Of a stretch of DNA of 64,000 nucleotides, positions 1 through 64,000 are shown one piece after another. The notes beneath the pieces were generated by a model. That model was not told where the DNA came from. It saw only the letters and a program-made list of their open reading frames with translations, and searched no databases. The stretch lies in IMG/VR virus record IMGVR_UViG_3300043446_003193, positions 1 through 64,000 of that record. One strand, written 5' to 3'. The translations under genes were made by a program, and so were the position numbers. Numbering within the stretch: the stretch's first letter is position 1; each line of letters begins with the position of its first letter.

Positions 1-358
1 TACCATCCAATTTAGGTTGTGAGAATATTGGGTAACTAATCTTATCCTTACTATCTTCCCACTTACTCGCCAACATTGGTTCAAAGTATTGTGTTTTGTT
101 TATGTGTTTGATATTCTCAAAGTAACCACTCTCTAACTTCTTTGTTCGCTTTGCAACTGCTTCTTTCATACATTGTTCGTTATCGGTAGTTGCGTTTGCT
201 TTACCTTCATTCTTACCATACACGATCGTCCATTCATTTGTAGTTATGATACCACCAACTTGCCCACTATGTGTTCGGTATTTGTTACCCACTACTTCAA
301 TTGTCCACTCTTGTGTTGCACCTGTCTTTGTCTTTTTGTATATTGTTTCTAATTTCAT
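1..358 (-). CDS. ATP-dependent DNA ligase, N-terminal part (runs off window start)
   Basis: Manual translation from ATG 358: MKLETIYKKTKTGATQEWTIEV...FEPMLASKWEDSKDKISYPIFSQPKLDG; contains the KxDG adenylation motif. Confidence 0.85.
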   Translation of the reverse strand, partial: MKLETIYKKTKTGATQEWTIEVVGNKYRTHSGQVGGIITTNEWTIVYGKNEGKANATTDNEQCMKEAVAKRTKKLESGYFENIKHINKTQYFEPMLASKWEDSKDKISYPIFSQPKLDG

Positions 359-359
359 A

Positions 360-569
360 TTAAAAGTATATTTTTCTTATTGTAAAAAAATCGTTTGGAT
401 TGTTTTTGTAATTATAGTTAGTTAATATATCACTTTCTGCTTCACTTAGTGTTGCAAAACATTTTATATTTTGATAATTTTTTGTAGTATCACTGTCCTC
501 AATCCAATGACCACTCCAATTAAACCAACAATTCGTTCTATGATTGTATATTGCGTAATACCCTTTCAT
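360..569 (-). CDS. hypothetical protein
   Basis: 69-aa ORF tightly packed in the minus-strand run. Confidence 0.6.
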   Translation of the reverse strand: MKGYYAIYNHRTNCWFNWSGHWIEDSDTTKNYQNIKCFATLSEAESDILTNYNYKNNPNDFFTIRKIYF

Positions 570-575
570 ATTATA

Positions 576-986
576 TTATTTTACTAATTCAATTCTAATA
601 CTACCATCTTCGTTAATCCAACCTTTCAACTTGAATTTTGGGTCACTTGGATGGCCACTTGCTAAGTAACCTTCTAAGTGTGGTCTAACCCCATCCCTAT
701 CACTATGTTGATATGATTGAAATTCTAAAGTATGTCTCATTACAATATTATTACCCATACCCAATGCGTTTCCCAATGGGGTAGTATCGTTTGTAATATC
801 AGTTTGCATTTTTCTAAATCCCATTAACTTCAAATGGCCTGCTCCAATTAAATCACCTAAACAATGTTGGTATGTATCATTAGTTACACCATCAACTTTT
901 GATTTTTTGAGTTTTCTTTCACTACGCATAATACGAACTTTATTTTTCGTATATTCGTTTCGTTTAGTTCCTATAAATCTTGCCAT
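576..986 (-). CDS. hypothetical protein
   Basis: 136-aa ORF in the minus-strand run. Confidence 0.7.
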   Translation of the reverse strand: MARFIGTKRNEYTKNKVRIMRSERKLKKSKVDGVTNDTYQHCLGDLIGAGHLKLMGFRKMQTDITNDTTPLGNALGMGNNIVMRHTLEFQSYQHSDRDGVRPHLEGYLASGHPSDPKFKLKGWINEDGSIRIELVK

Positions 987-992
987 ATTGTT

Positions 993-1310
993 TTATTTAT
1001 TTGTTATTATATCCCAATCATGTATCACATCATTCAAATATGCTAATAAACAAAATGGGTCTTTTACATTATACAATTCAAAATTATATTCCAATGGTGT
1101 ACTATTTATATTATCCCATAATTTCATTTTGTATGAATTGTTGTCACTTTTATTTGGATGTCTATTCATATGAACTTTGAAAGTTGTTGAATGAATATTA
1201 TCATGCTCAAATATAAACTCGTAAAAATCAGGTTCATAATCAAATCCCATCACATTAACTTTTTGTGAAGTGATTGATAATATCTTATCTATATTTTCTA
1301 TCTTTAGCAT
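993..1310 (-). CDS. hypothetical protein (paralog family MLxIxNxxxI)
   Basis: N-terminus MLKIENIDKI resembles the two neighbouring ORFs. Confidence 0.7.
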   Translation of the reverse strand: MLKIENIDKILSITSQKVNVMGFDYEPDFYEFIFEHDNIHSTTFKVHMNRHPNKSDNNSYKMKLWDNINSTPLEYNFELYNVKDPFCLLAYLNDVIHDWDIITNK

Positions 1311-1311
1311 A

Positions 1312-1659
1312 TTATACTTTGTTTTTTAAATTTGAATTATCCCACCAGTATTTTGTCTTTCGTAAAACTTCTGATATTTCAACTAACAATGATGTCACGC
1401 ATTTTATTTCTGATATATCAACTTTACTTTCCGTTGCCATTTGTAATCCCATAGTAAATAATCGGTATGTTCCATTTTTTTCATTACGAATTAAATGAAC
1501 TTCTTGTGGTTTATTATAAAAGTTTGCATCACCTATTGCGTCAAATTCAAATACATACGAATGTTCACCTAGTTTATTTGTGTGACGACTTACATGATAA
1601 ATGTTTCTACCAAAACAAGTCATATTTATTACTTTATCTATATTTTTAATAGTCAACAT
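1312..1659 (-). CDS. hypothetical protein (paralog family MLxIxNxxxI)
   Basis: N-terminus MLTIKNIDKV. Confidence 0.7.
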   Translation of the reverse strand: MLTIKNIDKVINMTCFGRNIYHVSRHTNKLGEHSYVFEFDAIGDANFYNKPQEVHLIRNEKNGTYRLFTMGLQMATESKVDISEIKCVTSLLVEISEVLRKTKYWWDNSNLKNKV

Positions 1660-1660
1660 A

Positions 1661-1954
1661 CTATAAATCTTTTAATGCTTCATTAAATGTCCATTGAACA
1701 TTCTTAATTTTACTAAAAAAATCAACCGATATCCAATGATCGGTAAATCTACCATTATCAACTCTATATATATTTTTACCCATTTCATCATCCCATTTTG
1801 GTTGTCTAAAAATATCAATGATTGCCCAATTTGAATTGGTATCTACAAATGCAAAGGTATATCTATCACTATGTTCTTCTGCTTCCTTTAATTTATATTT
1901 ACCATCTACAAAATTCATTTCCAATATATCCGTTGGGTTTTTAATCTTTAACAT
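1661..1954 (-). CDS. hypothetical protein (paralog family MLxIxNxxxI)
   Basis: Probable start at MLKIKNPTDI (1954), abutting the previous stop. Confidence 0.65.
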   Translation of the reverse strand: MLKIKNPTDILEMNFVDGKYKLKEAEEHSDRYTFAFVDTNSNWAIIDIFRQPKWDDEMGKNIYRVDNGRFTDHWISVDFFSKIKNVQWTFNEALKDL

Positions 1955-1955
1955 A

Positions 1956-2324
1956 TTACATCTTTTTTCCCATTTTATAAAATATTTGTTTAAGACCACC
2001 TAATGAACTTATATTTTGTTTTTTAGTAATTATTTTTGCCAAAGGCAAAGGACCACTATCCGCAACTTCAACCATATTTAGATTTGCAAGTTCACCATTA
2101 GCATCAGTAGTTGGTACAAATAAAGTCACTTCAATTTTTTCTGGAACATTATAACCATGTTCTTTAACTTCACTTAATGAAATAAAATAGGTTTTACCTC
2201 CGGATGCGGCTTCTAATTCATCCACATTAGTACATACATACATTTGTTTTTCTGCATTGAATACCGGAATATTAAAATTCATATTCACTAATACTTTTGG
2301 ACCTAATTTTGTTATCTTTTTCAT
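1956..2324 (-). CDS. hypothetical protein
   Basis: 122-aa ORF, coupled to the upstream gene. Confidence 0.7.
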   Translation of the reverse strand: MKKITKLGPKVLVNMNFNIPVFNAEKQMYVCTNVDELEAASGGKTYFISLSEVKEHGYNVPEKIEVTLFVPTTDANGELANLNMVEVADSGPLPLAKIITKKQNISSLGGLKQIFYKMGKKM

Positions 2325-2845
2325 TATCTATTCAATTTTGTTATACATTCATCAATTTTATCTCTTAATCTACCACCCTGTCCAAAATCGCCATCAACTT
2401 GCACATGTCTCCATTGTGGAATACCCATCCATTTGAATTCTCTTTTAAGATTCAAATCATCAATAGCAATCCAATTGGAAATCTTATTATCTTTAACCCA
2501 CTTCTTAATTTCAGCAGCACGTTCCCAATCAATTGAAGGTCTACTCATCTTCATCCATAAGTCCTGATGTGTAGTTATATCAACCAAATTGTGTCCTGCA
2601 ATTCCGTAGTATTCAAATATTCTTTTCATTTGAATAAAACTAAAATGTTTTCTCCAATCCGAACTCAATACCATCTTAGCATTACTCTCATCCAAAATCT
2701 TTTTAAGAGCTTGGCAATCTTCTTCTACCCAAGGGTATGGCATTTTGAATGTGGATGAACCCGAACTTAGTTCAACTCTACCATCACCCCACGTTCCCCA
2801 TGCTAACGGGCCATCTACATCTATGAATATTATTTTCTTTCTCAT
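2324..2845 (-). CDS. HAD-superfamily (Swiss-army-knife RNA-repair-like) phosphatase
   Basis: IFIDVDGPL (DxD motif I), VLSSDWR, IAIDDL; probable start MRKK at 2845. Confidence 0.8.
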   Translation of the reverse strand: MRKKIIFIDVDGPLAWGTWGDGRVELSSGSSTFKMPYPWVEEDCQALKKILDESNAKMVLSSDWRKHFSFIQMKRIFEYYGIAGHNLVDITTHQDLWMKMSRPSIDWERAAEIKKWVKDNKISNWIAIDDLNLKREFKWMGIPQWRHVQVDGDFGQGGRLRDKIDECITKLNR

Positions 2846-2855
2846 AATTTTATTT

Positions 2856-3110
2856 TTATTCTTCAAATAAATGCCAAACAAACGGGCCATCCTGATAAGT
2901 TCCAATATATTTCATATTAGTATCATCAAAACTATGACCTGTTCCAATTATTACAAATTTTCTTTTTTCTAATTCATTTTCCGGATTTACTTTTACCCAA
3001 ATACACGCATTGAACATCTGTCCATTTTGAATTTGAACGGATAGTATTTCTGCTCCTTTCGGCATTTCAATTATGTTTTCTACTTTGTATTTCCAAATTT
3101 GCTTTATCAT
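2856..3110 (-). CDS. conserved phage hypothetical protein
   Basis: 84-aa ORF ending YIGTYQDGPFVWHLFE. Confidence 0.7.
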   Translation of the reverse strand: MIKQIWKYKVENIIEMPKGAEILSVQIQNGQMFNACIWVKVNPENELEKRKFVIIGTGHSFDDTNMKYIGTYQDGPFVWHLFEE

Positions 3111-3113
3111 AAC

Positions 3114-3380
3114 TTAAAATTTTTGTATTACTAACATTGCATCGGTAACATCTTCTTCTCTTAAGTAACCAACTACGTCACCTTGTGCAACTGGGTTATC
3201 ATAATGGATTTCACCATTACTATCTAATACTGCCAATTCATATAATCCATTCTTTCCACCATACGAAAATTCATGCTTCACTACCGAAGCACCAAATCCG
3301 TTATCAAACATAATACGAGAAACAATTCCATCAACGTGGAATGGATGTTTTTTAAATTCTAAATCTTTAAATGTTTTCAT
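3114..3380 (-). CDS. hypothetical protein
   Basis: 88-aa ORF (FDNGFGASVV...LYELAVL). Confidence 0.7.
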   Translation of the reverse strand: MKTFKDLEFKKHPFHVDGIVSRIMFDNGFGASVVKHEFSYGGKNGLYELAVLDSNGEIHYDNPVAQGDVVGYLREEDVTDAMLVIQKF

Positions 3381-3442
3381 TTTATTTTAATTTTAATGAG
3401 AAGATAGCAGGGGAATTGAACCCCTGTATATTCCAAACTATC

Positions 3443-4366
3443 TTATTGAATGTTCTTAAACAATGTAGGTATTTGACCATACACCGGTAACTTACCATCC
3501 CACTTATTAACATATTCCATTTGAATAAGTAATGGTGTCAATGTTTGTTGTTTCATTCTATTTGCTTCTGCTTCAGCTTTAGCAGATGTAAGTAAAGCCT
3601 GCGCGTTACCCTCTGCAGTTGCAATCTTAATCTTAGCTTGTGCTTCTGCTGTTTTCACTTCGTTCTCTGCTCTTAATGCCGCTTGAACTGCGTTGTTCTT
3701 AGCTTCAATAGATTTCTTAAAAGTTTCAGGATAAACTAAGTTAGATGTAAACTGATTGATTACAAATCCTTCTTTCAATAATGAGTTATCCAATAATCTA
3801 CGAACTTCCACTTCAAATACAGCACGATTACTAATCAATTCATCAGCCGTATATTTGTTAGTTGCTAATCTAAATGCGTCATATACTGCTGTTTTTAAGA
3901 AACCTTCTTCAATATCTTCTAACGGTCTACGATACTTGCTAAATATTGCAGGTACTTTCTCTCTTTGAACAGAGTAGTTCATAATAGGTGAAACTGCAAA
4001 TTCCGAACCATCTTTTGAGTTTACAATAAATGAATTTTCATCCTTGTACTCTTTGTGTTGAATAAAGGTAGGGAACTCATAAATCTTTGTAGTAAACGGA
4101 TTAAAGAATACCATACCCGTAACTGCTACTACATTATCAACACCTTTGTTATCACCATATTGGTTTACTTTAACACCAACATGTCCTGCGTCAATTCTTT
4201 CACAAGACATAAATAAGAAAATTAAAGTAATAAATCCTAACACCCCAGCCGTAATTGTTTTTGCCATTTTTTTAAATTTTAAATCTTGTTCTAATTTTAA
4301 TTGTTTTCTTTCTTCTTCCATTTCAGCTTGTCTTCTTTGCCAAGCATCTAAATTGTCATATGCCAT
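3443..4366 (-). CDS. SPFH/band-7/prohibitin-family membrane protein
   Basis: TM helix, then RIDAGHVGVKV...; AKNNAVQAALRAENE...AEAQAK coiled coil. Confidence 0.9.
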   Translation of the reverse strand: MAYDNLDAWQRRQAEMEEERKQLKLEQDLKFKKMAKTITAGVLGFITLIFLFMSCERIDAGHVGVKVNQYGDNKGVDNVVAVTGMVFFNPFTTKIYEFPTFIQHKEYKDENSFIVNSKDGSEFAVSPIMNYSVQREKVPAIFSKYRRPLEDIEEGFLKTAVYDAFRLATNKYTADELISNRAVFEVEVRRLLDNSLLKEGFVINQFTSNLVYPETFKKSIEAKNNAVQAALRAENEVKTAEAQAKIKIATAEGNAQALLTSAKAEAEANRMKQQTLTPLLIQMEYVNKWDGKLPVYGQIPTLFKNIQ

Positions 4367-4367
4367 A

Positions 4368-4682
4368 TTATTTTGTTTTATTTGTTTTCTTTCTTGTTTT
4401 TACAAAAGGTTTATCACTTTCAACACCATCCATTTGTTTAGGATTTGATTTCTTCATATTTTTTAAATCTTCTATAACTGCTTCTTCAATTCGGGAAGGT
4501 TGTTTAACCAATTCATATAATTCTATTCCTAACCATAGGAGTAAAACTCCCAACCCAATACCACCTACAATATTTGCAAATGTATTAGCCATTGTTAAAC
4601 ACGGAAATATTCCAAATTGTAACAATAATAAAATTGTAATAAATGTGAATATTTGTTTTTGATACTTTTTTATTTTTTGCAT
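4368..4682 (-). CDS. small membrane protein
   Basis: Two hydrophobic segments. Confidence 0.6.
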   Translation of the reverse strand: MQKIKKYQKQIFTFITILLLLQFGIFPCLTMANTFANIVGGIGLGVLLLWLGIELYELVKQPSRIEEAVIEDLKNMKKSNPKQMDGVESDKPFVKTRKKTNKTK

Positions 4683-4797
4683 TTCATTTCATTTTGAATT
4701 TTTCTTAATTTTATTTGCCACCTTCTTTCCATTCTCTTTTCCATTGGAGACATTGGGTCAAAAAGGTTTATTAAACATTCTATAAATTTTCCCATAA

Positions 4798-5391
4798 TTA
4801 AATGTTTTGTTCTTTATATAATTTCAACAATCGTTCACTCATTTCTTTATATCTCATATTGAATTTGTTACTCATCTTTGATATAATGTTTGGATTGCTG
4901 TATGGTGAATTGTCAGGTGAACTCCATTTACGACTGTGATACAAATAATTGTAAAACATTACATACGCATTTGCTTTTCTAATGTATTCATCTATGTCAA
5001 TCTTTAATCCCCACTTCTTCATTAATTGAACTGATCTCTTCTCATTATCCAATTCTAAGTCTCTAGATTTGGCAAGTGCCGATTTAATACCTCTTACATT
5101 TTTACCTTCTAACCATTCTTCTACTTTTATTAAACCATCACATCCATCTGTCCAAACTTTAACACTATCTAACCATTGAGTCATATGACAATATTCATGT
5201 ACCAATATACCCAACCAATCAGGTCTATTCATAGCTACTACCAATTCTTTACTTTCTTCATCAAAGTAACCACTACATTTAATATTACCACTTAATCTTA
5301 AATACGTCACTTTACGCAAATCACATTTAACACCATTCTCTTTACATTGTTTTTTAACCCATTGTATAAATCTTTTTTCTTTTGCTCTCAT
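4798..5391 (-). CDS. hypothetical protein with HEXXH metallopeptidase-like motif
   Basis: GYFDE...ILVHEYCH...ELDNE. Confidence 0.6.
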   Translation of the reverse strand: MRAKEKRFIQWVKKQCKENGVKCDLRKVTYLRLSGNIKCSGYFDEESKELVVAMNRPDWLGILVHEYCHMTQWLDSVKVWTDGCDGLIKVEEWLEGKNVRGIKSALAKSRDLELDNEKRSVQLMKKWGLKIDIDEYIRKANAYVMFYNYLYHSRKWSSPDNSPYSNPNIISKMSNKFNMRYKEMSERLLKLYKEQNI

Positions 5392-5476
5392 ATAATTTTT
5401 TTTGTTAGAAAATCCATATAATACGATAGGGGATAGAAATTAATCTACCCCCTTTTCGTACTCACCATTAAAACTA

Positions 5477-6751
5477 CTACCAAACGATAGTTTCTTCATC
5501 AGTTACATTGTCCTCAACCTCATTGAAAAGTTGAGTTTCTTCATCTGATTTAATATATTTTTGTAGCAATTGAGTCATAAATACTCTCTCACTATCCAAC
5601 CCACCATCATTACTGAAATAAGGTAAGATTGCGATTTGTGCAGCTTCAAACAAACTGAAACCGTCGTAAACCAATCCAGCAGCTTCTACATTCACACGAG
5701 TAGAAACGATAGTTGAAATCTTACTTGCATCAGTTTTGATTAACTGGCGAGTCGTATCGGCAATCTCTGCCAATGCGTTTAATGAATACTCATCAGCTTC
5801 AGGGAACTTAAACTTCAATAACGCAAGTTCGTTTTCCTTATCTAGCAAGTCCATTTCAATTTGAACAAAACGGTCCATCAATGCTCTATCCATTACACGA
5901 GTTGCAGTGTACTCACCACCGATATTCGCGGTTGCGATAAATGTAACACCACTTGCTACTTTAACGATTGGTGAACCTTCGGCCTCATCTAATCGTAAAT
6001 ATCTTTGACCCTGATCTAACACAGTCATTAAGATATTAGCGGCTTCTGGGTGAGCTCTACTCAATTCATCCAATAGGATAATTGCGTTTGGAGTTTTGAT
6101 TGCTTTAACGAATGCCGATTCACTAAAGAAAGTACCATTCTCTTTGTTAAAGTGAGTGTTACCGATTAAGGTTGCTCTAGCATCTTGCGTAGCACCTAAG
6201 TTAAAGTAGAAATCAGGTCGTTTCAATGATTTAACCAACGATTGAGCGGCTAATGTTTTACCACAACCGGTCGGTCCTGTCATTAAGATATTCTTACCTC
6301 TAACTGCTGAACGGAGTAAATACTTCCACTTCAATTCTTCAATGAACAATCCATTAGGTTTTAATTCTTTACCTTTTGTATGGATAAATTCTTTTAAAGC
6401 ATCGTGAGTTTCAAATGATTCACTTACACTATCACATGCTTCATCCGATATTGTAGCAGAATGTTTTTTGAACTCATCAATTTCAACTAACTTATAAGAT
6501 AGTTTACCATTTTTACTTATGTACGCTTGGATAGCTTTGTTTTCAGCTTCTGCTTGTTTCATCTTAGCTGAACTAATACCCGCAACTTTTGTTACAGGTT
6601 GATTTTGTGTTGTCAACATACCGAATGTACGTCCCAACTTAATTACTTTATAGATTTCATTTGTGAAACCTACATTAAAGTCCTTGACTTTAGTTGATTT
6701 TCTTTTTACCATAGTAGTAGTTTTACTTTTGTTACTTTGATTTCTACGCAT
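5477..6751 (-). CDS. MoxR/CbbQ/NirQ-type AAA+ ATPase
   Basis: Walker A GPTGCGKT, Walker B ILLDELSR, FIATANIG, DRALMDRF. Confidence 0.9.
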   Translation of the reverse strand: MRRNQSNKSKTTTMVKRKSTKVKDFNVGFTNEIYKVIKLGRTFGMLTTQNQPVTKVAGISSAKMKQAEAENKAIQAYISKNGKLSYKLVEIDEFKKHSATISDEACDSVSESFETHDALKEFIHTKGKELKPNGLFIEELKWKYLLRSAVRGKNILMTGPTGCGKTLAAQSLVKSLKRPDFYFNLGATQDARATLIGNTHFNKENGTFFSESAFVKAIKTPNAIILLDELSRAHPEAANILMTVLDQGQRYLRLDEAEGSPIVKVASGVTFIATANIGGEYTATRVMDRALMDRFVQIEMDLLDKENELALLKFKFPEADEYSLNALAEIADTTRQLIKTDASKISTIVSTRVNVEAAGLVYDGFSLFEAAQIAILPYFSNDGGLDSERVFMTQLLQKYIKSDEETQLFNEVEDNVTDEETIVW

Positions 6752-6779
6752 AACTTTATTGTTTATTTATTGGTGATTT

Positions 6780-6900
6780 GATACTCAAATATACGACTTT
6801 TTTTTGATACTACCAAATCTATTTATAATTGATTGATTTCTAATGACTTATAGGCATAAAAAAAGGGTAATATATAACCCTTTGATTATCAATAAGTTAT
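6780..6900. repeat. duplicated intergenic element, copy 1 (copy 2 at ~9280-9410)
   Basis: Shared AATATACGACTTTTTTTTGATACTACCAAAT, AGGCATAAAAAAAG and two TTGAnnnTCAATnAnTT motifs 49 bp apart in both copies. Confidence 0.8.
6786..6817 (-). promoter_or_regulatory. Bacteroidota sigma-A-type promoter (upstream of the MoxR gene)
   Basis: Minus strand TTTG-N20-TATATTTG matches the -33 TTTG / -7 TAnnTTTG consensus; near-identical copy at ~9283-9314. Confidence 0.75.
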
Positions 6901-6944
6901 GAAAGGGGACCAGAAAGTCCCCATTTCATTGGGGCTTTCCGAGC

Positions 6945-9236
6945 CTATTTTTTGTTTTTTGATAGGAATAACTCGTTCATAGTTTTGGCAACTTCAAACA
7001 TATTTTCCACATTCACGTACTTAGCATCATTTCCATACATTTTTTTGAAAATTTGCCAATCGGATGAATGTTCAAAATTACTACCATAATCAGTAATAAA
7101 GTAAGAAAGTACATCTATACCATTATCTTTGATTTTGGTCACTTGCTTTTTTGTGTGAACTGCTGCAGGTTCACCCGAATAATGCATATCATCACTACCT
7201 CTACTGATTGAGTAAGAAGGTTGTCCGTCAGAAAAGTTTAAGAAATAACTTTGACTATCATTTGTTGATGGAACTAAGTTTTTCAATATTGCTTCAAAAC
7301 ACAAACCTTCTGGTGTAGTATTACTTGCTTGCAATATACCCATATATTTTGCGAATTGTTTAAATGAGTCTCTACGAGAATCGTGGATAATTGCAACATA
7401 TGGTAAACAATTACCACCACTATCGGTAGAACGAATTGAAACTTGTACATTGATATTACGAGCCATTTCACATGCTTTTACAATAGCGACGGTTGATACA
7501 ATACACTTTCTTAACTTATCACCTTGCATTGAACCGGAATAGTCAATTGATATGTGTAAGTTTGCTTTCTTAAACTGGTCAACTTCATTTGTATAAAACA
7601 CGTTCTCATTATCATAACCTAATGAAGCAACCATTCTACCGTCAATCTTACCACGTTTCAATCTACTGAATATCGTTTCACGACTTTCACTACGAACTTG
7701 CAGTTTCTTACCCAATAGAGTACCTAACATTGTACCCTTACGAACTTCCTCTTCTGCCCATATCTTTGGCTCACCTGTTCTCCAATCGTTATTAGAGAAC
7801 GGAAAGTCTTCGGATTTTAATAGATTTTCTGTCAATCGTTTTACTACGATACAGTCTACACCTTTCATTTGTGTACCATATCTATCCATACCATTACCTA
7901 CACGAACCAATTCGGTATCTGATTCTTGAATGTCTTTTAGTTTTTCCAACTCGCTCTTTTGAACATTCTTCTTTTTGATATTACCATTGATGAAGTCCTT
8001 TTGCTTTTGGATTTTCTTATCCAATTGTTTTTTAGCAGTATCGGATAACTTCACTTTAGTATTACCTTGCTGACCCTGTCCATCATCAGTATTACCCAAT
8101 TTAGCAGTCGCTTGTCCACTAACATTTCCATTTCCACCGCCCATTTCACTGCCATTATCTTCACTATCACCATCTTCAATTTCAGTAATCTCTACTTCGT
8201 TCTCATCTCCATCACCACTTTGTCCTTTACCCAATCCTTTACCTTTCATCATCTCTGCGTTTTCGTAAGGAACGGTTTTAAGTATCTCAGCAAGAATGTC
8301 AATAGATAATTGGAAACTATCTTTGGTTGATGTCAAACGGCTAATATCTTTTAGGTTTACCATACGATATATGGCTCTCAAACCTTTTAACTTAGATAGG
8401 TCAGTTTTTTCGTTCATCAAGTTGATAATACGGAACATATAGGCTTCAAACGTCTCATCCGTATATTCATCACTTGCGATACCTTTGGTAACGATTTTAT
8501 CATTGAAATAGTTATCATACATTTGAGTATAATAATCTCTATAACCAGGTGCTGATTTGAAAATATACATATCAATACGTCTATCTTCTACCCAATTAGT
8601 AAGAGAACTGATGATACCGAATATTTCTTCATTCATTGAACCTTTACTACCAATCACACCGGTAGACAAATACATCTCATTGAATAGATTTTCGTATTTT
8701 GGGTATTGTTTAGTATATCCTTTGATAGTATCATCTATTTTATCAATAGTCCAACTCGGTGTTGTGATACCATTTGCAATTTCATTTGCAGTATCACTCA
8801 TAATCTTTCGTTGTAATCTTTGATAGTTACTAAACATTTCGTTCATATTAGATAACAGATCAAAGTCAGATAATAGAATGTGTGAACCTTCGTGCAATGC
8901 TAAACCAACTGAAACGTCAAATTTATCATCTACATCTGCAGAAAGGATAACTTTTTTACCATCCGTTTTACTATCACTTTTTGTAGCGAATGTAACAGGT
9001 ATATTCTTTTGTGTAACGATTTGAACGAAATTGGCAATAGCTCGTCTTACGGATGCCAACTTATAAAGGTTATTAGTTTTTTTGAAAAGGTCTAAATCCT
9101 TCTTTTGGAAACCACCATAGGTTTCTAATACATCATACGAAGTATCGTAATCATCATACCAAAATGATGATACTTTACTTTTCGCGTTGACTAGGTAATC
9201 TTTTGTACCCGTCTTAAAATTCTCATACCAACTCAT
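6945..9236 (-). CDS. vWA-domain protein with N-terminal HEXXH domain (MoxR partner, CobT-like)
   Basis: GLALHEGSH; MIDAS DYSGS, NTTPEG, FSDG. Confidence 0.85.
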   Translation of the reverse strand: MSWYENFKTGTKDYLVNAKSKVSSFWYDDYDTSYDVLETYGGFQKKDLDLFKKTNNLYKLASVRRAIANFVQIVTQKNIPVTFATKSDSKTDGKKVILSADVDDKFDVSVGLALHEGSHILLSDFDLLSNMNEMFSNYQRLQRKIMSDTANEIANGITTPSWTIDKIDDTIKGYTKQYPKYENLFNEMYLSTGVIGSKGSMNEEIFGIISSLTNWVEDRRIDMYIFKSAPGYRDYYTQMYDNYFNDKIVTKGIASDEYTDETFEAYMFRIINLMNEKTDLSKLKGLRAIYRMVNLKDISRLTSTKDSFQLSIDILAEILKTVPYENAEMMKGKGLGKGQSGDGDENEVEITEIEDGDSEDNGSEMGGGNGNVSGQATAKLGNTDDGQGQQGNTKVKLSDTAKKQLDKKIQKQKDFINGNIKKKNVQKSELEKLKDIQESDTELVRVGNGMDRYGTQMKGVDCIVVKRLTENLLKSEDFPFSNNDWRTGEPKIWAEEEVRKGTMLGTLLGKKLQVRSESRETIFSRLKRGKIDGRMVASLGYDNENVFYTNEVDQFKKANLHISIDYSGSMQGDKLRKCIVSTVAIVKACEMARNINVQVSIRSTDSGGNCLPYVAIIHDSRRDSFKQFAKYMGILQASNTTPEGLCFEAILKNLVPSTNDSQSYFLNFSDGQPSYSISRGSDDMHYSGEPAAVHTKKQVTKIKDNGIDVLSYFITDYGSNFEHSSDWQIFKKMYGNDAKYVNVENMFEVAKTMNELFLSKNKK

Positions 9237-9279
9237 AGCTCGGAAATTTATGTGTTTTGTTAATTAATTTTGTGAATAT

Positions 9280-9410
9280 ACCACAATATACGACTTTTTT
9301 TTGATACTACCAAATATTTATTAAAATTTTTTATAATATGTTGATAGTCAATGATTTAGGCATAAAAAAAGACCTATATACATAAGTCTTTGATTATCAA
9401 TCAGTTGTAA
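9280..9410. repeat. duplicated intergenic element, copy 2 (includes promoter for the vWA gene)
   Basis: Same motifs and spacing as 6780-6900. Confidence 0.8.
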
Positions 9411-9420
9411 AAATACTATA

Positions 9421-9579
9421 TTATAGGGTAAAATCGTCAGTATTTTGTAAACCTTTTGGATTTGTTTTCGGTTTGCTACCAACGACTGTAATTTTTGTAC
9501 TACTTTGTTGGTTTTCTTTTAAGAGTTCTTTTATTTCTTCTAAAAGATTCTTGATAATTGTAAATTGTTCTACGTCCAT
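9421..9579 (-). CDS. small hypothetical protein (52 aa)
   Basis: Manual translation MDVEQFTIIKNLLEEIKELLKE...QNTDDFTL*; fills the gap between genes. Confidence 0.5.
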   Translation of the reverse strand: MDVEQFTIIKNLLEEIKELLKENQQSSTKITVVGSKPKTNPKGLQNTDDFTL

Positions 9580-9580
9580 A

Positions 9581-9898
9581 TTATTCAGTTTCATTTGAAA
9601 TTATATCACCATATTGTTTTGCACCTTTTGGATTTCTTTCCAAGAAAATTTCATAAGCAATCTCATGTCTATTTAACTCAACTTTCAAAGGCCACATTTC
9701 TGTTTCCAACGAGTCAATCTTATGTTGTAATGAGTCAATCGTTTGAGCTTTAGAAATGTCACCACTACCTAAAACTTCAATCTTTTGTTCAGATCTTAAC
9801 TTACTTAATTCCTTTTGCTGTAAATAGCAAATTAACAATACGGATACTGCACCAGTTCCTACAATTGCTTTCTGATATTTTGCGATAAATTCTTTCAT
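9581..9898 (-). CDS. hypothetical protein, N-terminal TM plus coiled coil
   Basis: Probable start MKEFIAK (9898) downstream of a TATTTATA motif. Confidence 0.6.
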   Translation of the reverse strand: MKEFIAKYQKAIVGTGAVSVLLICYLQQKELSKLRSEQKIEVLGSGDISKAQTIDSLQHKIDSLETEMWPLKVELNRHEIAYEIFLERNPKGAKQYGDIISNETE

Positions 9899-9920
9899 AA
9901 CTTTTTCTTTTATATAAATA

Positions 9921-10127
9921 TTAAAAATCTCCTTCGTAATGAGCATTTTCTTCATCATACTCATCCCATAAATCCCTACCCGAAGCAGTGTGAACAAAAT
10001 CGTCACCTAAAAAATCTTCACCCTTATAATTTGGGTGATTTTCTTTCATATAATCAATTCCTCTTACCCACGACCAAGAGATAAGAGCGGTAACAATAAA
10101 CATAACTAAAAAAACAACAAACAACAT
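9921..10127 (-). CDS. small membrane protein
   Basis: Hydrophobic N-terminus, acidic tail. Confidence 0.6.
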   Translation of the reverse strand: MLFVVFLVMFIVTALISWSWVRGIDYMKENHPNYKGEDFLGDDFVHTASGRDLWDEYDEENAHYEGDF

Positions 10128-10158
10128 AAAAATATATAATAAAGGGTTAATAATCCTT

Positions 10159-10671
10159 TTAATCCCACCAGCCTCTCATTCCACGATTTTTGTTACCTTT
10201 GAAAATCTTCCACAATTCTTTCCAATTGGACTCTTCTATTTCATGTGCCCTTTTGAATACTTTTGCATTGTGTTCTCTTTCTTCTGGCGTATCATCTCTA
10301 TCCCAGTCAGTATTTTTTAACTCACCTAACTCTAATTCTGCTTGGTTTATATAATCCGCTTCTCTAAGGTTATCAATCAATTGAATTGCTCGTTTGATAT
10401 CATTTACCTTTTTCATTCTACTATCCTCAACTTCCCAACCATAAAATTCTAGAGTGTGAGCAAGTTTAGTCAAAGAACGTCTTAACATCGCCAACGAGTA
10501 TGAATAATCCCAACTACGATGCTCCCATAATTCTTTTCTAAAATACCAAATGTTCTCAAAGAAATAAGGTATTTTATATCTAAACAATTCGTAAGTTTTA
10601 TACCACCAAGTTTGGTGTCTACTCATTGTTTTTAAACTTTCCCAGAAACTATCTGCAAATTCTACTTTCAT
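10159..10671 (-). CDS. hypothetical protein
   Basis: 170-aa Trp-rich ORF. Confidence 0.7.
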   Translation of the reverse strand: MKVEFADSFWESLKTMSRHQTWWYKTYELFRYKIPYFFENIWYFRKELWEHRSWDYSYSLAMLRRSLTKLAHTLEFYGWEVEDSRMKKVNDIKRAIQLIDNLREADYINQAELELGELKNTDWDRDDTPEEREHNAKVFKRAHEIEESNWKELWKIFKGNKNRGMRGWWD

Positions 10672-10853
10672 AACTATTGAGTTTTATTTTTTTTCTTAAA
10701 TAAGTCCGAAAATTTCTTCTCTTTTTTAATCGTGACCCAGCTGCCATCAGGTTTTTGTTCTAAAAGTGGAGCTTTCCAGATTTCAAAGCACATCCATAAT
10801 GTGCTTAATGTGATTATAATTCCTATAATTGTTGTTGCTGTATACATAAAATT

Positions 10854-11333
10854 TTATTTATACTTTTTCATTAAATTCCATCTATTGTGTCTTTCTTCTT
10901 CACTTAACTCCTGTGTAAAAGTGTGTTCAATATCTACTTTGACACATACTTCTGGTAATTTACAATTTTTAAGGTAATTGTTTATATATCCAATAATATT
11001 TGCCGCTCCTATCGGATTTGCAGAATGAACATATATTGTTGGTAGTGGTATTCCACTATTCATTGATTCTGCTACTAAAAATCTTGCACAATCCATTCCT
11101 GTTTTTTCAGGTATACGATTGTAGTCCAATTCGTAGTTTTGTTTTGTGTGAGTATAGTATTCAATCAATGCTCCCTCACCCAAATCATGATCCAAACTGA
11201 TTACTTCATATGCACCCAATCCTTTTAATTTGATATGTGATACAAACTCATCATAGTTTCTTACTACTTCCCAATTATCAGTTTTTGGTATTCGGACATC
11301 ATCTAAATATAACCATATTTTATCTTTTCTCAT
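10854..11333 (-). CDS. cyclic-phosphate-processing receiver-domain-like protein
   Basis: LYLDDVR, ISLDHDLG, KTGMDCA, VHSANPIG pattern. Confidence 0.75.
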   Translation of the reverse strand: MRKDKIWLYLDDVRIPKTDNWEVVRNYDEFVSHIKLKGLGAYEVISLDHDLGEGALIEYYTHTKQNYELDYNRIPEKTGMDCARFLVAESMNSGIPLPTIYVHSANPIGAANIIGYINNYLKNCKLPEVCVKVDIEHTFTQELSEEERHNRWNLMKKYK

Positions 11334-12108
11334 TATCTATAAATTCTAATTGTCTACTAATAAAATCATAATCAAAGGTAATTGGTTCATTATATACTTC
11401 ATATCTTAAATTACAAGAGCATCCATTAAACGCATAACAATCTCCCCAACTATCTTTATAAGGTATAGTTCCATACCCATACGCTTCGTGAATATGTCCG
11501 CTGAAATGTAAGTGTGGTTTTATTTCATGTATTCTATGATACAAGTCAGCACAACCTACATTTTGGTTTGTATTTGCAGCTCTATCACAATATCCATAAA
11601 TAGGTCCGTGTGTAATTACAATATCAGTATCATCTGGTATACCATTCCACACTTCGTTTATAGCATGCCCTCTATCTTTATTGAAAGCCCAACCATACCC
11701 AAATGAAGGTGTAATTGGAGACCCCCAAATTTTAATGTTATCTAAAGTAACAAAACTATTTTCTAAATAAAAAACATTTGGATTTAAACCACTTTCTAAT
11801 AAAAGACACAACCATTCTGGTTTACCTATAACAGGTGGTTCAAAATATTGTTTTCTATCAAAGTGGACAGATTTATCTCTATACAAAACTTCGGAATCAA
11901 ATATCGTATCGTGATTTCCTGCTATGAATATTTTGTACATGTAATTATCAATATCATTAAACCATTTAATGAAATCCTTAACTTCATGTTCTCTACCTAT
12001 TGATGAAATATCTCCACTATGAATGAGAATATCACCACCTGGCAACTTTCCATTTAGTTGCTTATGTTTATTGTGTGTATCGCTAATGTGCGTTATTCTC
12101 ATTTTCAT
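11320..12108 (-). CDS. metallophosphoesterase (calcineurin-like, MPPED type)
   Basis: ISDTH, HSGD, AGNHD, ITHGP, FSGHIHE motifs. Confidence 0.9.
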   Translation of the reverse strand: MKMRITHISDTHNKHKQLNGKLPGGDILIHSGDISSIGREHEVKDFIKWFNDIDNYMYKIFIAGNHDTIFDSEVLYRDKSVHFDRKQYFEPPVIGKPEWLCLLLESGLNPNVFYLENSFVTLDNIKIWGSPITPSFGYGWAFNKDRGHAINEVWNGIPDDTDIVITHGPIYGYCDRAANTNQNVGCADLYHRIHEIKPHLHFSGHIHEAYGYGTIPYKDSWGDCYAFNGCSCNLRYEVYNEPITFDYDFISRQLEFIDNEKR

Positions 12109-12111
12109 AAC

Positions 12112-12432
12112 TTATTTTTTTAAATAATGTATTATATCTTTAATCTTATTTATATCTTTTGGATTAATAATAAACTCATCAAATGCACCATACATGCATT
12201 GATAACCAAAAATGTATTTAATTCCATATTTCAATCTTTGCCAAAATGGTCTTTTATTCAAATGAGTATGAATATAAACCATAGGGTATTTTGTACCATC
12301 TGGATATTCATCTTCGGAATAGTGAACAACCATTTGGTGTTCGGTTGAATGACAATCACATATTAAGATATCATGTGATTCATAAGGGGTTTTCTTTTCT
12401 CTAAAATTCTTTTTTTGTTTCTCTGATGACAT
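12112..12432 (-). CDS. hypothetical protein
   Basis: 106-aa ORF, CDCHSTEH. Confidence 0.65.
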   Translation of the reverse strand: MSSEKQKKNFREKKTPYESHDILICDCHSTEHQMVVHYSEDEYPDGTKYPMVYIHTHLNKRPFWQRLKYGIKYIFGYQCMYGAFDEFIINPKDINKIKDIIHYLKK

Positions 12433-12675
12433 CCGATACTGATTTTTCTGGGCTTTCTTTCATATGTCTAATAGCCCTGATTATAAACTCTGCTAATTTA
12501 TCTTTCTTTTCCAATTTTTTAATCAACTCATTTAATGTGATTAAATCTTCATAGAATTTTCCCATATAGTTGTTTTCTATTAGATATTAAAGATACGAAA
12601 AAAACCCCAAATTACCAAAACTATTTTTAGTAACATTGGGGTCAATGACTTACATATATTATTTTTTTATATATG

Positions 12676-13305
12676 TTATGCTATCTTTGGAAATAAGATA
12701 TTTTCCATAAAGTATTTAGCTCTTTCTTCGCCTAATTTTGCCTTCAATACATTATAAGTTCTTTCGTTCTTTTGTTGGTTTTCACAATATCGGTTTTGAG
12801 CTGCTATAATATATTCAGTTCTACTTGCTTTTGGTTCTGCGTTTACTAAAATATCCATATATGCTGTAAAATTCTCAATAACTACTTCACTTAATTTATC
12901 CATTTCACTATCATTTGGTATAATTGCTAATGGTGTTGGTGAAAATATAATCTTTGCCCAATCAGGTAATGGATATTCTTTTTCAAATTTATGTGTTATT
13001 CTCATACCCAAAGAATTATCAACAGGCGACCAATCTAAAAATGCTGCCAATGGTTTCTTATCGGTAGTAATAATATCAAATCCAAAAATAGGAGTTTGGT
13101 ATATTGCATCTGGGAAACATGTAAAGTGTAATACTTCTAAATTATTATCACTATATCTTTCAATATGCGCAACTCTAAATTTATTACCTACATATCTTTT
13201 ATTCTTCCACCCAAAATCATCAGTATGTATTTCTATGCCATCATTTTCTTGTATCAAGACATGTAATTGACTTGCTATATTATCCAGTATTTTTTTGTAA
13301 CTCAT
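12676..13305 (-). CDS. pcyA: ferredoxin-dependent bilin reductase (PcyA/PcyX family)
   Basis: AHIERY...LEVLHFTCFP...PIFGFDII...DWSP...LPDWA..IFSP...QNRYCENQQKNERT...MENILFP. Confidence 0.8.
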   Translation of the reverse strand: MSYKKILDNIASQLHVLIQENDGIEIHTDDFGWKNKRYVGNKFRVAHIERYSDNNLEVLHFTCFPDAIYQTPIFGFDIITTDKKPLAAFLDWSPVDNSLGMRITHKFEKEYPLPDWAKIIFSPTPLAIIPNDSEMDKLSEVVIENFTAYMDILVNAEPKASRTEYIIAAQNRYCENQQKNERTYNVLKAKLGEERAKYFMENILFPKIA

Positions 13306-13789
13306 CTAATATGTTTATAATGTAATTAAATCCCTTATTAACTTCATCAGCCCATTCATCTTTTTGAATACTTCTTATACTACCAATCAATTCCATCATA
13401 TCACCATCAAACTCATACATCTTACCACTACCTGGAACTTTTGATTTCATCATTTGTCCACCAAACATAATTGCTAAATAGTTTAAGTAGATATGCGCAT
13501 TTAATTCATTTTGATTTAAATCACCTAAATAAACAAAATAATCTGTTGTTGATTTTAATATTGGAAATTTATATCCACCCAATTCGTTTATATCTTCCTG
13601 AATTTTAGATAGTCTTTTCAAACTATCATGTGGTAAATTTCTATTTTCTATTTCTTGGAAAATGTAAGATTGTTGAATTAGATAGTTTAAGTATTCATCA
13701 TTACTCAATTTACCCGCAAACATTCTTTGATTAAAATCCATCTTTTCTGCCTTACTATGTAATTCGGCAGTTGCTTCTCTTAAATTCAT
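13280..13789 (-). CDS. ho1: heme oxygenase (biliverdin-producing)
   Basis: LREATAELHSKAE (proximal His), AHIYLNYLAIMFGGQMM distal helix; adjacent to the bilin reductase. Confidence 0.85.
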   Translation of the reverse strand: MNLREATAELHSKAEKMDFNQRMFAGKLSNDEYLNYLIQQSYIFQEIENRNLPHDSLKRLSKIQEDINELGGYKFPILKSTTDYFVYLGDLNQNELNAHIYLNYLAIMFGGQMMKSKVPGSGKMYEFDGDMMELIGSIRSIQKDEWADEVNKGFNYIINILDELQKNTG

Positions 13790-13800
13790 ATTTTTAATTT

Positions 13801-13959
13801 TGCTGAAAGGGAAGGAGTTGAACCTTCAAAGGGAGATTCGGAAAGTAACACAATGCTTGCAAGCTGGTGGTCAACCCCATATTACTTTTCTATTTCTTTA
13901 TCCCCGCCCACGAGACGAGTGGGTGTGTCTGCCGTGCTTAAGCTTTTCACCACCTTTCA
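13801..13959 (-). ncRNA. expanded tRNA-like RNA (~159 nt)
   Basis: Acceptor TGAAAGG/CCTTTCA, T-arm GAAGG-TTCAACT-CCTTC, enlarged D loop, non-canonical anticodon loop TCGTCTC, very long variable region. Confidence 0.6.
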
Positions 13960-13965
13960 ATTTTG

Positions 13966-14053
13966 CGGAGAGTCAGGGATTTGAACCCCAGATACCTTTC
14001 GGGTATGCCAATTTTCAAGATTGGTGCGATAAACCAGACTCTGCCAACTCTCC
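13966..14053 (-). tRNA. tRNA-Ser(TGA)
   Basis: CCAAT-CT-TGA-AA-ATTGG, long variable arm, TTCAAAT T-loop. Confidence 0.95.
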
Positions 14054-14058
14054 TAATA

Positions 14059-14328
14059 CTAATAGATATGTGTTTCTTCGTTTCTGAAGTCTTTCGTATC
14101 TATTTCCATTTTATTTTGTCTTATTCTAGCTTCTTCTGCTCTTTTGACCATTCTTATCCAAGTTATAGATGCGTCAACAGGTGCCAAAACCCATGCCATC
14201 ATTAATACCATAATGGCATCTAATTCAGGAGATTGCCCAGTTGGATCAGGAGAATATCGTTTCTTATAAGTTTTAAATAACTGATAAAAACAATAAATAA
14301 CACAAAGTACATAATAAGTAACTAACAT
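14059..14328 (-). CDS. small membrane protein
   Basis: Two hydrophobic segments. Confidence 0.6.
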   Translation of the reverse strand: MLVTYYVLCVIYCFYQLFKTYKKRYSPDPTGQSPELDAIMVLMMAWVLAPVDASITWIRMVKRAEEARIRQNKMEIDTKDFRNEETHIY

Positions 14329-14560
14329 AACTTTTATTTTTATTTTTAAAATGAGTTTGTGAGGAATGAATCCAATTAAAAAAGGTTATCCAAATTTCAA
14401 AGAGGTTTGAGTTTATTGAAATAGCTGACAAGAGACCCTAATATTATTGAAGTTTGTTAATAATTCATTTATCTTATTCGTTCATCCGCTTGGTTGCTCA
14501 CAAGTAGTATTGCAAGAATAAACTAATCAATCAGTTTCAAACCCCACTCACTCAATATTT

Positions 14561-14989
14561 TTATATTTGTGTGTTTGCATTGTGAATATCCAATTCGTTT
14601 TGCAACTCTTCAATTCTTTCACTTAACACATCCACTTTGTTTTGAATATCCACCACATTCAATTCCACTTCTTTTACCGAAATAACACTTCCATATCTTT
14701 CAGCCACTTTACCTTCTTCGGTTGGAACTTTCTTTAATTCCTTTACCAATCCTTTCAATTCTGCTAATTCAAATATTTTAGCATATACCGGTTGATTTGC
14801 TTTATGGATTTTTGCTTTCAACTCAACTAACTCCAATTGAATCGTTTCAATTACCGTCAATGTAACGGACATTGAATATCTACGTGGGTTTCCTTCTTCA
14901 ATTGAGTTATACTTTTTCAAAATCTCATATTGAGCTTTCAAATCAGTAACCAATTTGTTTTTTTGTTTTAATGCTTGTTTTACATTCAT
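14561..14989 (-). CDS. coiled-coil protein (DIP1984-like)
   Basis: MNVKQALKQKNKL...IEELQNELDIHNANT pattern; own promoter at ~15010-15041. Confidence 0.55.
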   Translation of the reverse strand: MNVKQALKQKNKLVTDLKAQYEILKKYNSIEEGNPRRYSMSVTLTVIETIQLELVELKAKIHKANQPVYAKIFELAELKGLVKELKKVPTEEGKVAERYGSVISVKEVELNVVDIQNKVDVLSERIEELQNELDIHNANTQI

Positions 14990-15130
14990 TTTTTTAGGTT
15001 TTAATATTTTAAATATACAAATAATTTTTCAAATTACCAAATAAAAATAAGCAGGTGTGGAGTCACCTACTTATTTTAGTGAATGAGAAACATCTGAATC
15101 TCTTTGTGGCTGTATCACCAAAGCCCATTC

Positions 15131-15239
15131 GGTGCCAGAGGAGGGTCTGGTTACCCACACGGTGTCCATTTCGGATTCACCACCCACCTAGGAAGGGAAC
15201 GTCTAATAGTTGTACACACTATCATTCCGCCACTCTGGC
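15131..15239 (-). ncRNA. degenerate tRNA-like RNA
   Basis: Acceptor GCCAGAG/CTCTGGC-A, D-arm TGGCGGAA..TAGACG with inserted hairpin, long variable arm, no TTC T-loop. Confidence 0.55.
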
Positions 15240-15244
15240 ATATG

Positions 15245-15331
15245 TGCCCCGAGCAGGATTTGAACCTGCACCCGTATTTTCGCCGGACAGCATTTTAAGT
15301 GCTGCGAGTCTACCAATTTCTCCATCGGGGC
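15245..15331 (-). tRNA. tRNA-Leu(TAA)
   Basis: CAGCA-CT-TAA-AA-TGCTG, long variable arm. Confidence 0.95.
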
Positions 15332-15336
15332 AAACT

Positions 15337-15777
15337 CTATTTTATATTTCTCGCTCTATATGTGTTAGTTTGCGAATGACAATTAGGACAAATTATTCTT
15401 AAATTTTCTAATCTATGATTTGTTCTATCACCATCAATATGGTCTAATTCAAATGAAACTGGTTTATTGTTCCATTTTAGTATACCACACACTTCACATT
15501 TTTCCTGTTTAATACTTTCTTTAATCAATCTAATTCTTAATTTATTAGTTTGATATTGTGGATGTTTTCCATCTAGTATTTCAGAAAGAGCTATTTTATC
15601 AAATCCATCTTTTTTTGGTTTTTTTATTCCTTTTCCAGATTGATTTATTTTATAACATCCCAATTTAACAGCTCTATTTTTTAGAGTATTAAAATGAATA
15701 CCAAGTTCAGCTGCAGCTTTTGCCATTGAAATTGATTTTTTACACATTTTAATTATTTCATCATCATTTACTTTCAT
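15337..15777 (-). CDS. HNH endonuclease with N-terminal HTH
   Basis: CEVCG...FELDHIDGDRTNHRLENLRIICPNCHSQT. Confidence 0.9.
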   Translation of the reverse strand: MKVNDDEIIKMCKKSISMAKAAAELGIHFNTLKNRAVKLGCYKINQSGKGIKKPKKDGFDKIALSEILDGKHPQYQTNKLRIRLIKESIKQEKCEVCGILKWNNKPVSFELDHIDGDRTNHRLENLRIICPNCHSQTNTYRARNIK

Positions 15778-15818
15778 ATTGATTTTAATAATAAGTATAT
15801 GACATGATAGAAAAACAA

Positions 15819-16403
15819 TCAATTGTGTATAACTATCTCAATTGGTTTTCCCAAATAATCAATATCACATTCAGTCCAAAGTTGTTCTGACATAGATATT
15901 GAAATTTTTGCAGAATATGGTAGATTATTATTCTTACCTACCCAACCGGTTAGTTTTCCTTTTTTAGAAAATGTTTCAATCCAATTTAATTTTGAATAAT
16001 CAATTAGTGACGAATCAAACTGAATTAAATAGTATTTTCTAATTCCTTTTTTCCACTCTCCTTTATTCCTACCCAACATTATATATGTATCACAATGTTT
16101 TTTAGAAATAAAATTTATTTTATCTTTTATAGTTTCATGTGAAGTAGTTCTATGACCACTCCAAGTTATACTACCTTTCTTATGATTTATATCCCCACTT
16201 TTGTTTTGATAATTCGTTCCATCTGCTTCCGATACAACATCCGTTCCAACATCATGTCCACCTACATTCCAATTTGAATCCATCCCATTTATACATTGGT
16301 CAAAAATATCTTCCCACAATTCCGCTTTGACAGGAAATCGGTATAACTGATGATGTAACTTTATCTTTTCTTCTATCTTCTTAACAATATCTTTCTTTAT
16401 CAT
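15819..16403 (-). CDS. hypothetical protein, possibly PD-(D/E)XK nuclease-like
   Basis: ELWEDIF...GTDV...YQNKSG spacing resembles a restriction-like fold; weak. Confidence 0.45.
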   Translation of the reverse strand: MIKKDIVKKIEEKIKLHHQLYRFPVKAELWEDIFDQCINGMDSNWNVGGHDVGTDVVSEADGTNYQNKSGDINHKKGSITWSGHRTTSHETIKDKINFISKKHCDTYIMLGRNKGEWKKGIRKYYLIQFDSSLIDYSKLNWIETFSKKGKLTGWVGKNNNLPYSAKISISMSEQLWTECDIDYLGKPIEIVIHN

Positions 16404-16417
16404 ATATAAACCGTTTG

Positions 16418-16491
16418 TGATTCGGAATGGATTCAAACCATTGACCCACAGCTTAGAAGGCTGTTGCTCTATTCAACTGAGCTACCGAACC
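16418..16491 (-). tRNA. tRNA-Arg(TCT)
   Basis: ACAGC-CT-TCT-AA-GCTGT. Confidence 0.95.
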
Positions 16492-16571
16492 TAATAAAAC
16501 ACAATCATCTCACAATCTTCAGATGCTAGCGGTTGCCGAGCTAATTGCATATACAACCGAATTGTGTTTTG

Positions 16572-16645
16572 CGGAACGTAGGGGACTTGAACCCCTGGCC
16601 TCTGCCGTGACAGGGCAGCGTTATAACCAACTTAACTAACGTTCC
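16572..16645 (-). tRNA. tRNA-Asp(GTC)
   Basis: CTGCC-CT-GTC-AC-GGCAG. Confidence 0.95.
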
Positions 16646-16704
16646 AATTTGTAGGTGGGACTAACCTACTTCGGTTTTGTACTTCAACCATTTAAGTCCT
16701 TTTG

Positions 16705-16777
16705 AGCCTCCGGTCAGACTTGAACTGACGACCTGCTGATTACAAATCAGCTGCTCTACCAACTGAGCTACAAAGGC
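16705..16777 (-). tRNA. tRNA-Thr(TGT)
   Basis: GCTGA-TT-TGT-AA-TCAGC. Confidence 0.95.
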
Positions 16778-17001
16778 ATTTAGGAAAGTAGAGGATGGGT
16801 GCGTGGACAACTACTTTTATGATTGGCTTTACTAACCGATAGTAGCGTATTAGATTTTCACTAACTCGTTTTAGCGGGCTACTTTTGTTCCCAATCAACC
16901 TATATGGTCGGTAAGAGGTAGTCACGGCTACTTCTATTCCCTCTTACCTATTCATACACTAACGGCTAAATGTAGCACGACCGAGTGTGATGTATGATGT
17001 G

Positions 17002-17073
17002 TACTCCCAACGGGATTTGAACCCGTGCTACCACTGTGAAAGAGTGGTGACCTAACCCCTAGTCCATGGGAGC
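17002..17073 (-). tRNA. tRNA-Glu(TTC)
   Basis: CCACT-CT-TTC-AC-AGTGG. Confidence 0.95.
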
Positions 17074-17085
17074 GACTGATAAATC

Positions 17086-17117
17086 AAATATACAACTAAT
17101 ATTTTACTTTACCAAAT
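17086..17117 (-). promoter_or_regulatory. internal Bacteroidota-type promoter between tRNA-Leu(TAG) and tRNA-Glu
   Basis: Minus strand TTTGGTAAAG...GTTG-TATATTTG. Confidence 0.7.
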
Positions 17118-17122
17118 ATTTG

Positions 17123-17204
17123 TACCCAAAGAGAGATTTGAACTCTCAAGCCTTTCGGCACTGGTTTCTAAGACCAGCGTGTCTGCCAGTTCCACCATTC
17201 GGGT
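17123..17204 (-). tRNA. tRNA-Leu(TAG)
   Basis: CTGGT-CT-TAG-AA-ACCAG. Confidence 0.95.
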
Positions 17205-17209
17205 TGATG

Positions 17210-17298
17210 CGGAAAGTGTAAGATTTGAACTTACGATACAATTTGATTCGTATGGCAGTTTAGCAAACTGCTGGTTTCAGCCACTCACCCAACTTTCC
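17210..17298 (-). tRNA. tRNA-Ser(GCT)
   Basis: GCAGT-TT-GCT-AA-ACTGC, long variable arm. Confidence 0.95.
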
Positions 17299-17301
17299 GA
17301 T

Positions 17302-17376
17302 TGGGGTGTTAGAACGGTACTGCCCCGTCTTATCTAGCTCCACAAACTAGCGCATCACTTTAATGCTTCAAACACC
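17302..17376 (-). tRNA. tRNA-His(GTG)
   Basis: CTAGT-TT-GTG-GA-GCTAG; atypical T-loop GGCAGTA. Confidence 0.85.
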
Positions 17377-17381
17377 ATTTG

Positions 17382-17451
17382 AGGTTAGTGTTAGAATTGA
17401 ACTAACTCCGTGAGATTTGCAGTTTCACCGGCCGCCACGACCTAACTAACC
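17382..17451 (-). tRNA. tRNA-Cys(GCA)
   Basis: Anticodon loop CT-GCA-AA, short D arm. Confidence 0.85.
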
Positions 17452-17457
17452 ATTTTG

Positions 17458-17529
17458 TAGCCCCTAAAGGATTTGAACCCTTACTAAAACATCCGTAGTG
17501 TTTCGTGCTGTCCGTTACACCAAAGAGCT
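17458..17529 (-). tRNA. tRNA-Arg(ACG)
   Basis: AAACA-CT-ACG-GA-TGTTT. Confidence 0.9.
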
Positions 17530-17534
17530 ATTTG

Positions 17535-17605
17535 CACCCATCGTAGGATTTGAACCCACATCAACGGTTTTGGAGACCGGTATGCTACCATTGCACCAGA
17601 CGGAT
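17535..17605 (-). tRNA. tRNA-Trp(CCA)
   Basis: CCGGT-CT-CCA-AA-ACCGT. Confidence 0.9.
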
Positions 17606-17666
17606 GTATTATATTTTATAGTTTCTATGTCAGTTTTAACCTTACATCATTACTATAAAACATGTG

Positions 17667-17739
17667 TAGGAATAATAGGACTTGAACCTATGACTTTTGA
17701 CGTATCAGATCAACGCTCTACCAACTGAGCTATATTCCT
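17667..17739 (-). tRNA. tRNA-Ile(GAT)
   Basis: TTGAT-CT-GAT-AC-GTCAA. Confidence 0.95.
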
Positions 17740-17744
17740 ATTTG

Positions 17745-17818
17745 TTGGGAATGCAGGATTTGAACCTACGGCCTCTTGCTCCCAAAGCAAGCGCGATACC
17801 TGACTACGCTAATTCCCA
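17745..17818 (-). tRNA. tRNA-Pro(TGG)
   Basis: CTTGC-TT-TGG-GA-GCAAG. Confidence 0.95.
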
Positions 17819-17823
17819 ATATG

Positions 17824-17894
17824 TTGCTCCTCATGGATTTGAACCACAACTAGATGCTCCAAAAACACCTGTGCTACCGTTACACCAAAGAGCA
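17824..17894 (-). tRNA. tRNA-Gln(TTG)
   Basis: GGTGT-TT-TTG-GA-GCATC. Confidence 0.9.
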
Positions 17895-17900
17895 ATTTTG

Positions 17901-17972
17901 AGCGGGTGAGAGGAATCAAACCTCCGTCTCCTACTTGGAAGGAAGGAGTAATAATCATTATACGACACCCGC
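17901..17972 (-). tRNA. tRNA-Gly(TCC)
   Basis: CCTTC-CT-TCC-AA-GTAGG. Confidence 0.9.
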
Positions 17973-17982
17973 TTATGTTTTG

Positions 17983-18054
17983 CGCTTTCCGAGAATTACG
18001 ATATCTCGCCCCCATCGTTAACAGCGATGTGCTCTGCCTCTGAGCTAGGAAAGC
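17983..18054 (-). tRNA. tRNA-Asn(GTT)
   Basis: CATCG-CT-GTT-AA-CGATG. Confidence 0.9.
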
Positions 18055-18401
18055 TTTTGTTTTTCTATTTCATCATGTATTTCCATGTGACAATTACAAC
18101 ATACTAAAATACATTTATCTAATTCTTTTTTCATTTTTTCCCAACTTATACTAGGTCTTGATAAAGAATATTCTTTTTCACTTGGTTCTAAATGATGGAA
18201 TGCTAATGCTCTATTACATTTATCATATCCACATTTTTCACATTTACCACCTTTGTATTCAATCGCTTTGATTTTCATTTTATCTCTACGATTAGATACT
18301 GAAATAGATGCACATTTTTTACATCTATACGCACCATCTACTCTTAATACAAATTCAGTTTTTCCATGTGTTTTACATTCTTTAATTTCTGTCTTATTCA
18401 T
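18045..18401 (-). CDS. HNH endonuclease
   Basis: CKTHG, CKKC, CEKCG...LAFHHLEP...CILVCCNCHMEIH. Confidence 0.85.
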   Translation of the reverse strand: MNKTEIKECKTHGKTEFVLRVDGAYRCKKCASISVSNRRDKMKIKAIEYKGGKCEKCGYDKCNRALAFHHLEPSEKEYSLSRPSISWEKMKKELDKCILVCCNCHMEIHDEIEKQKLS

Positions 18402-18461
18402 AATATTCTTTATTATAAATATATTTGATTAACATTTTAAGTTAATCATTTATAGTTTTTG

Positions 18462-18542
18462 TGGGAGCAGAAGGACTTGAACCTACGAACTCAATGAGGG
18501 CGGATTTACAGTCCGCTGCAATTGCCACTATGCGATGCTCCC
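18462..18542 (-). tRNA. tRNA-Tyr(GTA)
   Basis: GCGGA-CT-GTA-AA-TCCGC, variable arm. Confidence 0.95.
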
Positions 18543-18581
18543 AAAACAAAAAACCCCAACTTAATTAAAAGTCAGGGTTTT
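18543..18581 (-). terminator. intrinsic terminator (putative attenuator 3:4 hairpin) immediately before tRNA-Tyr
   Basis: AAAACCCTGACTT-TTAATT-AAGTTGGGGTTTT followed by TTGTTTT. Confidence 0.8.
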
Positions 18582-18613
18582 CCATAAATTATTTAAAATA
18601 GACGTTCCTAACT

Positions 18614-18682
18614 TTACATACGAATACCACCCCAAATCTGATTCGGTGTACTACAAAGTGTATGTAATGTTAAGTTTTTCAT
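18614..18682 (-). CDS. putative attenuator leader peptide MKNLTLHTLCSTPNQIWGGIRM
   Basis: Manual translation; A-rich start context; overlaps alternative hairpins and precedes the terminator and tRNA array. Confidence 0.7.
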   Translation of the reverse strand: MKNLTLHTLCSTPNQIWGGIRM

Positions 18683-18699
18683 TTTTATTTTTTTTTAAG

Positions 18700-18970
18700 T
18701 AATTCAATTTCAAAATACGCCATCCAAGTCATGCTCTGGTTATTATCAGCCTCATCAAATTACTTTGTACACAAGCAGAGTTTAGAGGGAGGCGGTAACT
18801 CTTTGTAGTGTACTGCTACTAATCCGGCAATCTTTTATCGTCTCTGATTGCATTTTTATTGTGAAAATCCTCCCTAAAACACTTATTACCAATTTTATTA
18901 TATCGTTCTATCTTTTAGGTCATTTAAACGAACCGACTGTTGAATAAGAAACAGCCAAAAGGTTGACCAC
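18700..18970 (-). ncRNA. unassigned structured RNA region
   Basis: AGGGAGG/CCTCCCT, GCAATC/GATTGC, GTACAC/GTGTAC, GGTCA/TGACC and GGCTGTT/AACAGTC complementarities; no long ORF. Confidence 0.4.
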
Positions 18971-18974
18971 GAAA

Positions 18975-19047
18975 GAGCGAATGTGGGAATTGAACCCTAT
19001 CTTCCACCCCGTTAAGAGTGGTGTGCTTCCGTTACACTATATTCACT
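18975..19047 (-). tRNA. atypical tRNA with 8-nt anticodon loop (CTTAACGG); identity undetermined
   Basis: Acceptor AGTGAAT/ATTCGCT, D-arm GTGTAACGGAAGCAC, stem CCACT/GGTGG, T-loop TTCAATT. Confidence 0.6.
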
Positions 19048-19049
19048 TA

Positions 19050-19935
19050 AAATGAGTGAGATTACCTCATTGGGAGTACCAACTTTAGAAAGATTATTTG
19101 TTTCCTTTCCTATCCACTACCTTTTGAGTAGTACCGATACAATGTGGATGATTTGAGACTATCAGTCTTTGAGTTACGTCTTACTCTCTTTATACTCCGC
19201 TTCTTCAAATCTGCCGACCTGATTAAACCTTGCGGGTTTAGAAGTTTTTCCAAAGAATCACAGACCTCTTGCGGAGGTATCGTGGCAAGGAACAGCTCCC
19301 TACTATGTACACACCTTTCGTCCGTAACTGGCAAACACTTATGCTTTTATTTAAATTGAATAATCAAATCCGCATTTGATAAAAGGGTTGGTTTGTAGAT
19401 GGGTTCAGGTAGCGGTTTGCCAACCAGCTCCCTCAACTTTTGGCCGAGAGAATACTGAACTACCCGATGTGTTATCGTCAACACCATTTTTCAAGTCATC
19501 TTCATTAATAGGGATTGGTGTCCCACATTAAAGGTTAGTAACAACACCACTTGTACACCAACATACCTTACGTCCTTTCGGATAGCTTGGTTTTAAGACC
19601 ACTCTTAAATTGAATACCGCAATAGTGTAAAGTGATTAGCCTTACATTTCTTACAGGTATTCTATGGGTTATTCTTATTGTTCTTCCGAACTCAACCGAA
19701 GTATCTACTTACCCCGGTTATTCAAACTCTTCCGATATAGTGTTACCCTTTCGTACAAAGCTCAAATAATATCCCACTTGCATACTTAAGTTATTCTCTC
19801 CTTACGGGGAGAGTAACCGCAGATTGTGTAAACCTAACAATCCACTTTATCCTACTTTCGTAGTTTATTTGACGACCATATGCGGCCGTTGTTTACTATG
19901 TAGAAAAATCTACTATGTAAAATATTTTCAATCTT
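19050..19935 (-). ncRNA. large structured ncRNA, GOLLD-like
   Basis: ~870 nt with no convincing ORF, GC richer than flanks, many GNRA-capped hairpins (CCTCC-GCAA-GAGG, AAACCC-GCAA-GGTTT, CTAC-GAAA-GTAG); size and tRNA-cluster setting fit GOLLD. Confidence 0.55.
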
Positions 19936-19956
19936 TTAAAGAACTATTCGTTTTAA

Positions 19957-20342
19957 TAAATATAACAATAATTTTTTTTATTACCAAATATTTTTAAAAC
20001 TTTTTTTGTAAACTTGATAACGAGTATCTTTCATCACCTATTGTTTCTCATTTACTTATGTAATATACGATAATTTTTTTAAACTACCAAATATATTTTC
20101 AAAAAACTTTTAAGATGTTTGGTATCCGGCTTTCTTCCCTATTGGATAGGTCACTCAATCGGTTTTATTATTTGATGGCTTCAACCAATCATCTTAAATG
20201 TAAGATACGATAATTTTTTCAAACTACCAAATCTTTTTTATTTTTTTGTTGAACATTTTCGGCTGTGTTTACTTACACCATTTAATACTTCCTACTTCTG
20301 AACAACTTTGTAAAGATACGAAAACTTTTTCAAATTTCCAAA
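19957..20342 (-). promoter_or_regulatory. four tandem Bacteroidota-type promoters separated by short hairpin-forming units
   Basis: TTTGG(T/A)A-N-TAT(A/C)TT motifs at ~19957-19988, 20060-20091, 20200-20231 and 20311-20342. Confidence 0.7.
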
Positions 20343-20351
20343 TCTTTTTTG

Positions 20352-20424
<73 letters not shown>

Positions 20425-20432
20425 ATATTATG

Positions 20433-20832
20433 TGGAGATGAGGGGATTTGAACCCCTGTCTTACAAAGAACTAATAATACCAGCATATCACACGTTTATT
20501 TCAGTTTCTACTGAAAAAATATTTAATTTAGTTAAAGTGAGTTTAAGGGTTCAAATTAAAAAATAACTCTTCATAACGGAGTCTCACTGTCCTATACTTT
20601 TAGGTGTATTAAACCTTTGTAGACACTTCTGTTACTAGGCGTATGTGTACCGGCCCTATTGTTGTGATTAGGCTGCTACAGCGTAATCAGCACCTACAAA
20701 CGCCATTAAATCGTTGTAAGTCATTGTTGACATTTCGTCATTTATTGTTTTGTACATAGTTTAAAGAGGTATAGTACATATCTCTACGTGTGGTACTACT
20801 ATTTGCATTGCAATCAATTCCATAGCATCCCC
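20433..20832 (-). ncRNA. ssrA: tmRNA
   Basis: 5' GGGGATGCTATGGAATTGA, 3' T-arm plus CATCTCCA (G3:U70); tag frame 20745-20668 INDEMSTMTYNDLMAFVGADYAVAA*. Confidence 0.9.
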
Positions 20833-20947
20833 ATTCAAAGAACTACACAATAATTATATATTTTTGTGATTTGAATATCAAATATACGACAAATATTCCA
20901 AATTACCAAATAATTTTTAAAAAAAGTTATAAATAATTGAAAATCAA

Positions 20948-21379
20948 TCACTTATATATTAACTTAAATCCTAATGCTTTTGCTACTTTTTGTGATTTTA
21001 TGTTCCAATCATCTATTTCAATCTGTATTTTACCCCTTGTATGTTCCTTTATAACCAAATACAACAAATCTATAACTCCCAGTTTTCTTAAAGATGTAGG
21101 TTTTTTAGAAAATACATTATATAGGTAATATTCAGTATTACTATCTTCCCTTAACCAACAATAACAAAATGGATTTTCGTTTTTATATCCAACAAACATT
21201 TTTTCACCTTTTTGGATTCTATTCATAGCTTCTCCAACATCAAACATCCCATCCCAAACTATTTCTGAATTAAACAAATCTATACATTTTTGTATTTCGT
21301 TTTGATCAGTTGTTTCCTTTATTTGTATATCCGTTTTTCTATCAACCAATTCCGAATGATTTAATAAAAACTCTTTCAT
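20948..21379 (-). CDS. GNAT-fold acetyltransferase-like protein
   Basis: YLYNVF...RKLGV...IDDWNIKSQKVAKALGF. Confidence 0.6.
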   Translation of the reverse strand: MKEFLLNHSELVDRKTDIQIKETTDQNEIQKCIDLFNSEIVWDGMFDVGEAMNRIQKGEKMFVGYKNENPFCYCWLREDSNTEYYLYNVFSKKPTSLRKLGVIDLLYLVIKEHTRGKIQIEIDDWNIKSQKVAKALGFKLIYK

Positions 21380-22110
21380 TATAAAAATGTTTTTACTGAT
21401 TTTGTAATATCAAACCTGTCGTAAATTTTATTGTATTTTTCAATAAAATTATCGGTTAGTTTTAAATTACATTCAAAGTGTTGACTTGAATTTATCTTTT
21501 CCAATTTAAAATCTATTCCCAATTTATCACTCACCCATTCTTCCATTTCGGACATCTTATTAAAATCAAACCATTTTATTTTAGGATTATGATTGTGATA
21601 TGCAGAATGTGGTAACAATAATACACCAAGTATTCTTTTCAAATAATCATTATCGGCTGTAAGTCCGAATCGGTTTATAAACTCCGTTACAGTTTTATCT
21701 ATTTCATCTCTATCATTAATACTATATACATCATTTGAATTATAAAATAAAATATCATTTTCATTCAATTCTTTCATAATATGGAAAGAATGTATATCAC
21801 CCGACATATACACTTCATCTAAACAATGTTTCCACATAGAAATAAATCTTTCATGTCTATTCCTGTTTACTGCAATTATATCATAGTTGTAACCAAATTT
21901 TTCTTCTAAAAATACTATGGATTCATGTCCATGCACTAACATATCGGCAATATCTTCATTATTTATATTTGGATCGTAAACAAATTCCTTATTATCCAAT
22001 CTAGGTGTTATATGGTTTATAGAAATTCCTCTTTTGATACAAGAAATTACAAATGATGTTGAAGCACATCGCGGTAAATTAATATAAATAAATTTATTAC
22101 CAACTAACAT
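21379..22110 (-). CDS. sulfotransferase-family-2-like protein
   Basis: FIYINLPRCASTSF (PAPS loop) and VNRNRHERFISMW (RdP..R..S). Confidence 0.65.
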   Translation of the reverse strand: MLVGNKFIYINLPRCASTSFVISCIKRGISINHITPRLDNKEFVYDPNINNEDIADMLVHGHESIVFLEEKFGYNYDIIAVNRNRHERFISMWKHCLDEVYMSGDIHSFHIMKELNENDILFYNSNDVYSINDRDEIDKTVTEFINRFGLTADNDYLKRILGVLLLPHSAYHNHNPKIKWFDFNKMSEMEEWVSDKLGIDFKLEKINSSQHFECNLKLTDNFIEKYNKIYDRFDITKSVKTFL

Positions 22111-22128
22111 ATAACCTTTTTTTAACTA

Positions 22129-22209
22129 TTAAGAATTTGCAGAAACTATCAAAGCTCCAATGTTTGCCATTGTTTGATTAATTAAATTCTTTTCATTTAT
22201 TTCTATCAT
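22129..22209 (-). CDS. 26-aa peptide MIEINEKNLINQTMANIGALIVSANS
   Basis: Manual translation; fills the gap between the Hint protein and the sulfotransferase. Confidence 0.45.
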   Translation of the reverse strand: MIEINEKNLINQTMANIGALIVSANS

Positions 22210-22218
22210 AAAATAATT

Positions 22219-23742
22219 TTAACGAAGTGGACATTGTGGACCACATCCTGATTTACAAAGTCCTTCTGGTTCGCAACAATATGGGTATGATTTTGTGCAA
22301 GAGAAGCTTGAATAACAACTTCCATAATAACTATACGCACATCCAGGTAGGACGTTATGTTCAATTGCTACAAAAGAGGTACTATCTTCTGCAGAACCTC
22401 TGGTTAAAAATAAGTGTTCTCTTTCCACCGTTATTTCCCATCCACCAAAAAATTCTTGTACATTTTCTATACTTTGAACCTCTTTTTGAATAAAGGACGG
22501 AGTTTCGGAATTTGATGTGTCTAATAGGATAACACTATCACCCACTTTTAATCCCGTTTCTTCTGGTGATGGTGATTTAATTGTTAAAAATCTAACCTCT
22601 CCATTTTTAATACAAAGATATTTTGAATTTTCAGTATCTAACCAATCCGTACCATCTGTAAAAATTATCTTTGTAACATTACACCACATATCAACTCTTT
22701 CTTTATTCAAAACCGTGTTTGTTGAATATGTAGTACCCGCTTCTAACTCAGAAAAATTTATTTTATAATTTGCAAGTTCTACATCATTGTTTACTTCAAA
22801 TGGATTTGGTATATCAATCGTTTTAATAACATCACCCACTTCTAATTCTTGAGCAGTTTTTAAACTACCATCCCCCATTACCACATAATCACTATCCTGT
22901 AATTTAGGAATTTTTATGGAATCATCAGATGTTAGATATTTTCTTCTACCTTCAATCAATTCAAAAGTGGTTGGGTCATAAGTTGGAAGCGTTTCTAGGG
23001 AATCATTACAAAAAACCGTATAACCTCCTATTGATATTGATTCTAAATTTGGTGGAAATAATATATTTAGACTTCTTTTTAATTGTAAGTGTCCATTATA
23101 TAACTTATCTGGATTATACAAAAACTCCATTAAAAAATAATCTTCTGTTACATTTTGTAAAATAGTATCCAGTTCATCGCGAGTTGTTACTTTATAAAAT
23201 TTTGGATACTCCGCTTTGTTATAATCAGGGTATCTATATTTTAGAATAAAGTTTGGATGTCCACCATTATCATTGATATTTGTAATATTGTGTAATAGGA
23301 CACCAACTTGGTTTCTATAAGCAAATTGACACGCATATTCCTGATTTTGTATCAATTTCATATATCCAACCTTATCTCTACAATATTCATCATCCACCAC
23401 TGCACTCATATCATAAGCACTTCTAATGATTAGGATATCATCACTATCTTCAATGAAAGGGATTGTTGTAGCACCTAAATCAATACGAACAAATTCATAT
23501 TCTAATCCTAAATCATCGGTCAATATTCTAAGTTCATTATCTAAATAAGTAAAAGAACCGAGATATGTGATTTTATTAAAACACTTTTGAATGACAAATT
23601 CTTTCAAATCCGTTAAATCCAAAGAAGAATCGTTACTTTCTAATTTATATCTATGCCACCCAATACCAGTGTTGATTTCAATGGGTCTTAATCCTCCATC
23701 TTTATCGTACATAAAATCCGATCCAACTAATACGGTTCTCAT
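22219..23742 (-). CDS. ATP-grasp-like / Hint-domain / Cys-rich C-terminal fusion protein
   Basis: IEIN motif near the N-terminus; Hint-like VVMGDGSLKTAQELEVGD...EITVEREHLFL...IEHN; then a 44-aa tail with 8 Cys. Confidence 0.65.
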   Translation of the reverse strand: MRTVLVGSDFMYDKDGGLRPIEINTGIGWHRYKLESNDSSLDLTDLKEFVIQKCFNKITYLGSFTYLDNELRILTDDLGLEYEFVRIDLGATTIPFIEDSDDILIIRSAYDMSAVVDDEYCRDKVGYMKLIQNQEYACQFAYRNQVGVLLHNITNINDNGGHPNFILKYRYPDYNKAEYPKFYKVTTRDELDTILQNVTEDYFLMEFLYNPDKLYNGHLQLKRSLNILFPPNLESISIGGYTVFCNDSLETLPTYDPTTFELIEGRRKYLTSDDSIKIPKLQDSDYVVMGDGSLKTAQELEVGDVIKTIDIPNPFEVNNDVELANYKINFSELEAGTTYSTNTVLNKERVDMWCNVTKIIFTDGTDWLDTENSKYLCIKNGEVRFLTIKSPSPEETGLKVGDSVILLDTSNSETPSFIQKEVQSIENVQEFFGGWEITVEREHLFLTRGSAEDSTSFVAIEHNVLPGCAYSYYGSCYSSFSCTKSYPYCCEPEGLCKSGCGPQCPLR

Positions 23743-23743
23743 C

Positions 23744-24007
23744 TTATATTAAAGATTTTTTCTTTTTTAAATTAAGGAACTTTTCATCTACCGAATCCCA
23801 TTTACCTTTAGGACATGCACCCGTTACTGGTGAAAACACTTTTGCCTTTAGAGCACATCCACAAACGGTACACTTATTAAATGGTTTTGATTCTTTAAAC
23901 TCACAACCATTACAAATTTGGATTCTTTCAGATGCAAGTTCGGCTTGAGAATCATTAGGGTTAAATGAAATTCCCCAAGCAGTAAATATTTCTACTATCT
24001 TATTCAT
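23744..24007 (-). CDS. small Cys-rich metal-binding protein (DUF6171-like)
   Basis: RIQICNGC...CTVCGC...ACPKGKW. Confidence 0.7.
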   Translation of the reverse strand: MNKIVEIFTAWGISFNPNDSQAELASERIQICNGCEFKESKPFNKCTVCGCALKAKVFSPVTGACPKGKWDSVDEKFLNLKKKKSLI

Positions 24008-24047
24008 ATTATATAACTATTTGTATTTATAAATATACGGAAAATAA

Positions 24048-24569
24048 TTAAGATTTCCAATGTTTATTAGGTCGTTCCCACCAAAAGGTCAAGTCCTCAT
24101 TCGTAGCATCATAATAATCACCTACAAAATCAGATTTAAAACGAGAGTGGATGTTTTCGTATAGAGCAAGTGTAATCAACTTCTTAGATGGTTCTAATCT
24201 TTTTCTAACCCAATCTATAATGTGTGAATAGTTTCCACCTCTAATCACCCCAGCTTCAACAAATATAATGGATTTAAATTGAAAGTATTTTGCATGTAAT
24301 TTAAAATTCTCATACATTTCATCCATATACTTTTTATTCCAAACTTCATCCGGATATGGAACTTCAATACCAAATCCATCACATACTTCACCATCCCACG
24401 ATAAATGGTGTCTTAACCACATACCCACATGGGCAGAATAATCGGTAGATACGGTAACTATAACCGAATTAGATGCATTGAAGCCGGCAGCCAATAATTC
24501 ATCCCCTAACTTATTTGTTAGTGATATCTCATTCTCAATCGTAATTAATTTTTCTGGAAGCACTATCAA
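24048..24569 (-). CDS. phosphoribosyltransferase-like protein
   Basis: IIFVEAGVIRGGNY resembles a degenerate PRPP loop; LTFWWE C-terminus. Confidence 0.55.
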   Translation of the reverse strand: MIVLPEKLITIENEISLTNKLGDELLAAGFNASNSVIVTVSTDYSAHVGMWLRHHLSWDGEVCDGFGIEVPYPDEVWNKKYMDEMYENFKLHAKYFQFKSIIFVEAGVIRGGNYSHIIDWVRKRLEPSKKLITLALYENIHSRFKSDFVGDYYDATNEDLTFWWERPNKHWKS

Positions 24570-24604
24570 AAATTTTTAGGTTTACGACTATTTTACCCCA
24601 GCCC

Positions 24605-25240
24605 CTATTTAAATTTTAATCCTGTAAGTTTTTCTATATCCTCTCTCAAAACTTCATGCGATTTCAATCCTGATGGTTTGTCTGCCACATTATCAAATGA
24701 AAAGAAAAACCATTCACCTGTTTTTTTAATATGTACAACTTTCCAACACTCTTTTGGAACTGCTACTTTACCTATTCTTTTAATCTCACCAACATTCCCC
24801 GCCCAAATGTGAACTGAATCATCTTTGACTGCCCATTCTCTTGTTGCAGTTTCCAATGATTTCCAATCTCCTGCATTTAATGAATGATATTGAGCTGCCA
24901 TATTACTCATATAGAAACATTCAATTTGAACGTCTGCAGTTTGACATTGATTAGATGCCGCAGGAGACATATGTCCTCTATCAAATCCACTTCCTACATA
25001 ATCTGCTTTAATATCAGTTAATTCAACCGCTTGTGGGTCTGGTTGGAATGCATCTTTTCTTGGTAATGGATTTGGACAACCAACTTTTGCTTTGGTTTCC
25101 CACCACTCTACCATTACTGGATATCTTTTTGATTTACTGAAATGTGATGTGTAGTTTGTATGTTTTAATACTACGATGTCTTGAGAGAATGTAACTACAA
25201 ATAAAAATAACAATGTAGTCAATAACAATAATTTTTTCAT
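24605..25240 (-). CDS. secreted DNA/RNA non-specific endonuclease (NucA/EndG family)
   Basis: Signal peptide; DRGHMSPAA, FYMSNMAAQ..LNAGDWKSLE. Confidence 0.9.
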   Translation of the reverse strand: MKKLLLLTTLLFLFVVTFSQDIVVLKHTNYTSHFSKSKRYPVMVEWWETKAKVGCPNPLPRKDAFQPDPQAVELTDIKADYVGSGFDRGHMSPAASNQCQTADVQIECFYMSNMAAQYHSLNAGDWKSLETATREWAVKDDSVHIWAGNVGEIKRIGKVAVPKECWKVVHIKKTGEWFFFSFDNVADKPSGLKSHEVLREDIEKLTGLKFK

Positions 25241-25244
25241 AAAT

Positions 25245-25661
25245 TTAGAAGATTATAATTACACCCAATAGGATTGCAATTTTGATTAATAATGATGTAT
25301 ATTCGGGTTTAATATGTATAATTTTTGCCACTTTTCTAATAAATAAATCAGTACCTGCTGTCATTCCAACCGATAACCAATCTCTTTTCAATACAATTTT
25401 ATTTACAAACAAATCAAATGCAGCCCAAAATAAAACTGCAAATATCATCATCCATTTAAAACCAAATCCAAAATATAAAAACCCATAAACGGTTAAGTGA
25501 TTTATACCTTTCCATTTGTGCCATCCTTTATTGTGTATATGATATGCTGTTTGTGGATCAGAATTAACTAAATCTCTTTCTAAGAATTGATGTTTTTGAT
25601 AAACTACCCAAGATATTAAATGAACAATCATCAATACAACTAAAGCAATGGATGTTAGCAT
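25245..25661 (-). CDS. membrane protein
   Basis: About four hydrophobic helices. Confidence 0.65.
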   Translation of the reverse strand: MLTSIALVVLMIVHLISWVVYQKHQFLERDLVNSDPQTAYHIHNKGWHKWKGINHLTVYGFLYFGFGFKWMMIFAVLFWAAFDLFVNKIVLKRDWLSVGMTAGTDLFIRKVAKIIHIKPEYTSLLIKIAILLGVIIIF

Positions 25662-25697
25662 GGTAATTAATTTAAGAATAAATATATCAAAATTATA

Positions 25698-27182
25698 TTA
25701 TAATACCATTCTACTACCTATAAGGAAATTATGTAAAATTGGTGTACCAGGTTGTGTGTTTACACTTGCTCTATAATTGAAACTAAATCCAAATCTTTTA
25801 CTAATTTTATAATCAAACGAACTACCCAACATAAACCCATAATGTCGTGTAACTAATGTATTTCCAGTTTTTGCATTATATGATATTGGTGAGTTCATTC
25901 CAAATACCTGTGGTGATATTGTAAGTTTTCTACTATATTGATAAGGTTTAGTCCAAAACGCCACAACAGAAGTCATTAAGTTGTAATTATACTTACCATC
26001 TGCATCTTTCATCAATAGGTTTATTAATCCCACATTATAACCATAAGTTCCTCTTTTCATATCAGGTTTAATCCAAGTATAACCCAACATATTCATATAA
26101 GTTCCTTTGAGGTATGCAAATGTAGTTCCGTATGAATGTATTGCTTTTAATTGTCCTTCTTCAAATTCCATTTTAGTATATCCACCACTTAATGCGTATT
26201 GGTCCAAAGAACTCCATATCATTCCGTTTACTGATACACTACTTTCTCCGGTCATACTTGCTCTACTCCAACCCAATCCTAATATTGCGTTATATTTTCT
26301 ATCTGGTCCTTCCGATGTTGTTAAATCCGATGAAACTAATTGTGGGTTAAGATTGATTTTCTTTTCTTTTTTCTTTTCATCTTTTTTATCATCCTTCTTT
26401 TCTTCTTTTTTGTCCTCTTTCTTATCTTCCTTTTTTTCTTCTTTCTTTTCATCGGACTTTTTCTCTTCCTTTTTTTCCTCACTCTTACTTTCGGATTTCT
26501 TTTCTTCAGTTTTGCTCTCCGATTTACTCTCACTCTTTGACTCAGATGATGAAGAACTACCCTCACTCTTTGTTTCGGTTTTACTCTCCGAAGATGAAGA
26601 TGAAGAACTGCTTGAGCTTGAAGATGATGAACTACTACTGCTACTACTTCCAGATGATGATGAACTACTACTTGCAGGTGGTGTAGAAGATGTTGATGAT
26701 GTAGATGCGGTTGCTCCACTACTTGCCGCAGAACTACTTGCCGTAGATGCCGATGAACTTGCTGCCGAACTTGCACTACTACTTGCTGCGGTTGATGCCG
26801 ATGAACTCGCTGCGGAAGAAGCTGCTGAACTTGCCGCGGATGATGCAGCTGCTGCGGCTGCTGTTGATGCTGCTTGATTTACTGTCGTTTGGACTGTTTG
26901 TGTTACTACTTGATTTGTAGGACACCCCATTGTTTGATACTTTGTATAAGTTGCGTTTAACCACAACTGGGTTGCGCCTGATTGAACTTCAAATGGTGTG
27001 AATGTCTTTACCTCATTGTAGAAAGAAACGGTGGCATTTCCGTTTATAATCGTTGTAGTCGCTATTTTTGCTTCACCGGTACACTTATCTATAAAAGTTT
27101 GAGTATAAATCTGCCCTTCGGCTTTATTTGCCGTTAGGATTGTAACAATTAATATCGTAAGAGTAACAATCCATTTTTTCAT
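25698..27182 (-). CDS. secreted protein: small N-domain, Ala/Ser-rich and Lys/Glu-rich linker, C-terminal beta-barrel-like domain
   Basis: Signal peptide, low-complexity linker, amphipathic strands with aromatic girdle. Confidence 0.7.
   Translation of the reverse strand: MKKWIVTLTILIVTILTANKAEGQIYTQTFIDKCTGEAKIATTTIINGNATVSFYNEVKTFTPFEVQSGATQLWLNATYTKYQTMGCPTNQVVTQTVQTTVNQAASTAAAAAASSAASSAASSAASSSASTAASSSASSAASSSASTASSSAASSGATASTSSTSSTPPASSSSSSSGSSSSSSSSSSSSSSSSSSSSESKTETKSEGSSSSSESKSESKSESKTEEKKSESKSEEKKEEKKSDEKKEEKKEDKKEDKKEEKKDDKKDEKKKEKKINLNPQLVSSDLTTSEGPDRKYNAILGLGWSRASMTGESSVSVNGMIWSSLDQYALSGGYTKMEFEEGQLKAIHSYGTTFAYLKGTYMNMLGYTWIKPDMKRGTYGYNVGLINLLMKDADGKYNYNLMTSVVAFWTKPYQYSRKLTISPQVFGMNSPISYNAKTGNTLVTRHYGFMLGSSFDYKISKRFGFSFNYRASVNTQPGTPILHNFLIGSRMVL
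26340..26880 (-). repeat. low-complexity coding repeats (ASSAASS, poly-Ser, KKEEK)
   Basis: Imperfect tandem codon repeats inside CDS 25698-27182. Confidence 0.8.
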
Positions 27183-27184
27183 TT

Positions 27185-27481
27185 TTAACGTCTGCCTCCT
27201 CTTGGCATGTATTTAGGCATTGGTCTTGGTGATGGTTGAATACGAACAGGAGGTGTAGGTCTAATAGGAACTACAATTCTAGGTGAATAGTTAAATCTAT
27301 AATATGGAGAACCCCAATAGTTAAAATATAAAGGTGTGTGTAAATATGTATCATCATAAATTACTCTCTTTCTAATTTCTACTAATTTTGTAGAGTCTTT
27401 AGGGTCAATCATTACATATCTAACTGGAGTACAACTTGCTATTCCCAATAACAACATTGCTGCTAATAATAAATTTTTCAT
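27185..27481 (-). CDS. small Pro-rich lipoprotein
   Basis: Lipobox LGIASC. Confidence 0.65.
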   Translation of the reverse strand: MKNLLLAAMLLLGIASCTPVRYVMIDPKDSTKLVEIRKRVIYDDTYLHTPLYFNYWGSPYYRFNYSPRIVVPIRPTPPVRIQPSPRPMPKYMPRGGRR

Positions 27482-27483
27482 AA

Positions 27484-27843
27484 TTACTTTAATTCGTTAT
27501 GTTTAATAATTAATTCACCTAAAACTTCAATTAAACCAACAAGTTCTTGAAATCCTATTTGGTCCATTTTTACTTTTCCTCCACATAATTCTTCCATATA
27601 TCCTCTTAATTCTTTTTTTGCAGAGTCTATATCAAACTCACCATTTTTTGCCTTTTCGTAATATGGTAATTTAACTTTAAAATGATGATATGTAAGAATT
27701 GCATCACCACCTTTTTCTTTTGCATCTTTTGTAATTTTAGTTGCACCTTCCCATCTATTTCCTGCAAAATCTAAAAATGGATCAAACTCACCACCATCAC
27801 TTTCTTCTTCTTTTAATAAATCTTTTAACTTTAACATTGGCAC
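27484..27843 (-). CDS. hypothetical protein with LKLKDLLKE N-terminal motif
   Basis: MPMLKLKDLLKEE. Confidence 0.65.
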   Translation of the reverse strand: MPMLKLKDLLKEEESDGGEFDPFLDFAGNRWEGATKITKDAKEKGGDAILTYHHFKVKLPYYEKAKNGEFDIDSAKKELRGYMEELCGGKVKMDQIGFQELVGLIEVLGELIIKHNELK

Positions 27844-28034
27844 ATTTTTAAAAATTCATCTTTATCAAATATAACATCTTCATTTCTGAATTTTGCCATC
27901 ATTGCAACTGCTATATCTTTTCTATTGTCTAAATCTTTTACCATTTTAATTATTTCCGCAACACCTACTACCATATCTCTATCGTTTGAATGGTCTGGAC
28001 TTGCTTCCTTAATTAACTTACTTAACTTTACCAC
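27831..28034 (-). CDS. hypothetical protein with KLSKLIKE N-terminal motif
   Basis: MVKLSKLIKEA. Confidence 0.6.
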   Translation of the reverse strand: MVKLSKLIKEASPDHSNDRDMVVGVAEIIKMVKDLDNRKDIAVAMMAKFRNEDVIFDKDEFLKMCQC

Positions 28035-28140
28035 TTTCTAATTTTTTTAAGATTGCTAAATTTGCATCTACTAATTTTTTCTTCTTTACGCCACTTCTTC
28101 TACTTCTCATTGCTCTTGGTTTTTTTGCTGCACTTCCCAT
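28018..28140 (-). CDS. 40-aa highly basic protein
   Basis: Manual translation MGSAAKKPRAMRSRRSGVKKKKLVDANLAILKKLESGKVK. Confidence 0.55.
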   Translation of the reverse strand: MGSAAKKPRAMRSRRSGVKKKKLVDANLAILKKLESGKVK

Positions 28141-28143
28141 AAT

Positions 28144-28866
28144 CTATTTAGTGAATACACCTTTTTTAATCATTTTATCTAATATATTTGCACATGCAAT
28201 ATCTAATGCCTTTTTAGTTGAGATACTAATTGTAGATTGATTGAATTTAATCGGGTCTATTGATGCATCAGAAACTAATGTTAATTGTCTATTTGTTTTA
28301 GCTTCACCTAAACCAGATGCTGCGATAATAGTTCCGTTCTCTGCATTTGTGAATCTAACTTGTAAACCTAAACGAGTTACTAAGTTATCTTTGATACCAT
28401 CTTTTAAATTAATTGTTTCATCTTCTGATACTGAATAATCATATACTTCAATTTCAACAAAGTAATGTGCTAATTTAATCTTTCCTCTACCATCTAATTT
28501 GTTTTCGGAAATTCCAGCTGCTGATGCCTGATATTGCTTTACCATTCTATTCTTAATCTCAGTCTTATCTTCGGTAAATTCAAATCTATTAAGGTTGTCC
28601 AAATATTCTAATACGATATTTGCAACACCCAATCCAACTCTCTTTTCTTTTAATTCAGGGTACATTTCGTACACTTCCTCACCAATACCACATTTTAAGA
28701 TTTGGATGTTCTTTTTAGGTCCATCATAATCCATAAAAGCGGATATATCTTTTTTCTTTTCAAAATCTGCTTTAAACTCTTCTGTTTTTGTTACTCCTAT
28801 TGTTTGTGCAACACCCACAACACTGCTTAACAAAAAGAAACCTAATAATACTAATAAATTTTTCAT
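28144..28866 (-). CDS. CsgG/HfaB-family envelope protein
   Basis: Signal peptide; GLGVANIVLEYL..LNRFEFTE, GLQVRFTNAENGTIIAASG. Confidence 0.65.
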   Translation of the reverse strand: MKNLLVLLGFFLLSSVVGVAQTIGVTKTEEFKADFEKKKDISAFMDYDGPKKNIQILKCGIGEEVYEMYPELKEKRVGLGVANIVLEYLDNLNRFEFTEDKTEIKNRMVKQYQASAAGISENKLDGRGKIKLAHYFVEIEVYDYSVSEDETINLKDGIKDNLVTRLGLQVRFTNAENGTIIAASGLGEAKTNRQLTLVSDASIDPIKFNQSTISISTKKALDIACANILDKMIKKGVFTK

Positions 28867-28890
28867 ACATAAATGTTTTCTTATAAATAT

Positions 28891-28920
28891 AAAAAAAGGG
28901 AGTAAAACTCCCTTTCTTTT
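28891..28920 (-). terminator. intrinsic terminator
   Basis: AAAGGGAGT-loop-ACTCCCTTT with U-tract; near-identical to 39712-39742. Confidence 0.75.
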
Positions 28921-30123
28921 TTAATTACCTTTTGATGGAAATCTAGTCCATCCATTAGACCATATTGGTTTGGATAGTGTTTCCATTTCAGCTTTTGTAT
29001 AAGATACCTCTTTGTTACCTTGTGATAAAGCTTTTGTTTTCATATCTGCTGCAGTAAATACAGTAGAAGTAGATTTGAAGTTTAACAATGGGTCAAATGC
29101 CTGAATTTCATTGTTTTCAAATTTAGAAACCCCATCTTTGTAAGCTTGTGCAGTTTCGTTACTTTCAATTGAAAACCCACCTTTTTGATAACCAATGATT
29201 TTTGAGTTAGTCATTGTAAATTGAGTTGCACGTCTCCATCTTAAACCTAAATTATGGTTTGCTAAAGAAGCTGCATCAAATGGTCCAACTAAAATCATAT
29301 TATCCAATTTAGGATGTGTGAATGGCTGTGCGGTTGTACCTGTTCCATCATTATCACACTCCACACCATTTCCAGCATCACCAGCATCTACGAATTGTGG
29401 GTCTCTCTTTGATACTGAATAAGATACCGAACCTCTATATCCAAAATCAAAATCGTAATCATCATCAGCAGTTGCGTATGCGTATAAGTTTTTAGCGTTT
29501 ACAGTTCCACCAAAGAATTCAAATGCATCATCGTTAGCGTAAACAGTTTGGATATACTCTAAAGTTGTTCCACTACCTACACCACCTAATGTTAATCCAT
29601 TGATTTCAGAGTTTGGCATTGCTGCAATTCCTGCATATTCAATTCTAACATATTTTAGGATACCACTATTATCCAAATCGTTAGTTCCACCATAAGGTCT
29701 ACCAATACCACCTTCAATTGTTGGTTCAGAAGTTCTATTGGTAGTTGCTCTACCTAATATAACTACACCACCCCAATCACCAGGCAATCTTTCACCAACA
29801 GCTTTACCAGATGTAAATACGATTGGTTTTGCTGCAGTTCCTTCTGCGATTATTTGTGCACCTCTTTCAATAATTAATGCACCTTTCTCAGCGATATCGG
29901 ATACGATTGTTGTACCTGGCTGAATGATAAGTTTTGCACCATCAATTACATAAACATATCCTTTTAAGGTCCATGTTTTATCTGATGTTAAAGTTGTTGT
30001 TGTGTTAATGTTACCACTCAAAATTGTTGATGATGGTACATTTACAGGAATATCAGTTCCACCTAATTCTTTTTTGCAACTGAATAATCCCAATACTAAA
30101 ATAATTCCTAATAGTTTTTTCAT
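28921..30123 (-). CDS. Bacteroidota-type beta-helix lipoprotein (TBDT-associated)
   Basis: Lipobox LFSC; PGDWGGVVILG, SGILKYVRIEYAG, DDAFEFFGG repeats. Confidence 0.75.
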   Translation of the reverse strand: MKKLLGIILVLGLFSCKKELGGTDIPVNVPSSTILSGNINTTTTLTSDKTWTLKGYVYVIDGAKLIIQPGTTIVSDIAEKGALIIERGAQIIAEGTAAKPIVFTSGKAVGERLPGDWGGVVILGRATTNRTSEPTIEGGIGRPYGGTNDLDNSGILKYVRIEYAGIAAMPNSEINGLTLGGVGSGTTLEYIQTVYANDDAFEFFGGTVNAKNLYAYATADDDYDFDFGYRGSVSYSVSKRDPQFVDAGDAGNGVECDNDGTGTTAQPFTHPKLDNMILVGPFDAASLANHNLGLRWRRATQFTMTNSKIIGYQKGGFSIESNETAQAYKDGVSKFENNEIQAFDPLLNFKSTSTVFTAADMKTKALSQGNKEVSYTKAEMETLSKPIWSNGWTRFPSKGN

Positions 30124-32372
30124 AAATTCAAATTTAATGTTAATGAAATTGTTTGTTCGTTGTTTGTTTTTATAAGATTTCTCTTTGTTTGTAACTTTTG
30201 ATAATAGATTGATGGTTGCGCAAATACATCGCCTATTGCCAATTTTATTTCCCCTTTATTTAATTTATGTAAAAGAGTTATATCCAATACATCTCTGCTG
30301 TTTTCAAAAATGTCTGGATAACCCTGAAATCCTATTGCTGATATTCTATCACCTACTCTATTGTAAGTTATGTTAATTGTATTTTTCTTTTTGTGAATAT
30401 TAAATCCACTATTTAATACATAATTTGATTGTCCCTGTAATTGTCTTTTAACTCCTTTAACATTTACTTCAGAATTCATCACAGAAGCGTTTGTGTAAAC
30501 ATCAAACCAATCATTTAATTTTTTACGAAATTCCAATTCAACACCATAAAGATATGCGTTATTGGGATTTGAATAAGTTAATAATAGATTAGATGGAACT
30601 GAACCATCTGCTACTATTTGCTCAATTGGTTTTATAAAGTTTTTACCAAAAAAAGATACTGAAATATTTTCTCCCGCGTTTGGATATAATTCCCATTTCA
30701 AATCTAAATTGTATATGTCAGATTTTTCCAATTTAGGATTACCCAATAATTGTGCATTTCTTACAAAATCATAATAAGCAAAATTAGCTACTTCTCTAAA
30801 CTCAGGTCTTGCTAATGTTTTACTTAATGAAAATCTATATTTTGTTTTTTCTAAATTGTAAGAAAGATTTAGTGATGGTAATACATCCAAATATTCTCTA
30901 TTAACTTTAACTTTACTTCCACTAAAATCTGCAGTAGATACATCAAATAGATTATATTCAGTTCTAACGCCTGTATTTAATTTCCATAAACCAAATTCTT
31001 TGTCCAACATTACATACCCACTACCTAAATCAAAATCAGCAGTATATTTGTCTGTGTTGTTTGTTATCTCATCTAACATATCAGTTGAAAGATAACGAAA
31101 TATTCTTGCATTAAATCCTCTAATCTTTTTTAAGTATCCACCACCAATCTTAATATCACCAAACGATTTATTAACATTACCATTAAAACTATTTTCATCC
31201 ATTACACTCCAAAAACGATATGTATCTCTCCATGCAGTTGTATATGGTTCGTTTACTCCTAATGATTTTGTAATTGGATTAACTCTATAATCAGGTTGTT
31301 CTCTGAATATAAAATTGTATCCTAAATTAAAATCCCAAGTTTTAAGTTTACCATCAAATTGAGAATTAACTACAACATTGTTTATATGGTTAGATGAATT
31401 ACTATGAACATTTTGAACATTATCATAGTTTTCACCATTTCTATTCATATAAGAATCATCGGCTTGATAGTTCACCAATGTTTTCCAACTATATCGGTTC
31501 TCACCTAAATAAGTTAAATTCAATAAACCATTTGCGGAAAATCTTTTTGAGAATAAAGTATCTCTATAATCGTATGCTAATTCAGTTGAAGATTGATAAT
31601 CTATTCTATCTATATAATTCAGTCCATAAGAATTTCTAATTGTTGAACTGAATAAAGCGTTGAATTTGTTTTTCTTTACACCAAATGATAGGCCACCATT
31701 TAAGTTTGGAGATGATGTAAACCCTTCTATGATTGGATTACTTAATTGTTTTGTGTATAACCTCTTATCACCATTACTACTAATACGATATCCGTAAGTA
31801 GATGGGAATGTGGAAGGGAATTCAGTAGCTTGAACTAACTTAAAATCTTTAAGAGATGAAACTGAGCCCCAACCACTTCCCAATGAGATATTAAAAAAGT
31901 TATCGGATACTTCTTTTGTTGAAACTTGCACCAATCCACCACTCCAATCGCCAGGTAGATTTGCCGATGCCGATTTAGATACTATAATATTATCAATTAA
32001 TGCCGTTGGAATTAAATCAAAAGAAAATGCTCTCTTATCAGGTTCAGTTGATGGTAGAAGGGTTTTGTTTAACATAGCAGAATTATAACGGTCTGCTAAT
32101 CCTCTTACTAATACAAACTTATCGTTTTGTATAGTAACACCACTTACTCTTTTAAGTGCATCCCCAACATTTCTATCAGGTGTTTTTTTAATAAAATCAA
32201 TGGATACACCATCCGAAACTACTGATGCGTTACGAATGGTTGATATTACAGCTACTTCAGTAGATTTTTTACCTGCTGAACGGACTGTAACCGTTGATAA
32301 TTGTTTGGAAAATAATGTGTCTTGGGAATATGTTACAAATGGAAGTAACAATAACAATAAAAAAATCCTCAT
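30120..32372 (-). CDS. TonB-dependent outer-membrane receptor
   Basis: Plug ALKRVSGVTIQ..VLVRGLADRY..SKSASANLPGDWSGG; barrel strands RPEFRE, GNPKL.KS. Confidence 0.9.
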   Translation of the reverse strand: MRIFLLLLLLPFVTYSQDTLFSKQLSTVTVRSAGKKSTEVAVISTIRNASVVSDGVSIDFIKKTPDRNVGDALKRVSGVTIQNDKFVLVRGLADRYNSAMLNKTLLPSTEPDKRAFSFDLIPTALIDNIIVSKSASANLPGDWSGGLVQVSTKEVSDNFFNISLGSGWGSVSSLKDFKLVQATEFPSTFPSTYGYRISSNGDKRLYTKQLSNPIIEGFTSSPNLNGGLSFGVKKNKFNALFSSTIRNSYGLNYIDRIDYQSSTELAYDYRDTLFSKRFSANGLLNLTYLGENRYSWKTLVNYQADDSYMNRNGENYDNVQNVHSNSSNHINNVVVNSQFDGKLKTWDFNLGYNFIFREQPDYRVNPITKSLGVNEPYTTAWRDTYRFWSVMDENSFNGNVNKSFGDIKIGGGYLKKIRGFNARIFRYLSTDMLDEITNNTDKYTADFDLGSGYVMLDKEFGLWKLNTGVRTEYNLFDVSTADFSGSKVKVNREYLDVLPSLNLSYNLEKTKYRFSLSKTLARPEFREVANFAYYDFVRNAQLLGNPKLEKSDIYNLDLKWELYPNAGENISVSFFGKNFIKPIEQIVADGSVPSNLLLTYSNPNNAYLYGVELEFRKKLNDWFDVYTNASVMNSEVNVKGVKRQLQGQSNYVLNSGFNIHKKKNTINITYNRVGDRISAIGFQGYPDIFENSRDVLDITLLHKLNKGEIKLAIGDVFAQPSIYYQKLQTKRNLIKTNNEQTISLTLNLNL

Positions 32373-32453
32373 AAATTATTTAAGTTAGTTCCCAAATAAT
32401 TATGAGGATTTTTTACAATATTTACCGATTTAATATTATCAAATCGTTATCTA

Positions 32454-32723
32454 TTATCCTTCTTGTTCAGCGTCTAATTTAGCCGCATCATGTTCTGCTT
32501 TTCTATTGATGTACTTATCAACCGAAGCAATACCAAATGAACCCAAAGTGATTACCAAAAATCCGTTAAAGATATACTCATTAATCAATAATGGTTTACC
32601 CATCCAACCTGTGATAAGGTCAACTGCTAATGCAATTACCATACAACCGAATGATAAGAAACCAACTACTGATTTTTCGTTGATGTCGTTGTTGTCTTTA
32701 AATAATTCTTTAAAAAATCCCAT
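32454..32723 (-). CDS. small membrane protein (holin-like candidate)
   Basis: Two TM helices, charged ends. Confidence 0.55.
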   Translation of the reverse strand: MGFFKELFKDNNDINEKSVVGFLSFGCMVIALAVDLITGWMGKPLLINEYIFNGFLVITLGSFGIASVDKYINRKAEHDAAKLDAEQEG

Positions 32724-32762
32724 AGTTTTAAATTTTAAATGTGAATAACTATGTAACCGATT

Positions 32763-33335
32763 TTATCCTTTGTACTCTTCTTGTAAAAGTCCACAATTTT
32801 GACACTCCATATGTCCATCACCATCAGCATCTCCCCATACATGTTCACATTGTCTATGTGCATGGTGTTCAAATTCTAACTTCTCCATTTCTTGATCATG
32901 TTCTTGTTGGTCTTTTGCCAATTCAAAGTTTTGTAGGTTTTCTACTACTGCTAATTTGCTAGCTGCAGCAGCTCCTTGAACAAATGCATCTGGAATAATT
33001 GGAGTTGGAATTGCGTTAGTTTCCTTCATATCATTTGTATGTGAAAGTGTAACACCATCTTCTTCATCCATTTTCTGAACTAACATCTTATCCTTATCGG
33101 TATCACTAAACCAATAGTCAATGATTTTACCATAAGAACCAATGAAAGCACCTAACAACAACATTAATAATTCTTTCCATGCTGCCGCCATTGGGGTTTG
33201 TAAACTAATTGCAGTAAAGATACCTGCAATAATTACCATAAACCCACCTAATACCATAGCGGTAATATACCATCTACGGCTCATCATTTTATTTAACAGG
33301 TCTCTAAACCCGCTTGGTGGTTGTTGATTACTCAT
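32763..33335 (-). CDS. membrane protein
   Basis: Two TM helices, LGAFIGSYGKIIDYWFSD, C-terminal C..H/C..C. Confidence 0.6.
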   Translation of the reverse strand: MSNQQPPSGFRDLLNKMMSRRWYITAMVLGGFMVIIAGIFTAISLQTPMAAAWKELLMLLLGAFIGSYGKIIDYWFSDTDKDKMLVQKMDEEDGVTLSHTNDMKETNAIPTPIIPDAFVQGAAAASKLAVVENLQNFELAKDQQEHDQEMEKLEFEHHAHRQCEHVWGDADGDGHMECQNCGLLQEEYKG

Positions 33336-33435
33336 TTTCTTTTTCTTTTTTAATTCTTTCGTTATTTGCGTGGTTCATAGCCCACAAAAAGAAAGCTATG
33401 AAAACTAATGTAACTCCTATTTTGTATCCCATATA

Positions 33436-33741
33436 TTACCAAGCTGCTGGCTTCTCTTTGAATTCATCACCTTCTTTTTTCTTAACTGGAGCTGCTGGTT
33501 TAGCTGCTTCACCACCTTTATTGATGATTACAGTTTTACCGCCACCTGCTTGTTGAGTTTGGTTGTTCTGAATGTTGATTACAGGAGCCGCTTGTTGAGT
33601 TGGTGTTGCTTCTTTTTCATCACCACCTGTTAATTTTGTTGTTACCCATCCACCTACACCTAAAGTGATTGTAGATACGAAACCGATGATTACATTCTTA
33701 ATAGATGAACCACCACCTTGTTGTTCTTGTTCTTCTGCCAT
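33436..33741 (-). CDS. hypothetical membrane-anchored protein
   Basis: One TM, Q/G/P-rich tail. Confidence 0.6.
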   Translation of the reverse strand: MAEEQEQQGGGSSIKNVIIGFVSTITLGVGGWVTTKLTGGDEKEATPTQQAAPVINIQNNQTQQAGGGKTVIINKGGEAAKPAAPVKKKEGDEFKEKPAAW

Positions 33742-33752
33742 ATACTTAATTT

Positions 33753-34121
33753 TTATAATTTGTTAAAATCTGTTATACCTAATTGTTTTCCGTTTACGTC
33801 ATATAAACCAATTCTATATGCTGATGATGGAAGTGCTGATGTATATACTTTTAAGATATTATCACCACTATTTACCCATGCTGTTTCTTTTGATACTACT
33901 CTGTTTGCAATATCAAATATCTTTATTGTCACATTTTGCCCTGCTTCAACTTTTACATTCATTGCTACTTCTGTTGTCACAAATGGTGATTGTAATTTAA
34001 TACCAACGGATTGTGTAATTGTAAGACCGTTGTCAACCGCAACTGGTGGGGTTACAAATGGGTCTTTTCTACATCCTGCTATAACCATAATTCCGAATAA
34101 TACGAATAATAGTTTTTTCAT
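33753..34121 (-). CDS. lipoprotein with T9SS-CTD-like Ig fold
   Basis: Lipobox IAGC; IKIFDIANRVV...LPSSAYRI. Confidence 0.6.
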   Translation of the reverse strand: MKKLLFVLFGIMVIAGCRKDPFVTPPVAVDNGLTITQSVGIKLQSPFVTTEVAMNVKVEAGQNVTIKIFDIANRVVSKETAWVNSGDNILKVYTSALPSSAYRIGLYDVNGKQLGITDFNKL

Positions 34122-34122
34122 C

Positions 34123-34467
34123 TTAATTTATTGTTATTTTAGTTTTTCCAATTTCTTTGTTACTCTCGTCCGTTAGGTATAAATATAAACTTTTTTGTGA
34201 TAATGATTTAGTATATATTTTTTTTGTGTTATCTCCCACAATTCCAGTAAATTTTTCCTTTGTTATTACCTGCGTTTGTGTTGAATCCATTAAAGTAAGT
34301 ATATATTTACCTGCTGATGTAAGTTTAATTTGTATATCTTGTCCGTCTTTAACCACTACTTCCGATTTTGAAAATATATCGGTTGTTGTTGGTTGTGGTG
34401 TTGGTATAACTTCTACTTTTCTACAAGCTACCAAACTTAAAAATAATATGAATAGTAATTTTTTCAT
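34123..34467 (-). CDS. lipoprotein, paralog of 33753-34121
   Basis: Lipobox LVAC; FTGIVGDNTKKIYTKSL vs NSGDNILKVYTSAL. Confidence 0.6.
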   Translation of the reverse strand: MKKLLFILFLSLVACRKVEVIPTPQPTTTDIFSKSEVVVKDGQDIQIKLTSAGKYILTLMDSTQTQVITKEKFTGIVGDNTKKIYTKSLSQKSLYLYLTDESNKEIGKTKITIN

Positions 34468-37127
34468 TATTGTATTTTTACTCCTAATGATTTTCCATCT
34501 TTATTAACTGCTTCCGAGTTACCCATGCTCACCAATCCCAATCCACCATTCAATTTTTGTGTAGTAGTGAATAGAACTTTATAAGTTGCTGATGTAATTT
34601 GTGAACCATCGGTATTTAAAGAACCCACATTAATAAAAGTTCCTTTGTTTGCGGAATAGTTAGTTGGTGAACCATTTACGATATATTCCGTTTTATTATA
34701 TTTTAACAAAGAGTTATCATAGTTTAATTGGAATTGAGTTCCTACTATGTTGTTATCTCCTGGGTTAAATACGATTTCTACATATACACTATCACCACTC
34801 AATTCAGTCATTATACTTGCATTCATTGGAATACTTACACTTGTGGATTTTATTCTTTCACCAAAGTTTGCTGACATATTTGTTATACCATTTGCCGGCG
34901 GTGTTGCTGAATGTGATAAGTTTACATCACCTTTCCAAGTTACTGCTAAATTGTATGAATAGTTTGTTTTTCCTTCTAATAAACTAAAACTATATTCCTT
35001 TCCTAAATAAGATGGGAATTGTTGCCAATTAGATTTTCCAATAGTTCCGTATGTAGAGTCCAACACAATTTTCATAGTGCTATCCAAAACATACTTATTT
35101 ACTAAATCTCTTGCACCAGTTAGATATTGTAACAATCTAAAGCAATCTCTTTCATCAAATACATTATTACCATCTACGTCTGCGTTTTTGAATTGAATAC
35201 CATATCCAAATTGTGTTCCACTTCCACCACCAAACAAACCACCTGCTTCTGAATATTCTTTGAATGCTAAATAAACATCCGATACAGTCACAATACTATT
35301 ATAAAGTGTTTTAAGTTGTGTAGAGTCATAGTCTTGGAATACAAATTTGTGTTGTTTGTATGTACCTTGTTGTGTAAGTGTAATTGTACTTTGGAAAGCG
35401 TAATCCGTATTCCAATTATTTACATTTCTAATGTATGAATTTGATGCTGAAGTTCCATCTGTTATTTTTGTTAGTGGTGATGGGACTGTGTATATTGCCC
35501 AACCATTTGCATCATGTGAAGTATATGTCATAGGGCCATCATATGCATCAAATATTTTTGTATGTGTGATTTTGGTAGGGTCAATACTACCAACTTGTCT
35601 CATATCAATTAATAATCTACTTTTACCACTACCCAACCAACTTGCGTTTGGATTTGTATAAGACCATTCAACTTGACCCGGTGTAATTGTTGCTTTATAT
35701 GCAGTTGGATTGGCAACAAATTGATAACTCAATCCCCACGCACCCCACACATCCGATGTTACTCCGTTTTGTGTTGTTGATGGATAATCGTTTTGCCCTT
35801 CAACTATTTTAATGTAAACTTCTTTTGTTTGTCCGGCAGTTACTATTCCTGCATGCACCGCTGCTTTTGGAATATATGAGTCGTTAGTGTATATGTTTGT
35901 TCCCCAAATTGCACCACCACCAGTGTTACCTGTTATGGTCATTTTATATATCTTACCAATATCACTTTCACTATATTGAGTCATATCATTTGCTGCTGCT
36001 ATTGATATTGCAGATGAAAATACCTTTGCCGTATCTAATTGAGTTGATAGAGTTACCCTTCCCACTCCATTTAATGCCACATTTGAATTTGCAGTCCAAG
36101 CTGATGTTGCATCATTTCTTTTATGTAATGCTGCTGAAAATTTAGTTTCATCAATATTACCACCAAAGTTAATTGTAAATTGTGATTTTAAATTATTGTT
36201 TACACCATTATAATGCACCACACTATTATTATAAAAATCAGTAAAAGTTTGGTCATCAGGATTACTCCAAGTTCCAAACTCAATTACATATCCACCCAAT
36301 CCACCAGGGAACGCCGTTGCTTCGGGTCCAAAATCATTCCATTGTGAACCATTCCATTTTGTTACAACATAATCCTCACCAGGTCCCCAGTTGTTTGGTT
36401 CACCACTTGCCCAGTTATTATATTGCCCTGTTTGATTTGTTGAATTTATTCTTACGACAGTTCCATTTTCAGGTCCTGCATCAATTACAAATCTACCTTC
36501 GGTTACATTATCCGTAAGTGCGAATATAATATTATTCCCAGGTACATTGTTTACAACAAAGTTATCTTCATCCGATGATGTGATTGTCATTAAATAACCC
36601 GTTTGTCCTTTGAATGATTGTTGAGTACAATAGGTTTTAAGATTATTATATGCAGTTACAGAAGTTCCACTAAATGCGGTTACCCCGGTAAACCCACTCA
36701 TAGGTCTATAAAAGTGTCCGTTTGTTGGTAAGTAATAATATCCCGTTGGGTTGACAGTTGCTGATACTGAAATACTAATATCACCCGCTGTTCCCGTTGT
36801 GTTTATTTTCATTGATGCTAATACATTGTTAATATTAGCCATTGTTCCGGTGAATGAAATACGAGTTTTATTACCACTCATTGTGTAACCGGTTGATGCA
36901 GTTACGCCGGATGTTGTTGAGAAATAAAATGTAGTTCCGCTTGGTGCTGTGGGTAAACCAATTGCACAAAGTAAAGTTGCAGTAGAGTTGAACCCACTCA
37001 ATGTAAATCCACTTGCATCTTGTCCTGATGTATTGACAGTAAATTCTTTAGGGTCTGGTGCATTTACCTGCTGACCAAACCCTAAAAATGATATAAATAA
37101 GAATAGTGTAACTAATAATTTTTTCAT
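34467..37127 (-). CDS. large secreted adhesin-like protein: C-type-lectin-like, LCCL, dockerin-like and cohesin-like domains
   Basis: WASGEPNN..EDY...WND (CTL); IWGTNIYTNDSYIPKAAVHAG (LCCL); DVDGNNVFDERD (dockerin/EF loop); GTQFQLNYDNSLLKY (cohesin). Confidence 0.7.
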   Translation of the reverse strand: MKKLLVTLFLFISFLGFGQQVNAPDPKEFTVNTSGQDASGFTLSGFNSTATLLCAIGLPTAPSGTTFYFSTTSGVTASTGYTMSGNKTRISFTGTMANINNVLASMKINTTGTAGDISISVSATVNPTGYYYLPTNGHFYRPMSGFTGVTAFSGTSVTAYNNLKTYCTQQSFKGQTGYLMTITSSDEDNFVVNNVPGNNIIFALTDNVTEGRFVIDAGPENGTVVRINSTNQTGQYNNWASGEPNNWGPGEDYVVTKWNGSQWNDFGPEATAFPGGLGGYVIEFGTWSNPDDQTFTDFYNNSVVHYNGVNNNLKSQFTINFGGNIDETKFSAALHKRNDATSAWTANSNVALNGVGRVTLSTQLDTAKVFSSAISIAAANDMTQYSESDIGKIYKMTITGNTGGGAIWGTNIYTNDSYIPKAAVHAGIVTAGQTKEVYIKIVEGQNDYPSTTQNGVTSDVWGAWGLSYQFVANPTAYKATITPGQVEWSYTNPNASWLGSGKSRLLIDMRQVGSIDPTKITHTKIFDAYDGPMTYTSHDANGWAIYTVPSPLTKITDGTSASNSYIRNVNNWNTDYAFQSTITLTQQGTYKQHKFVFQDYDSTQLKTLYNSIVTVSDVYLAFKEYSEAGGLFGGGSGTQFGYGIQFKNADVDGNNVFDERDCFRLLQYLTGARDLVNKYVLDSTMKIVLDSTYGTIGKSNWQQFPSYLGKEYSFSLLEGKTNYSYNLAVTWKGDVNLSHSATPPANGITNMSANFGERIKSTSVSIPMNASIMTELSGDSVYVEIVFNPGDNNIVGTQFQLNYDNSLLKYNKTEYIVNGSPTNYSANKGTFINVGSLNTDGSQITSATYKVLFTTTQKLNGGLGLVSMGNSEAVNKDGKSLGVKIQ

Positions 37128-37130
37128 TTA

Positions 37131-38780
37131 TTATTCTATGTTTAGATTTAGTTTGTTTCCGTTTCCGTCAACTGCATCTGCTAATACGAAATAGAATAAA
37201 CCTGCTGTATTTTGTAATGTCTCTTTTGGAGTAAATATCAATTTGTATGGAGTTCCAACTTTTATTCTTGCAGTTTTTAATTGGTCAATAGAACCAAATG
37301 TTAATCTACCATCTGCTTTTGTTGAGAAGTTAGTCATTGTTGAACCCGTATTGAATATTACATTATCTAAAGTTAATTTTGTGCTATCGTATTGCATTAT
37401 CACTTGTAAACCTGCTAAACCTTCTTTTGTTAAGTTAGTATAAATTACAACTTTACCACCTTCCAATTTAGAAGTTACACCCAATGATATACTTTCAATT
37501 GTTGGTGCTGAATAAGCCATAGAACTTACTGCCATTGAACGGATGCCATCTACTTTTAATCCGTTTGTTGCATTTGTATAAACACCTGCAGTTATTCTTG
37601 CTGCGATTGTATCAGGGAAAGATGAATGTGACCAGTCTAAATCACCACCCCATGCAAATACTGCTTCTGCTGTTTGTTGAGGTGCGGTTACATACACTCT
37701 ATTTGTAGGTGTTCCGTTTAACCAACTTTGATTTAATAAACCACTATGCCATCTCCACGAAGTTGAAGTTTGTGTTGGAATATATGCATTTGCGGAAACA
37801 TCTTGTCCCATTACATAAGCAAATAAGTTATATGCATCTGCTTCTGTAAAGTCCATATCGTTTTTAGTTACATTACCAATTCTTTTTTCTAATGCAGGTC
37901 TTTGAAAATATGTTGGAGTTCCTGCTAAATCAGTTTGAGTAATACCCAAAAATGCTTTATATGCATCAGAGACTGTTATTACATTATTCATCCAAGCTTT
38001 TGATGATGCGTTTGAAACAAATACACCAATACTATCACCGACTTTGATACCAGATGTGAATAGAGCTTCACCACTTGCATCTAATGCTTTTTGTGCTATT
38101 GGTTGTTTTGTCCAATCTATACCACCACTACCATCAGTTTTTAAATACATTAATTGAACATTGTGGTCAGTAATTGAATATCCTGATGGATATAATACTC
38201 TTACTTTAAAATAAGATGTGTTACCCGTTACACCAGTTATTGATAAAGGACCTGATGTTGTTTTGATGTATGGGATGTATGCACCACTTGCACTATCCGT
38301 TGCGTATGAAAGGTCTAATTTGTGGAAGTTTTCGTATGCGTTTTGGTCTTTGATAACATACTTTTGAGTTGCTAATACGCCATCTATACTTTTATCTGCT
38401 CTTTGAACTGCTAATTGTCCAACATTCCAATCCGCATTCGCTGCATATCCCCAAGGTGTAGAACCATATTGTGCATATAAAGAAGTATCTGCTATATTTG
38501 CGTTTGGAGTGAATTTATAGCTTGACCAACCTGTATAGTATGTTTGTGATGAACTACCTTGTGAGAATGTAGTTGAAAGATAAGTTAACGCCTTATTGTT
38601 ATATTGATATCTTAACCAAAAATAACGAGGTTTGGTTTCACCTTTATTGACAGTATATGTTATTGTTATTGTATCGCCAACCTTGTATGGTCCAGATGAT
38701 ACCGATTGATTAACAACAATTTGTCCAAATGATAATATAGTTACAAACAAAGCTGCAACTAACAAAGATAGTTTTTTCAT
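37131..38780 (-). CDS. secreted protein with cohesin-like domains and a degenerate dockerin
   Basis: Signal peptide; GDTITITY..LRYQYNNKALTY; GNVTKNDMDFTEADAY; LAGLQVIMQYDSTKL. Confidence 0.6.
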   Translation of the reverse strand: MKKLSLLVAALFVTILSFGQIVVNQSVSSGPYKVGDTITITYTVNKGETKPRYFWLRYQYNNKALTYLSTTFSQGSSSQTYYTGWSSYKFTPNANIADTSLYAQYGSTPWGYAANADWNVGQLAVQRADKSIDGVLATQKYVIKDQNAYENFHKLDLSYATDSASGAYIPYIKTTSGPLSITGVTGNTSYFKVRVLYPSGYSITDHNVQLMYLKTDGSGGIDWTKQPIAQKALDASGEALFTSGIKVGDSIGVFVSNASSKAWMNNVITVSDAYKAFLGITQTDLAGTPTYFQRPALEKRIGNVTKNDMDFTEADAYNLFAYVMGQDVSANAYIPTQTSTSWRWHSGLLNQSWLNGTPTNRVYVTAPQQTAEAVFAWGGDLDWSHSSFPDTIAARITAGVYTNATNGLKVDGIRSMAVSSMAYSAPTIESISLGVTSKLEGGKVVIYTNLTKEGLAGLQVIMQYDSTKLTLDNVIFNTGSTMTNFSTKADGRLTFGSIDQLKTARIKVGTPYKLIFTPKETLQNTAGLFYFVLADAVDGNGNKLNLNIE

Positions 38781-38782
38781 AT

Positions 38783-39430
38783 TTACTCAAATAGTTTGGT
38801 GATAAGTTTAATAGAACCTTTCTTCAATGCATTACTCAATGAAGTTTGGTTAAACTTACCACCCTCATCTACTATGAGAGTTGACATTGAGATTTCTGCT
38901 GAACTTTCTTCTACAATAACCTCTTTGTCTTTTTTGCCATCTTTGTAAAGTGTTCCTCTAAGGCGAATGACTACCTCTTCTTCTCCTTTGTGAAATACGG
39001 AGATATTTGATTTTGTTGTTAAAACATCTAAATAGATAATTTCAACTTTTAATTTTTGTGTTGCTGATGGTGCTAAATCCAATCCTTTTTCTTGTAATGC
39101 TTCTTCCAAAACATTTTTAACACCAAATGCTAAATTTCTGTTTCCAGCTAATTTACCAACTTTAACTTTATTTTCTACACTTTCTACCCAAATGTGTTCT
39201 TCGGCATTGTACCAAATATTTTCTGGTGAGTTTTTGAATGTACCATCAAATTTCCAACTAAACCAATTTGCAATGTTTGTTTCTAATTCAGTTTTACCTG
39301 CAAAATGTATACCAACCATTGTAAGTTGAAATAATAATGCAAATACAATCCATATACCTACTAAAGTTAAAAACCCTCTAAATAGATAATCTCCTAAATT
39401 TTGTTTTAAATGTAATAACTTTGCTTTCAT
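38783..39430 (-). CDS. membrane-anchored hypothetical protein
   Basis: N-terminal TM; periplasmic alpha/beta domain. Confidence 0.6.
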   Translation of the reverse strand: MKAKLLHLKQNLGDYLFRGFLTLVGIWIVFALLFQLTMVGIHFAGKTELETNIANWFSWKFDGTFKNSPENIWYNAEEHIWVESVENKVKVGKLAGNRNLAFGVKNVLEEALQEKGLDLAPSATQKLKVEIIYLDVLTTKSNISVFHKGEEEVVIRLRGTLYKDGKKDKEVIVEESSAEISMSTLIVDEGGKFNQTSLSNALKKGSIKLITKLFE

Positions 39431-39485
39431 AATATATCCGTTTTACTTTACGGATATAAATATAATAAAATGATTATAACCATCT

Positions 39486-39674
39486 TTAATCTAAGTTATC
39501 TTTTTCAAAACTACCTAAAAAGTGATGAATAGGTGTCCAAAGGCAATATATACCAACTGCTTCTAAAAAAGATAGTTTTGGTAATACTGTTATTAATTGA
39601 GTTAAATACGATATTGCCAATCCTATAACACAAGTTACAACTATTACATTTAATGTTATTTTAATTTTTTCCAT
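39486..39674 (-). CDS. small membrane protein
   Basis: Hydrophobic 62 aa; own Bacteroidota-type promoter at ~39680-39711. Confidence 0.55.
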   Translation of the reverse strand: MEKIKITLNVIVVTCVIGLAISYLTQLITVLPKLSFLEAVGIYCLWTPIHHFLGSFEKDNLD

Positions 39675-39711
39675 AAAACTAATATACGAATTAATTTTGA
39701 AAATACAAAAT

Positions 39712-39742
39712 AAAAAAGGGAGTATTTAACTCCCTTTCTTTT
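39712..39742 (-). terminator. intrinsic terminator after the endolysin
   Basis: AAAGGGAGT-TAAAT-ACTCCCTTT plus U-tract. Confidence 0.75.
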
Positions 39743-40578
39743 TATGCTAATAAAGAATAATATTCTTTAAAATGCTTAATTCTATCTGGCAATCCAATTG
39801 TACCACCATTTACTCTTTTAGTAATTGATGTTACAACTGCATCGGTTGCACCACCATCTGCCATTTTGTGTAAACCATTCTTATTAAAGAACCATGCTGC
39901 TGATAATAATGCATATTTTTCAGCTACTACTTGTGGATTTGCTGTTACATCTTCACCAATTGATTTACCAAATGCAGTGTAGTTATCTCTACCTGTTAAT
40001 TGGATAAAACCACGACCACAAAACTTTGCACCATCACCACTACTTTCAGGTCCATTACCCATTCTACCACCATATACTTTGTTTGCAATCTTTTCAGGTT
40101 GTCTAGCATATTGATTTGCCAATGCTTCTGTTGGGAAATACTTTTTGAATATACCCATCAAACCTTTTGCTGAATAATTTAAGTTTTCTTTTGTAAGTCT
40201 AAATCCACCACTTTCATGTCCACATTGTGCTAAAAAGTGTGCTAATCTCAATGCAGAGTCAATTTGAAACTTTTGTGCTACTGCAGGAATCATTGCGATT
40301 ACTGAATCTGGAATATGTCCTTTTAATTTATCTAATTTTAAACCAGTTGAATTAGCTACTGCTACTGCTTGTTGTTTTACTTCTGGATGTTCTTCTTCAC
40401 CCATAATCATTGCCCAAGTCTTGTCACCTACAATGCCATCTGCGGTTAAACCATGAGCTGCTTGCCATAATTTTACTGCTTCTTCGGTTTTCGGTCCAAA
40501 GTTACCAACTGGCTCTAAGTGTAATTTCTTTTGTAATAATTTTACGTTTTCGTTATTATCGCCTTTTCTTAACAACAT
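39742..40578 (-). CDS. endolysin: peptidoglycan-binding domain plus GH19 muramidase
   Basis: LRKGD..VKLLQ...GLTADGIVG; HFLAQCGHESGGF, GRGFIQLTGRDNY, VNGG.IGL.DR. Confidence 0.92.
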   Translation of the reverse strand: MLLRKGDNNENVKLLQKKLHLEPVGNFGPKTEEAVKLWQAAHGLTADGIVGDKTWAMIMGEEEHPEVKQQAVAVANSTGLKLDKLKGHIPDSVIAMIPAVAQKFQIDSALRLAHFLAQCGHESGGFRLTKENLNYSAKGLMGIFKKYFPTEALANQYARQPEKIANKVYGGRMGNGPESSGDGAKFCGRGFIQLTGRDNYTAFGKSIGEDVTANPQVVAEKYALLSAAWFFNKNGLHKMADGGATDAVVTSITKRVNGGTIGLPDRIKHFKEYYSLLA

Positions 40579-40610
40579 AATTTATAGTTTTATTTTCTAT
40601 AAATATAAAA

Positions 40611-41618
40611 CTATTTAGTAATCGGTTGAGGACCACCCGATGCTCCTGTATCTGCTTTTTTAGCTTTAATACCCATTGCTTCAGCGAATGCGTTTGAACG
40701 TTTTACTAATGGAACAATTGGTTCATCAATTACTCTAACATTCATTGGGATTTGATTATTTGGATTTGCTGCATTATGTGCCACGATTGCGGCCCATCTA
40801 TGATGTCCATCCAACACATATCCATCATTTGAAACATATATAGGTGCAGTGATTTTTTCATATGCCGGATGATTTGGGTCATCTAATACTTTGCTCATTC
40901 CTGCAACTTTAACACCAACAAGTTCACTTTGTGTTGCTTTTAAACGATCCGCGGGAACTGCTGTTGGTTCTGAAACTTTGATACCTTGCTTATTCAGCAT
41001 TTCTTTAAAAAATTCTTCGGTATCTGCTTCACCATTTTCATCCTTTGGAAGTTTGTCTGCAGGTGATCCTGGTTCAGGTGTTCCTTTAAATTGTGGCATA
41101 TCTTCTCTTGGAATGCCTTTGTTTCCATCACAATATAAGTTGGTACCTGGAACAGTTACTTGACATAGATTAAAGTTAGGTGCTTTTTCACCTTTCTCTT
41201 TTGCTTGCTTACCTAATTCGGCAAGTTTATCTATAATTGTGGAAATCTGCTGTCTTTCAATTGGTTCAACAGCTGATAAAGGTTTTCTGTCAAAATTTGC
41301 ATTTGGCATCAAATCCTTTAATTTAGGAATATCTGATTTTGTATTTGTTGACTTTTCTGCTGATGATTTAAAATCAGTACCACCTAATTTTTGTCCTTTT
41401 TGTGGTTGTTCTTGTCCTCCTTGCGGTTGTGGTTGTGGTTTTGATGGTTGTTCACCTTTTGGAATCTGACCTCCGTTTGCTGCTTTAGTTTTTTCAATTT
41501 CAGCAGGGGTTGGTTTATCATGTTTAGAAGGGTCAAATTGTTTTACAACATAGACATTACCTGTCTTTTTGTTTTTAACAATATCTTCTTCTTTTAAAAG
41601 GTCTTTTAACTTTATCAT
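40611..41618 (-). CDS. ParB/Srx-fold domain protein with IKLKDLLKE N-terminus
   Basis: LKATQSEL...PIYVSNDGYVLDGHHRWAA; probable start MIKLKDLLKEE at 41618. Confidence 0.7.
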   Translation of the reverse strand: MIKLKDLLKEEDIVKNKKTGNVYVVKQFDPSKHDKPTPAEIEKTKAANGGQIPKGEQPSKPQPQPQGGQEQPQKGQKLGGTDFKSSAEKSTNTKSDIPKLKDLMPNANFDRKPLSAVEPIERQQISTIIDKLAELGKQAKEKGEKAPNFNLCQVTVPGTNLYCDGNKGIPREDMPQFKGTPEPGSPADKLPKDENGEADTEEFFKEMLNKQGIKVSEPTAVPADRLKATQSELVGVKVAGMSKVLDDPNHPAYEKITAPIYVSNDGYVLDGHHRWAAIVAHNAANPNNQIPMNVRVIDEPIVPLVKRSNAFAEAMGIKAKKADTGASGGPQPITK

Positions 41619-41619
41619 A

Positions 41620-41751
41620 TTATCTACCTTGTCCGCGGTATTTTTTTGGTCTTGGAGTATGTTTGTTATAACTCTTTGTACCAGAACCTGGGCCAGTTTT
41701 TCTCTTACCAAATGATACTTTGGCAGCACTAGCTGATTTTCCTTTTGCCAT
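41620..41751 (-). CDS. 43-aa basic protein ending YRGQGR
   Basis: Manual translation MAKGKSASAAKVSFGKRKTGPGSGTKSYNKHTPRPKKYRGQGR. Confidence 0.6.
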   Translation of the reverse strand: MAKGKSASAAKVSFGKRKTGPGSGTKSYNKHTPRPKKYRGQGR

Positions 41752-41785
41752 TATTTTGGTTATTTTCCGATTTACTTTACTTTAC

Positions 41786-42055
41786 TTACTTTTTTGTTGC
41801 TTTAGTTGTTGCTTTTTTAGTTGCTGGTTTTTTTACTTTCTCAGCTACTTTTACAACATCTGCTACAACAGCTTTAGTTTTTTCAACTTTAGCCTTTGCT
41901 TTTTTAACTACAACTTTCACTTCTTCTACTTTCTCTTCAATAGCATCAGGAATGTTGTTGTTGTTTGCATCTTGGATTTTACCTTTTTTCATTAAAAGGA
42001 AAGTTACTCCACTAGCTACAGCCAATAAAATAACTACAATTGCGAATGTGCTCAT
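41786..42055 (-). CDS. membrane-anchored protein with Lys/Ala-rich tail
   Basis: N-terminal TM, DANNNNIPD, KKPATKKATTK. Confidence 0.65.
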   Translation of the reverse strand: MSTFAIVVILLAVASGVTFLLMKKGKIQDANNNNIPDAIEEKVEEVKVVVKKAKAKVEKTKAVVADVVKVAEKVKKPATKKATTKATKK

Positions 42056-42108
42056 GTTTTTTGTTTTTGTTTAGAATTAAATATAAATATAAAAAATTTT
42101 TAGTTAAA

Positions 42109-42357
42109 TTAATCTTCTCCGTATAAAGAAAATCTTTTCACAGGCACTTCTACTTCTTCTTCTCTTATAATTTCAACTGTTCCTTTCCTAGCTTCAATAT
42201 AAAAATTAGTATCACCATTGTATTGATACCAAGCTTCTAAAGCATCCGTAAGAGATGGATAAATATTTTTTTGACTACCTTCTGCAAATACCCATCTATC
42301 TCCTGGCGGAACTCTTTTAAGGACAAGTTCTTTTTGTTCTTTTATTTCCTTTTCCAT
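42109..42357 (-). CDS. hypothetical protein
   Basis: 82-aa ORF. Confidence 0.65.
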   Translation of the reverse strand: MEKEIKEQKELVLKRVPPGDRWVFAEGSQKNIYPSLTDALEAWYQYNGDTNFYIEARKGTVEIIREEEVEVPVKRFSLYGED

Positions 42358-42359
42358 AA

Positions 42360-42566
42360 TTAAAATACTTCAATAATATTTGTTTCTGATACTTTAATTA
42401 CTTCGTATTCTAACTTAACAGCTTCAGCGGTAAATTTGTTTACCAACTTTGTTTCTGCTTCCGTAACTGATAAAGCATCTACTAAATAATTCTCTTTTTG
42501 TTTTTTGATTTTACCTTTTGCATCTTCTACTTCAATTGCAACGGTTACTGAATAAAACTTTGCCAT
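42360..42566 (-). CDS. DUF4494-like protein (Bacteroidota family)
   Basis: KGKIKKQKENYLVDALSVTEAE. Confidence 0.65.
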   Translation of the reverse strand: MAKFYSVTVAIEVEDAKGKIKKQKENYLVDALSVTEAETKLVNKFTAEAVKLEYEVIKVSETNIIEVF

Positions 42567-42626
42567 AATTTTTGTTTTTTGTTTGTTAATACTCTAATAT
42601 ACGAAAAATATTTTAATCTACCAAAT

Positions 42627-42658
42627 AAAAAAATCCCCCACTTTTAAGGTGAGGGATT
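42627..42658 (-). terminator. intrinsic terminator after the TBDT
   Basis: AATCCCTCAC...GTGGGGGATT plus U-tract. Confidence 0.7.
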
Positions 42659-42685
42659 AAATTAGAGCTTATTTGACTGCGTATA

Positions 42686-45600
42686 TTATTTACCGAAAAT
42701 GTATCTGATACCAAATTGTGCTGTCCACACATCAAATACTGATGAGTTTTTGCTATAAGTATCTTTCAACAATACAGTTGAGCCATCTAACAATCTTTGT
42801 GTTGCAAATTTGTAAACTGGCTCGTTATTAACTACTGATGAATAAGTTAAAATTGCCGGATTTGTAAATCTTTGAGATACACCCCAATCTTCATTAACCA
42901 TATTACCAAAGTTAAGAATATCAAAACGTAATTGAATTGTGTTTCTATCGCCCTTAACATTTACATAGAAATCTTGAACTACTGAAAGGTCAAATCTATG
43001 TAACCAAGGTAAGAATGAACCATTACGTTCTGCGTACTGTCCTTTACGAGTTGATAGGTAATCATCTTGATTAATGTAATTCCAAAATGCTGCTTGTTGT
43101 TCAGCTTCGGTGTAAGTTTTTGTACCTACAACCAATGGTGCGAATTTAACTTCTGTCATTGATTTTGGAACATATATTAATTCATTATTATTAACTCTAT
43201 CTCCGTTCAAATCACCTGCAACAAAGTAAGATGTACTACCACTTCTTTGTCCAACATATCCTATTGTTACTGAAGTTGCTGCACCGTATCCTTTCTTACC
43301 ATATTCAATTCTATATCCCAATAAACCTACTGCTCTATCAGGAACTACGAAATCTGAATTTGAAAGAATTGGGTTGTTGTTACCATTGATACTTCTAATT
43401 GATTGCCATGTTCCACTTGCGATAGAACCTGCACTCATAAAGTCTTCAGCGTTTGATTTAGTGTAAGCAATACTACCGAAGAAACCTTTTGAATATGGTT
43501 TTTCTAATTTAACTGAAAGTGCATTGTAGAATGACTCATCGTTATTAGTTAAAACCGCACCCATAGATACATTATCGTTTACTCTTACACCAGCATCAGT
43601 TCTTGCATACAATGCTCTTTGGTCTGCTCCACTAAATTTACCAATTGGTGCATCCAAGTTTGCGTTGTAGTAATGAACTGCATTAAGTGTTTTGTTGTAT
43701 AAATACTCTACACTACCTACTAAACCTAATGGTAATTTTTGGTCTACTGCTAAATTAGTTTTCCAAACTTGTGGAAACTTATAGTTAGGGTCAGTAAATG
43801 CTAAATCAAATGTTGAAGGAAGGGTTGGAGTAGAAGGGATGAAATATTTTTCAGGGTTAGCAGTAAAACCATATTGAGATGCTGCTGCACCACTTACATC
43901 AATAAATCCTGTCAATACACCATTGTTACCAACTTGGTTAGATACGAATACATACGGAGGTCTACCGGTGAATACACCTGTACCACCTCTAACTTGTGTT
44001 TTCTTATCGTTCTTAACATCCCAGTTGAAACCAAATCTTGGTTCCCACAATAATTGTGTTTTAGGTAAAGTTGCTGTATTGAATTTCTCACCACCTGCAA
44101 ATGTCATAGCAGTTACTGCTTTATTTTCCAATGCTGTGTTTTCAAATCCAATAATAGCAGTTCTTAAACCAAATGTTAATTTTAAGTTTTGAAGTGCTTG
44201 GTATTCATCTTGTCCGTATAAATCCAATCTTTGAGTTTTCAACACTTGCATTGGGTCAACTGCCCCAGGTAATGCTGAATATCTGTATTGAAATCTATAT
44301 GGTGCCGTTGTAGATGGTTTACCACCATTTGCCAAACTCTCATTTGCTGCTTTATAGAAGTCAGCCAAAGAGTTGAAAATATAAACACCATTTGATGCAG
44401 GATAGAATAAGTTGTTAGATTGGTATTTCTCATAATTGAAACCTAATGTGAAAGTGTGCTTATCTGCATACTTTGTTAAGTTATCGGTAATGTGGAAAGT
44501 ATTGTAATCTAATTTATTTCCTGGAGTGAATGGGTCAAAACCTGTTGAAATATAGTTTACTCTTGCAGAAGTTCCATCAGCAATATCAATTGTTGGGAAC
44601 ACACCTGTCATATATGCTCTATCTTCAATTTGTTTATCATAACCAACGATTAAGTTGTTATGTAATGTGTTTGAAAATTTAGAGTTTAATTCAACAACTG
44701 CTGAACGAGTATTATCCATAATGATATAACCACTATTCTTATAACTCATAGAATTAAAGATAGTAGTTCTATTACCTGCACCTGCTGATTGAGAGTTAGA
44801 AATGTTAATCTCTGCATCAGAATTGTGGTGAACATAACGAGCAGTTAATTTATGCTTATCGTTGATGTTCCAGTCTACTCTTACTAAGAATTTCTTACTT
44901 GCATTTGTATTAGAATATCCTTCCCATGGGCCAGTTACATAATTGAATTTATCTTTCATAAAATCAGAAAGAGTTTTCAAATCATCATACTTAACTCTTG
45001 TTGGTTGAGCACCACCCAACGGAGAACCTGCAGATGTCCAAGTTGTACCTGGCTCTGTTTTCTCTAATTGTTCGTAGTTACCAAAAATGAATAATTTGTT
45101 TTTGATAATTGGTGCACCTAAACGGAAACCAGTAACTTTCTCATCAAATTTAGATGCGGTTACAGGAACTCCTGCTGCTGAATTACCAACATAACGAGAA
45201 CTATTATCTCTTTGTGTTTGATAATAAGAACCTTCAACTTTGTTTGTACCTGAACGTGTAACTGCATTGATACCTGCGCCAGTAAACCCACTCTGACGAA
45301 TATCAAATGGAGCAACATTCACTTGTAATTGTTCAATCGCATCTAATGATATTGCAGATGAACCTGTTCTACCACCAGCTTGTGCCGAACTACCCAATCC
45401 AAAATTGTTATTGAATTGAGAACCATCAATTGTGAAGTTATTCAAACGAGAGTCTTGTGCTCCGAATGAAGAACCATCACCCAATGGATTGTACTTTGTA
45501 ATTCCGTTGATTGTTCTTGCTCCTGTAATAGGAATAGAAGTCAATTCTCTTCTACTAAATACTTGTGCAGCACCAGTTCTATCCTTAGAGAATAGATTGT

Positions 45601-45967
45601 TTTTGGTTCCTGTCACAACTACATCTTTCAAAGAAGTTGCTTCACTTAATAACTTAAAGTCTACGTTTGATGTAACACCTAATTGAGTGTTTACATCTTT
45701 CTCTTCTCCTTTTCTAAATCCTACAAACGAAGCATGGATTGTATATGGTCCACCTACTCTTACGGCAGGTAAAACATAAACACCATTTTTGTTTGTAACC
45801 GATTTGTACTCTGTACCTGTCGGTGTATGTGTAGCGTGAATTGTTGCACCTACTAACACCTCATTTTTTTCGTTCTTAACAACACCAGAAATAGTAGAAG
45901 TGGTAACTTGACCAAATCCAATTAAAACTGATACTGAAAGGAACAACGATAGAATCGCTTTTTTCAT
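42686..45967 (-). CDS. Oar-like TonB-dependent transporter (carboxypeptidase-regulatory-like N-domain, plug, barrel)
   Basis: Signal peptide; LVGATIHATHTPTG; NNFTIDG; DAIEQLQV..APFD.RQSGFTGAGINAVTRSGTN; ends QFGIRYIF. Confidence 0.92.
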   Translation of the reverse strand: MKKAILSLFLSVSVLIGFGQVTTSTISGVVKNEKNEVLVGATIHATHTPTGTEYKSVTNKNGVYVLPAVRVGGPYTIHASFVGFRKGEEKDVNTQLGVTSNVDFKLLSEATSLKDVVVTGTKNNLFSKDRTGAAQVFSRRELTSIPITGARTINGITKYNPLGDGSSFGAQDSRLNNFTIDGSQFNNNFGLGSSAQAGGRTGSSAISLDAIEQLQVNVAPFDIRQSGFTGAGINAVTRSGTNKVEGSYYQTQRDNSSRYVGNSAAGVPVTASKFDEKVTGFRLGAPIIKNKLFIFGNYEQLEKTEPGTTWTSAGSPLGGAQPTRVKYDDLKTLSDFMKDKFNYVTGPWEGYSNTNASKKFLVRVDWNINDKHKLTARYVHHNSDAEINISNSQSAGAGNRTTIFNSMSYKNSGYIIMDNTRSAVVELNSKFSNTLHNNLIVGYDKQIEDRAYMTGVFPTIDIADGTSARVNYISTGFDPFTPGNKLDYNTFHITDNLTKYADKHTFTLGFNYEKYQSNNLFYPASNGVYIFNSLADFYKAANESLANGGKPSTTAPYRFQYRYSALPGAVDPMQVLKTQRLDLYGQDEYQALQNLKLTFGLRTAIIGFENTALENKAVTAMTFAGGEKFNTATLPKTQLLWEPRFGFNWDVKNDKKTQVRGGTGVFTGRPPYVFVSNQVGNNGVLTGFIDVSGAAASQYGFTANPEKYFIPSTPTLPSTFDLAFTDPNYKFPQVWKTNLAVDQKLPLGLVGSVEYLYNKTLNAVHYYNANLDAPIGKFSGADQRALYARTDAGVRVNDNVSMGAVLTNNDESFYNALSVKLEKPYSKGFFGSIAYTKSNAEDFMSAGSIASGTWQSIRSINGNNNPILSNSDFVVPDRAVGLLGYRIEYGKKGYGAATSVTIGYVGQRSGSTSYFVAGDLNGDRVNNNELIYVPKSMTEVKFAPLVVGTKTYTEAEQQAAFWNYINQDDYLSTRKGQYAERNGSFLPWLHRFDLSVVQDFYVNVKGDRNTIQLRFDILNFGNMVNEDWGVSQRFTNPAILTYSSVVNNEPVYKFATQRLLDGSTVLLKDTYSKNSSVFDVWTAQFGIRYIFGK

Positions 45968-45984
45968 GTTTGTTTGTTTTTGTT

Positions 45985-46021
45985 AAAAAATAAAAGGGGT
46001 GGAGATATTACTTTCCACCCC
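45985..46021 (-). terminator. hairpin/terminator between the Hc1-like gene and the TBDT
   Basis: GGGGTGGA...TCCACCCC plus U-tract. Confidence 0.6.
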
Positions 46022-46028
46022 ATTGGGT

Positions 46029-46211
46029 TTATTGACTGCTTTTAGTTTCTTCTACTGAGGCCTGGCGATAATCCGTCACAACTTTTTTCAAGTCGCCGAT
46101 TAAAGTACGGGCGTTTTTTTGTGATACTTTTGTTGTCTTGTTGTGTTCTACTTCAAATTGTTCCCACAATTGTTTCATTGTTTGGAATAATTGTTCTTTT
46201 TTACTAGCCAT
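46029..46211 (-). CDS. histone-H1-like (Hc1-type) small protein
   Basis: FEVEHNKTTKVSQKNARTLIGDLKKVVTDYRQASV. Confidence 0.55.
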   Translation of the reverse strand: MASKKEQLFQTMKQLWEQFEVEHNKTTKVSQKNARTLIGDLKKVVTDYRQASVEETKSSQ

Positions 46212-46267
46212 AATTGCTGTTTTTTGTTTGTTAACTAAATATACGGAAAATATTTGATATTACCAAA

Positions 46268-46468
46268 TTATCTTCCTCTTCTTCTACGAAGTTCTACTTC
46301 TTTTAGATATGATGATTTCCACTTATATTCAACCGAAACGGGCCCATTTGGGAATTTGTTTAAATCATATTTCCAAATTGAAGTACTTTCTTCATCTTCA
46401 AATATGTATTCAAATTTTGTTGGTTTTTCCGTTTTACTTAAGTTTTCTTTAGAAGGTTTTAGACCCAT
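46268..46468 (-). CDS. hypothetical protein
   Basis: 66-aa ORF. Confidence 0.6.
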   Translation of the reverse strand: MGLKPSKENLSKTEKPTKFEYIFEDEESTSIWKYDLNKFPNGPVSVEYKWKSSYLKEVELRRRRGR

Positions 46469-46472
46469 AACT

Positions 46473-47033
46473 TTAACTTACTTTATAATCTTCTTTTAGT
46501 TTTTCTAAAAATAATTCAATTCCTTTATTATGATTTTCTGTCCAATCTTTATGATTACCACTATCACTTATATATTTGTATGCTGTAAAATCAAATCCGT
46601 AAATTTTACATACTTTTGCAATTGAGTATGCCTCCATATCACATATTCTATTTGGTGATTTTTCAAATTTGTCCTGTGTGTGACAAGTATAATATCCTAA
46701 TCCGTTAAAATCAATAGATTCATTTACTAAATTTAATTTATTCCAAACAATTTCATCAAATGGTGTAATTGTTTTTTTAGCAAATGGCCTTGCATCCATA
46801 TCTCTTTGAACAAAAGTCTTACACTTAAATAATTTATTAAACATAGTACTGTGCCCACCTGCCGAACCATAGTTAATAACGATTGTATCTGCTGGTGATA
46901 AATCTTTAAGAACCTCAGTAGCTTTTATAGCTGAATTAATTTTACCAACTCCCGTATAGATAATATCAACCCCTAAAGGTGCTTTTTCTTTTGGAAACTC
47001 ACTTGGTAATGCTACAAATAATTTTATTCTCAT
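46473..47033 (-). CDS. MTA/SAH nucleosidase / PNP_UDP_1-family protein
   Basis: YTGVGKINSA, INYGSAG, TQDKF, CDMEAYSIAKVC, KYISD. Confidence 0.85.
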   Translation of the reverse strand: MRIKLFVALPSEFPKEKAPLGVDIIYTGVGKINSAIKATEVLKDLSPADTIVINYGSAGGHSTMFNKLFKCKTFVQRDMDARPFAKKTITPFDEIVWNKLNLVNESIDFNGLGYYTCHTQDKFEKSPNRICDMEAYSIAKVCKIYGFDFTAYKYISDSGNHKDWTENHNKGIELFLEKLKEDYKVS

Positions 47034-47362
47034 AATGCAAAACTTTCTCCACAACCACAAGTTCTACTTGCGTTGGGATTTACCCATTGAAAACCTTTAC
47101 CATTTAAACCATCCGAATATTGTAATTCAGTTCCATATAGGTACAACATTGATTTTCTATCTATTACCACTTTTAATCCACCTTCAAATTCAAACCAATC
47201 ATCCATTTCGGTAATCTTATCATCAAAGTCCATTGTATAAGTAAGACCGGAGCAACCACCACCTTTTACACCAACTCTTAAGTTATGAGTATCTGGTGTA
47301 ATATCACTTTCTACCATTAATTGTAGAATATGATTTAGTGCTTTTTCGTTTACTTCTATCAT
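47030..47362 (-). CDS. iscA: A-type Fe-S carrier IscA/SufA
   Basis: LRVGVKGGGCSGLTY...NPNASRTCGCGESF. Confidence 0.95.
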   Translation of the reverse strand: MIEVNEKALNHILQLMVESDITPDTHNLRVGVKGGGCSGLTYTMDFDDKITEMDDWFEFEGGLKVVIDRKSMLYLYGTELQYSDGLNGKGFQWVNPNASRTCGCGESFAL

Positions 47363-47769
47363 ATGTGTGATTCTTCAAAAATTAATTCTTCTAATCCTTG
47401 TTTCTTTCTATAATCGTTGATTGCTGATTTGATTGCATCTTCTGCCAAAACTGAACAATGGATTTTTACTGGAGGTAAATTTAATTCCTCTACTAAATCC
47501 ATATTATCAATGGTAACGGCTTCATCCAAACTCTTTCCTTTTAACCATTCAGTTGCCAAAGAACTAGCTGCGATTGCCGAACCACATCCAAAGGTTTTGA
47601 ACTTAGCATCAGTTATGATACCATCGTTCACTTCAATTTGTAATCTCATTACATCACCACACTCTGGAGCACCTACTAATCCCGTTCCCACATTATTTTT
47701 AGATTTGTCCAAAGTTCCTACATTTTTAGGATTTGAATAGTGGTCTAAAACTTTATCACTATATGCCAT
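47359..47769 (-). CDS. iscU: Fe-S scaffold IscU
   Basis: YSDKVLDHYSNPKNVG, GAPECGDVM, FKTFGCGSAIA, LPPVKIHCSVLAEDA. Confidence 0.97.
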   Translation of the reverse strand: MAYSDKVLDHYSNPKNVGTLDKSKNNVGTGLVGAPECGDVMRLQIEVNDGIITDAKFKTFGCGSAIAASSLATEWLKGKSLDEAVTIDNMDLVEELNLPPVKIHCSVLAEDAIKSAINDYRKKQGLEELIFEESHI

Positions 47770-47820
47770 AATACTTCATTTACTCTTATAAATATAAATA
47801 AAAAACTTCAGTTTTCCAAA

Positions 47821-48366
47821 TTAATTTACATTCTTTCTTATAATCTTAAGTCTTACATCACCAACTAAAAGGAAATAACAATTATAACAAAGACTTCTGA
47901 TATTGTCTATTTTTCTATTTGTAGGGTCACCATCTATGAAATCAATTAATATAGGTGATTTGTTATCTGATATTCTTTTTTCTTCAAATCCACAACAAGA
48001 ACATGCTTCAGGAATTTGCCCACTATCAAATATTTTCTTTTTATATTTCCAAAGCGGATAATCAATATATTTGCCATCCAACAAATCTTCCAAATTGTAT
48101 TTACGATTGCGAATACCACCACCTTTATTAATACCAATTCCTTTTGGATTTTTTAGGTCTTCAAAAATACCATAAAGTTTTGCCCACTTTTTATAAGTGT
48201 TATATGATATACCTAATGTTCTCGCTGCTTCAAATGCAGAACGAGATGCAGCTTGAGCCGCTTTAATTTGTGATTCTAAAATAGGACGAGCTCCTAACCC
48301 TCTTTTTGTTATTTTCTCTCCAGCTTCTAAATTGGGAAAGAAACTTTCATTTTCTTCATTTTCCAT
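47821..48366 (-). CDS. HTH plus HNH-like endonuclease
   Basis: AARTLGISYNTY; CSCCG...DFIDGDPTNRKIDNIRSLCYNC (first His replaced by Phe). Confidence 0.7.
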   Translation of the reverse strand: MENEENESFFPNLEAGEKITKRGLGARPILESQIKAAQAASRSAFEAARTLGISYNTYKKWAKLYGIFEDLKNPKGIGINKGGGIRNRKYNLEDLLDGKYIDYPLWKYKKKIFDSGQIPEACSCCGFEEKRISDNKSPILIDFIDGDPTNRKIDNIRSLCYNCYFLLVGDVRLKIIRKNVN

Positions 48367-48399
48367 ATTAATAACTATTTTTTGTTACTAATAAGTATA

Positions 48400-48846
48400 T
48401 CAAATTAAAATTTTTATTAATTTTTTGAAAGTTTCATCTGGAGATTCTGATGTATCTAAATCTAAATAATATTTAACCGGTGGTTCATAATCTTCTACAA
48501 AAAATTGTTCTCTACCTCTCATTTTTTTAGTATGACAGTATATTTCTTGTACTTTACATTCTTCTTTAAACTTTTCTCTTAATTCTCTATAAGGTGATAC
48601 TAATGATACAACAACATCATGTCCAGTTGAATCCAAATATTTAGCAATATCCATTGCTTTTTGAATATTTTTTTCTCTACCTACTTTTGAATAATCTGTA
48701 TTTGGGAATAATTCTCTTAGTTGGTCACCGTCTATATGAAATACGGTTTTTCTCCAATTTTTTTTATCCGTTTGTAACCACATTTGTAACTTCTTAGCCA
48801 AAGTAGTTTTACCACTACCCGGTTGTCCAGTAAACCAATAAATCAT
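48400..48846 (-). CDS. cysC: adenylylsulfate (APS) kinase
   Basis: WFTGQPGSGKTT, IDGDQLR, DYSKVGREKNI, VSLVSPYRELR, YEPP. Confidence 0.9.
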   Translation of the reverse strand: MIYWFTGQPGSGKTTLAKKLQMWLQTDKKNWRKTVFHIDGDQLRELFPNTDYSKVGREKNIQKAMDIAKYLDSTGHDVVVSLVSPYRELREKFKEECKVQEIYCHTKKMRGREQFFVEDYEPPVKYYLDLDTSESPDETFKKLIKILI

Positions 48847-48849
48847 AAC

Positions 48850-49695
48850 TTATTTATTTTTTAATGCGAACTGTGCCGCTTTATATGCTTTTGTATCTTT
48901 ATCGTATGCAAGTGCTGTTTTTATTTTAACCATATTACCTGTTTCTGGATTTTTAATTTTCTTATCCATATCTTTTGGTAACAATGATTTTAAACGCATA
49001 TCATTACCTTTTGGTGTTTCCTTTTTACTCACTTCTTTTTCTTTTTGAGTGTGATTGAATTTCTTTTCAGGAGCCTTTGGTATATCATGTTTTACATGAT
49101 TAACCTTCATTTTAATATTAGGATATTTTTCTTTTAATTTAGAAACTGCTGCTACATTTTTATGAGAATCGTCTATAAAAAATACATCATTGTATCCCTT
49201 CTTAATTTTATCTTCAATCCAATCTGCTTTCTTTTGTGGGTCAGAATCACCCAATGCAACTACATACATTCCTTCTAAACCAATATCGTGTAAATAATCT
49301 TTAACTGGTTTGTATGCACTTCTTGCTGTAAGAATTACAACCTTTCTTTCACCTTCTGCTCTTGCAATAGTTTTTAATAATTTTGTAACACCTTTAATTT
49401 CTTGTGGTTGATTTACTTTTTCAAAATCAGAGAAATCAAATTGATCATCTGATTTAGGTTCATATACTGCGTATTCACCAGGAGTTAATTTAGATTCTTT
49501 ACCATCACCATGCTTAACATAGATATGTGATTTTGTTTTAACTAATGTATCATCAAAATCAAATACTCTTAATTTTTTATTTGTATCCGCTTCATTCACA
49601 GGATTAAATGCAAATGCATTTAAATTTGAATATACTTTACCAAATTCAACCTTTAGGCCATTCCACATTCCTTCTATGAATCCGTTTTTACCCAT
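48850..49695 (-). CDS. HAD-superfamily phosphatase with basic C-terminal extension
   Basis: VFDFDDTL, ILTARS, FFIDDSHKN. Confidence 0.75.
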   Translation of the reverse strand: MGKNGFIEGMWNGLKVEFGKVYSNLNAFAFNPVNEADTNKKLRVFDFDDTLVKTKSHIYVKHGDGKESKLTPGEYAVYEPKSDDQFDFSDFEKVNQPQEIKGVTKLLKTIARAEGERKVVILTARSAYKPVKDYLHDIGLEGMYVVALGDSDPQKKADWIEDKIKKGYNDVFFIDDSHKNVAAVSKLKEKYPNIKMKVNHVKHDIPKAPEKKFNHTQKEKEVSKKETPKGNDMRLKSLLPKDMDKKIKNPETGNMVKIKTALAYDKDTKAYKAAQFALKNK

Positions 49696-50002
49696 TCAAT
49701 AAAGTCTTTTTTGTTTTATTCTTTTTAGAAAGTTCTTCGTTTTCTTTTGTAAGATACTCTACCTTAACCGTCAATGCTGCTACTTGCTTTGTTAAATCTA
49801 AAATCATATTTCTCATTTCATCTTTTTCTTTAGATGACTGAGCCAATAAAGCTTCTAATTTTGCAATACGGTCTTTGCAATCGTGTCTGATAAATTCATC
49901 ATCTCTCTCCTTTCTCATTGCTCTCTTTTCATAGAAACGAAATGCAGTTGTACCACCTAATACTGTGATTGCTGTAATAATTACTGAATATATGTTTTCC
50001 AT
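49688..50002 (-). CDS. TM plus coiled-coil protein
   Basis: N-terminal TM, long heptad repeat. Confidence 0.65.
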   Translation of the reverse strand: MENIYSVIITAITVLGGTTAFRFYEKRAMRKERDDEFIRHDCKDRIAKLEALLAQSSKEKDEMRNMILDLTKQVAALTVKVEYLTKENEELSKKNKTKKTLLNG

Positions 50003-50382
50003 TATGCTTCTTTATCACCTAATTCATGATAGCCGGTGTTAGCTTGATTGATAAATTGCATTGCCTGTGAGATATGGTCTTGTATCCAACCTGGTAAATT
50101 CATTTCTTGTTCTCCGATTTTACCTTTAAGTTCGGTTGCATTTTTAATAATATCATCCAATTGACCTCCTGCCATAGATACTTCGTGATCATTGGTTTCT
50201 GGGCCTTCACTTATTTTATGTTTAAGTAATTCTGTCATTTTATTGAACACTTGTTCACCACCATTTTCACCTAAACGATATGCTCCACCTAATTTTTCGT
50301 AAATCTGAATTTTATTTTTCATTGGAATATCCTTTTCAGCAAGTTTATTCCAAATTTTTGGATGAGTTACTTCAAACTTCAT
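50002..50382 (-). CDS. hypothetical protein
   Basis: DHEVSMA...LPGWIQDHI motif. Confidence 0.65.
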   Translation of the reverse strand: MKFEVTHPKIWNKLAEKDIPMKNKIQIYEKLGGAYRLGENGGEQVFNKMTELLKHKISEGPETNDHEVSMAGGQLDDIIKNATELKGKIGEQEMNLPGWIQDHISQAMQFINQANTGYHELGDKEA

Positions 50383-50419
50383 ATTATTTTGTTTTGTATA
50401 TACTCATATAAATATACTC

Positions 50420-51508
50420 TTATTTAAGTTTAATTAAATCCGATTGATATTCTTTCAAAGATTTTATGTTTATCTTAAAAATATCATATTCCATTTCACC
50501 AATTTCTCCACTTTCTTTTATTATTAACGGCAGTTGTAATAAAAAGTTTATATTTTGATTATTTAATTTATTGCAATCAAATTCTACAATTATATCATTA
50601 TTCAATTCAATACTATTATCAATTGAAATATCTGAACAATATGGCTCTAATATATTATAAACATCTTCTCTATTATTTATCAAATTAAATCCAATATTAT
50701 ATTTTGGTGCAGGTGTTGGTGTGTGGTTATAATCAAAAATTGGGTCTGTACCAAATTTCTTAACATAAATTCTTCTAGTCTTTTCCATCTGTTCTCTATA
50801 TCCATCATTTTCAATTCCAACTCCCTTTGTCCACTTATGTCCTCGTTGTGTAAAATGGTAAACCAATGCATCTCTACTCTGAATAAAGTTAAATCCAGCC
50901 AATGCCATTCTGGTAAACAAATCACTATCTTCATAACCATAAGGTGCGTATATAGGGTCGTGGCCACCAATCTTATCAAAGTATTCATCTTTCAATAAAA
51001 ACCAAGGTGCAAATATTCCATTGGTAGTTTTATCTTCAGATTGATATCTCATTTCGTATACAAAGTTATCAAATGAATCTTTTTTAAAATCTTCTGGATA
51101 CATTCCAAAATCTTCAATAATCTTTTCTCCACCTGGTGGGTGTAGTGGTGGCTCAATACATGTACCACATACTATATTTCCCATTCTAAGGTGTTTTAAG
51201 ATGTTTTCAAAGAAGTTTGAACCAACTACCATATCAGCATGTAAAATACCGATAATCTTCCCCGTTGCCTCTTTAAATCCCCTATCATAAAGAATAGTAT
51301 GCCCTACTCTTTCTTGTAAGATATGAATTATTAGATTTTTATCTTTTAAAGATAATAACCATTCTTTTGTACCATCATTACTACCATCTGAAAATATAAT
51401 TAATTCTACTTCATCCGATAAAACTCTTATTGAGGAGTATACCAATTTTAAGTATTCTAAATTATTATAGCTTGGTATTACTACTGATATATCTTTTAAT
51501 TCGTACAT
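50420..51508 (-). CDS. glycosyltransferase family 2
   Basis: SVVIPSYN, SDGSNDGT, LHAD, YEDSDLF. Confidence 0.9.
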   Translation of the reverse strand: MYELKDISVVIPSYNNLEYLKLVYSSIRVLSDEVELIIFSDGSNDGTKEWLLSLKDKNLIIHILQERVGHTILYDRGFKEATGKIIGILHADMVVGSNFFENILKHLRMGNIVCGTCIEPPLHPPGGEKIIEDFGMYPEDFKKDSFDNFVYEMRYQSEDKTTNGIFAPWFLLKDEYFDKIGGHDPIYAPYGYEDSDLFTRMALAGFNFIQSRDALVYHFTQRGHKWTKGVGIENDGYREQMEKTRRIYVKKFGTDPIFDYNHTPTPAPKYNIGFNLINNREDVYNILEPYCSDISIDNSIELNNDIIVEFDCNKLNNQNINFLLQLPLIIKESGEIGEMEYDIFKINIKSLKEYQSDLIKLK

Positions 51509-51509
51509 A

Positions 51510-52199
51510 TTATTCTCCATTTATTCCGTGAATGATGTGTCTATCCCAACCGATATGTTCAATGTATGAGTCTAGAAATCTCATAGCTATTCTACCTCTT
51601 TTTGCATATTCAACAGATATATCACATTCCAATGTAACACCACCACTTTTTTCTGCAGGAGTTATTCTTTCACACCCATCATATCCATTTGGTAATTCTT
51701 TCCAATCACTTAATCTTTTTAATCCAGGATTTAAACTAAATCCATTCCATATTCCAGTATATTTAACCAATACCATTTTTAAATTACCTAATTCATATAC
51801 ACCATCTTCCCAAGGGTGTGGTAATGTTTTATCATCTATGCCTCTCAACCATACCTGTAAAATATTGTCATCTGCTTCTAATACTTGAAGTGATGCTTCT
51901 ATGAATCCAGGTTTCAAAAATAACCAATCTTCTTCCATGTGAAAAATGTATTCAGTATCTACCATTGAATACGCTGCATCTATTGATTTTATTTGAAACA
52001 ATTTTGGGTCATTATATATTAATTCAATTGGAAATTCATATTTTGTTTTTACAAAATCATTGCACCCAAAATTCATACCATCATCTATGATAATAAATCT
52101 TTTAATTGGATATGTGTTCATTTCAAAAAAACTATCCAATGTTTTTTCTAATAAATCTGCTCTATTACAAGCCGTTAGTACTACCGTAACTTCTTTCAT
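51510..52199 (-). CDS. glycosyltransferase family 2
   Basis: VVLTACNR.DLL, IIDD, FHMEEDW. Confidence 0.85.
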   Translation of the reverse strand: MKEVTVVLTACNRADLLEKTLDSFFEMNTYPIKRFIIIDDGMNFGCNDFVKTKYEFPIELIYNDPKLFQIKSIDAAYSMVDTEYIFHMEEDWLFLKPGFIEASLQVLEADDNILQVWLRGIDDKTLPHPWEDGVYELGNLKMVLVKYTGIWNGFSLNPGLKRLSDWKELPNGYDGCERITPAEKSGGVTLECDISVEYAKRGRIAMRFLDSYIEHIGWDRHIIHGINGE

Positions 52200-53076
52200 A
52201 AAAATTTTTTAATTCGTTTGGAAAATTATCCGTTGCTATTTTTGTAAACTCTTGCTTTTTGCTTTTACTTGCTATGTATTTTTTAATAGTTTGGTTTGCT
52301 CTATTAATATAACTTTCTCCTATTATTAAATTTTCTAATACAAATTGAGAAACATTATCACCTTTTGATTTCATTATTTTAGAACATTCCGAAATAAAAG
52401 TATCCTCTAAACCATAATGACCTAAACTATCTGGTATACCCATTCTATCCAATAAAGTTTTTGGTAGTAATGTAAACCATCCTCCTGCAAATTTTATTGT
52501 TTCAATTTCTTTAACATTTACTTCCTGTATTTGTGGTAATCCATCTTTGTAAACATTTGATGATTCATGATAATTCAATGGATATGATAAATAATTTTCA
52601 TTTACTACAACATCCCAACTCGTATCCCATTGTTTTACAAATTGTGGAGTTACTATAAAATTATTTATTCCATTTTCGTTAATCATTTGATAAGCAGAAG
52701 TGATATAATATAAAGTTGTATCTTTGAATATAAAATCACAATCTAACCAAATAAAAAAATTGGCATCTGGATTATTATTTAAACTATATCTTCTTTGTGA
52801 TACACAACCTAATATTTCATTGGTATCATGTATTATTTCCCATTCACACCAATCTAAATATTTTTCACACAATTCAATTGAACGCTCTTTAATATATTCT
52901 TTTGGTAATTTAGAATTTTCCCAATCGGTTAATTCTTCTGATGTGCACAATGTAATTTCTACTTTGTACTTAACTGATGTATCAACAAATGCCGAATTTC
53001 TTTTCAACATATTTAAAGTTAATGCTAAATCTTCTAATTCTTGCGGCATTGCAAATATTGTTATAACTCCTTTCAT
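52165..53076 (-). CDS. GT-A-fold glycosyltransferase-like protein
   Basis: IWLDCD, FAGGWF, YGLEDTF. Confidence 0.6.
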   Translation of the reverse strand: MKGVITIFAMPQELEDLALTLNMLKRNSAFVDTSVKYKVEITLCTSEELTDWENSKLPKEYIKERSIELCEKYLDWCEWEIIHDTNEILGCVSQRRYSLNNNPDANFFIWLDCDFIFKDTTLYYITSAYQMINENGINNFIVTPQFVKQWDTSWDVVVNENYLSYPLNYHESSNVYKDGLPQIQEVNVKEIETIKFAGGWFTLLPKTLLDRMGIPDSLGHYGLEDTFISECSKIMKSKGDNVSQFVLENLIIGESYINRANQTIKKYIASKSKKQEFTKIATDNFPNELKNFYERSYGSTNGL

Positions 53077-53804
53077 TATCTTATAATTTGTCCGTCAGCA
53101 TGTTGCATTTCGGTGTTATGAATTTCTACATCTACATTAGATTGAGTTAAATGCCATCTTAACAAATATTCATTTCTCAAACCACTATCTTGTCCTGGCC
53201 AACCTCCACTTAAGAATTTTGGATAATCTCTATCGTAGTTTAGATACCAATCTATTTTTGAATAAACTGACGAATATATTCCCATATTAGTTTTGTTACC
53301 AATAGCAAATACATCATAGTACCCTCTATGCTTAACTCTTTCATCCGTATCCCAATTCCATACATGCAATTTATTTGGGTCTAATTTTTCCAAATCTAAA
53401 GTTGAATTTTCGTATCGTATATCAAAACGACTTCTAATATAAAAATCATATTCTCCATCTACTAGATTATATGCTTCTGAAATTGAATACCACATTGATT
53501 TAGAGTTTTGAAGTGGTTGCCTCCACATTGGGTCAACAATACCTTTATCATCAAATACAATTGGTTCTTCAAATTTATGTTGTGCAGGTTTAAACATCTG
53601 CTCAATATCGTTTAAATACGATTCACTATATTTGTAAATTTGTTTTGGCCTATCATAGAAAAATTGAGTGGCTTCAAAGTTACCACCTTTCCAAGTATGT
53701 AGATAAACATTGCAATCATATTTATCCAAATACGATTTTTTTAATTCATCATATCCTAAATAATAATTTCTAGGTTGTCCCGATAATAATATTGCTACTT
53801 TCAT
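53076..53804 (-). CDS. glycan-locus protein (SGQPR...RSRFD family)
   Basis: VAILLSGQPR, YLHTW, YIRSRFD, DVFAIG. Confidence 0.6.
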   Translation of the reverse strand: MKVAILLSGQPRNYYLGYDELKKSYLDKYDCNVYLHTWKGGNFEATQFFYDRPKQIYKYSESYLNDIEQMFKPAQHKFEEPIVFDDKGIVDPMWRQPLQNSKSMWYSISEAYNLVDGEYDFYIRSRFDIRYENSTLDLEKLDPNKLHVWNWDTDERVKHRGYYDVFAIGNKTNMGIYSSVYSKIDWYLNYDRDYPKFLSGGWPGQDSGLRNEYLLRWHLTQSNVDVEIHNTEMQHADGQIIR

Positions 53805-54232
53805 TTAAATCTTTTTATATAATCTGAACAAATACCTTTACATAGAAGTACATTATCGTTTTCCAATTCAGGCATAACTGCTATACTATCTTTTATTGGT
53901 TGTTTACCGGGATATGCCCAAACATAATTTTTAGATGTAAGAGTTACAGTGTCAGTTTCGTGCCAAAAATAATGCAATTTAGTTTCTCTAACCCAATACA
54001 ATGCTTCTATATTTTTACAATGTACCCATAATTTATCAACCTTATCTTTAAAATATTCCCAAGTTATTTCGTATTGAGGTTCATCATGACCTAAATACAA
54101 TTTATCATCTACAACCCACAAATCAATCTCAACTTCGTATCCCAACTCCAATGCGGCTTCTATATAATTTGGATTGTTTTCGTATTCAGGTATTTTACCA
54201 TCAATATTTCCTCTATGTGATATCAGTATCAT
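53801..54232 (-). CDS. glycerophosphodiester-phosphodiesterase-like protein
   Basis: LISHRGN, VEIDLW, LGHD, ICSD. Confidence 0.8.
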   Translation of the reverse strand: MILISHRGNIDGKIPEYENNPNYIEAALELGYEVEIDLWVVDDKLYLGHDEPQYEITWEYFKDKVDKLWVHCKNIEALYWVRETKLHYFWHETDTVTLTSKNYVWAYPGKQPIKDSIAVMPELENDNVLLCKGICSDYIKRFK

Positions 54233-54233
54233 A

Positions 54234-55103
54234 TTAATATTCTTCTCCTTCTATAATTTTTCTAGCATCGCCTCTTTCGTGATTATGATTTTTTGATTTA
54301 ATTGAATGGTACATATGTACACCAAATGCTCCTATTTCAGTTGATCTATTTACCTTTCCTTGATTAAAAGAAACATTAAATAAATCATGTGCACCTCCCC
54401 ATGTTGCATTTGGGTTTAATACCATACCAACTATCTGATTACAAAGAGTAAGTATGTCGTTTGTAAATACATGCAGATTATAATCATTTTGTATATTGTG
54501 TGATACAAACCTAATTGATGGGTCAGTATCTGGCTTTCCATTAAATGAAGATTCTATATATGGCTCTTCTAATGTACCAGGTGTTATTGGGTGATTGTTT
54601 CCACCTCTATAATATGTGTGTTCGGGTGTAACTTCAAATTTTTCCATTTTACACAATTCGTCTATTTCTGATTGCGGTACTTTTGATTTTGCATTATAAA
54701 TTGGTAAACTCCAAATGGTATTTACTTCTGTTTGTTTTTTAAATACTTTATTAAAGTTTATAGAAACACAATAATCAGATTTTAATAAAAGTGTTTTTCC
54801 AGGTTCATTCAATCCGTTTTCAATTAACATTGAAAATTGATTAATTAAGTCCTGTGTTAATGTTTTTGGACACTCAATTTCATCATATGGGAATATTGCC
54901 AAATTTTTAATATACCCATTTATATCCAATTCTCTTATTTTTGCATCTAACCAATCATTATCAATTGTTTCCGAATGAGTATTATAAATTATAAACCAAT
55001 CCCATATAATATCTTCCGATTGATTTATTAATAAAGAACGAAGTGAGTTTTCAGCATGTTCTTTTGTAAGTGTTGCATGTGTTGTAAATATACAATTATT
55101 CAT
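54234..55103 (-). CDS. hypothetical glycan-locus protein
   Basis: 289-aa ORF within the GT cluster; LLKSD, HMYH. Confidence 0.55.
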   Translation of the reverse strand: MNNCIFTTHATLTKEHAENSLRSLLINQSEDIIWDWFIIYNTHSETIDNDWLDAKIRELDINGYIKNLAIFPYDEIECPKTLTQDLINQFSMLIENGLNEPGKTLLLKSDYCVSINFNKVFKKQTEVNTIWSLPIYNAKSKVPQSEIDELCKMEKFEVTPEHTYYRGGNNHPITPGTLEEPYIESSFNGKPDTDPSIRFVSHNIQNDYNLHVFTNDILTLCNQIVGMVLNPNATWGGAHDLFNVSFNQGKVNRSTEIGAFGVHMYHSIKSKNHNHERGDARKIIEGEEY

Positions 55104-55704
55104 ATAAATAAAATTCGTTAGTAGTTAATATGTTTAATAATTCTTTTCTATTTTTTTCCAAAAACTCATATTCTAAATTATCTGGAATTTCTAACTTTAA
55201 TTCTTTTCCTTTTTCATTTTTTATTACACCCAATCCTTCATCCGCATCTATAACAAATATTTTGTATTTTAAATAAGAATTGTTTTTTCTAAATTTTACA
55301 ACTGATTTCCAAACATCTCCATTCCATCCATGTTCCCATATATCAAAATCAGCAGGTACTCTCTGTCTCATTTCGTTAATTGGATTGCAATCGTGTAGGA
55401 TAATAACACCATCGTCTTCCAAATATTTTAGAGAGTTTTGAATATCCTTATCTACTTGTTCGGTATGATGTAAACCATCTATAAAAATAACATCATATTT
55501 GTAATCTAAATTTGGTGCTATATTTTCAAAAAAGTCATCAGATGTTAAATGATATGTTGCCGGTGTTTTCTCATCCGGGTCTACCGAATCTTTTATAGCA
55601 GCCTTTACACCATCGTAACTATGACCCTTATAAACACCTATTTCAAGATATTTTTTAAAATCTTTCTTAGAAAGATAATGATTTATTAGTTCTATTCTAT
55701 TCAT
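55096..55704 (-). CDS. class I SAM-dependent methyltransferase (Methyltransf_24-like)
   Basis: YLEIGV, DVIFIDGLH, ILHDCNP. Confidence 0.85.
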   Translation of the reverse strand: MNRIELINHYLSKKDFKKYLEIGVYKGHSYDGVKAAIKDSVDPDEKTPATYHLTSDDFFENIAPNLDYKYDVIFIDGLHHTEQVDKDIQNSLKYLEDDGVIILHDCNPINEMRQRVPADFDIWEHGWNGDVWKSVVKFRKNNSYLKYKIFVIDADEGLGVIKNEKGKELKLEIPDNLEYEFLEKNRKELLNILTTNEFYLYE

Positions 55705-56482
55705 TTAAGTAAATTTTTGAAAAATATTCTTTAATAGAACCTTTCATTTTTTCATTTAAATCATGCGGTTTACTATCTACAAAGTGAAATATTTTTACAT
55801 TGGAAACATTTTCTAATTTTAAATTATTAACCGCATCTACATCAAATAGTAAATAGTTATAATCTGAACTTAAATAGGTAACTATAATTGTGTTAGAACC
55901 AACAAAGTAATCTAATGCAGGTGTATCACTATTAAACCTTTTAATTTGCTTAGATGCTTCTCTAAAAAGAGAACTAATATTTTGGTCAAGATATTCGGAT
56001 ATATTGATTATTTGAAATCCTGCATTTGGAGAATGTTTATCAAATGGTTCATACCATTCAGGAGCTTCTGCTATTGATATAGCTAAATCACTCTCCAATT
56101 CTAATAAATCAAAATGAGAATTACATAATATATCCCCATCACACTTTATTGCGTAATCGTAATTTGATTTTAAATATTCCGGACCATCACAATACCAATA
56201 CATAGCATCTGGCCATCTACCTTTTTCTCCTTTTTCAGTAAATTGTATATCAGTATATTGGTTATAATTTTTTTTACAATCTCCTGTAATTAATTTAATT
56301 CCATTATCTTTACAAAGTTTTTCAACTTCTTTTAAATTTTGTTCATTTATATCAGTAAAATATACATAATCTAATTCATTACCAAAATGTTTTTGAAACG
56401 ATTTTAGCATTTTAATTGGTTCTCTATTTTCTGATAAAATGTATTCCGAATTACCTGCACAATATACTACCCACTTACCCAT
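55697..56482 (-). CDS. glycosyltransferase family 8-like
   Basis: KCDGD, NAGFQII, SDTPALD, IFHFVDSKP. Confidence 0.7.
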   Translation of the reverse strand: MGKWVVYCAGNSEYILSENREPIKMLKSFQKHFGNELDYVYFTDINEQNLKEVEKLCKDNGIKLITGDCKKNYNQYTDIQFTEKGEKGRWPDAMYWYCDGPEYLKSNYDYAIKCDGDILCNSHFDLLELESDLAISIAEAPEWYEPFDKHSPNAGFQIINISEYLDQNISSLFREASKQIKRFNSDTPALDYFVGSNTIIVTYLSSDYNYLLFDVDAVNNLKLENVSNVKIFHFVDSKPHDLNEKMKGSIKEYFSKIYLNE

Positions 56483-57852
56483 TATTTCTTATAATTTTCT
56501 AAATAATGTTTTAAATCCTCAGGCGTACCTAATCCCCACATATTTTCAGCAGGTATATGATAGTTGTATATTTTTTTACCATTTAATATCGCTTCATTGT
56601 ATACAGGACAAACATAAAATTCATTATTTGTTCTAATATTTTTTTCAATCATTTGTTCAGCAGATGCTACAAAATCAGAACCATGTTTAAAATAATAAAC
56701 ACCAGCAGTAGCTTGATTTGAAATTGGATTTTTTTCTGCAACTTCGGTAATTAACCCATCTTCATTTGTTTTAGCAAATGACCATTTTGGATGAGTTGAT
56801 TCAAAACACATTATTGCACCATCAAAATCTTTTTCATTCATTTGATACATAAATTCAGTAGAATCCCATTGAATAAATTGGTCAGAATTTGTTAATATTA
56901 ATTGATTTTCATTATTAATATGTTCCTTTGCCAATAAGACCGTACATGCTGCTCCCTGCGTCATTCCATCAACTTCTACAATTTTACAATTAGGAGTGAT
57001 TAAGTTTAATAGAGTATCTAAATTGTATTTTTCTCTATGAGATTTTTGAACAATATAAATAAATGTAGCCTCAATGTTCATACTTTCAACTACAACCTGT
57101 ATCATAGGTTTACCATTAACATCAATTAGTGGTTTAGGAAATGTATATCCTGCTTTTTCAAATCGGCTTCCGGCTCCTGCCATTGGGATAACTACATTTA
57201 ATTTTTCATCATGCCATTTATTCATAATATTTTGTTTTGTGTTATGTAACTTACTAAAAATTTTTGAATATTCCAAATCTTTTGAATTTTTAACTCTAAG
57301 TACGATTGCCTTAGAACGATGTGCCGATAACAAACCTTGTGGAGAATCTTCTATAATTAAAGTTTCTTCTGGTAAACAACTCATCATTGACATTGCTTTC
57401 CAATAAATTTCAGGATGCGGCTTTGGGTTTTTAATATCATCATTTGTAACTATCACATCCAAATATTCAATTACACCCGTTTTTGCTAATGCAACTAATG
57501 CTGTTCTTCGTATACAATTTGTACAACATCCAAGCATATAACCCTCTTGTTTTAATTTTTTAAATATACTTAAAATATTATCATCCGGTGTTATATGTGC
57601 AAACTCTTCTAATGTTAGTTTTTGTTTTTTATCATATATTTGTTTATGGGATGTGGTTGGAAGTCCTTTATCTTGCGTAAGCATATTTAATTTTGTAATG
57701 GTTTTTAATCCATCATATCTAGTAACATGCTCATGCTCTGTAATTATGTACTTAGGGTCTATTTCTGAAATAGCATTATTTAATGTTCTATAATGTATTT
57801 CTTTCGTATCGGTTATTACACCATCTAAATCAAATAGTATTAATTTCGTCAT
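56482..57852 (-). CDS. HAD phosphatase fused to sugar-phosphate nucleotidyltransferase
   Basis: LFDLDG...KPHPEIY...IEDS; IPMAGAGSRF...PKPLI. Confidence 0.88.
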   Translation of the reverse strand: MTKLILFDLDGVITDTKEIHYRTLNNAISEIDPKYIITEHEHVTRYDGLKTITKLNMLTQDKGLPTTSHKQIYDKKQKLTLEEFAHITPDDNILSIFKKLKQEGYMLGCCTNCIRRTALVALAKTGVIEYLDVIVTNDDIKNPKPHPEIYWKAMSMMSCLPEETLIIEDSPQGLLSAHRSKAIVLRVKNSKDLEYSKIFSKLHNTKQNIMNKWHDEKLNVVIPMAGAGSRFEKAGYTFPKPLIDVNGKPMIQVVVESMNIEATFIYIVQKSHREKYNLDTLLNLITPNCKIVEVDGMTQGAACTVLLAKEHINNENQLILTNSDQFIQWDSTEFMYQMNEKDFDGAIMCFESTHPKWSFAKTNEDGLITEVAEKNPISNQATAGVYYFKHGSDFVASAEQMIEKNIRTNNEFYVCPVYNEAILNGKKIYNYHIPAENMWGLGTPEDLKHYLENYKK

Positions 57853-58462
57853 AGTAACTGTTTTGTTTTTCTTGTCTTTGAATTGTTTTAGGATGTTTTA
57901 TGCAGTATACTTCTTCAAATGGAAAATTTGTATAAGATTCAAATCCACCTATTCTTTCATGAACTTTACCAGCCCACCCTATTGTTTCTTTATTTTTATA
58001 TATTCTAGTTTGAACATCTGGAAAATTTACCCAACCTTTTTCATCTACTTTCCAACCCCACTTTTGTATGTGTGCTTCTGTTAATCCTTCAACCGTATTT
58101 ATACGAGGAACTAATATAAGGTCTTTACCATCATTATTTGATAATATATCTTCTAAATTATAAATTAAATCATTTTCTAAAAATTCGTCTGCATCTAATT
58201 GAAAAATCCATTCACCATTACAATGTGAATTTAAAAAGTTTTTCCATTGTGCAAAATCTCCTGCAAATTCGGATTCTATAAGATGTATGTAATCTTCCTT
58301 TGCTTGAATTTCTAAATATTCAATTAATTCGGTTGGTGCTTTTGGAGTATCTAAAAGAACTACAATTTCAGAATTTTCTCCTTTATAGTTTAATAGTTGT
58401 GTAACCAATCTTATTGTTTCTTCTACCTCATTACAGGCAGTAATTGCGTAACTTATTTTCAT
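57830..58462 (-). CDS. glycosyltransferase family 2
   Basis: SYAITACNE, FAQWKN, IFQLDADE. Confidence 0.85.
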   Translation of the reverse strand: MKISYAITACNEVEETIRLVTQLLNYKGENSEIVVLLDTPKAPTELIEYLEIQAKEDYIHLIESEFAGDFAQWKNFLNSHCNGEWIFQLDADEFLENDLIYNLEDILSNNDGKDLILVPRINTVEGLTEAHIQKWGWKVDEKGWVNFPDVQTRIYKNKETIGWAGKVHERIGGFESYTNFPFEEVYCIKHPKTIQRQEKQNSYYDEINTI

Positions 58463-58875
58463 TATAATATTTTATCGTTAGATGTTGTATAACTCCAAGC
58501 AGAACCACTTGGGTATCCGTATGTAGTTGATGATGGATTATACGAACCACTACTAAATGATACTATATTTGGATTGGCAATTGTAATAAATCCGGTAGTT
58601 CCAGGTGTTGTTGTAACTTGAAATCCAGGTGATGTTGTTCCTGGTGTGCAAGTTATTTTGTATGGATTATATGGGTCTGTCGGTGGTGGTGTAATATGTG
58701 GTGAACCATTTGGTATTCCCCATCCACCTACCCCAATTGGAGTTCCTATCGTTGGTTCATCACTAACTTCTGCCAATTTTTCTTTTAAGTAATCCCATTG
58801 TTTTGGAGTTACATTAAATTCATGTACTCCATCTGTAAATCCTTTTAACCAAATAACAAATTCTTTTGATGTCAT
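58462..58875 (-). CDS. hypothetical protein (Pro/Thr/Gly-rich tail)
   Basis: FVIWLKGF...QWDYLKEKL. Confidence 0.65.
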   Translation of the reverse strand: MTSKEFVIWLKGFTDGVHEFNVTPKQWDYLKEKLAEVSDEPTIGTPIGVGGWGIPNGSPHITPPPTDPYNPYKITCTPGTTSPGFQVTTTPGTTGFITIANPNIVSFSSGSYNPSSTTYGYPSGSAWSYTTSNDKIL

Positions 58876-58877
58876 AA

Positions 58878-59348
58878 TTATCTATTTTTTAATTGAGACC
58901 TTTTATCTATACCAGTTACAGTTACACTTTTTGGAGTAATTTCATTTACATCCATTGTTAATTCAATCACTTGTTGTAATCCGCTCATTTTATAAGTTCT
59001 ATATGCTTCATTTGTAATTATTGGTACTTTTGAAACAACTTTTGAATAAAAATTCTTTGCAGAACCTCTCATTTGTAAGCTCTCAGTATCTTCATTTACA
59101 AATTTTCCAAAAAATCTTTTAATAAGATTTGGATTTACATCTGATACTTTTACACAATGTATTATATCTTTTGCTTTAGATACAAATAGTGTAAATATAA
59201 TTGGTGCAGTTGTTTCTGTAAATCTTCCTTTTGTACCATCAATATATTCGTATTTTTTTATTAGATAAAAATTTCCTCTTGTCATTTTTGCAGGAGTTAT
59301 TTGATTTCTATCATCAATAAATTTACGATATATTGGATTGTAATTCAT
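58878..59348 (-). CDS. hypothetical protein
   Basis: 156-aa ORF. Confidence 0.65.
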   Translation of the reverse strand: MNYNPIYRKFIDDRNQITPAKMTRGNFYLIKKYEYIDGTKGRFTETTAPIIFTLFVSKAKDIIHCVKVSDVNPNLIKRFFGKFVNEDTESLQMRGSAKNFYSKVVSKVPIITNEAYRTYKMSGLQQVIELTMDVNEITPKSVTVTGIDKRSQLKNR

Positions 59349-59349
59349 A

Positions 59350-60621
59350 TTATTTACTTACCATTTTTAATTTAGGTAATTGCATTGGTTGAAACTTAGG
59401 TTGTTTCTTATTATAAATACCATATTGGTTTAAAATAACATCAAACAATTTAGTCATTTTTTGTAATCCAAAATTTTGTTTATTTTGTTTTCCTAATTGA
59501 AATGCAGATGTTTTGTATTTGTTGTAATTTTTATAAACATCTTTTATTATACCTAATGCTTTTGAAATATTTACATTAAACCATTTTGCTTCTTTTAGTA
59601 AGAAATCATCAGCTGCTGATTCATGTACTTCTTTCAATTCACCTTCTAATAATACTGCTCCTTCTTTTAAGAAATCTAAATGTCCTGACCAATTAGATAC
59701 AATTACAGGTTTTCCTGTCAAACTAAATTCTAATAATGGTCTACCATAACCTTCACCTTTCGTAAAGTTCAACATTGCTTTTACTTTTGGATGTTCGTAT
59801 AACCCATTCATTTGAGCAGGTGTTAAATCACCATGCAATAAGTAAACAGGAACTTTGCCATAATCCTTACCTAATGCTGATTTAATTTTTTTAACAATCG
59901 CTTCTCTATCTCTTACAGAAAATCCTGCAGATGATGTTTTTAGAATCAATGCTGGTTTTACTTTTTCTCCTTTGAATGCCATTCCAAAAGTTTTAATCAT
60001 CATTCCTACATTCTTTCTATCCTCACCTAAATCACCTTTTAACCAATGTCCTACAAATAAGAATGCGAAATCTTCTTTGATTTGGTCTAATTCAGTTATA
60101 TGTGCAACATACTCTGTTCCAAAATCTTCTTCATTGAATCCTTCAAACAAAACTTCAACCGGTTTTTCAATTCTGATTTGCCTAATAACCTGTCCATTTT
60201 GTTTATTTGTTTCATTATAAACTGTACCAATTAAACTCAATTTTGAATGTTCAGATGGTGCTATAATTAAATCCATTCGGTTACACCCTTCAATCCAATT
60301 CATAGGACAAGCAGTTGTTTCAATCGCTGCAGTAATTCCAATATTATAATGTCCAATTGGTTGAAATTCATTTGGAACTGTTACCTGAATATACACATCT
60401 GGTTTTTCTGTAATTTGTGGTATGATACTATCTACAATCCATTTATGAAATTCATTATCATAATTCAATGCATCCATCGGAGTTGCTCCCCAACGGGTAC
60501 TAATTACTTTGATTTCAAACTTATCTAAATCGTATAAAGATTTTAAAAGGTCTCTTGCGTGGTCACCGTATCCACTTCTAGTTGATACAGGTGCCTGAAA
60601 TATTAATGTTGGTTTGCTCAT
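59350..60621 (-). CDS. GT-B glycosyltransferase (GT4-like)
   Basis: SGYGDHAR, RKNVG, GEGYGRPLLE..LTGKPVI. Confidence 0.88.
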   Translation of the reverse strand: MSKPTLIFQAPVSTRSGYGDHARDLLKSLYDLDKFEIKVISTRWGATPMDALNYDNEFHKWIVDSIIPQITEKPDVYIQVTVPNEFQPIGHYNIGITAAIETTACPMNWIEGCNRMDLIIAPSEHSKLSLIGTVYNETNKQNGQVIRQIRIEKPVEVLFEGFNEEDFGTEYVAHITELDQIKEDFAFLFVGHWLKGDLGEDRKNVGMMIKTFGMAFKGEKVKPALILKTSSAGFSVRDREAIVKKIKSALGKDYGKVPVYLLHGDLTPAQMNGLYEHPKVKAMLNFTKGEGYGRPLLEFSLTGKPVIVSNWSGHLDFLKEGAVLLEGELKEVHESAADDFLLKEAKWFNVNISKALGIIKDVYKNYNKYKTSAFQLGKQNKQNFGLQKMTKLFDVILNQYGIYNKKQPKFQPMQLPKLKMVSK

Positions 60622-60622
60622 A

Positions 60623-62005
60623 CTATAACTCTATTAATTTAAATTTTTGTCTTGGTTTCCAATTTTCAAATGCTCCTTCCATACCATCTACCAATGCTTC
60701 ACACATTGCTTCTCTACTTAACTTACCATCTCCTAAAAAGAATTTTCTACCTTTTAATCCTGCTGCTTCCCTATCTTCTTTTGGTGTTTTATACCAATCC
60801 ATAATCAAAGGTGTTACATCTTCAAAATCAACTCTATCATCAAAGATATATGGAGTAGGAACTGAACCCGTTGTTGAACGAACTGGCCAAATTGGTTTAA
60901 CCCAATCACCCCAAACTACACCTGCTTTTTTATGTCTATCATGTAAAGAACCAATCTCAACATAATCTTCTGCAGTTAATAATTTACCACTTCCTCTTTC
61001 TCTAAATCCACATTGGTCCTGTAAACCACCGGTAACTGTTACAATAATTGGTGTTCCCGCCATTACTGATTCTGCAGTTGCTAATCCAAATCCTTCATTA
61101 GATGCAATGTTGATTGTCACATCTGCCATATTATATAACCAATTCAATTGTTCTTCGGAATATCTATTTGAAGCAAACACTACATTTGTTTCTGGAGAAC
61201 AACAATGTTCAATAGTAGTATATAAATCAGTTCCATGTTCTTCAACAGGATTTGTATGCATTAATAAACAAACTTTTTCTCTTTCCTCTGGTCTCAATGC
61301 TTCTACAAATGCATTAAAAGCCAAAATAACATCTATTGGTTGTTTTCTACGAATGTTTCTATTATTCCAATAAAGAACAAAATCATATTCTTTATCACCG
61401 AATATACTTTGTTTAAAGTCTTCGGGTACATCAACTGGTTTGTACAATTCGGAATTGATACCATGCGGTACATAACTTATTTGCCAATCTTTTGCAGTGT
61501 TCCAATGTTTTTCTTTATCCCACCCATATACTCTTTTGGTAATACCATATGTTTGTTTTGAAATACATCCAATCCAATCACAACTTTCGTAATAATCTCT
61601 ATTGTATTTTGGGTCTGGCAAATCATCCCAAATATGATAAAAGAAAAGGGGTACTGATTGGCGAATTTCATGCTCAATATCATATAACCAAATCCAATAA
61701 CGAGGGTCGGTAAAGTGTAGAATTGCATCTGGTTTTTCAATCATTAATAATTGACGAATCACATCTGGATTACCATATCCATCATACGGATATATTTTTA
61801 CACATGCATCAGCAACACCTGTTCTTGATCTAACATCATCATTTAAATCAAATACTTTTCCAGCTTCTGGATGTTTGATTGCAGCTCCTAATTGTACCCA
61901 ATCATACTTATCAACTGTCCCTAGTACTAATTGTTTGGAAACATTGGCTATACCACTAGCCATTCGTAAGTCATCTGAAAGTAACAGAATCTTCTTTTTT
62001 GCCAT
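60623..62005 (-). CDS. GT-B glycosyltransferase (GT4-like)
   Basis: YVPHGI, RNIRRK, SNEGFGLATAESVMAGTPII. Confidence 0.9.
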   Translation of the reverse strand: MAKKKILLLSDDLRMASGIANVSKQLVLGTVDKYDWVQLGAAIKHPEAGKVFDLNDDVRSRTGVADACVKIYPYDGYGNPDVIRQLLMIEKPDAILHFTDPRYWIWLYDIEHEIRQSVPLFFYHIWDDLPDPKYNRDYYESCDWIGCISKQTYGITKRVYGWDKEKHWNTAKDWQISYVPHGINSELYKPVDVPEDFKQSIFGDKEYDFVLYWNNRNIRRKQPIDVILAFNAFVEALRPEEREKVCLLMHTNPVEEHGTDLYTTIEHCCSPETNVVFASNRYSEEQLNWLYNMADVTINIASNEGFGLATAESVMAGTPIIVTVTGGLQDQCGFRERGSGKLLTAEDYVEIGSLHDRHKKAGVVWGDWVKPIWPVRSTTGSVPTPYIFDDRVDFEDVTPLIMDWYKTPKEDREAAGLKGRKFFLGDGKLSREAMCEALVDGMEGAFENWKPRQKFKLIEL

Positions 62006-62022
62006 AACTTATTATTCTTTTA

Positions 62023-62220
62023 TTAAAATTGTGAACCACTTACTTGTAGTACCGTGTATTCGTTTAATTGTTTTCTAAATTCTTTGTTTTTTGTGTAAAG
62101 GTCTAATGTTCTATTTACTAATTTTTGAAAATTTATACCACCCTGTATTGATGTTATTTTAAAATCTTCATCATATAACTTTTGTATAACCTTAACAGTT
62201 GTTAATTTTAATTCTGCCAT
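62023..62220 (-). CDS. small hypothetical protein (possible ribbon-helix-helix)
   Basis: Start MAELKLTTVKV; downstream of an AT-rich ATATATGTATATA motif. Confidence 0.55.
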   Translation of the reverse strand: MAELKLTTVKVIQKLYDEDFKITSIQGGINFQKLVNRTLDLYTKNKEFRKQLNEYTVLQVSGSQF

Positions 62221-62260
62221 AATTGTTGATAATTTATATATACATATATATGATATAAAA

Positions 62261-63127
62261 TTATTTTCCATTACAATATTTTCCGTAGAACTCACACCAT
62301 CCACATAATTTTGACGGTTTTGTTATATATTCAATATCCGTTCTATAATTACCATCTTTATCAAACACAGTTTCTACAAATTCAGTAAATCCTTTCCATG
62401 CTTTGTTTATAGACGGTTTACCATTGGCAGGAACATGTCTACTCATTCTATGTGTTGGTATATCTTCAACTACTTCAACTTTTCTTTTTAAGATAATAAA
62501 TTCAACATCAATCATATCTTCAGAAATACCAATTAATTCTGCATAAAATTTCTTATACAAAAGTATTTGTGAATTTTTAACAGCATCCGATTTTTGATAT
62601 TTACTCCAACCTCTTGTAGATGTTTTAAAATCTATAATTTTATACTTTCCGGTAAATGTATCTCTAATAATTAAATCTATAAAACCCATAAAGTTTACAT
62701 TCTCTGCAATCTTTGTGTTTATAGGTTGTTCAATCGCTACTAATTCATCGTGCTTTAACGAAAAGAATTTATTAAAGTTTTTAGGTTTTTGAAACCAATC
62801 TAATAGAACATTTCCATCTTCTAAAAACTCTACCATTTCTTCTTTTGTACAAATTGTAGTGTTTCCAATTTCTCCGCCGGATTCTTTTAAGTATGCATCT
62901 CTCATTCTTTCTTTTAGATATACTTTTAAGTCAATCATTTTATCCGCTTGGGATTTTGATATTCTTAAACATTTCTCTAAATAGTTTTGTAGAGTTTCGT
63001 GCATTGCTGTTCCGAAAATACTATGGATGTTTGAACTAGATTCGGATAATCCATCTATATAACTTAATTTGTATTGTTGTGGACATGTATGCCACATACT
63101 ATATTGTGAAAATGATACTCTTGCCAT
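62261..63127 (-). CDS. PD-(D/E)XK exonuclease (RecB/Cas4-like)
   Basis: SFSQY..W..CP, FGTAMH, GFIDLI, IIDFKTS, QILLY, LCGWCEF. Confidence 0.9.
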   Translation of the reverse strand: MARVSFSQYSMWHTCPQQYKLSYIDGLSESSSNIHSIFGTAMHETLQNYLEKCLRISKSQADKMIDLKVYLKERMRDAYLKESGGEIGNTTICTKEEMVEFLEDGNVLLDWFQKPKNFNKFFSLKHDELVAIEQPINTKIAENVNFMGFIDLIIRDTFTGKYKIIDFKTSTRGWSKYQKSDAVKNSQILLYKKFYAELIGISEDMIDVEFIILKRKVEVVEDIPTHRMSRHVPANGKPSINKAWKGFTEFVETVFDKDGNYRTDIEYITKPSKLCGWCEFYGKYCNGK

Positions 63128-63163
63128 AGATGTAATATAACTAAATTATTTGGATTTACCAAA

Positions 63164-63616
63164 TTATATCTTAAGTTTTAATTTAGTTACTTGCTTCTTA
63201 TCTACTGCATATTTTTCACAAACATATTTGATATATTCTCTACCTTCTCTGGTTGAATAAAGAATTTCTATATAATCGTTTGCTTGAACTTCCGAACAAT
63301 CGTATTCCTTTTTAATTAAATCAACTAAAAAAGATTCATACTTATCTTCTGATTTTCCTTTAATATATTTTAAATAATATTTACCTTTTGGTATGACACT
63401 AATATACAACTTATACATTTCCTTTGGTTGTAGTGTTTGCGTTAAAGGAAGTAAAGTTGCAATCAGTTCAACCCATTCAGGTTTCATAGAAAGAAAACGA
63501 TTAATCATAAAATTACTCCATGATTTTAAATCTTCTTCCGTTAGTTTATCAAAGTACTTTGGGTCTTGTTCGGTTGTTACTGCATTAATATGGTCAAATA
63601 ACTTTTTGGCTGCCAT
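63164..63616 (-). CDS. clamp-loader small subunit (T4 gp62-like)
   Basis: SNFMINRFLSM, KYYLKYIK; directly downstream of the RFC-like gene. Confidence 0.65.
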   Translation of the reverse strand: MAAKKLFDHINAVTTEQDPKYFDKLTEEDLKSWSNFMINRFLSMKPEWVELIATLLPLTQTLQPKEMYKLYISVIPKGKYYLKYIKGKSEDKYESFLVDLIKKEYDCSEVQANDYIEILYSTREGREYIKYVCEKYAVDKKQVTKLKLKI

Positions 63617-63858
63617 TATTCAATGATTTTTGTTTCTTGTAATTCTTGTGGTAATAACTCATTTAAAGGTTTACCACAACTCGCACAAAGATATAATTCA
63701 ATTGGCATTACTGAATCTTTTGCTCCACCTGTCAATAGACGTGATATTTTTTTAAATCTATATCCTGGCATAAATACTTTTCCACCACAATCACATTCCA
63801 TGTCTCTTGCATCATTTAAGTTAAAATTAGGTGGTAATTGGTTCATTTGCTCTTGCAT
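63616..63858 (-). CDS. small Zn-finger-like protein
   Basis: CDCGG...CASCG. Confidence 0.65.
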   Translation of the reverse strand: MQEQMNQLPPNFNLNDARDMECDCGGKVFMPGYRFKKISRLLTGGAKDSVMPIELYLCASCGKPLNELLPQELQETKIIE

Positions 63859-63864
63859 AATTTT

Positions 63865-64000
63865 TTATTTTATAATGTTTAATATTTGTATAATTGTTGA
63901 AGTGAATACGATTTCTTTATCCACCACTAATGCATCTTTTGATAATCCTTCTGCAATTGTAACTATCACATTTGCTGTATTTCCACTTGCATAATCATCA
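63865..64000 (-). CDS. clamp-loader large subunit (RFC/gp44-like), C-terminal fragment
   Basis: Manual translation DDYASGNTANVIVTIAEGLSKDALVVDKEIVFTSTIIQILNIIK*. Confidence 0.7.
   Translation of the reverse strand, partial: DDYASGNTANVIVTIAEGLSKDALVVDKEIVFTSTIIQILNIIK

What the first reader, a model, noticed from the sequence alone, without database searches (positions are those of the whole stretch)
28144..32372. CsgG-like protein, beta-helix lipoprotein and TonB-dependent receptor in one operon
Seen: intact ORFs with signal peptides or lipoboxes. Established: TBDT plus surface-lipoprotein pairs drive nutrient uptake in Bacteroidota, and CsgG-family proteins form outer-membrane secretion pores. 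Inference: the phage remodels the host outer membrane for both import and export; the CsgG-like protein may export the cohesin/lectin proteins.
Basis: partly seen in the sequence, partly recalled or inferred. Interest (0 to 1): 0.6.

Follow-up and report, generated by a model that had tools for sequence, protein, structure and literature searches.

The report
Phage-borne phosphate-regulon outer-membrane importer cassette
A 209-kb freshwater phage carries a two-gene outer-membrane uptake system (TonB-dependent transporter plus surface lipoprotein) captured from its host's phosphate-starvation locus, and by chance it sits beside an unrelated core phage gene with a CsgG fold; the three genes do not form one system.

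Summary
The first is a TonB-dependent transporter (TBDT, 30120-32372). The second is a right-handed beta-helix lipoprotein (28921-30123). The third is a CsgG-fold secreted protein (28144-28866).

They do not form one unit. The TBDT and lipoprotein genes overlap by 4 nt. Together they form a discrete cassette of about 3.55 kb that is present or absent among related phages, and it carries its own conserved upstream element. A hairpin resembling a terminator separates the cassette from the CsgG-like gene.

The same gene pair is adjacent in every bacterial locus long enough to hold both genes, out of the 80 Bacteroidota loci retrieved. The lipoprotein has a homolog in 227 of 301 sampled Bacteroidia genomes. 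The closest bacterial copies are in Aquirufa (67-72% identity). There, and in several Chitinophagaceae, the pair sits among phosphate genes (PHO4, OprP, PhoU-like, PhoR/PhoB-like). This matches the Pi-starvation-induced Fjoh_0545/0546 pair of Flavobacterium johnsoniae.

The 61 distinct phage copies form one clade that is sister to Aquirufa. They are under purifying selection, with dN/dS of 0.03-0.27.

The CsgG-like gene is a core gene of this phage group. It occurs in at least 500 viral contigs and in the cultured Flavobacterium phage immuto. It lacks the lipid anchor and usually occurs without the TBDT.

Most likely reading: the cassette is a phosphorus-acquisition auxiliary gene, possibly controlled by the host PhoB. 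This would be a new variant of known kinds.

The parts
32434..32449 (-). Direct repeat resembling a Pho box (TAAC-N7-TAAT, 11-nt period), starting 5 nt after the stop of the upstream 89-aa ORF and about 60-75 nt before the TBDT ATG
   Evidence: A match was found in 32 distinct sites among 47 distinct phage upstream regions. A weight matrix trained only on the phage sites ranks a site just upstream of the bacterial TBDT gene first of about 34,000 positions in 18 of 66 bacterial loci, and in the top 3 in 31. The strict pattern occurs once in the 209-kb genome, but it was derived from this site. Binding by PhoB is inferred, not shown.
32384..32404 (-). Second conserved upstream block (CATAATTATTTGGGAACTAAC), a likely core promoter or leader of the cassette
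   Evidence: Conserved in most phage copies whichever insertion site the cassette occupies, while the sequence further upstream varies. The promoter role is inferred.
30120..32372 (-). TonB-dependent transporter, 750 aa. This is the short form: the signal peptide is joined directly to the TonB box, and the CarboxypepD_reg N-terminal domain is missing.
   Evidence: Plug plus OMP_b-brl_3; TIGR01782 below its cut-off. 67-69% identical to the Aquirufa TBDT and 31-47% to other Bacteroidota. N-terminal alignment. dN/dS 0.07-0.19.
28921..30123 (-). Beta-helix lipoprotein (PF28492 Beta_helix_4), 400 aa, the putative surface 'lid' of the TBDT. Its start overlaps the TBDT stop by 4 nt.
   Evidence: Lipobox LGLFSC. 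PF28492 in close homologs. AF2 pLDDT 88.5; Z about 24 to AlgE4, AlgG, tailspikes and NosD. It lies directly after the TBDT gene in every bacterial and viral locus long enough to hold both. The phage copies form one clade sister to Aquirufa.
28891..28919 (-). Hairpin plus T-run resembling an intrinsic terminator, lying between the lipoprotein stop and the CsgG-like start
   Evidence: 13-pair stem followed by a T-run. Homology with cassette-free relatives resumes at about 28914-28931, so the hairpin predates the insertion.
28144..28866 (-). CsgG-fold secreted protein, 240 aa, with a signal peptide and no lipid-anchor Cys. It is a core gene of this phage group and not part of the cassette.
   Evidence: 57% identical to Flavobacterium phage immuto gp017. 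Present in at least 500 viral contigs. dN/dS 0.07-0.17.
32454..33741 (-). Three small membrane proteins (101, 190 and 89 aa) that normally sit immediately upstream of the CsgG-like gene
   Evidence: Homologs lie upstream of the CsgG-like gene in 62, 67 and 26 of 80 viral loci. The 101-aa protein is 43% identical to immuto gp016, which overlaps gp017.
25698..27182 (-). Secreted 494-aa protein, the usual downstream neighbour of the CsgG-like gene
   Evidence: Present downstream in 64 of 80 viral loci. Has a signal peptide. No Pfam or PHROG hit.

Best explanation
The finding contains two separate things.

**(1) The cassette.** A cassette of about 3.55 kb (roughly 28920-32465) encodes a TonB-dependent transporter and a translationally coupled beta-helix surface lipoprotein. 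It was captured once from an Aquirufa-like (Cytophagales) host. It belongs to the widespread Bacteroidota pair that lies in phosphate-starvation loci: Fjoh_0545/Fjoh_0546 'FII' in F. johnsoniae, BT4055/BT4056 in B. thetaiotaomicron, and the TBDT next to ElpS in Caulobacter.

The phage lineage has kept the pair under purifying selection as an auxiliary gene cassette. During infection the two proteins would enter the host outer membrane through the host Sec/Lol/Bam pathways. The lipoprotein would cap the transporter on the cell surface and capture a phosphorus-bearing substrate. The host TonB would power its import. This would raise the phosphorus supply for replicating a 209-kb genome in P-limited lakes.

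A direct repeat upstream, conserved in the phages and resembling a Pho box, suggests that the cassette is still switched on by the host PhoB.

**(2) The neighbouring 240-aa gene.** This is an unrelated, core phage gene for a CsgG-fold protein that has lost its lipid anchor. It belongs to a conserved cell-envelope and lysis-region module that also holds an endolysin, small lipoproteins, membrane proteins, lectin/cohesin/LCCL proteins and a secreted nuclease.

**Shown versus inferred.** Shown: the folds and domains, the conserved pairing, the bacterial phosphate context, single-clade origin, selection, and the cassette boundaries. Inferred: surface localisation, the substrate, PhoB control, and the benefit to the phage.
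For: **Domains and folds:**

**Conserved pairing:** The TBDT gene lies directly before the lipoprotein gene in the bacterial loci (gaps from -20 to 298 nt) and in all complete viral loci, nearly always with a 4-nt overlap.

**Prevalence:** 227 of 301 sampled Bacteroidia genomes have a homolog of the lipoprotein. This count includes one unpublished genome, G181; without it the count is 226 of 300.

**Phosphate context:**
- Aquirufa locus: TBDT, lipoprotein, an alkaline-phosphatase-superfamily enzyme, a PHO4 transporter, porin O/P and a glycosyltransferase.
- PHO4 lies within 8 kb in 23 loci.
- Pollutibacter locus: PHO4, PhoU_div, porin O/P, TBDT, lipoprotein, then a histidine kinase and response regulator.

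**Literature:**
- Fjoh_0545 (pf07715, pf13715, pf14905) and Fjoh_0546 (IPR011050) lie in the phoBR cluster alongside OprP and a pf04101 glycosyltransferase. They are induced by log2 8-10 on Pi depletion, and Fjoh_0546 is a major exoprotein (PMC8115612).
- BT4056 has a pectin-lyase fold, is a putative lid, is homologous to ElpS, and is adjacent to a TBDT in 621 genera (bioRxiv 10.1101/2023.03.17.533168).
- ElpS is a surface lipoprotein induced by Pi starvation and associated with phosphatase activity (PMC2996285).

**Origin and retention:**
- The 61 distinct phage sequences form one clade (SH-aLRT 99) sister to Aquirufa/Spirosomataceae (100).
- dN/dS is 0.03-0.27.
- GC has shifted to phage values: 0.30/0.35 against 0.38/0.43 in Aquirufa.

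**Cassette boundaries:** cassette-free relatives and contig joints.

**Upstream motif:**

**Functional features kept:** the TonB box and plug are retained.

**Separateness of the CsgG-like gene:**
Against: - No direct alignment of the window's lipoprotein with Fjoh_0546, BT4056 or ElpS could be run, because those sequences were not retrievable here. Family identity therefore rests on fold, domain architecture, gene order, locus content and prevalence.
- The phosphate context appears in only about a third of the bacterial loci examined.
- The substrate is unknown even in bacteria.
- The window's TBDT lacks the N-terminal CarboxypepD_reg domain that the bacterial copies carry and that 41 of 61 phage copies keep. 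This could impair or change its function.
- The post-Cys sequence (CKKELGGTD) is a weaker surface-export signal than in many bacterial homologs.
- The Pho box is not established for Bacteroidota. A loose version of the motif is not enriched genome-wide in Aquirufa (14 hits against 32 for the control), and its other occurrences are not beside phosphate genes.
- The phage has no PhoH.
- Contigs from RNA libraries touch all three genes, but this does not prove transcription.
Confidence: 0.6

Rival explanations
1. Superinfection exclusion or receptor remodelling. The phage-made TBDT and its lid would replace, mask or crowd the host surface receptors that this or competing phages use. This would protect the infected cell and stop progeny being lost on cell debris. 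Nutrient uptake would be irrelevant.
For: [quoted passage not shown] The window holds a second outer-membrane barrel (42686-45967) and many other envelope proteins. A third of the phage TBDTs have lost the N-terminal domain, which fits a relaxed need for transport.
Against: The TonB box and plug are strongly conserved under purifying selection. The lid stays translationally coupled to the TBDT in nearly every complete phage copy. The cassette keeps the upstream repeat shared with the bacterial phosphate-locus genes, which points to nutrient-conditional expression. The cassette is optional among close relatives.
Confidence: 0.2
2. The three genes form one import-and-export operon, and the CsgG-like protein forms an outer-membrane pore that secretes the phage's cohesin/lectin proteins.
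For: The CsgG fold is real. The CsgG-like gene is syntenic with lectin, cohesin and LCCL genes, both in this phage group and in phage immuto. Those proteins carry signal peptides.
Against: A terminator-like hairpin separates the genes. Only 12 of 80 CsgG-like loci have the TBDT within 5 kb, and it can lie on either side. The bacterial pairs have no CsgG-like neighbour. The protein lacks the lipid anchor that CsgG is known to need to reach the outer membrane (from my own knowledge). No CsgE, CsgF or CsgA-like neighbours were detected. The tetramer prediction gave no verdict. Folded lectin or cohesin domains would not pass a pore of CsgG size (inference).
Confidence: 0.1
3. For the 240-aa gene alone: a lysis-timing or envelope-permeabilising pore, as proposed for the CsgG/CsgF genes of pelagimyophages and the OM43 phage Melnitz.
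For: CsgG in phages has precedent, along with a lysis hypothesis (PMC7029224, PMC9004378). Here the gene lies in a region with an endolysin (39742-40578), small lipoproteins and membrane proteins. It is strongly conserved across at least 500 viral contigs.
Against: There is no lipobox and no CsgF homolog. The second transmembrane hairpin is poorly modelled (pLDDT 58-65 over residues 190-210). Oligomerisation is unsupported. The fold is also shared by non-pore proteins such as LptE, PelC, LpoB and TraT.
Confidence: 0.2
4. Artefact: host DNA was mis-assembled into a phage contig, or the contig is bacterial.
For: The pair has close bacterial homologs. The record is metagenomic.
Against: At least 123 viral contigs from many samples carry the pair between phage genes. 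At least 5 other contigs share the same gene order. A 367-nt contig bridges the upstream junction with no differences. GC matches the phage. The phage copies form their own clade, at most 72% identical to any bacterium found. A terminase and a phage replication module are present.
Confidence: 0.01

Closest known systems
Fjoh_0545/Fjoh_0546 (TBDT plus 'FII' lipoprotein) of the Flavobacterium johnsoniae phoBR cluster; BT4055/BT4056 of Bacteroides thetaiotaomicron; the TBDT next to ElpS in Caulobacter crescentus
   Same: The TBDT has the same Pfam architecture (Plug, OMP_b-brl_3 and, in the long phage forms, CarbopepD_reg_2). The next gene encodes a lipoprotein with a pectin-lyase-type beta-helix. 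The bacterial relatives of the window's pair lie with OprP, PHO4, PhoU-like, PhoR/PhoB-like and a pf04101 glycosyltransferase, which is the content of the F. johnsoniae cluster.
   Different: This pair is encoded by a phage. The window's TBDT lacks the N-terminal domain. The lipoprotein is about 45-75 aa shorter than most of the non-Aquirufa bacterial homologs retrieved.
Cyanophage phosphate auxiliary genes (pstS, phoA) controlled by the host PhoR/PhoB (Zeng and Chisholm 2012; cited from memory, not read here)
   Same: A host Pho-regulon gene is carried by a lytic phage, apparently together with a PhoB-type direct repeat upstream.
   Different: The gene product is an outer-membrane TonB-dependent importer with a surface lid, not a periplasmic binding protein or phosphatase. 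The hosts are freshwater Bacteroidota. Regulation is untested.
Beta-barrel outer-membrane proteins of huge phages, including a Lak-phage TonB-dependent receptor (bioRxiv 10.64898/2026.10.24.761521)
   Same: A large phage encodes a plug-bearing TBDT expected to form a 22-strand barrel, and contigs from RNA libraries carry it.
   Different: That work does not use the word 'lipoprotein' (0 occurrences) and proposes receptor interference. The paired lid, the phosphate-locus origin, the cassette structure and the upstream motif are described only here.
CsgG curli channel (E. coli; PDB 4uv2, 4uv3, 6l7a) and the phage CsgG/CsgF genes of pelagimyophages and phage Melnitz
   Same: The fold matches (Z 12.5-13.8 over 172-195 residues). 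The conserved Y-P motif aligns with the CsgG constriction loop. CsgG-like genes have precedent in large aquatic myophages.
   Different: The protein has no lipid anchor, no CsgF/E/A/B partners, and no direct Pfam CsgG hit. The region aligned to the first CsgG transmembrane hairpin is 5-6 residues shorter, and the second is uncertain. The hosts are Bacteroidota.

Membership tests
TonB-dependent transporters | N-terminal plug domain | tested here: met
   PF07715, E 2e-8 on residues 52-141. It is the only Plug match in the 209-kb genome.
TonB-dependent transporters | C-terminal outer-membrane beta-barrel | tested here: met
   PF14905, E 7e-25 on residues 401-747. TIGR01782 scores 183 bits, below its cut-off of 310. 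The strand number was not modelled.
TonB-dependent transporters | TonB box ahead of the plug | tested here: met
   LSTVTVRS aligns with LSEVVVRA and LSDVVVRT of the long phage and Aquirufa forms. This is a motif match only; binding was not tested.
Bacteroidota TBDTs with an N-terminal CarboxypepD_reg-like extension | CarbopepD_reg_2/CarboxypepD_reg domain between the signal peptide and the TonB box | tested here: not met
   Absent from the window's 750-aa protein and from 20 of 61 complete phage copies. Present in 41 of 61 phage copies and in the Aquirufa TBDT that was scanned.
SusC/SusD pairs | SusC-type TBDT (TIGR04056) with a SusD-family lipoprotein | tested here: not met
   No SusC or SusD model matched in Pfam or NCBIfam. 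The partner is a beta-helix, not the helical SusD fold.
Beta_helix_4 (PF28492) / FII-ElpS type phosphate-starvation lipoproteins | Membership of PF28492 | tested here: inconclusive
   The model is absent from the local Pfam copy. Homologs 82-91% identical carry it in precomputed annotation, and the nearest Atlas clusters are 100% PF28492.
Beta_helix_4 (PF28492) / FII-ElpS type phosphate-starvation lipoproteins | Right-handed parallel beta-helix (pectin-lyase fold) | tested here: met
   pLDDT 88.5, pTM 0.87. Z 23.9 to AlgE4, AlgG and the CBA120 tailspike over 264-284 residues.
Beta_helix_4 (PF28492) / FII-ElpS type phosphate-starvation lipoproteins | Lipoprotein encoded directly downstream of a TBDT | tested here: met
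   Lipobox plus Cys in the window's protein and in all bacterial and phage homologs printed. Adjacent to the TBDT gene in every locus long enough to hold both.
Beta_helix_4 (PF28492) / FII-ElpS type phosphate-starvation lipoproteins | Sequence homology to Fjoh_0546, BT4056 or ElpS themselves | not tested
   Those sequences could not be fetched with the tools. This feature is inferred from architecture, locus content and 75% prevalence in Bacteroidia.
Beta_helix_4 (PF28492) / FII-ElpS type phosphate-starvation lipoproteins | Induction by phosphate starvation and surface exposure | not testable with these tools
   This needs culture work. Only contextual evidence (phosphate genes nearby, upstream repeat) is available.
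CsgG family (PF03783) | Match to the family model | tested here: not met
   The window's protein has no hit at E<=0.1 as a protein or at E<=1 in the genome scan. However, 21 of 37 relatives match (best E 1.9e-17), and the family profile hits E. coli CsgG at E 1.4e-3.
CsgG family (PF03783) | CsgG fold | tested here: met
   Foldseek E 6e-8 with TM 0.46-0.55. VIA Z 12.5-13.8 and rmsd 2.6-3.5 A over 172-195 residues, with the top 8 entries all CsgG.
CsgG family (PF03783) | N-terminal lipidation (lipobox Cys) | tested here: not met
   No lipobox Cys at the signal-peptide cleavage site in the window's protein, most close phage homologs or immuto gp017. Distant relatives do have a lipobox.
CsgG family (PF03783) | Ring oligomer forming a transmembrane beta-barrel | tested here: inconclusive
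   The four-copy prediction scored 0.31 and 0.01 against a mark of 0.42, giving no verdict. Long hairpin at 135-174; pLDDT is 58-65 over residues 190-210.
CsgG family (PF03783) | Curli partners CsgE, CsgF, CsgA, CsgB nearby | tested here: not met
   No such Pfam or PHROG matches in ten neighbouring ORFs.
Phage auxiliary genes under host Pho control | PhoB-type direct repeat upstream that is shared with host Pho genes | tested here: inconclusive
   The repeat is found in 32 distinct sites among 47 phage upstream regions. A phage-trained matrix finds the bacterial TBDT upstream sites and the Aquirufa PHO4 upstream site. No Bacteroidota Pho box is on record, and the loose pattern is not enriched.

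The most novel reading that the evidence does not exclude
A lineage of large freshwater Bacteroidota phages captured not only an outer-membrane phosphorus importer (TBDT plus surface lid) but also its PhoB-responsive control region. The virus would then read the host's phosphate status and build a new nutrient gate in the outer membrane only when phosphorus is scarce. This would be the first phosphorus auxiliary system acting at the outer membrane, and the first TBDT-lid pair shown to work from a phage genome. The cassette moves between two insertion sites and is polymorphic within lake populations, so it could mark phage ecotypes tuned to P limitation.
Probability: 0.35. Interest if true: 0.75.

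Novelty: new variant of a known kind. Interest (0 to 1): 0.6.

Why it matters
Phosphorus usually limits production in lakes, and phage replication consumes a lot of it. Known phage phosphate genes (pstS, phoA, phoH) act in the periplasm or cytoplasm of cyanobacteria and Proteobacteria.

Here the most strongly Pi-induced outer-membrane system of Bacteroidota appears in at least 123 viral contigs from many lakes and rivers. It is under purifying selection, and it has a candidate regulatory site. Its function is still unknown even in bacteria.

The pair is compact and has been selected in phages, which makes it a convenient handle for three tasks:
- working out what this widespread TBDT-lid family imports;
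- defining the Pho box of Bacteroidota;
- testing whether large phages change nutrient uptake at the cell surface or merely block superinfection.

Separately, the CsgG-fold core gene extends the puzzle of phage CsgG from marine pelagimyophages to Bacteroidota phages, one of which (phage immuto) is in culture.

Tried and rejected
- **Direct family and sequence searches.** Pfam, NCBIfam, PHROGs and PDB sequence searches of the 400-aa and 240-aa proteins gave nothing significant. PF28492 is not in the local Pfam, so it could not be scanned or sought in the control genomes.
- **Oligomer test.** The complex prediction with four copies of the CsgG-like protein (residues 21-240) returned 'no answer', with scores of 0.31 and 0.01 against a mark of 0.42. 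It counts neither for nor against oligomerisation.
- **Viral scan with the divergent alignment.** This failed for lack of a conserved stretch. It was redone with the single protein.
- **Context of distant CsgG-like relatives.** Their contigs were too short to give context.
- **Loose motif TTAAC-N6-KTAAC in Aquirufa.** There were 14 hits against 32 for the control pattern. The other intergenic hits lie next to unrelated genes (AMP-binding, Rieske, DUF5777), so no Pho regulon could be reconstructed.
- **PhoH.** Not found in the phage genome.
- **Sigma-70-type promoter scan.** It found fewer sites than in shuffled sequence, and it does not suit Bacteroidota promoters.
- **Literature.** Searches for phage TBDT auxiliary genes found one recent preprint on huge-phage outer-membrane proteins and nothing on this pair. 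No Bacteroidota Pho box was found.
- **Assembly chimera hypothesis.** Considered and rejected; see the rival explanations.
- **Logan contigs.** They are short (200-560 nt) because of strain diversity, so no single contig spans the whole stretch. The RNA-library contigs cannot prove transcription.

Full report
**Setting.** The window is the first 64 kb of a 209,443-bp IMG/VR virus record that CheckV rates as 100% complete.

- The record has a large terminase at 160431-161030.
- Its replication genes are collinear with the cultured Flavobacterium phage vB_FspM_immuto.
- GC is 31.8% throughout.
- Nearly all genes in the window lie on the minus strand.
- The window also carries about 19 tRNA genes and a tmRNA.

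This is a large lytic-type phage of freshwater Bacteroidota.

**The observation.** Three intact minus-strand ORFs lie at exactly the stated coordinates.

ORF 30120-32372 (750 aa) has a signal peptide, a TonB-box-like LSTVTVRS, a Plug domain and an OMP_b-brl_3 barrel. It is the only plug-bearing protein in the genome.

ORF 28921-30123 (400 aa) starts with a lipobox (LGLFSC), and its ATG overlaps the TBDT stop by 4 nt.

- It matched no family in the local libraries.
- Homologs at 82-91% identity carry PF28492 Beta_helix_4.
- The AlphaFold model (pLDDT 88.5) aligns with right-handed beta-helices such as AlgE4, AlgG, tailspikes, NosD and PL6 lyases, at Z about 24 over 264-300 residues.

ORF 28144-28866 (240 aa) has a cleavable signal peptide but no lipobox cysteine.

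- The exhaustive search found only 203 representative clusters of relatives.
- A profile of 37 relatives hits E. coli CsgG in the PDB at E 1.4e-3. In that alignment the family's invariant Y-P lines up with the CsgG constriction loop.
- 21 of the 37 relatives match Pfam CsgG.
- The model (pLDDT 76) finds CsgG first by Foldseek (E 6e-8). By VIA-align the score is Z 12.5-13.8 over 172-195 residues, and the top eight entries are all CsgG. PelC, LptE, Cj1090c and TraT follow at Z 8-11.

**The three genes are two things.** Several results separate the first two genes from the third.

- A terminator-like hairpin (28891-28919) lies in the 54-nt gap before the CsgG-like gene.
- In the bacterial loci retrieved with the lipoprotein, a TBDT gene directly precedes it wherever the locus is long enough. 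No CsgG-like gene lies within 8 kb in any of them. None was found in the Aquirufa avitistagni genome with this query.
- In 81 viral loci carrying the pair, the two genes are always adjacent, with a 4-nt overlap in nearly all complete copies. A CsgG-like gene lies within 6 kb in only 21 of them: upstream in 16 and downstream in 5.
- At least 500 viral contigs encode the CsgG-like protein, against at least 123 for the lipoprotein.
- Of the 80 best CsgG-like loci, only 12 have the TBDT within 5 kb.
- The usual neighbours of the CsgG-like gene are two small membrane proteins upstream (homologs of 33436-33741 and 32763-33335) and a secreted 494-aa protein downstream (25698-27182).
- Phage immuto has the same local order: lectin gp013, gp014, cohesin gp015, gp016, gp017 (57% identical to the window's protein), gp018. 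It has no TBDT there.

**Cassette boundaries.** Cassette-free relatives align to the window up to about 32466-32506 and again from about 28914-28931, with only 19-36 nt in between. Public contigs from two lake studies show matching joints, 28912 to 32487 and 28811 to 32526.

The inserted block of about 3.55 kb is therefore the upstream control region plus the two genes. The hairpin predates the insertion.

In other phages the same block, with the same upstream sequence, sits on the other side of the CsgG-like gene. This includes the closest relatives, whose lipoprotein is 99% identical.

**Not a chimera.**

- The pair lies between phage genes in contigs from many independent samples.
- At least five other contigs share the window's exact gene order.
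- A 367-nt contig bridges the upstream junction without a single difference.
- GC of the two genes (0.30 and 0.35) is at phage level rather than Aquirufa level (0.38 and 0.43).

**Origin and selection.** The nearest bacterial copies are in Aquirufa and related Spirosomataceae, at 67-69% identity for the TBDT and 71-73% for the lipoprotein. Other Bacteroidota are at 31-47% and 51-66%.

In a maximum-likelihood tree of 138 lipoproteins, all 61 distinct phage sequences form one clade (SH-aLRT 99). That clade is sister to the Aquirufa/Spirosomataceae clade, and the two are joined at 100 on a long branch. The bacterial rows were the best 80 of 450 loci; incomplete ORFs and duplicates were left out. 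Transfer from host to phage is inferred from the broad bacterial distribution.

Pairwise dN/dS between the window and other phage copies is 0.07-0.19 for the TBDT, 0.03-0.27 for the lipoprotein and 0.07-0.17 for the CsgG-like gene. Identities of the three genes are discordant between contigs, which indicates recombination.

**What the pair is.** The lipoprotein family is found in 227 of 301 sampled Bacteroidia genomes.

In Aquirufa the pair is followed by an alkaline-phosphatase-superfamily enzyme, a PHO4 phosphate transporter and a phosphate-selective porin, with a pf04101-type glycosyltransferase beside them. A PHO4 gene lies within 8 kb in 23 loci. In Pollutibacter the order is PHO4, PhoU_div, porin O/P, TBDT, lipoprotein, and then a histidine kinase and an OmpR-type regulator.

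This is the content of the phoBR cluster of Flavobacterium johnsoniae. There, Fjoh_0545 (TBDT; pf07715, pf13715, pf14905) and Fjoh_0546 (lipoprotein 'FII'; pectin-lyase fold) rise by log2 8-10 on Pi depletion, and Fjoh_0546 is a major exoprotein (PMC8115612).

Price et al. describe the same kind of pair as BT4055/BT4056. They call it a putative non-SusD lid, report it adjacent to a TBDT in 621 genera, and find it homologous to Caulobacter ElpS. ElpS is a surface lipoprotein induced by Pi starvation and linked to phosphatase activity (PMC2996285).

I could not fetch those named proteins, so family identity is an inference from fold, architecture, gene order, locus content and prevalence. The invariant acidic clusters in the family (for example D198, D199, E202, D220, D221, D224, D226, E255, D257) suggest metal-mediated binding or catalysis. 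This too is inference.

**A candidate control site.** Among 47 distinct phage upstream regions, 32 distinct sites match an 11-nt-period direct repeat (window 32434-32449, TAAC-N7-TAAT). It is followed about 30 nt later by a second conserved block (32384-32404).

A weight matrix trained only on the phage sites was scanned over 66 bacterial loci. A site within -300 to +60 of the TBDT start ranked first of about 34,000 positions in 18 loci, and in the top three in 31. The bacterial sites read (G/T)TAACA-N5-(G/T)TAACA. In Aquirufa the best hit of the whole 17-kb locus lies just before the PHO4 gene.

The architecture resembles PhoB boxes, and cyanophage pstS offers a precedent (recalled from memory). 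There are four caveats:

- related genomes are not independent samples;
- AT-rich intergenic DNA favours the matrix;
- no Bacteroidota Pho box is on record;
- the loose pattern is not enriched genome-wide in Aquirufa, and its other hits are not beside phosphate genes.

**Peculiarities of the window's copy.** Its TBDT is the short form found in 20 of 61 complete phage copies. The CarboxypepD_reg-like N-terminal domain is cleanly deleted, so the signal peptide runs straight into the TonB box. The plug is almost unchanged. The lipoprotein's post-cysteine sequence (KKELGGTD) has fewer acidic residues than many bacterial homologs, so surface export is plausible but not assured.

**Mechanism proposed.** Host PhoB, or a phage promoter, drives the cassette. 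Host Sec, Lol and Bam insert the barrel and the lipoprotein. The lipoprotein caps the barrel on the surface and captures a phosphorus-bearing ligand, and host TonB-ExbBD powers its import. Host periplasmic phosphatases and the PHO4/Pst transporters finish the job.

The main rival is receptor remodelling for superinfection exclusion, as proposed for huge-phage outer-membrane proteins. The conserved TonB box and plug, the strict coupling to the lid and the conserved upstream repeat favour transport, but none of them excludes the rival.

**The CsgG-like protein.** It lies in a conserved envelope region holding these genes:

- an endolysin (39742-40578);
- a membrane protein with a weak Lipoprotein_16 match (38783-39430);
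- cohesin-like (37131-38780) and LCCL (34467-37127) secreted proteins;
- two small lipoproteins (33753-34467);
- three membrane proteins (32454-33741);
- a 98-aa lipoprotein (27185-27481);
- the 494-aa secreted protein (25698-27182);
- a secreted non-specific nuclease (24605-25240).

CsgG/CsgF genes are already known in pelagimyophages and in the OM43 phage Melnitz, where a role in lysis timing was suggested. In this phage the anchor cysteine is missing, although distant relatives have it. No CsgF/E/A/B-like neighbours were found. The four-copy prediction gave no verdict.

Whether the protein forms a pore, and whether it serves the lectin/cohesin proteins, remains open.

**Verdict.** The interesting part is the phosphate-locus TBDT-lid cassette and its possible PhoB wiring. 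It is a new variant of two known kinds: phage phosphate auxiliary genes and huge-phage outer-membrane proteins.

Noticed in passing
window 32384-32449 (- strand); bacterial loci L007-L085 upstream of the TBDT; L009:10449: A direct repeat with an 11-nt period, (G/T)TAAC-N6-(G/T)TAAC in bacteria and TAAY-N7-TAAY in phages, lies upstream of the TBDT genes across Bacteroidota, upstream of the Aquirufa PHO4 gene, and in the phage cassette. It is a candidate for the undescribed Pho box of Bacteroidota.
   Followed up: partly
window 28912/32487 and 28811/32526 (joints); loci L171, L181, L182, L195, L196: Alleles with and without the cassette coexist in the same kinds of lake metagenomes. The cassette also occupies two alternative sites on either side of the CsgG-like gene, even among relatives whose lipoprotein is 99% identical.
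   Followed up: partly
window 30120-32372; viral loci L087-L166: There are two length classes of phage TBDT. The class of about 750 aa (20 of 61 copies) lacks the CarboxypepD_reg N-terminal domain through a clean deletion. The class of about 825 aa (41 of 61 copies) keeps it.
   Followed up: partly
window 42686-45967 (-): A second outer-membrane beta-barrel protein (1093 aa; signal peptide, CarboxypepD_reg plus OMP_b-brl_4 PF25183, no plug detected). In Aquirufa a gene of the same architecture (L251) contains a similar TTAAC-N6-GTAAC repeat near its 5' end.
   Followed up: no
window 13965-20832 (-): An array of about 19 tRNA genes, one with an odd anticodon call, plus a phage-encoded tmRNA (20432-20832; tag ending in YAVAA). 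This explains the GC-rich, ORF-poor stretch at 16-20 kb.
   Followed up: no
window 24605-25240 (-): A non-specific DNA/RNA endonuclease (Endonuclease_NS, E 4e-33) with a signal peptide, so it is probably exported. Phage immuto has a nuclease at the matching end of its module (gp012). It might add to phosphorus or nucleotide scavenging.
   Followed up: no
window 33436-41729 (-): A conserved envelope and lysis-region module: an endolysin (PG_binding_1 plus GH19, 39742-40578), a 215-aa membrane protein with a weak Lipoprotein_16 match, a cohesin-like 549-aa protein and an LCCL-domain 886-aa secreted protein, two small lipoproteins (114 and 122 aa; the latter DUF3244-like), and membrane proteins. 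No spanin or holin was recognised by the libraries.
   Followed up: partly
window 5477-9236 (-): A MoxR/CbbQ-type AAA+ ATPase (424 aa) beside a 763-aa protein with a weak PHROG match to a family annotated as a cobalamin biosynthesis protein. This resembles the CobS/CobT-like pair I recall from large phages.
   Followed up: no
loci L023 and L072 (genome contigs): MAGs labelled Brevundimonas vancanneytii and 'uncultured Citrobacter' carry TBDT-lipoprotein loci that nest among Sediminibacterium/Chitinophagaceae sequences in the tree. The bins are probably mislabelled or contaminated.
   Followed up: no
locus L002 8823-9942 (related 278-kb phage contig): In this relative, two DUF2589 genes sit between the membrane-protein genes and the CsgG-like gene. 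A 269-aa ORF next to its cassette has its homolog far away in this genome (about 159.0-159.3 kb). The neighbourhood is a hot spot for rearrangement.
   Followed up: no
window 27800-33400, RNA-library runs X21 and X22: Metatranscriptome-library contigs match parts of all three genes. There are near-identical pieces at 32047-32336 and 31972-32157 in the TBDT and at 29379-29527 in the lipoprotein. Coverage of the CsgG-like gene is almost continuous over 28027-28773. DNA carry-over cannot be excluded.
   Followed up: partly

What the first reader, a model, noticed from the sequence alone, without database searches (positions are those of the whole stretch)
33436..39430. Phage-encoded cohesin/dockerin lectin proteins that could polymerise on the host surface
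Seen: two adjacent secreted proteins share a C-terminal plan: a dockerin-like Ca loop (DVDGNNVFDERD / NVTKNDMDFTEAD), a conserved motif (WKGDVNLSHS / WGGDLDWSHS), then a cohesin-like domain. One carries C-type-lectin-like and LCCL domains. They sit next to two paralogous Ig-like lipoproteins and a membrane-anchored protein. Established: cohesin-dockerin pairs assemble multiprotein surface complexes. Inference: proteins with both modules can chain head-to-tail into a glycan-binding surface fibre, for adhesion, receptor masking or superinfection exclusion.
Basis: partly seen in the sequence, partly recalled or inferred. Interest (0 to 1): 0.7.

Follow-up and report, generated by a model that had tools for sequence, protein, structure and literature searches.

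The report
Phage cohesin-dockerin lectin envelope proteins
A large freshwater phage of Bacteroidota encodes two exported proteins built from real cohesin and dockerin modules (the "plug and socket" parts of bacterial cellulosomes), one of them with animal-type sugar-binding domains. This looks like the first phage-encoded cohesin-dockerin system, but where it assembles and what it does are still inferred.

Summary

**Shared module.** The 549-aa and 886-aa proteins share a C-terminal module of about 290 aa. It has a dockerin-like F-hand region, an almost invariant GD-x-[DN]-x-SHS motif, a flexible linker and a true cohesin (Z 13.6 to solved cohesins; profile E 5e-8).

**New findings.**
- The 549-aa protein has a second cohesin at its N-terminus, giving a scaffoldin-like Coh-X-Doc-Coh layout.
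- The 886-aa protein has a C-type lectin domain with the EPN/WND sugar-binding motifs, plus an LCCL domain. Distant relatives carry PA14 instead.

**Export and host.** Nearly all family members have a Sec signal peptide followed by Gln, the Bacteroidetes Q-rule. They are therefore exported proteins, not ordinary virion parts.

**Genomic context.** The genes lie in a conserved envelope cassette beside lysis genes. Its core members are an LptE/YajG-like protein, the scaffold, an Ig-like lipoprotein, a CsgG/LpoB-like protein and an outer-membrane barrel-like protein. The cassette occurs in thousands of metagenomic variants of an uncultivated jumbo phage clade of about 200-240 kb.

**What is not shown.** Head-to-tail polymerisation and surface display are plausible but untested. 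The one complex prediction gave no verdict, and no route across the outer membrane is evident.

**Verdict.** This is a new variant of a known kind.

The parts
37131..38780 (-). 549-aa scaffoldin-like exported protein: signal peptide - Coh(N) - Ig-like X - dockerin module - linker - Coh(C)
   Evidence: AF2 model pLDDT 89. Fold matches. More than 3300 metagenomic homologues.
38223..38723 (-). N-terminal cohesin of the 549-aa protein (residues 20-186)
   Evidence: Z 13.6, rmsd 2.1 A over 131 residues against 1g1k; the leading matches are almost all cohesins. Weak Pfam Cohesin hit, 13.2 bits.
38010..38222 (-). Ig-like 'X' beta-sandwich (residues 187-257) before the dockerin
   Evidence: Secondary structure of the model. 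Residues 19-384 align as a unit with CipA Coh9-X-Doc (3kcp_A, 4fl4_L) at high rmsd.
37581..38009 (-). Dockerin module of the 549-aa protein (residues 258-400): TVSDAY helix, degenerate F-hand NVTKNDMDFTEAD, beta hairpins, GDLDWSHS motif
   Evidence: Alignment A3. Profile against PDB gives dockerins. D272, D315 and D380 are invariant. Motif conservation.
37134..37508 (-). C-terminal cohesin of the 549-aa protein (residues 425-549)
   Evidence: Pfam Cohesin E 1.7e-4, below the cut-off. Family profile against PDB cohesins, E 5e-8. It is the most conserved domain of the protein, 39% mean pairwise identity.
34467..37127 (-). 886-aa exported lectin protein: signal peptide - N domain - C-type lectin - beta - LCCL - beta-sandwich - dockerin module - linker - Coh(C)
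   Evidence: More than 2100 metagenomic homologues.
36258..36722 (-). C-type lectin domain (residues about 136-290) with EPN (243-245) and WND (263-265) motifs
   Evidence: phmmer against rat MBP-A, E 6e-5, with EPN and WND aligned. Z 10.3 to human MBP 1hup. Motifs conserved in 18 of 22 members. Pfam 20.2 bits here, below the cut-off; orthologues pass it.
35736..35915 (-). LCCL domain (residues 405-464)
   Evidence: Pfam LCCL E 6e-14, 52.4 bits. Absent from the 763-aa orthologue in L001.
34893..35330 (-). Dockerin module of the 886-aa protein (residues 600-745): TVSDVY helix, canonical F-hand DVDGNNVFDERD, GDVNLSHS motif
   Evidence: Pfam Dockerin_1 16 bits, below the cut-off.
34470..34832 (-). 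C-terminal cohesin of the 886-aa protein (residues 766-886)
   Evidence: Z 13.6, rmsd 2.1-2.4 A to type I cohesins. Pfam Cohesin 28.7 bits, above the cut-off.
38783..39430 (-). 215-aa protein: one N-terminal transmembrane segment plus an LptE/YajG-like periplasmic domain; conserved first gene of the cassette
   Evidence: Pfam Lipoprotein_16 E 1e-5. Transmembrane segment 14-46. LptE-like by the ESM atlas, weak. Homologues in L001, L006 and L017.
34123..34467 (-). 114-aa lipoprotein with an Ig-like beta-sandwich
   Evidence: Lipobox LVAC. Paralogue of the 122-aa lipoprotein, E 2e-11. Family alignment with invariant Cys.
33753..34121 (-). 122-aa lipoprotein with an Ig-like beta-sandwich (weakly T9SS-CTD/DUF3244-like); always follows the cohesin gene in relatives
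   Evidence: Synteny in L001, L005, L006, L017 and L019.
33436..33741 (-). 101-aa protein with one transmembrane segment and a Pro/Lys-rich tail
   Evidence: Transmembrane segment 17-35. Homologue in L001 by BLASTP. A similar 102-aa gene in L006 by eye only.
32763..33335 (-). 190-aa membrane protein with an acidic region that looks coiled-coil-like and a C-terminal Cys/DADGDG motif
   Evidence: Homologue of 221 aa in L001.
32454..32723 (-). 89-aa holin-like protein with two transmembrane segments
   Evidence: Hydropathy. 53% identical homologue next to an Amidase_2 endolysin in L006.
39486..39674 (-). 62-aa small membrane protein between the endolysin and the cassette
   Evidence: Hydropathy. 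Conserved in L001.
39742..40578 (-). Endolysin (PG_binding_1 + GH19), followed by a terminator-like hairpin
   Evidence: phrog_181 E 1e-69. Pfam hits. Hairpin at 39740-39712.
28144..28866 (-). 240-aa exported CsgG/HfaB/LpoB-like protein; conserved cassette member, separated here by an inserted TonB-receptor pair
   Evidence: ESM atlas score 0.94, TM 0.60-0.66 to the CsgG/HfaB family. 46-50% identical homologues in L006 and L017.
25698..27182 (-). 494-aa exported protein: Ser/Ala then Lys/Glu low-complexity stretch plus a C-terminal outer-membrane beta-barrel-like domain; conserved cassette member
   Evidence: Sequence. Homologues. Porin/OMP-like by atlas features, a lead only.

Best explanation
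The region is part of a conserved envelope cassette of an uncultivated, contractile-tailed jumbo phage of about 209 kb that infects freshwater Bacteroidota.

**What the two proteins are.** Two paralogous proteins are exported by Sec and signal peptidase I.
- The 549-aa protein is a scaffoldin-like Coh-X-Doc-Coh protein.
- The 886-aa protein is a lectin, with an EPN-type C-type lectin domain and LCCL, that ends in the same Doc-linker-Coh module.

**Proposed mechanism.** Outside the cytoplasm, where Ca2+ is available, the dockerin modules plug into the cohesins. There are three cohesins and two dockerins between the two proteins. This would build a multivalent, possibly branched or chained, glycan-binding complex. 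The conserved 549-aa protein would be the scaffold and the lectin the exchangeable specificity subunit. The co-encoded membrane protein, Ig-like lipoproteins, CsgG-like protein and barrel protein would hold the complex in the envelope.

**Proposed role.** Because the cassette travels with holin-like and endolysin genes, I think the complex most likely acts late. It would coat host envelope glycans on the dying cell and its debris, or be set free at lysis. That would mask receptors, so that progeny are not wasted on debris and superinfection is hindered.

**Shown:** the modules, export signals, lectin motifs, synteny and restriction of the family to phage contigs.
**Inferred:** cohesin-dockerin pairing, polymer or complex formation, location beyond the periplasm, and the masking role.
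For: **Modules**
- Cohesin folds: Z 13.6 for 886 Coh(C) and for 549 Coh(N). Foldseek leading matches are mostly cohesins. Profile against PDB, E 5e-8. Pfam Cohesin above its cut-off.
- Dockerin homology is weak but specific. The Ca-ligand positions are conserved.
- The same dockerin module sits at the C-terminus of RTX proteases in Bacteroidota genomes, the classical position for a dockerin.
- Coh(C) and the dockerin helices are the most conserved parts of the scaffold, at 39% and 32% against 23% for X and 14% for the linker.

**Lectin**
- EPN/WND C-type lectin domain and LCCL.
- The N-terminal sugar-binding domains are swapped between lineages: no LCCL in L001, PA14/GLEYA in P0209 and P0200. 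The Doc-Coh end is kept.

**Export and host**
- Signal peptide followed by Gln in 47 of 53, 114 of 115 and 119 of 120 family members. Q-rule references: PMC5837995, PMC10653852.

**Context**
- A five-gene core is conserved in three divergent lineages. It lies next to endolysins of two different types, GH19 and Amidase_2.
- Only these two genes in the genome carry the modules.
- The tail sheath gene lies at 97 kb and a prohead-protease-like gene near 154 kb, far from the cassette.

**Precedent and structural relatives**
- R. bromii Amy4 self-aggregates through its own cohesin and dockerin (PMC4611034).
- The nearest structural relatives are bacterial T9SS surface proteins with cohesin and dockerin, plus a phage protein annotated with a T9SS sorting domain.
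Against: - No direct evidence of binding. The complex prediction gave 'no answer': score 0.38 against a best control of 0.29.
- Dockerin_1 never reaches the Pfam cut-off. The first F-hand is degenerate in both proteins, and in the 549-aa protein of this phage the second loop has also lost canonical ligands (NVTKNDMDFTEAD).
- No T9SS C-terminal sorting domain, lipobox or other outer-membrane export signal was found on either protein. They may therefore stay periplasmic until lysis.
- The long flexible linker would also allow an intramolecular Doc-Coh clasp instead of a chain.
- Timing of expression is unknown. A terminator-like hairpin separates the endolysin from the cassette.
- The lectin target is unknown.
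- The 886 model has low confidence (pLDDT 64).
Confidence: 0.5

Rival explanations
1. Lysis-machinery reading. The cohesin-dockerin proteins are structural parts of a periplasm-spanning complex that helps breach or detach the outer membrane at lysis, a modular functional analogue of spanins. The inner membrane side would be the 215-aa, 101-aa and 190-aa membrane proteins. The outer membrane side would be the lipoproteins and the barrel protein. The lectin domain would grip peptidoglycan (GlcNAc) or LPS.
For: - The cassette lies next to endolysins of two unrelated types and to holin-like small membrane proteins in divergent phages.
- It contains inner-membrane-anchored proteins, outer-membrane lipoproteins and a barrel-like protein.
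- EPN-type C-type lectin domains bind GlcNAc/mannose-type sugars (established knowledge).
- No export route beyond the periplasm is evident.
Against: - The lectin domains vary between lineages (C-type lectin, with or without LCCL, or PA14). That fits a variable target better than invariant peptidoglycan.
- L006 and L017 encode no lectin paralogue within the cassette stretches examined.
- Separate spanin-like candidates exist: a Pro-rich 98-aa lipoprotein at 27185-27481 and the 190-aa protein with a transmembrane segment and a coiled-coil-like region.
- Nothing resembles known spanins in PHROGs.
Confidence: 0.15
2. Virocell surface-adhesin reading. The proteins are displayed on the surface of the living infected cell. 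They could be held by the LES-like lipoproteins or plugged into host cohesin-dockerin surface proteins. There they would form a lectin fibre for particle or glycan adhesion, nutrient capture or early superinfection exclusion.
For: - Most of the co-encoded lipoproteins have a C-x-K-[D/E] start resembling the Bacteroidetes lipoprotein export signal (PMC5080379).
- Structural relatives are T9SS-secreted surface proteins, and one phage relative is annotated with a T9SS sorting domain.
- Bacteroidota genomes encode proteins with the same dockerin module.
- This phage also carries TonB-dependent transporter genes and glycosyltransferases nearby.
Against: - The 549-aa and 886-aa proteins have no sorting domain or lipid anchor of their own.
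- The export-signal match is partial in the two lipoproteins of this window (CRKVE, CRKDP).
- The TonB-dependent transporter genes are absent from the relatives' cassettes.
- No evidence bears on expression timing.
Confidence: 0.2
3. Virion-arming reading. The proteins mature in the Ca2+-containing periplasm and, at lysis, dock onto a virion protein. Progeny particles would thereby gain a glycan-binding adhesin: an exchangeable receptor-binding or particle-adherence subunit with a conserved attachment end.
For: - The architecture mirrors receptor-binding proteins, with a conserved attachment module and a variable sugar-binding module.
- There is one more cohesin than there are dockerins.
- A 97-aa cytoplasmic ORF beside a prohead-protease-like gene carries a single dockerin-like EF-hand (17.3 bits).
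Against: - I know of no precedent for this.
- The 97-aa hit is one short loop below the Pfam cut-off.
- No other cohesin or dockerin gene is in the genome.
- Dilution at lysis would work against assembly.
Confidence: 0.07

Closest known systems
Cellulosomal scaffoldins, e.g. Clostridium thermocellum CipA C-terminus (Coh9-X-DocII; PDB 3kcp, 4fl4)
   Same: The 549-aa protein has the same module order, cohesin - Ig-like X - dockerin, and its cohesins superpose on type I/II cohesins at Z 12-13.6. Assembly is presumed to use the same Ca2+-dependent cohesin-dockerin principle.
   Different: - It is encoded by a phage of a Gram-negative Bacteroidota host.
- It has only two cohesins, one placed after the dockerin.
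- It has no CBM and no dockerin-bearing enzymes. The cargo is a lectin.
- The dockerin has one canonical F-hand at most, plus an added beta region with a GD-x-[DN]-x-SHS motif.
Ruminococcus bromii amylosome protein Amy4 (cohesin and dockerin in one polypeptide)
   Same: One polypeptide carries both modules. Amy4's dockerin binds its own cohesin, so the protein autoaggregates (PMC4611034). That is the behaviour proposed here.
   Different: Amy4 is an enzyme of a Gram-positive bacterium. The phage proteins have no catalytic domain, and their self-binding is untested.
Non-cellulosomal cohesin-dockerin proteins of bacteria, including T9SS-targeted surface proteins (AFDB clusters A0A3M1X096, A0A7Y5R635)
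   Same: These are the best whole-length structural matches to the 549-aa model, E 1.6e-17 over residues 18-548. The same dockerin module occurs in Bacteroidota proteases.
   Different: The bacterial relatives carry a T9SS C-terminal sorting domain or enzyme domains. The phage proteins end with the cohesin and have no sorting domain. Sequence identity is only 11-15%.
Collectins (mannose-binding protein A/C) and cochlin/factor C LCCL proteins
   Same: The C-type lectin domain has the EPN and WND Ca2+/sugar-ligand motifs and aligns with MBP-A. The LCCL domain passes the Pfam cut-off.
   Different: The canonical disulfide cysteines are lacking: there are only 3 Cys in 886 aa. There is no collagen or coiled-coil neck. 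Multivalency would come from cohesin-dockerin assembly instead.
Phage envelope-directed exclusion proteins (T5 Llp, T4 Imm/Sp)
   Same: These are phage-encoded, exported envelope proteins that protect the infected cell or the progeny by blocking receptors or entry. This comparison rests on my own knowledge.
   Different: They are small single-domain proteins with no lectin, cohesin or dockerin. There is no homology.

Membership tests
Cohesin (Pfam PF00963; type I/II cohesin modules) | Nine-stranded beta-sandwich jelly-roll fold superposable on solved cohesins | tested here: met
   886 residues 764-886: Z 13.6, rmsd 2.1-2.4 A. 549 residues 19-186: Z 13.6, rmsd 2.1 A. The 549 C-terminal domain was not searched alone, but the type II cohesin dyad 3l8q_B aligns across residues 19-549 without rigid superposition (rmsd 34 A).
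Cohesin (Pfam PF00963; type I/II cohesin modules) | Sequence score above the curated family cut-off (24.1 bits) | tested here: met
   - 886 C-terminus: 28.7 bits.
- 549 C-terminus: below the cut-off, at 22.3 and 17.9 bits.
- 549 N-terminus: 13.2 bits.
- Family profile against PDB cohesins: E 5e-8.
- 29 of 33 members hit the family individually.
Cohesin (Pfam PF00963; type I/II cohesin modules) | Binds a cognate dockerin | tested here: inconclusive
   Complex prediction gave 'no answer'. This needs a binding assay.
Dockerin (Pfam PF00404) | Two tandem segments of about 22 residues, each a Ca2+-binding F-hand loop followed by a helix | tested here: inconclusive
   The second segment is canonical in 886 (DVDGNNVFDERD; D/N at positions 1, 3, 5, 9 and 12). 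The first segment keeps only the helix and its Asp (TVSD). In 549 the second loop is degenerate. The model shows helices at 262-266, 270-281, 295-302 and 313-323.
Dockerin (Pfam PF00404) | Sequence score above the curated cut-off (22.9 bits) | tested here: not met
   The score is 16 bits for 886. The best family member reaches E 1.5e-3. The profile against PDB gives 12 dockerins among 15 hits, but only at E 0.02-0.1. I file it as dockerin-like and probably homologous.
Dockerin (Pfam PF00404) | Ca2+-dependent folding and binding | not testable with these tools
   Needs biochemistry.
C-type lectin domain (Pfam PF00059), carbohydrate-recognition type | EPN or QPD motif plus WND motif that ligate Ca2+ and sugar | tested here: met
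   EPN at 243-245 and WND at 263-265 align with those of MBP-A. They are conserved in 18 of 22 members.
C-type lectin domain (Pfam PF00059), carbohydrate-recognition type | Family cut-off (22.6 bits) and conserved disulfides | tested here: not met
   The window protein scores 20.2 bits, while orthologues score 23.7 and 37.8 bits. There are only 3 Cys in the whole protein, so the canonical disulfides are absent. The fold match is Z 10.3 to 1hup on a low-confidence model.
LCCL domain (Pfam PF03815) | Family cut-off (22.6 bits) | tested here: met
   52.4 bits, E 6e-14, residues 405-464. The four conserved cysteines of animal LCCL domains cannot all be present, since the whole protein has only 3 Cys.
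T9SS cargo (type A or B C-terminal sorting domain) | C-terminal Por_Secre_tail / TIGR04183 / TIGR04131 domain | tested here: not met
   There was no hit on the 549-aa or 886-aa protein in Pfam or NCBIfam at E 0.1. Both end with the cohesin. Only the small neighbouring lipoproteins show weak Por_Secre_tail likeness.
Cellulosome / amylosome-type enzyme complex | Dockerin-bearing enzymes recruited to a cohesin scaffold | tested here: not met
   Only the two proteins themselves carry the dockerin module in the 209-kb genome. Neither has a catalytic domain.
Virion tail / structural proteins | Homology to known phage structural families, or position in a structural module | tested here: not met
   There is no PHROG match. 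Cleavable signal peptides are present. Neighbours are lysis, nuclease and glycosyltransferase genes. The sheath gene is at 97 kb.

The most novel reading that the evidence does not exclude
A widespread clade of freshwater Bacteroidota jumbo phages builds its own cohesin-dockerin 'adhesome'. A phage-encoded scaffoldin (Coh-X-Doc-Coh) would polymerise with interchangeable lectin subunits (C-type lectin/LCCL or PA14). The complex would be mounted in or released from the host envelope by a dedicated five-gene outer-membrane module: an LptE-like protein, a CsgG-like protein, a barrel protein and lipoproteins. This would be the first viral use of cellulosome-type assembly, here to coat or cross-link host glycans at lysis.
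Probability: 0.3. Interest if true: 0.8.

Novelty: new variant of a known kind. Interest (0 to 1): 0.66.

Why it matters
**New setting for a known system.** Cohesin-dockerin assembly is known from bacterial and some archaeal surface complexes. I found no report of it in a virus: searches of about 8.4 million papers returned nothing relevant.

**Scale.** Here it occurs in thousands of metagenomic variants of an abundant, uncultivated jumbo phage clade. It is joined to animal-type sugar-recognition domains and to a conserved set of envelope proteins beside the lysis genes.

**If the modules do pair**
- Phages would be remodelling or coating the Gram-negative envelope with self-assembling lectin complexes. 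That is a new class of late or auxiliary function, bearing on receptor masking, debris decoys and particle attachment in lakes.
- It would offer a compact, cysteine-poor, Ca2+-dependent cohesin-dockerin pair from Bacteroidota for protein engineering.

**Annotation value.** The work also gives a handle for five conserved 'hypothetical' genes of these phages.

Tried and rejected
- **Known phages.** Megablast and tblastn against GenBank phages found no match. The lineage is known only from metagenomes.
- **PHROGs and NCBIfam.** Nothing useful for the cassette proteins.
- **Whole-protein phmmer of the 549-aa protein against PDB.** Only chance immunoglobulin hits. Profiles and fold search were needed.
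- **Complex prediction.** I tested the 886 dockerin module against 549 Coh(N) and Coh(C). The verdict was 'no answer', so I do not use it as evidence either way.
- **The search for related loci with the broad alignment.** It failed for lack of a conserved stretch. With the narrower alignment, only one partial hit appeared in 185,579 species genomes. It lies at the end of a 10-kb contig of an uncultured Bacteroidetes MAG and is probably a binned phage contig.
- **Host assignment through the phage TonB-dependent receptor.** The best identities were only 40-48% in 401 Bacteroidota genomes, and names were withheld, so no genus could be inferred.
- **Metatranscriptome contigs.** Two RNA libraries hold fragments of related cassettes, but this does not prove transcription.
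- **C-terminal domain as a T9SS sorting domain.** Considered and rejected. It is a full cohesin, and no sorting-domain model hits it.
- **Ordinary tail fibre.** Considered and rejected because of the signal peptides, the genomic context and the lack of structural homology.
- **97-aa ORF with a dockerin-like loop near the head genes.** Kept only as a lead.

Full report
**Setting.**
- The window is the first 64 kb of a 209,443-bp single-contig IMG/VR virus record that CheckV rates complete.
- Every ORF of 150 aa or more, bar two embedded antisense ORFs, is on the minus strand.
- An array of 19 tRNA genes and a tmRNA gene lies at 13.9-20.8 kb.
- A contractile tail sheath gene lies at about 97 kb, and a prohead-protease-like gene near 154 kb.
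- The record is therefore a jumbo myovirus-like phage.
- Near-identical DNA is held by many freshwater metagenomes. Nothing similar is found among GenBank phages.

**The observation.** The finding covers six minus-strand genes: 215 aa (38783-39430), 549 aa (37131-38780), 886 aa (34467-37127), 114 aa (34123-34467), 122 aa (33753-34121) and 101 aa (33436-33741).
- The 549-aa and 886-aa proteins share a C-terminal region of about 290 aa, 24% identity, E 2e-9.
- The two small proteins are paralogues, E 2e-11. Both have lipoboxes, and the Cys is invariant in eight homologues.
- The 215-aa and 101-aa proteins each have one N-terminal transmembrane segment.

**Cohesins.**
- An AlphaFold2 model of the 886-aa protein has modest overall confidence (pLDDT 64), but about 64-85 over the C-terminal domain by 10-residue blocks. 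That domain (764-886) aligns with some 25 different solved cohesins at Z 12-13.6, rmsd 2.1-2.6 A.
- Pfam Cohesin scores 28.7 bits on this region, above the curated cut-off.
- A profile of the C-terminal 130 residues from 33 family members finds 15 cohesins among 16 PDB hits, best E 5e-8. 29 of the 33 members hit Pfam Cohesin on their own.
- The 549-aa model is confident (pLDDT 89). It brought a surprise: the strongest cohesin match is the N-terminal domain, residues 19-186 (Z 13.6, rmsd 2.1 A against 1g1k).
- This protein therefore has two cohesins. Residues 19-384 align as a unit, loosely, with the Coh9-X-dockerin end of the C. thermocellum scaffoldin CipA (3kcp, 4fl4).
- Its layout is signal peptide, Coh(N), Ig-like X, dockerin module, a disordered linker of about 20 residues, then Coh(C).

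**Dockerin module.**
- Across 31 diverse members the region reads VVTVSDVYLAF ... IQ ... DV-N-x-DG-x-(V/F)-x-x-x-D-S-Y-x-LL-x-H-L-x-G. That is one degenerate and one canonical F-hand segment.
- In the 886 family the loop positions 1, 3, 5, 9 and 12 are D/N throughout.
- A profile of the region finds dockerins almost exclusively in the PDB, 12 of 15 hits, though only at E 0.02-0.1. The best alignment, to R. flavefaciens Doc8, covers both segments.
- Eight of 31 members touch Pfam Dockerin_1 below its cut-off.
- The same profile finds the module in 7 of 301 sampled Bacteroidota genomes. Examples are the extreme C-terminus of an RTX-repeat subtilase and of an RTX-repeat matrixin-like protease, the classical place for a dockerin. 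Another is a 1296-aa protein that ends in a T9SS-type sorting domain.
- I therefore call it a divergent but probably homologous dockerin. In the 549-aa protein of this particular phage the loop has lost canonical ligands.
It sits at the end of a beta region just before the linker. Its role is unknown; an extra Ca2+ site is my guess.

**Lectin part.**
- Residues 180-270 of the 886-aa protein align with rat mannose-binding protein A (E 6e-5). EPN and WND, the Ca2+/sugar ligands of mannose-type C-type lectins, fall in register. Both motifs are kept in 18 of 22 relatives.
- LCCL passes its cut-off (E 6e-14).
- The protein has only three cysteines, so the disulfides of the animal domains are missing.
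- The 763-aa orthologue in 238-kb relatives lacks LCCL. Remote members carry PA14/GLEYA in front of the same Doc-Coh end.
- The sugar-binding head is thus exchangeable and the C-terminal module constant. Within the scaffold family, Coh(C) (39% mean pairwise identity) and the dockerin helices (32%) are the most conserved domains. Coh(N) is at 27%, X at 23% and the linker at 14%.

**Export and host.**
- Both proteins start with a typical n-h-c signal peptide followed by Gln.
- That pattern holds in 47 of 53 representative relatives, 114 of 115 close 549-type homologues and 119 of 120 close 886-type homologues.
- Gln at +1 after signal peptidase I cleavage is the Bacteroidetes Q-rule (PMC5837995, PMC10653852).
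- This indicates Sec export and a Bacteroidota host. The only hit in 185,579 species genomes is a short contig of an uncultured Bacteroidetes MAG.
- No T9SS sorting domain or lipobox is present on either protein.

**Context.**
- The family is large but narrow. There are more than 3300 and more than 2100 metagenomic proteins at 60-97% identity. Yet only 116 clusters at 50% identity match among 1.84 billion representatives.
- In 238-kb relatives the order is endolysin, 58 aa, 217 aa, 555 aa, 763 aa, 114 aa, 121 aa, 101 aa, 221 aa, 90 aa.
- In a relative only about 25% identical (L006) the order is as follows:
  1. 163-aa homologue of the 215-aa protein.
  2. 583-aa Coh-X-Doc-Coh scaffold.
  3. 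129-aa lipoprotein.
  4. A coiled-coil-like lipoprotein.
  5. 102-aa gene resembling the 101-aa gene (by eye).
  6. 81-aa homologue of the 89-aa holin-like protein.
  7. An Amidase_2 endolysin.
  8. 236-aa and 531-aa proteins.
- A third lineage (L017) has the same core.
- In this window the homologues of the last two are the 240-aa protein (28144-28866) and the 494-aa protein (25698-27182). The 240-aa protein is CsgG/HfaB/LpoB-like by language-model features and predicted structure. The 494-aa protein has a low-complexity stretch and an outer-membrane barrel-like end.
- Here they are separated from the rest by an inserted TonB-dependent receptor and lipoprotein pair that relatives lack.
- The conserved core is therefore five genes: an LptE/YajG-like protein, the cohesin scaffold, an Ig-like lipoprotein, a CsgG-like protein and a barrel-like protein. 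They usually lie beside holin-like and endolysin genes.
- The lipoproteins mostly begin C-x-K-[D/E], which resembles the Bacteroidetes lipoprotein surface-export signal K-(D/E)2 (PMC5080379). The match is only partial in this phage.
- Four of eight lipoproteins weakly resemble T9SS sorting domains.

**Structural relatives.**
- The best whole-length matches to the 549-aa model are bacterial proteins annotated as T9SS cargo, aligned over residues 18-548 (E 1.6e-17). Cohesin or dockerin proteins and a mini-scaffoldin follow.
- Among viral models the top hit is a 636-aa protein of an uncultured phage, annotated with a T9SS sorting domain (E 7e-20).
- Related architectures thus do reach the cell surface in other organisms, but through a sorting domain that these two proteins lack.

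**Does dockerin bind cohesin here?**
It scored 0.38, against 0.00 for unrelated partners. It still scored 0.29 when Coh(N) was replaced.
- The tool's verdict is 'no answer', and I do not count it as evidence.
- Only these two genes in the genome carry the modules. A 97-aa ORF near the head genes has one dockerin-like EF-hand loop, which is a lead only.
- Precedent exists for self-assembly of a protein with both modules: R. bromii Amy4 (PMC4611034).

**Interpretation.**
- Shown: genuine cohesins, a probable dockerin, a genuine sugar-binding lectin head, Sec export, phage-restricted distribution and conserved linkage to envelope and lysis genes.
- Inferred: the modules pair to give a multivalent lectin complex, with the 549-aa protein as scaffold. 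The complex works in or on the envelope, most likely late, coating host glycans on the lysing cell and its debris.
- Rivals are listed with their tests: a spanin-like lysis structure, a true surface adhesin of the living infected cell, or arming of virions after lysis.
Its fibre-on-the-surface mechanism is possible but unproven.

**Novelty.**
- I found no paper on phage-encoded cohesin or dockerin, nor on a phage protein combining C-type lectin and LCCL domains.
- The parts are known kinds, but their combination, carrier and context are new. I therefore rate it a new variant of a known kind, of fairly high interest.

Noticed in passing
window 13965-20832: A dense array of 19 tRNA genes, one with an odd two-base anticodon call at 18975-19046. 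A phage-encoded tmRNA with tag peptide DEMSTMTYNDLMAFVGADYAVAA lies at 20432-20832.
   Followed up: no
window 28921-32372 and 42686-45967: There are two phage-encoded TonB-dependent-receptor-like outer-membrane barrels. The 750-aa one has Plug and OMP_b-brl_3 domains. The 1093-aa one has CarboxypepD_reg and OMP_b-brl_4 domains. The first is translationally coupled to a 400-aa lipoprotein. This pair is absent from the cassette of the 238-kb relatives, so it is an insertion in this phage. The best Bacteroidota homologues are only 40-48% identical.
   Followed up: partly
window 27185-27481 and 32763-33335: A 98-aa lipoprotein has a proline-rich tail and is o-spanin-like. A 190-aa membrane protein has an acidic, coiled-coil-like region and a C-terminal Cys/DADGDG motif and is i-spanin-like. 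Together they are candidate spanin equivalents for this phage clade.
   Followed up: no
window 25698-27182: A 494-aa exported protein has a stretch of about 190 residues of almost pure Ser/Ala, then Lys/Glu repeats, before a conserved outer-membrane barrel-like end. It is conserved in three phage lineages.
   Followed up: partly
G000:C1:154668-154742 (outside the window; locus L012): A 97-aa cytoplasmic ORF ends in a single dockerin-like EF-hand (DVDKDGEIEGSD; Dockerin_1 17.3 bits, below the cut-off). It lies next to a prohead-protease-like gene and might be a virion-side partner for the spare cohesin.
   Followed up: partly
window 50420-51520 and 59350-62005: A cluster of glycosyltransferase genes, including a GtrB-like O-antigen-conversion type. 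It suggests the phage also alters host or virion glycans.
   Followed up: no
window 5477-9236: A MoxR/CbbQ-type AAA ATPase (424 aa) lies next to a 763-aa protein with a weak CobT-like PHROG match. PHROGs labels this pair as porphyrin/cobalamin biosynthesis.
   Followed up: no
loci L035, L036, L037 (Bacteroidota genomes G055, G290): Cellular Bacteroidota proteins carry the same dockerin module, including the GD-x-D-x-SHS region. Two are RTX-repeat proteases (S8 subtilase, matrixin-like) with the module at the extreme C-terminus. One is a 1296-aa protein with a T9SS-type end. This looks like an apparently undescribed non-cellulosomal dockerin system in this phylum.
   Followed up: partly
window 39712-39740: A strong terminator-like hairpin (12-bp stem followed by a T run) lies directly after the endolysin gene. 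The envelope cassette is therefore probably a transcription unit of its own.
   Followed up: no
window 33436-39430 in runs X23, X24: Two freshwater metatranscriptome libraries hold contig fragments 85-99% identical to parts of the cassette (lipoprotein, 549-aa and 215-aa genes). This is compatible with expression in nature, but DNA carry-over is not excluded.
   Followed up: partly
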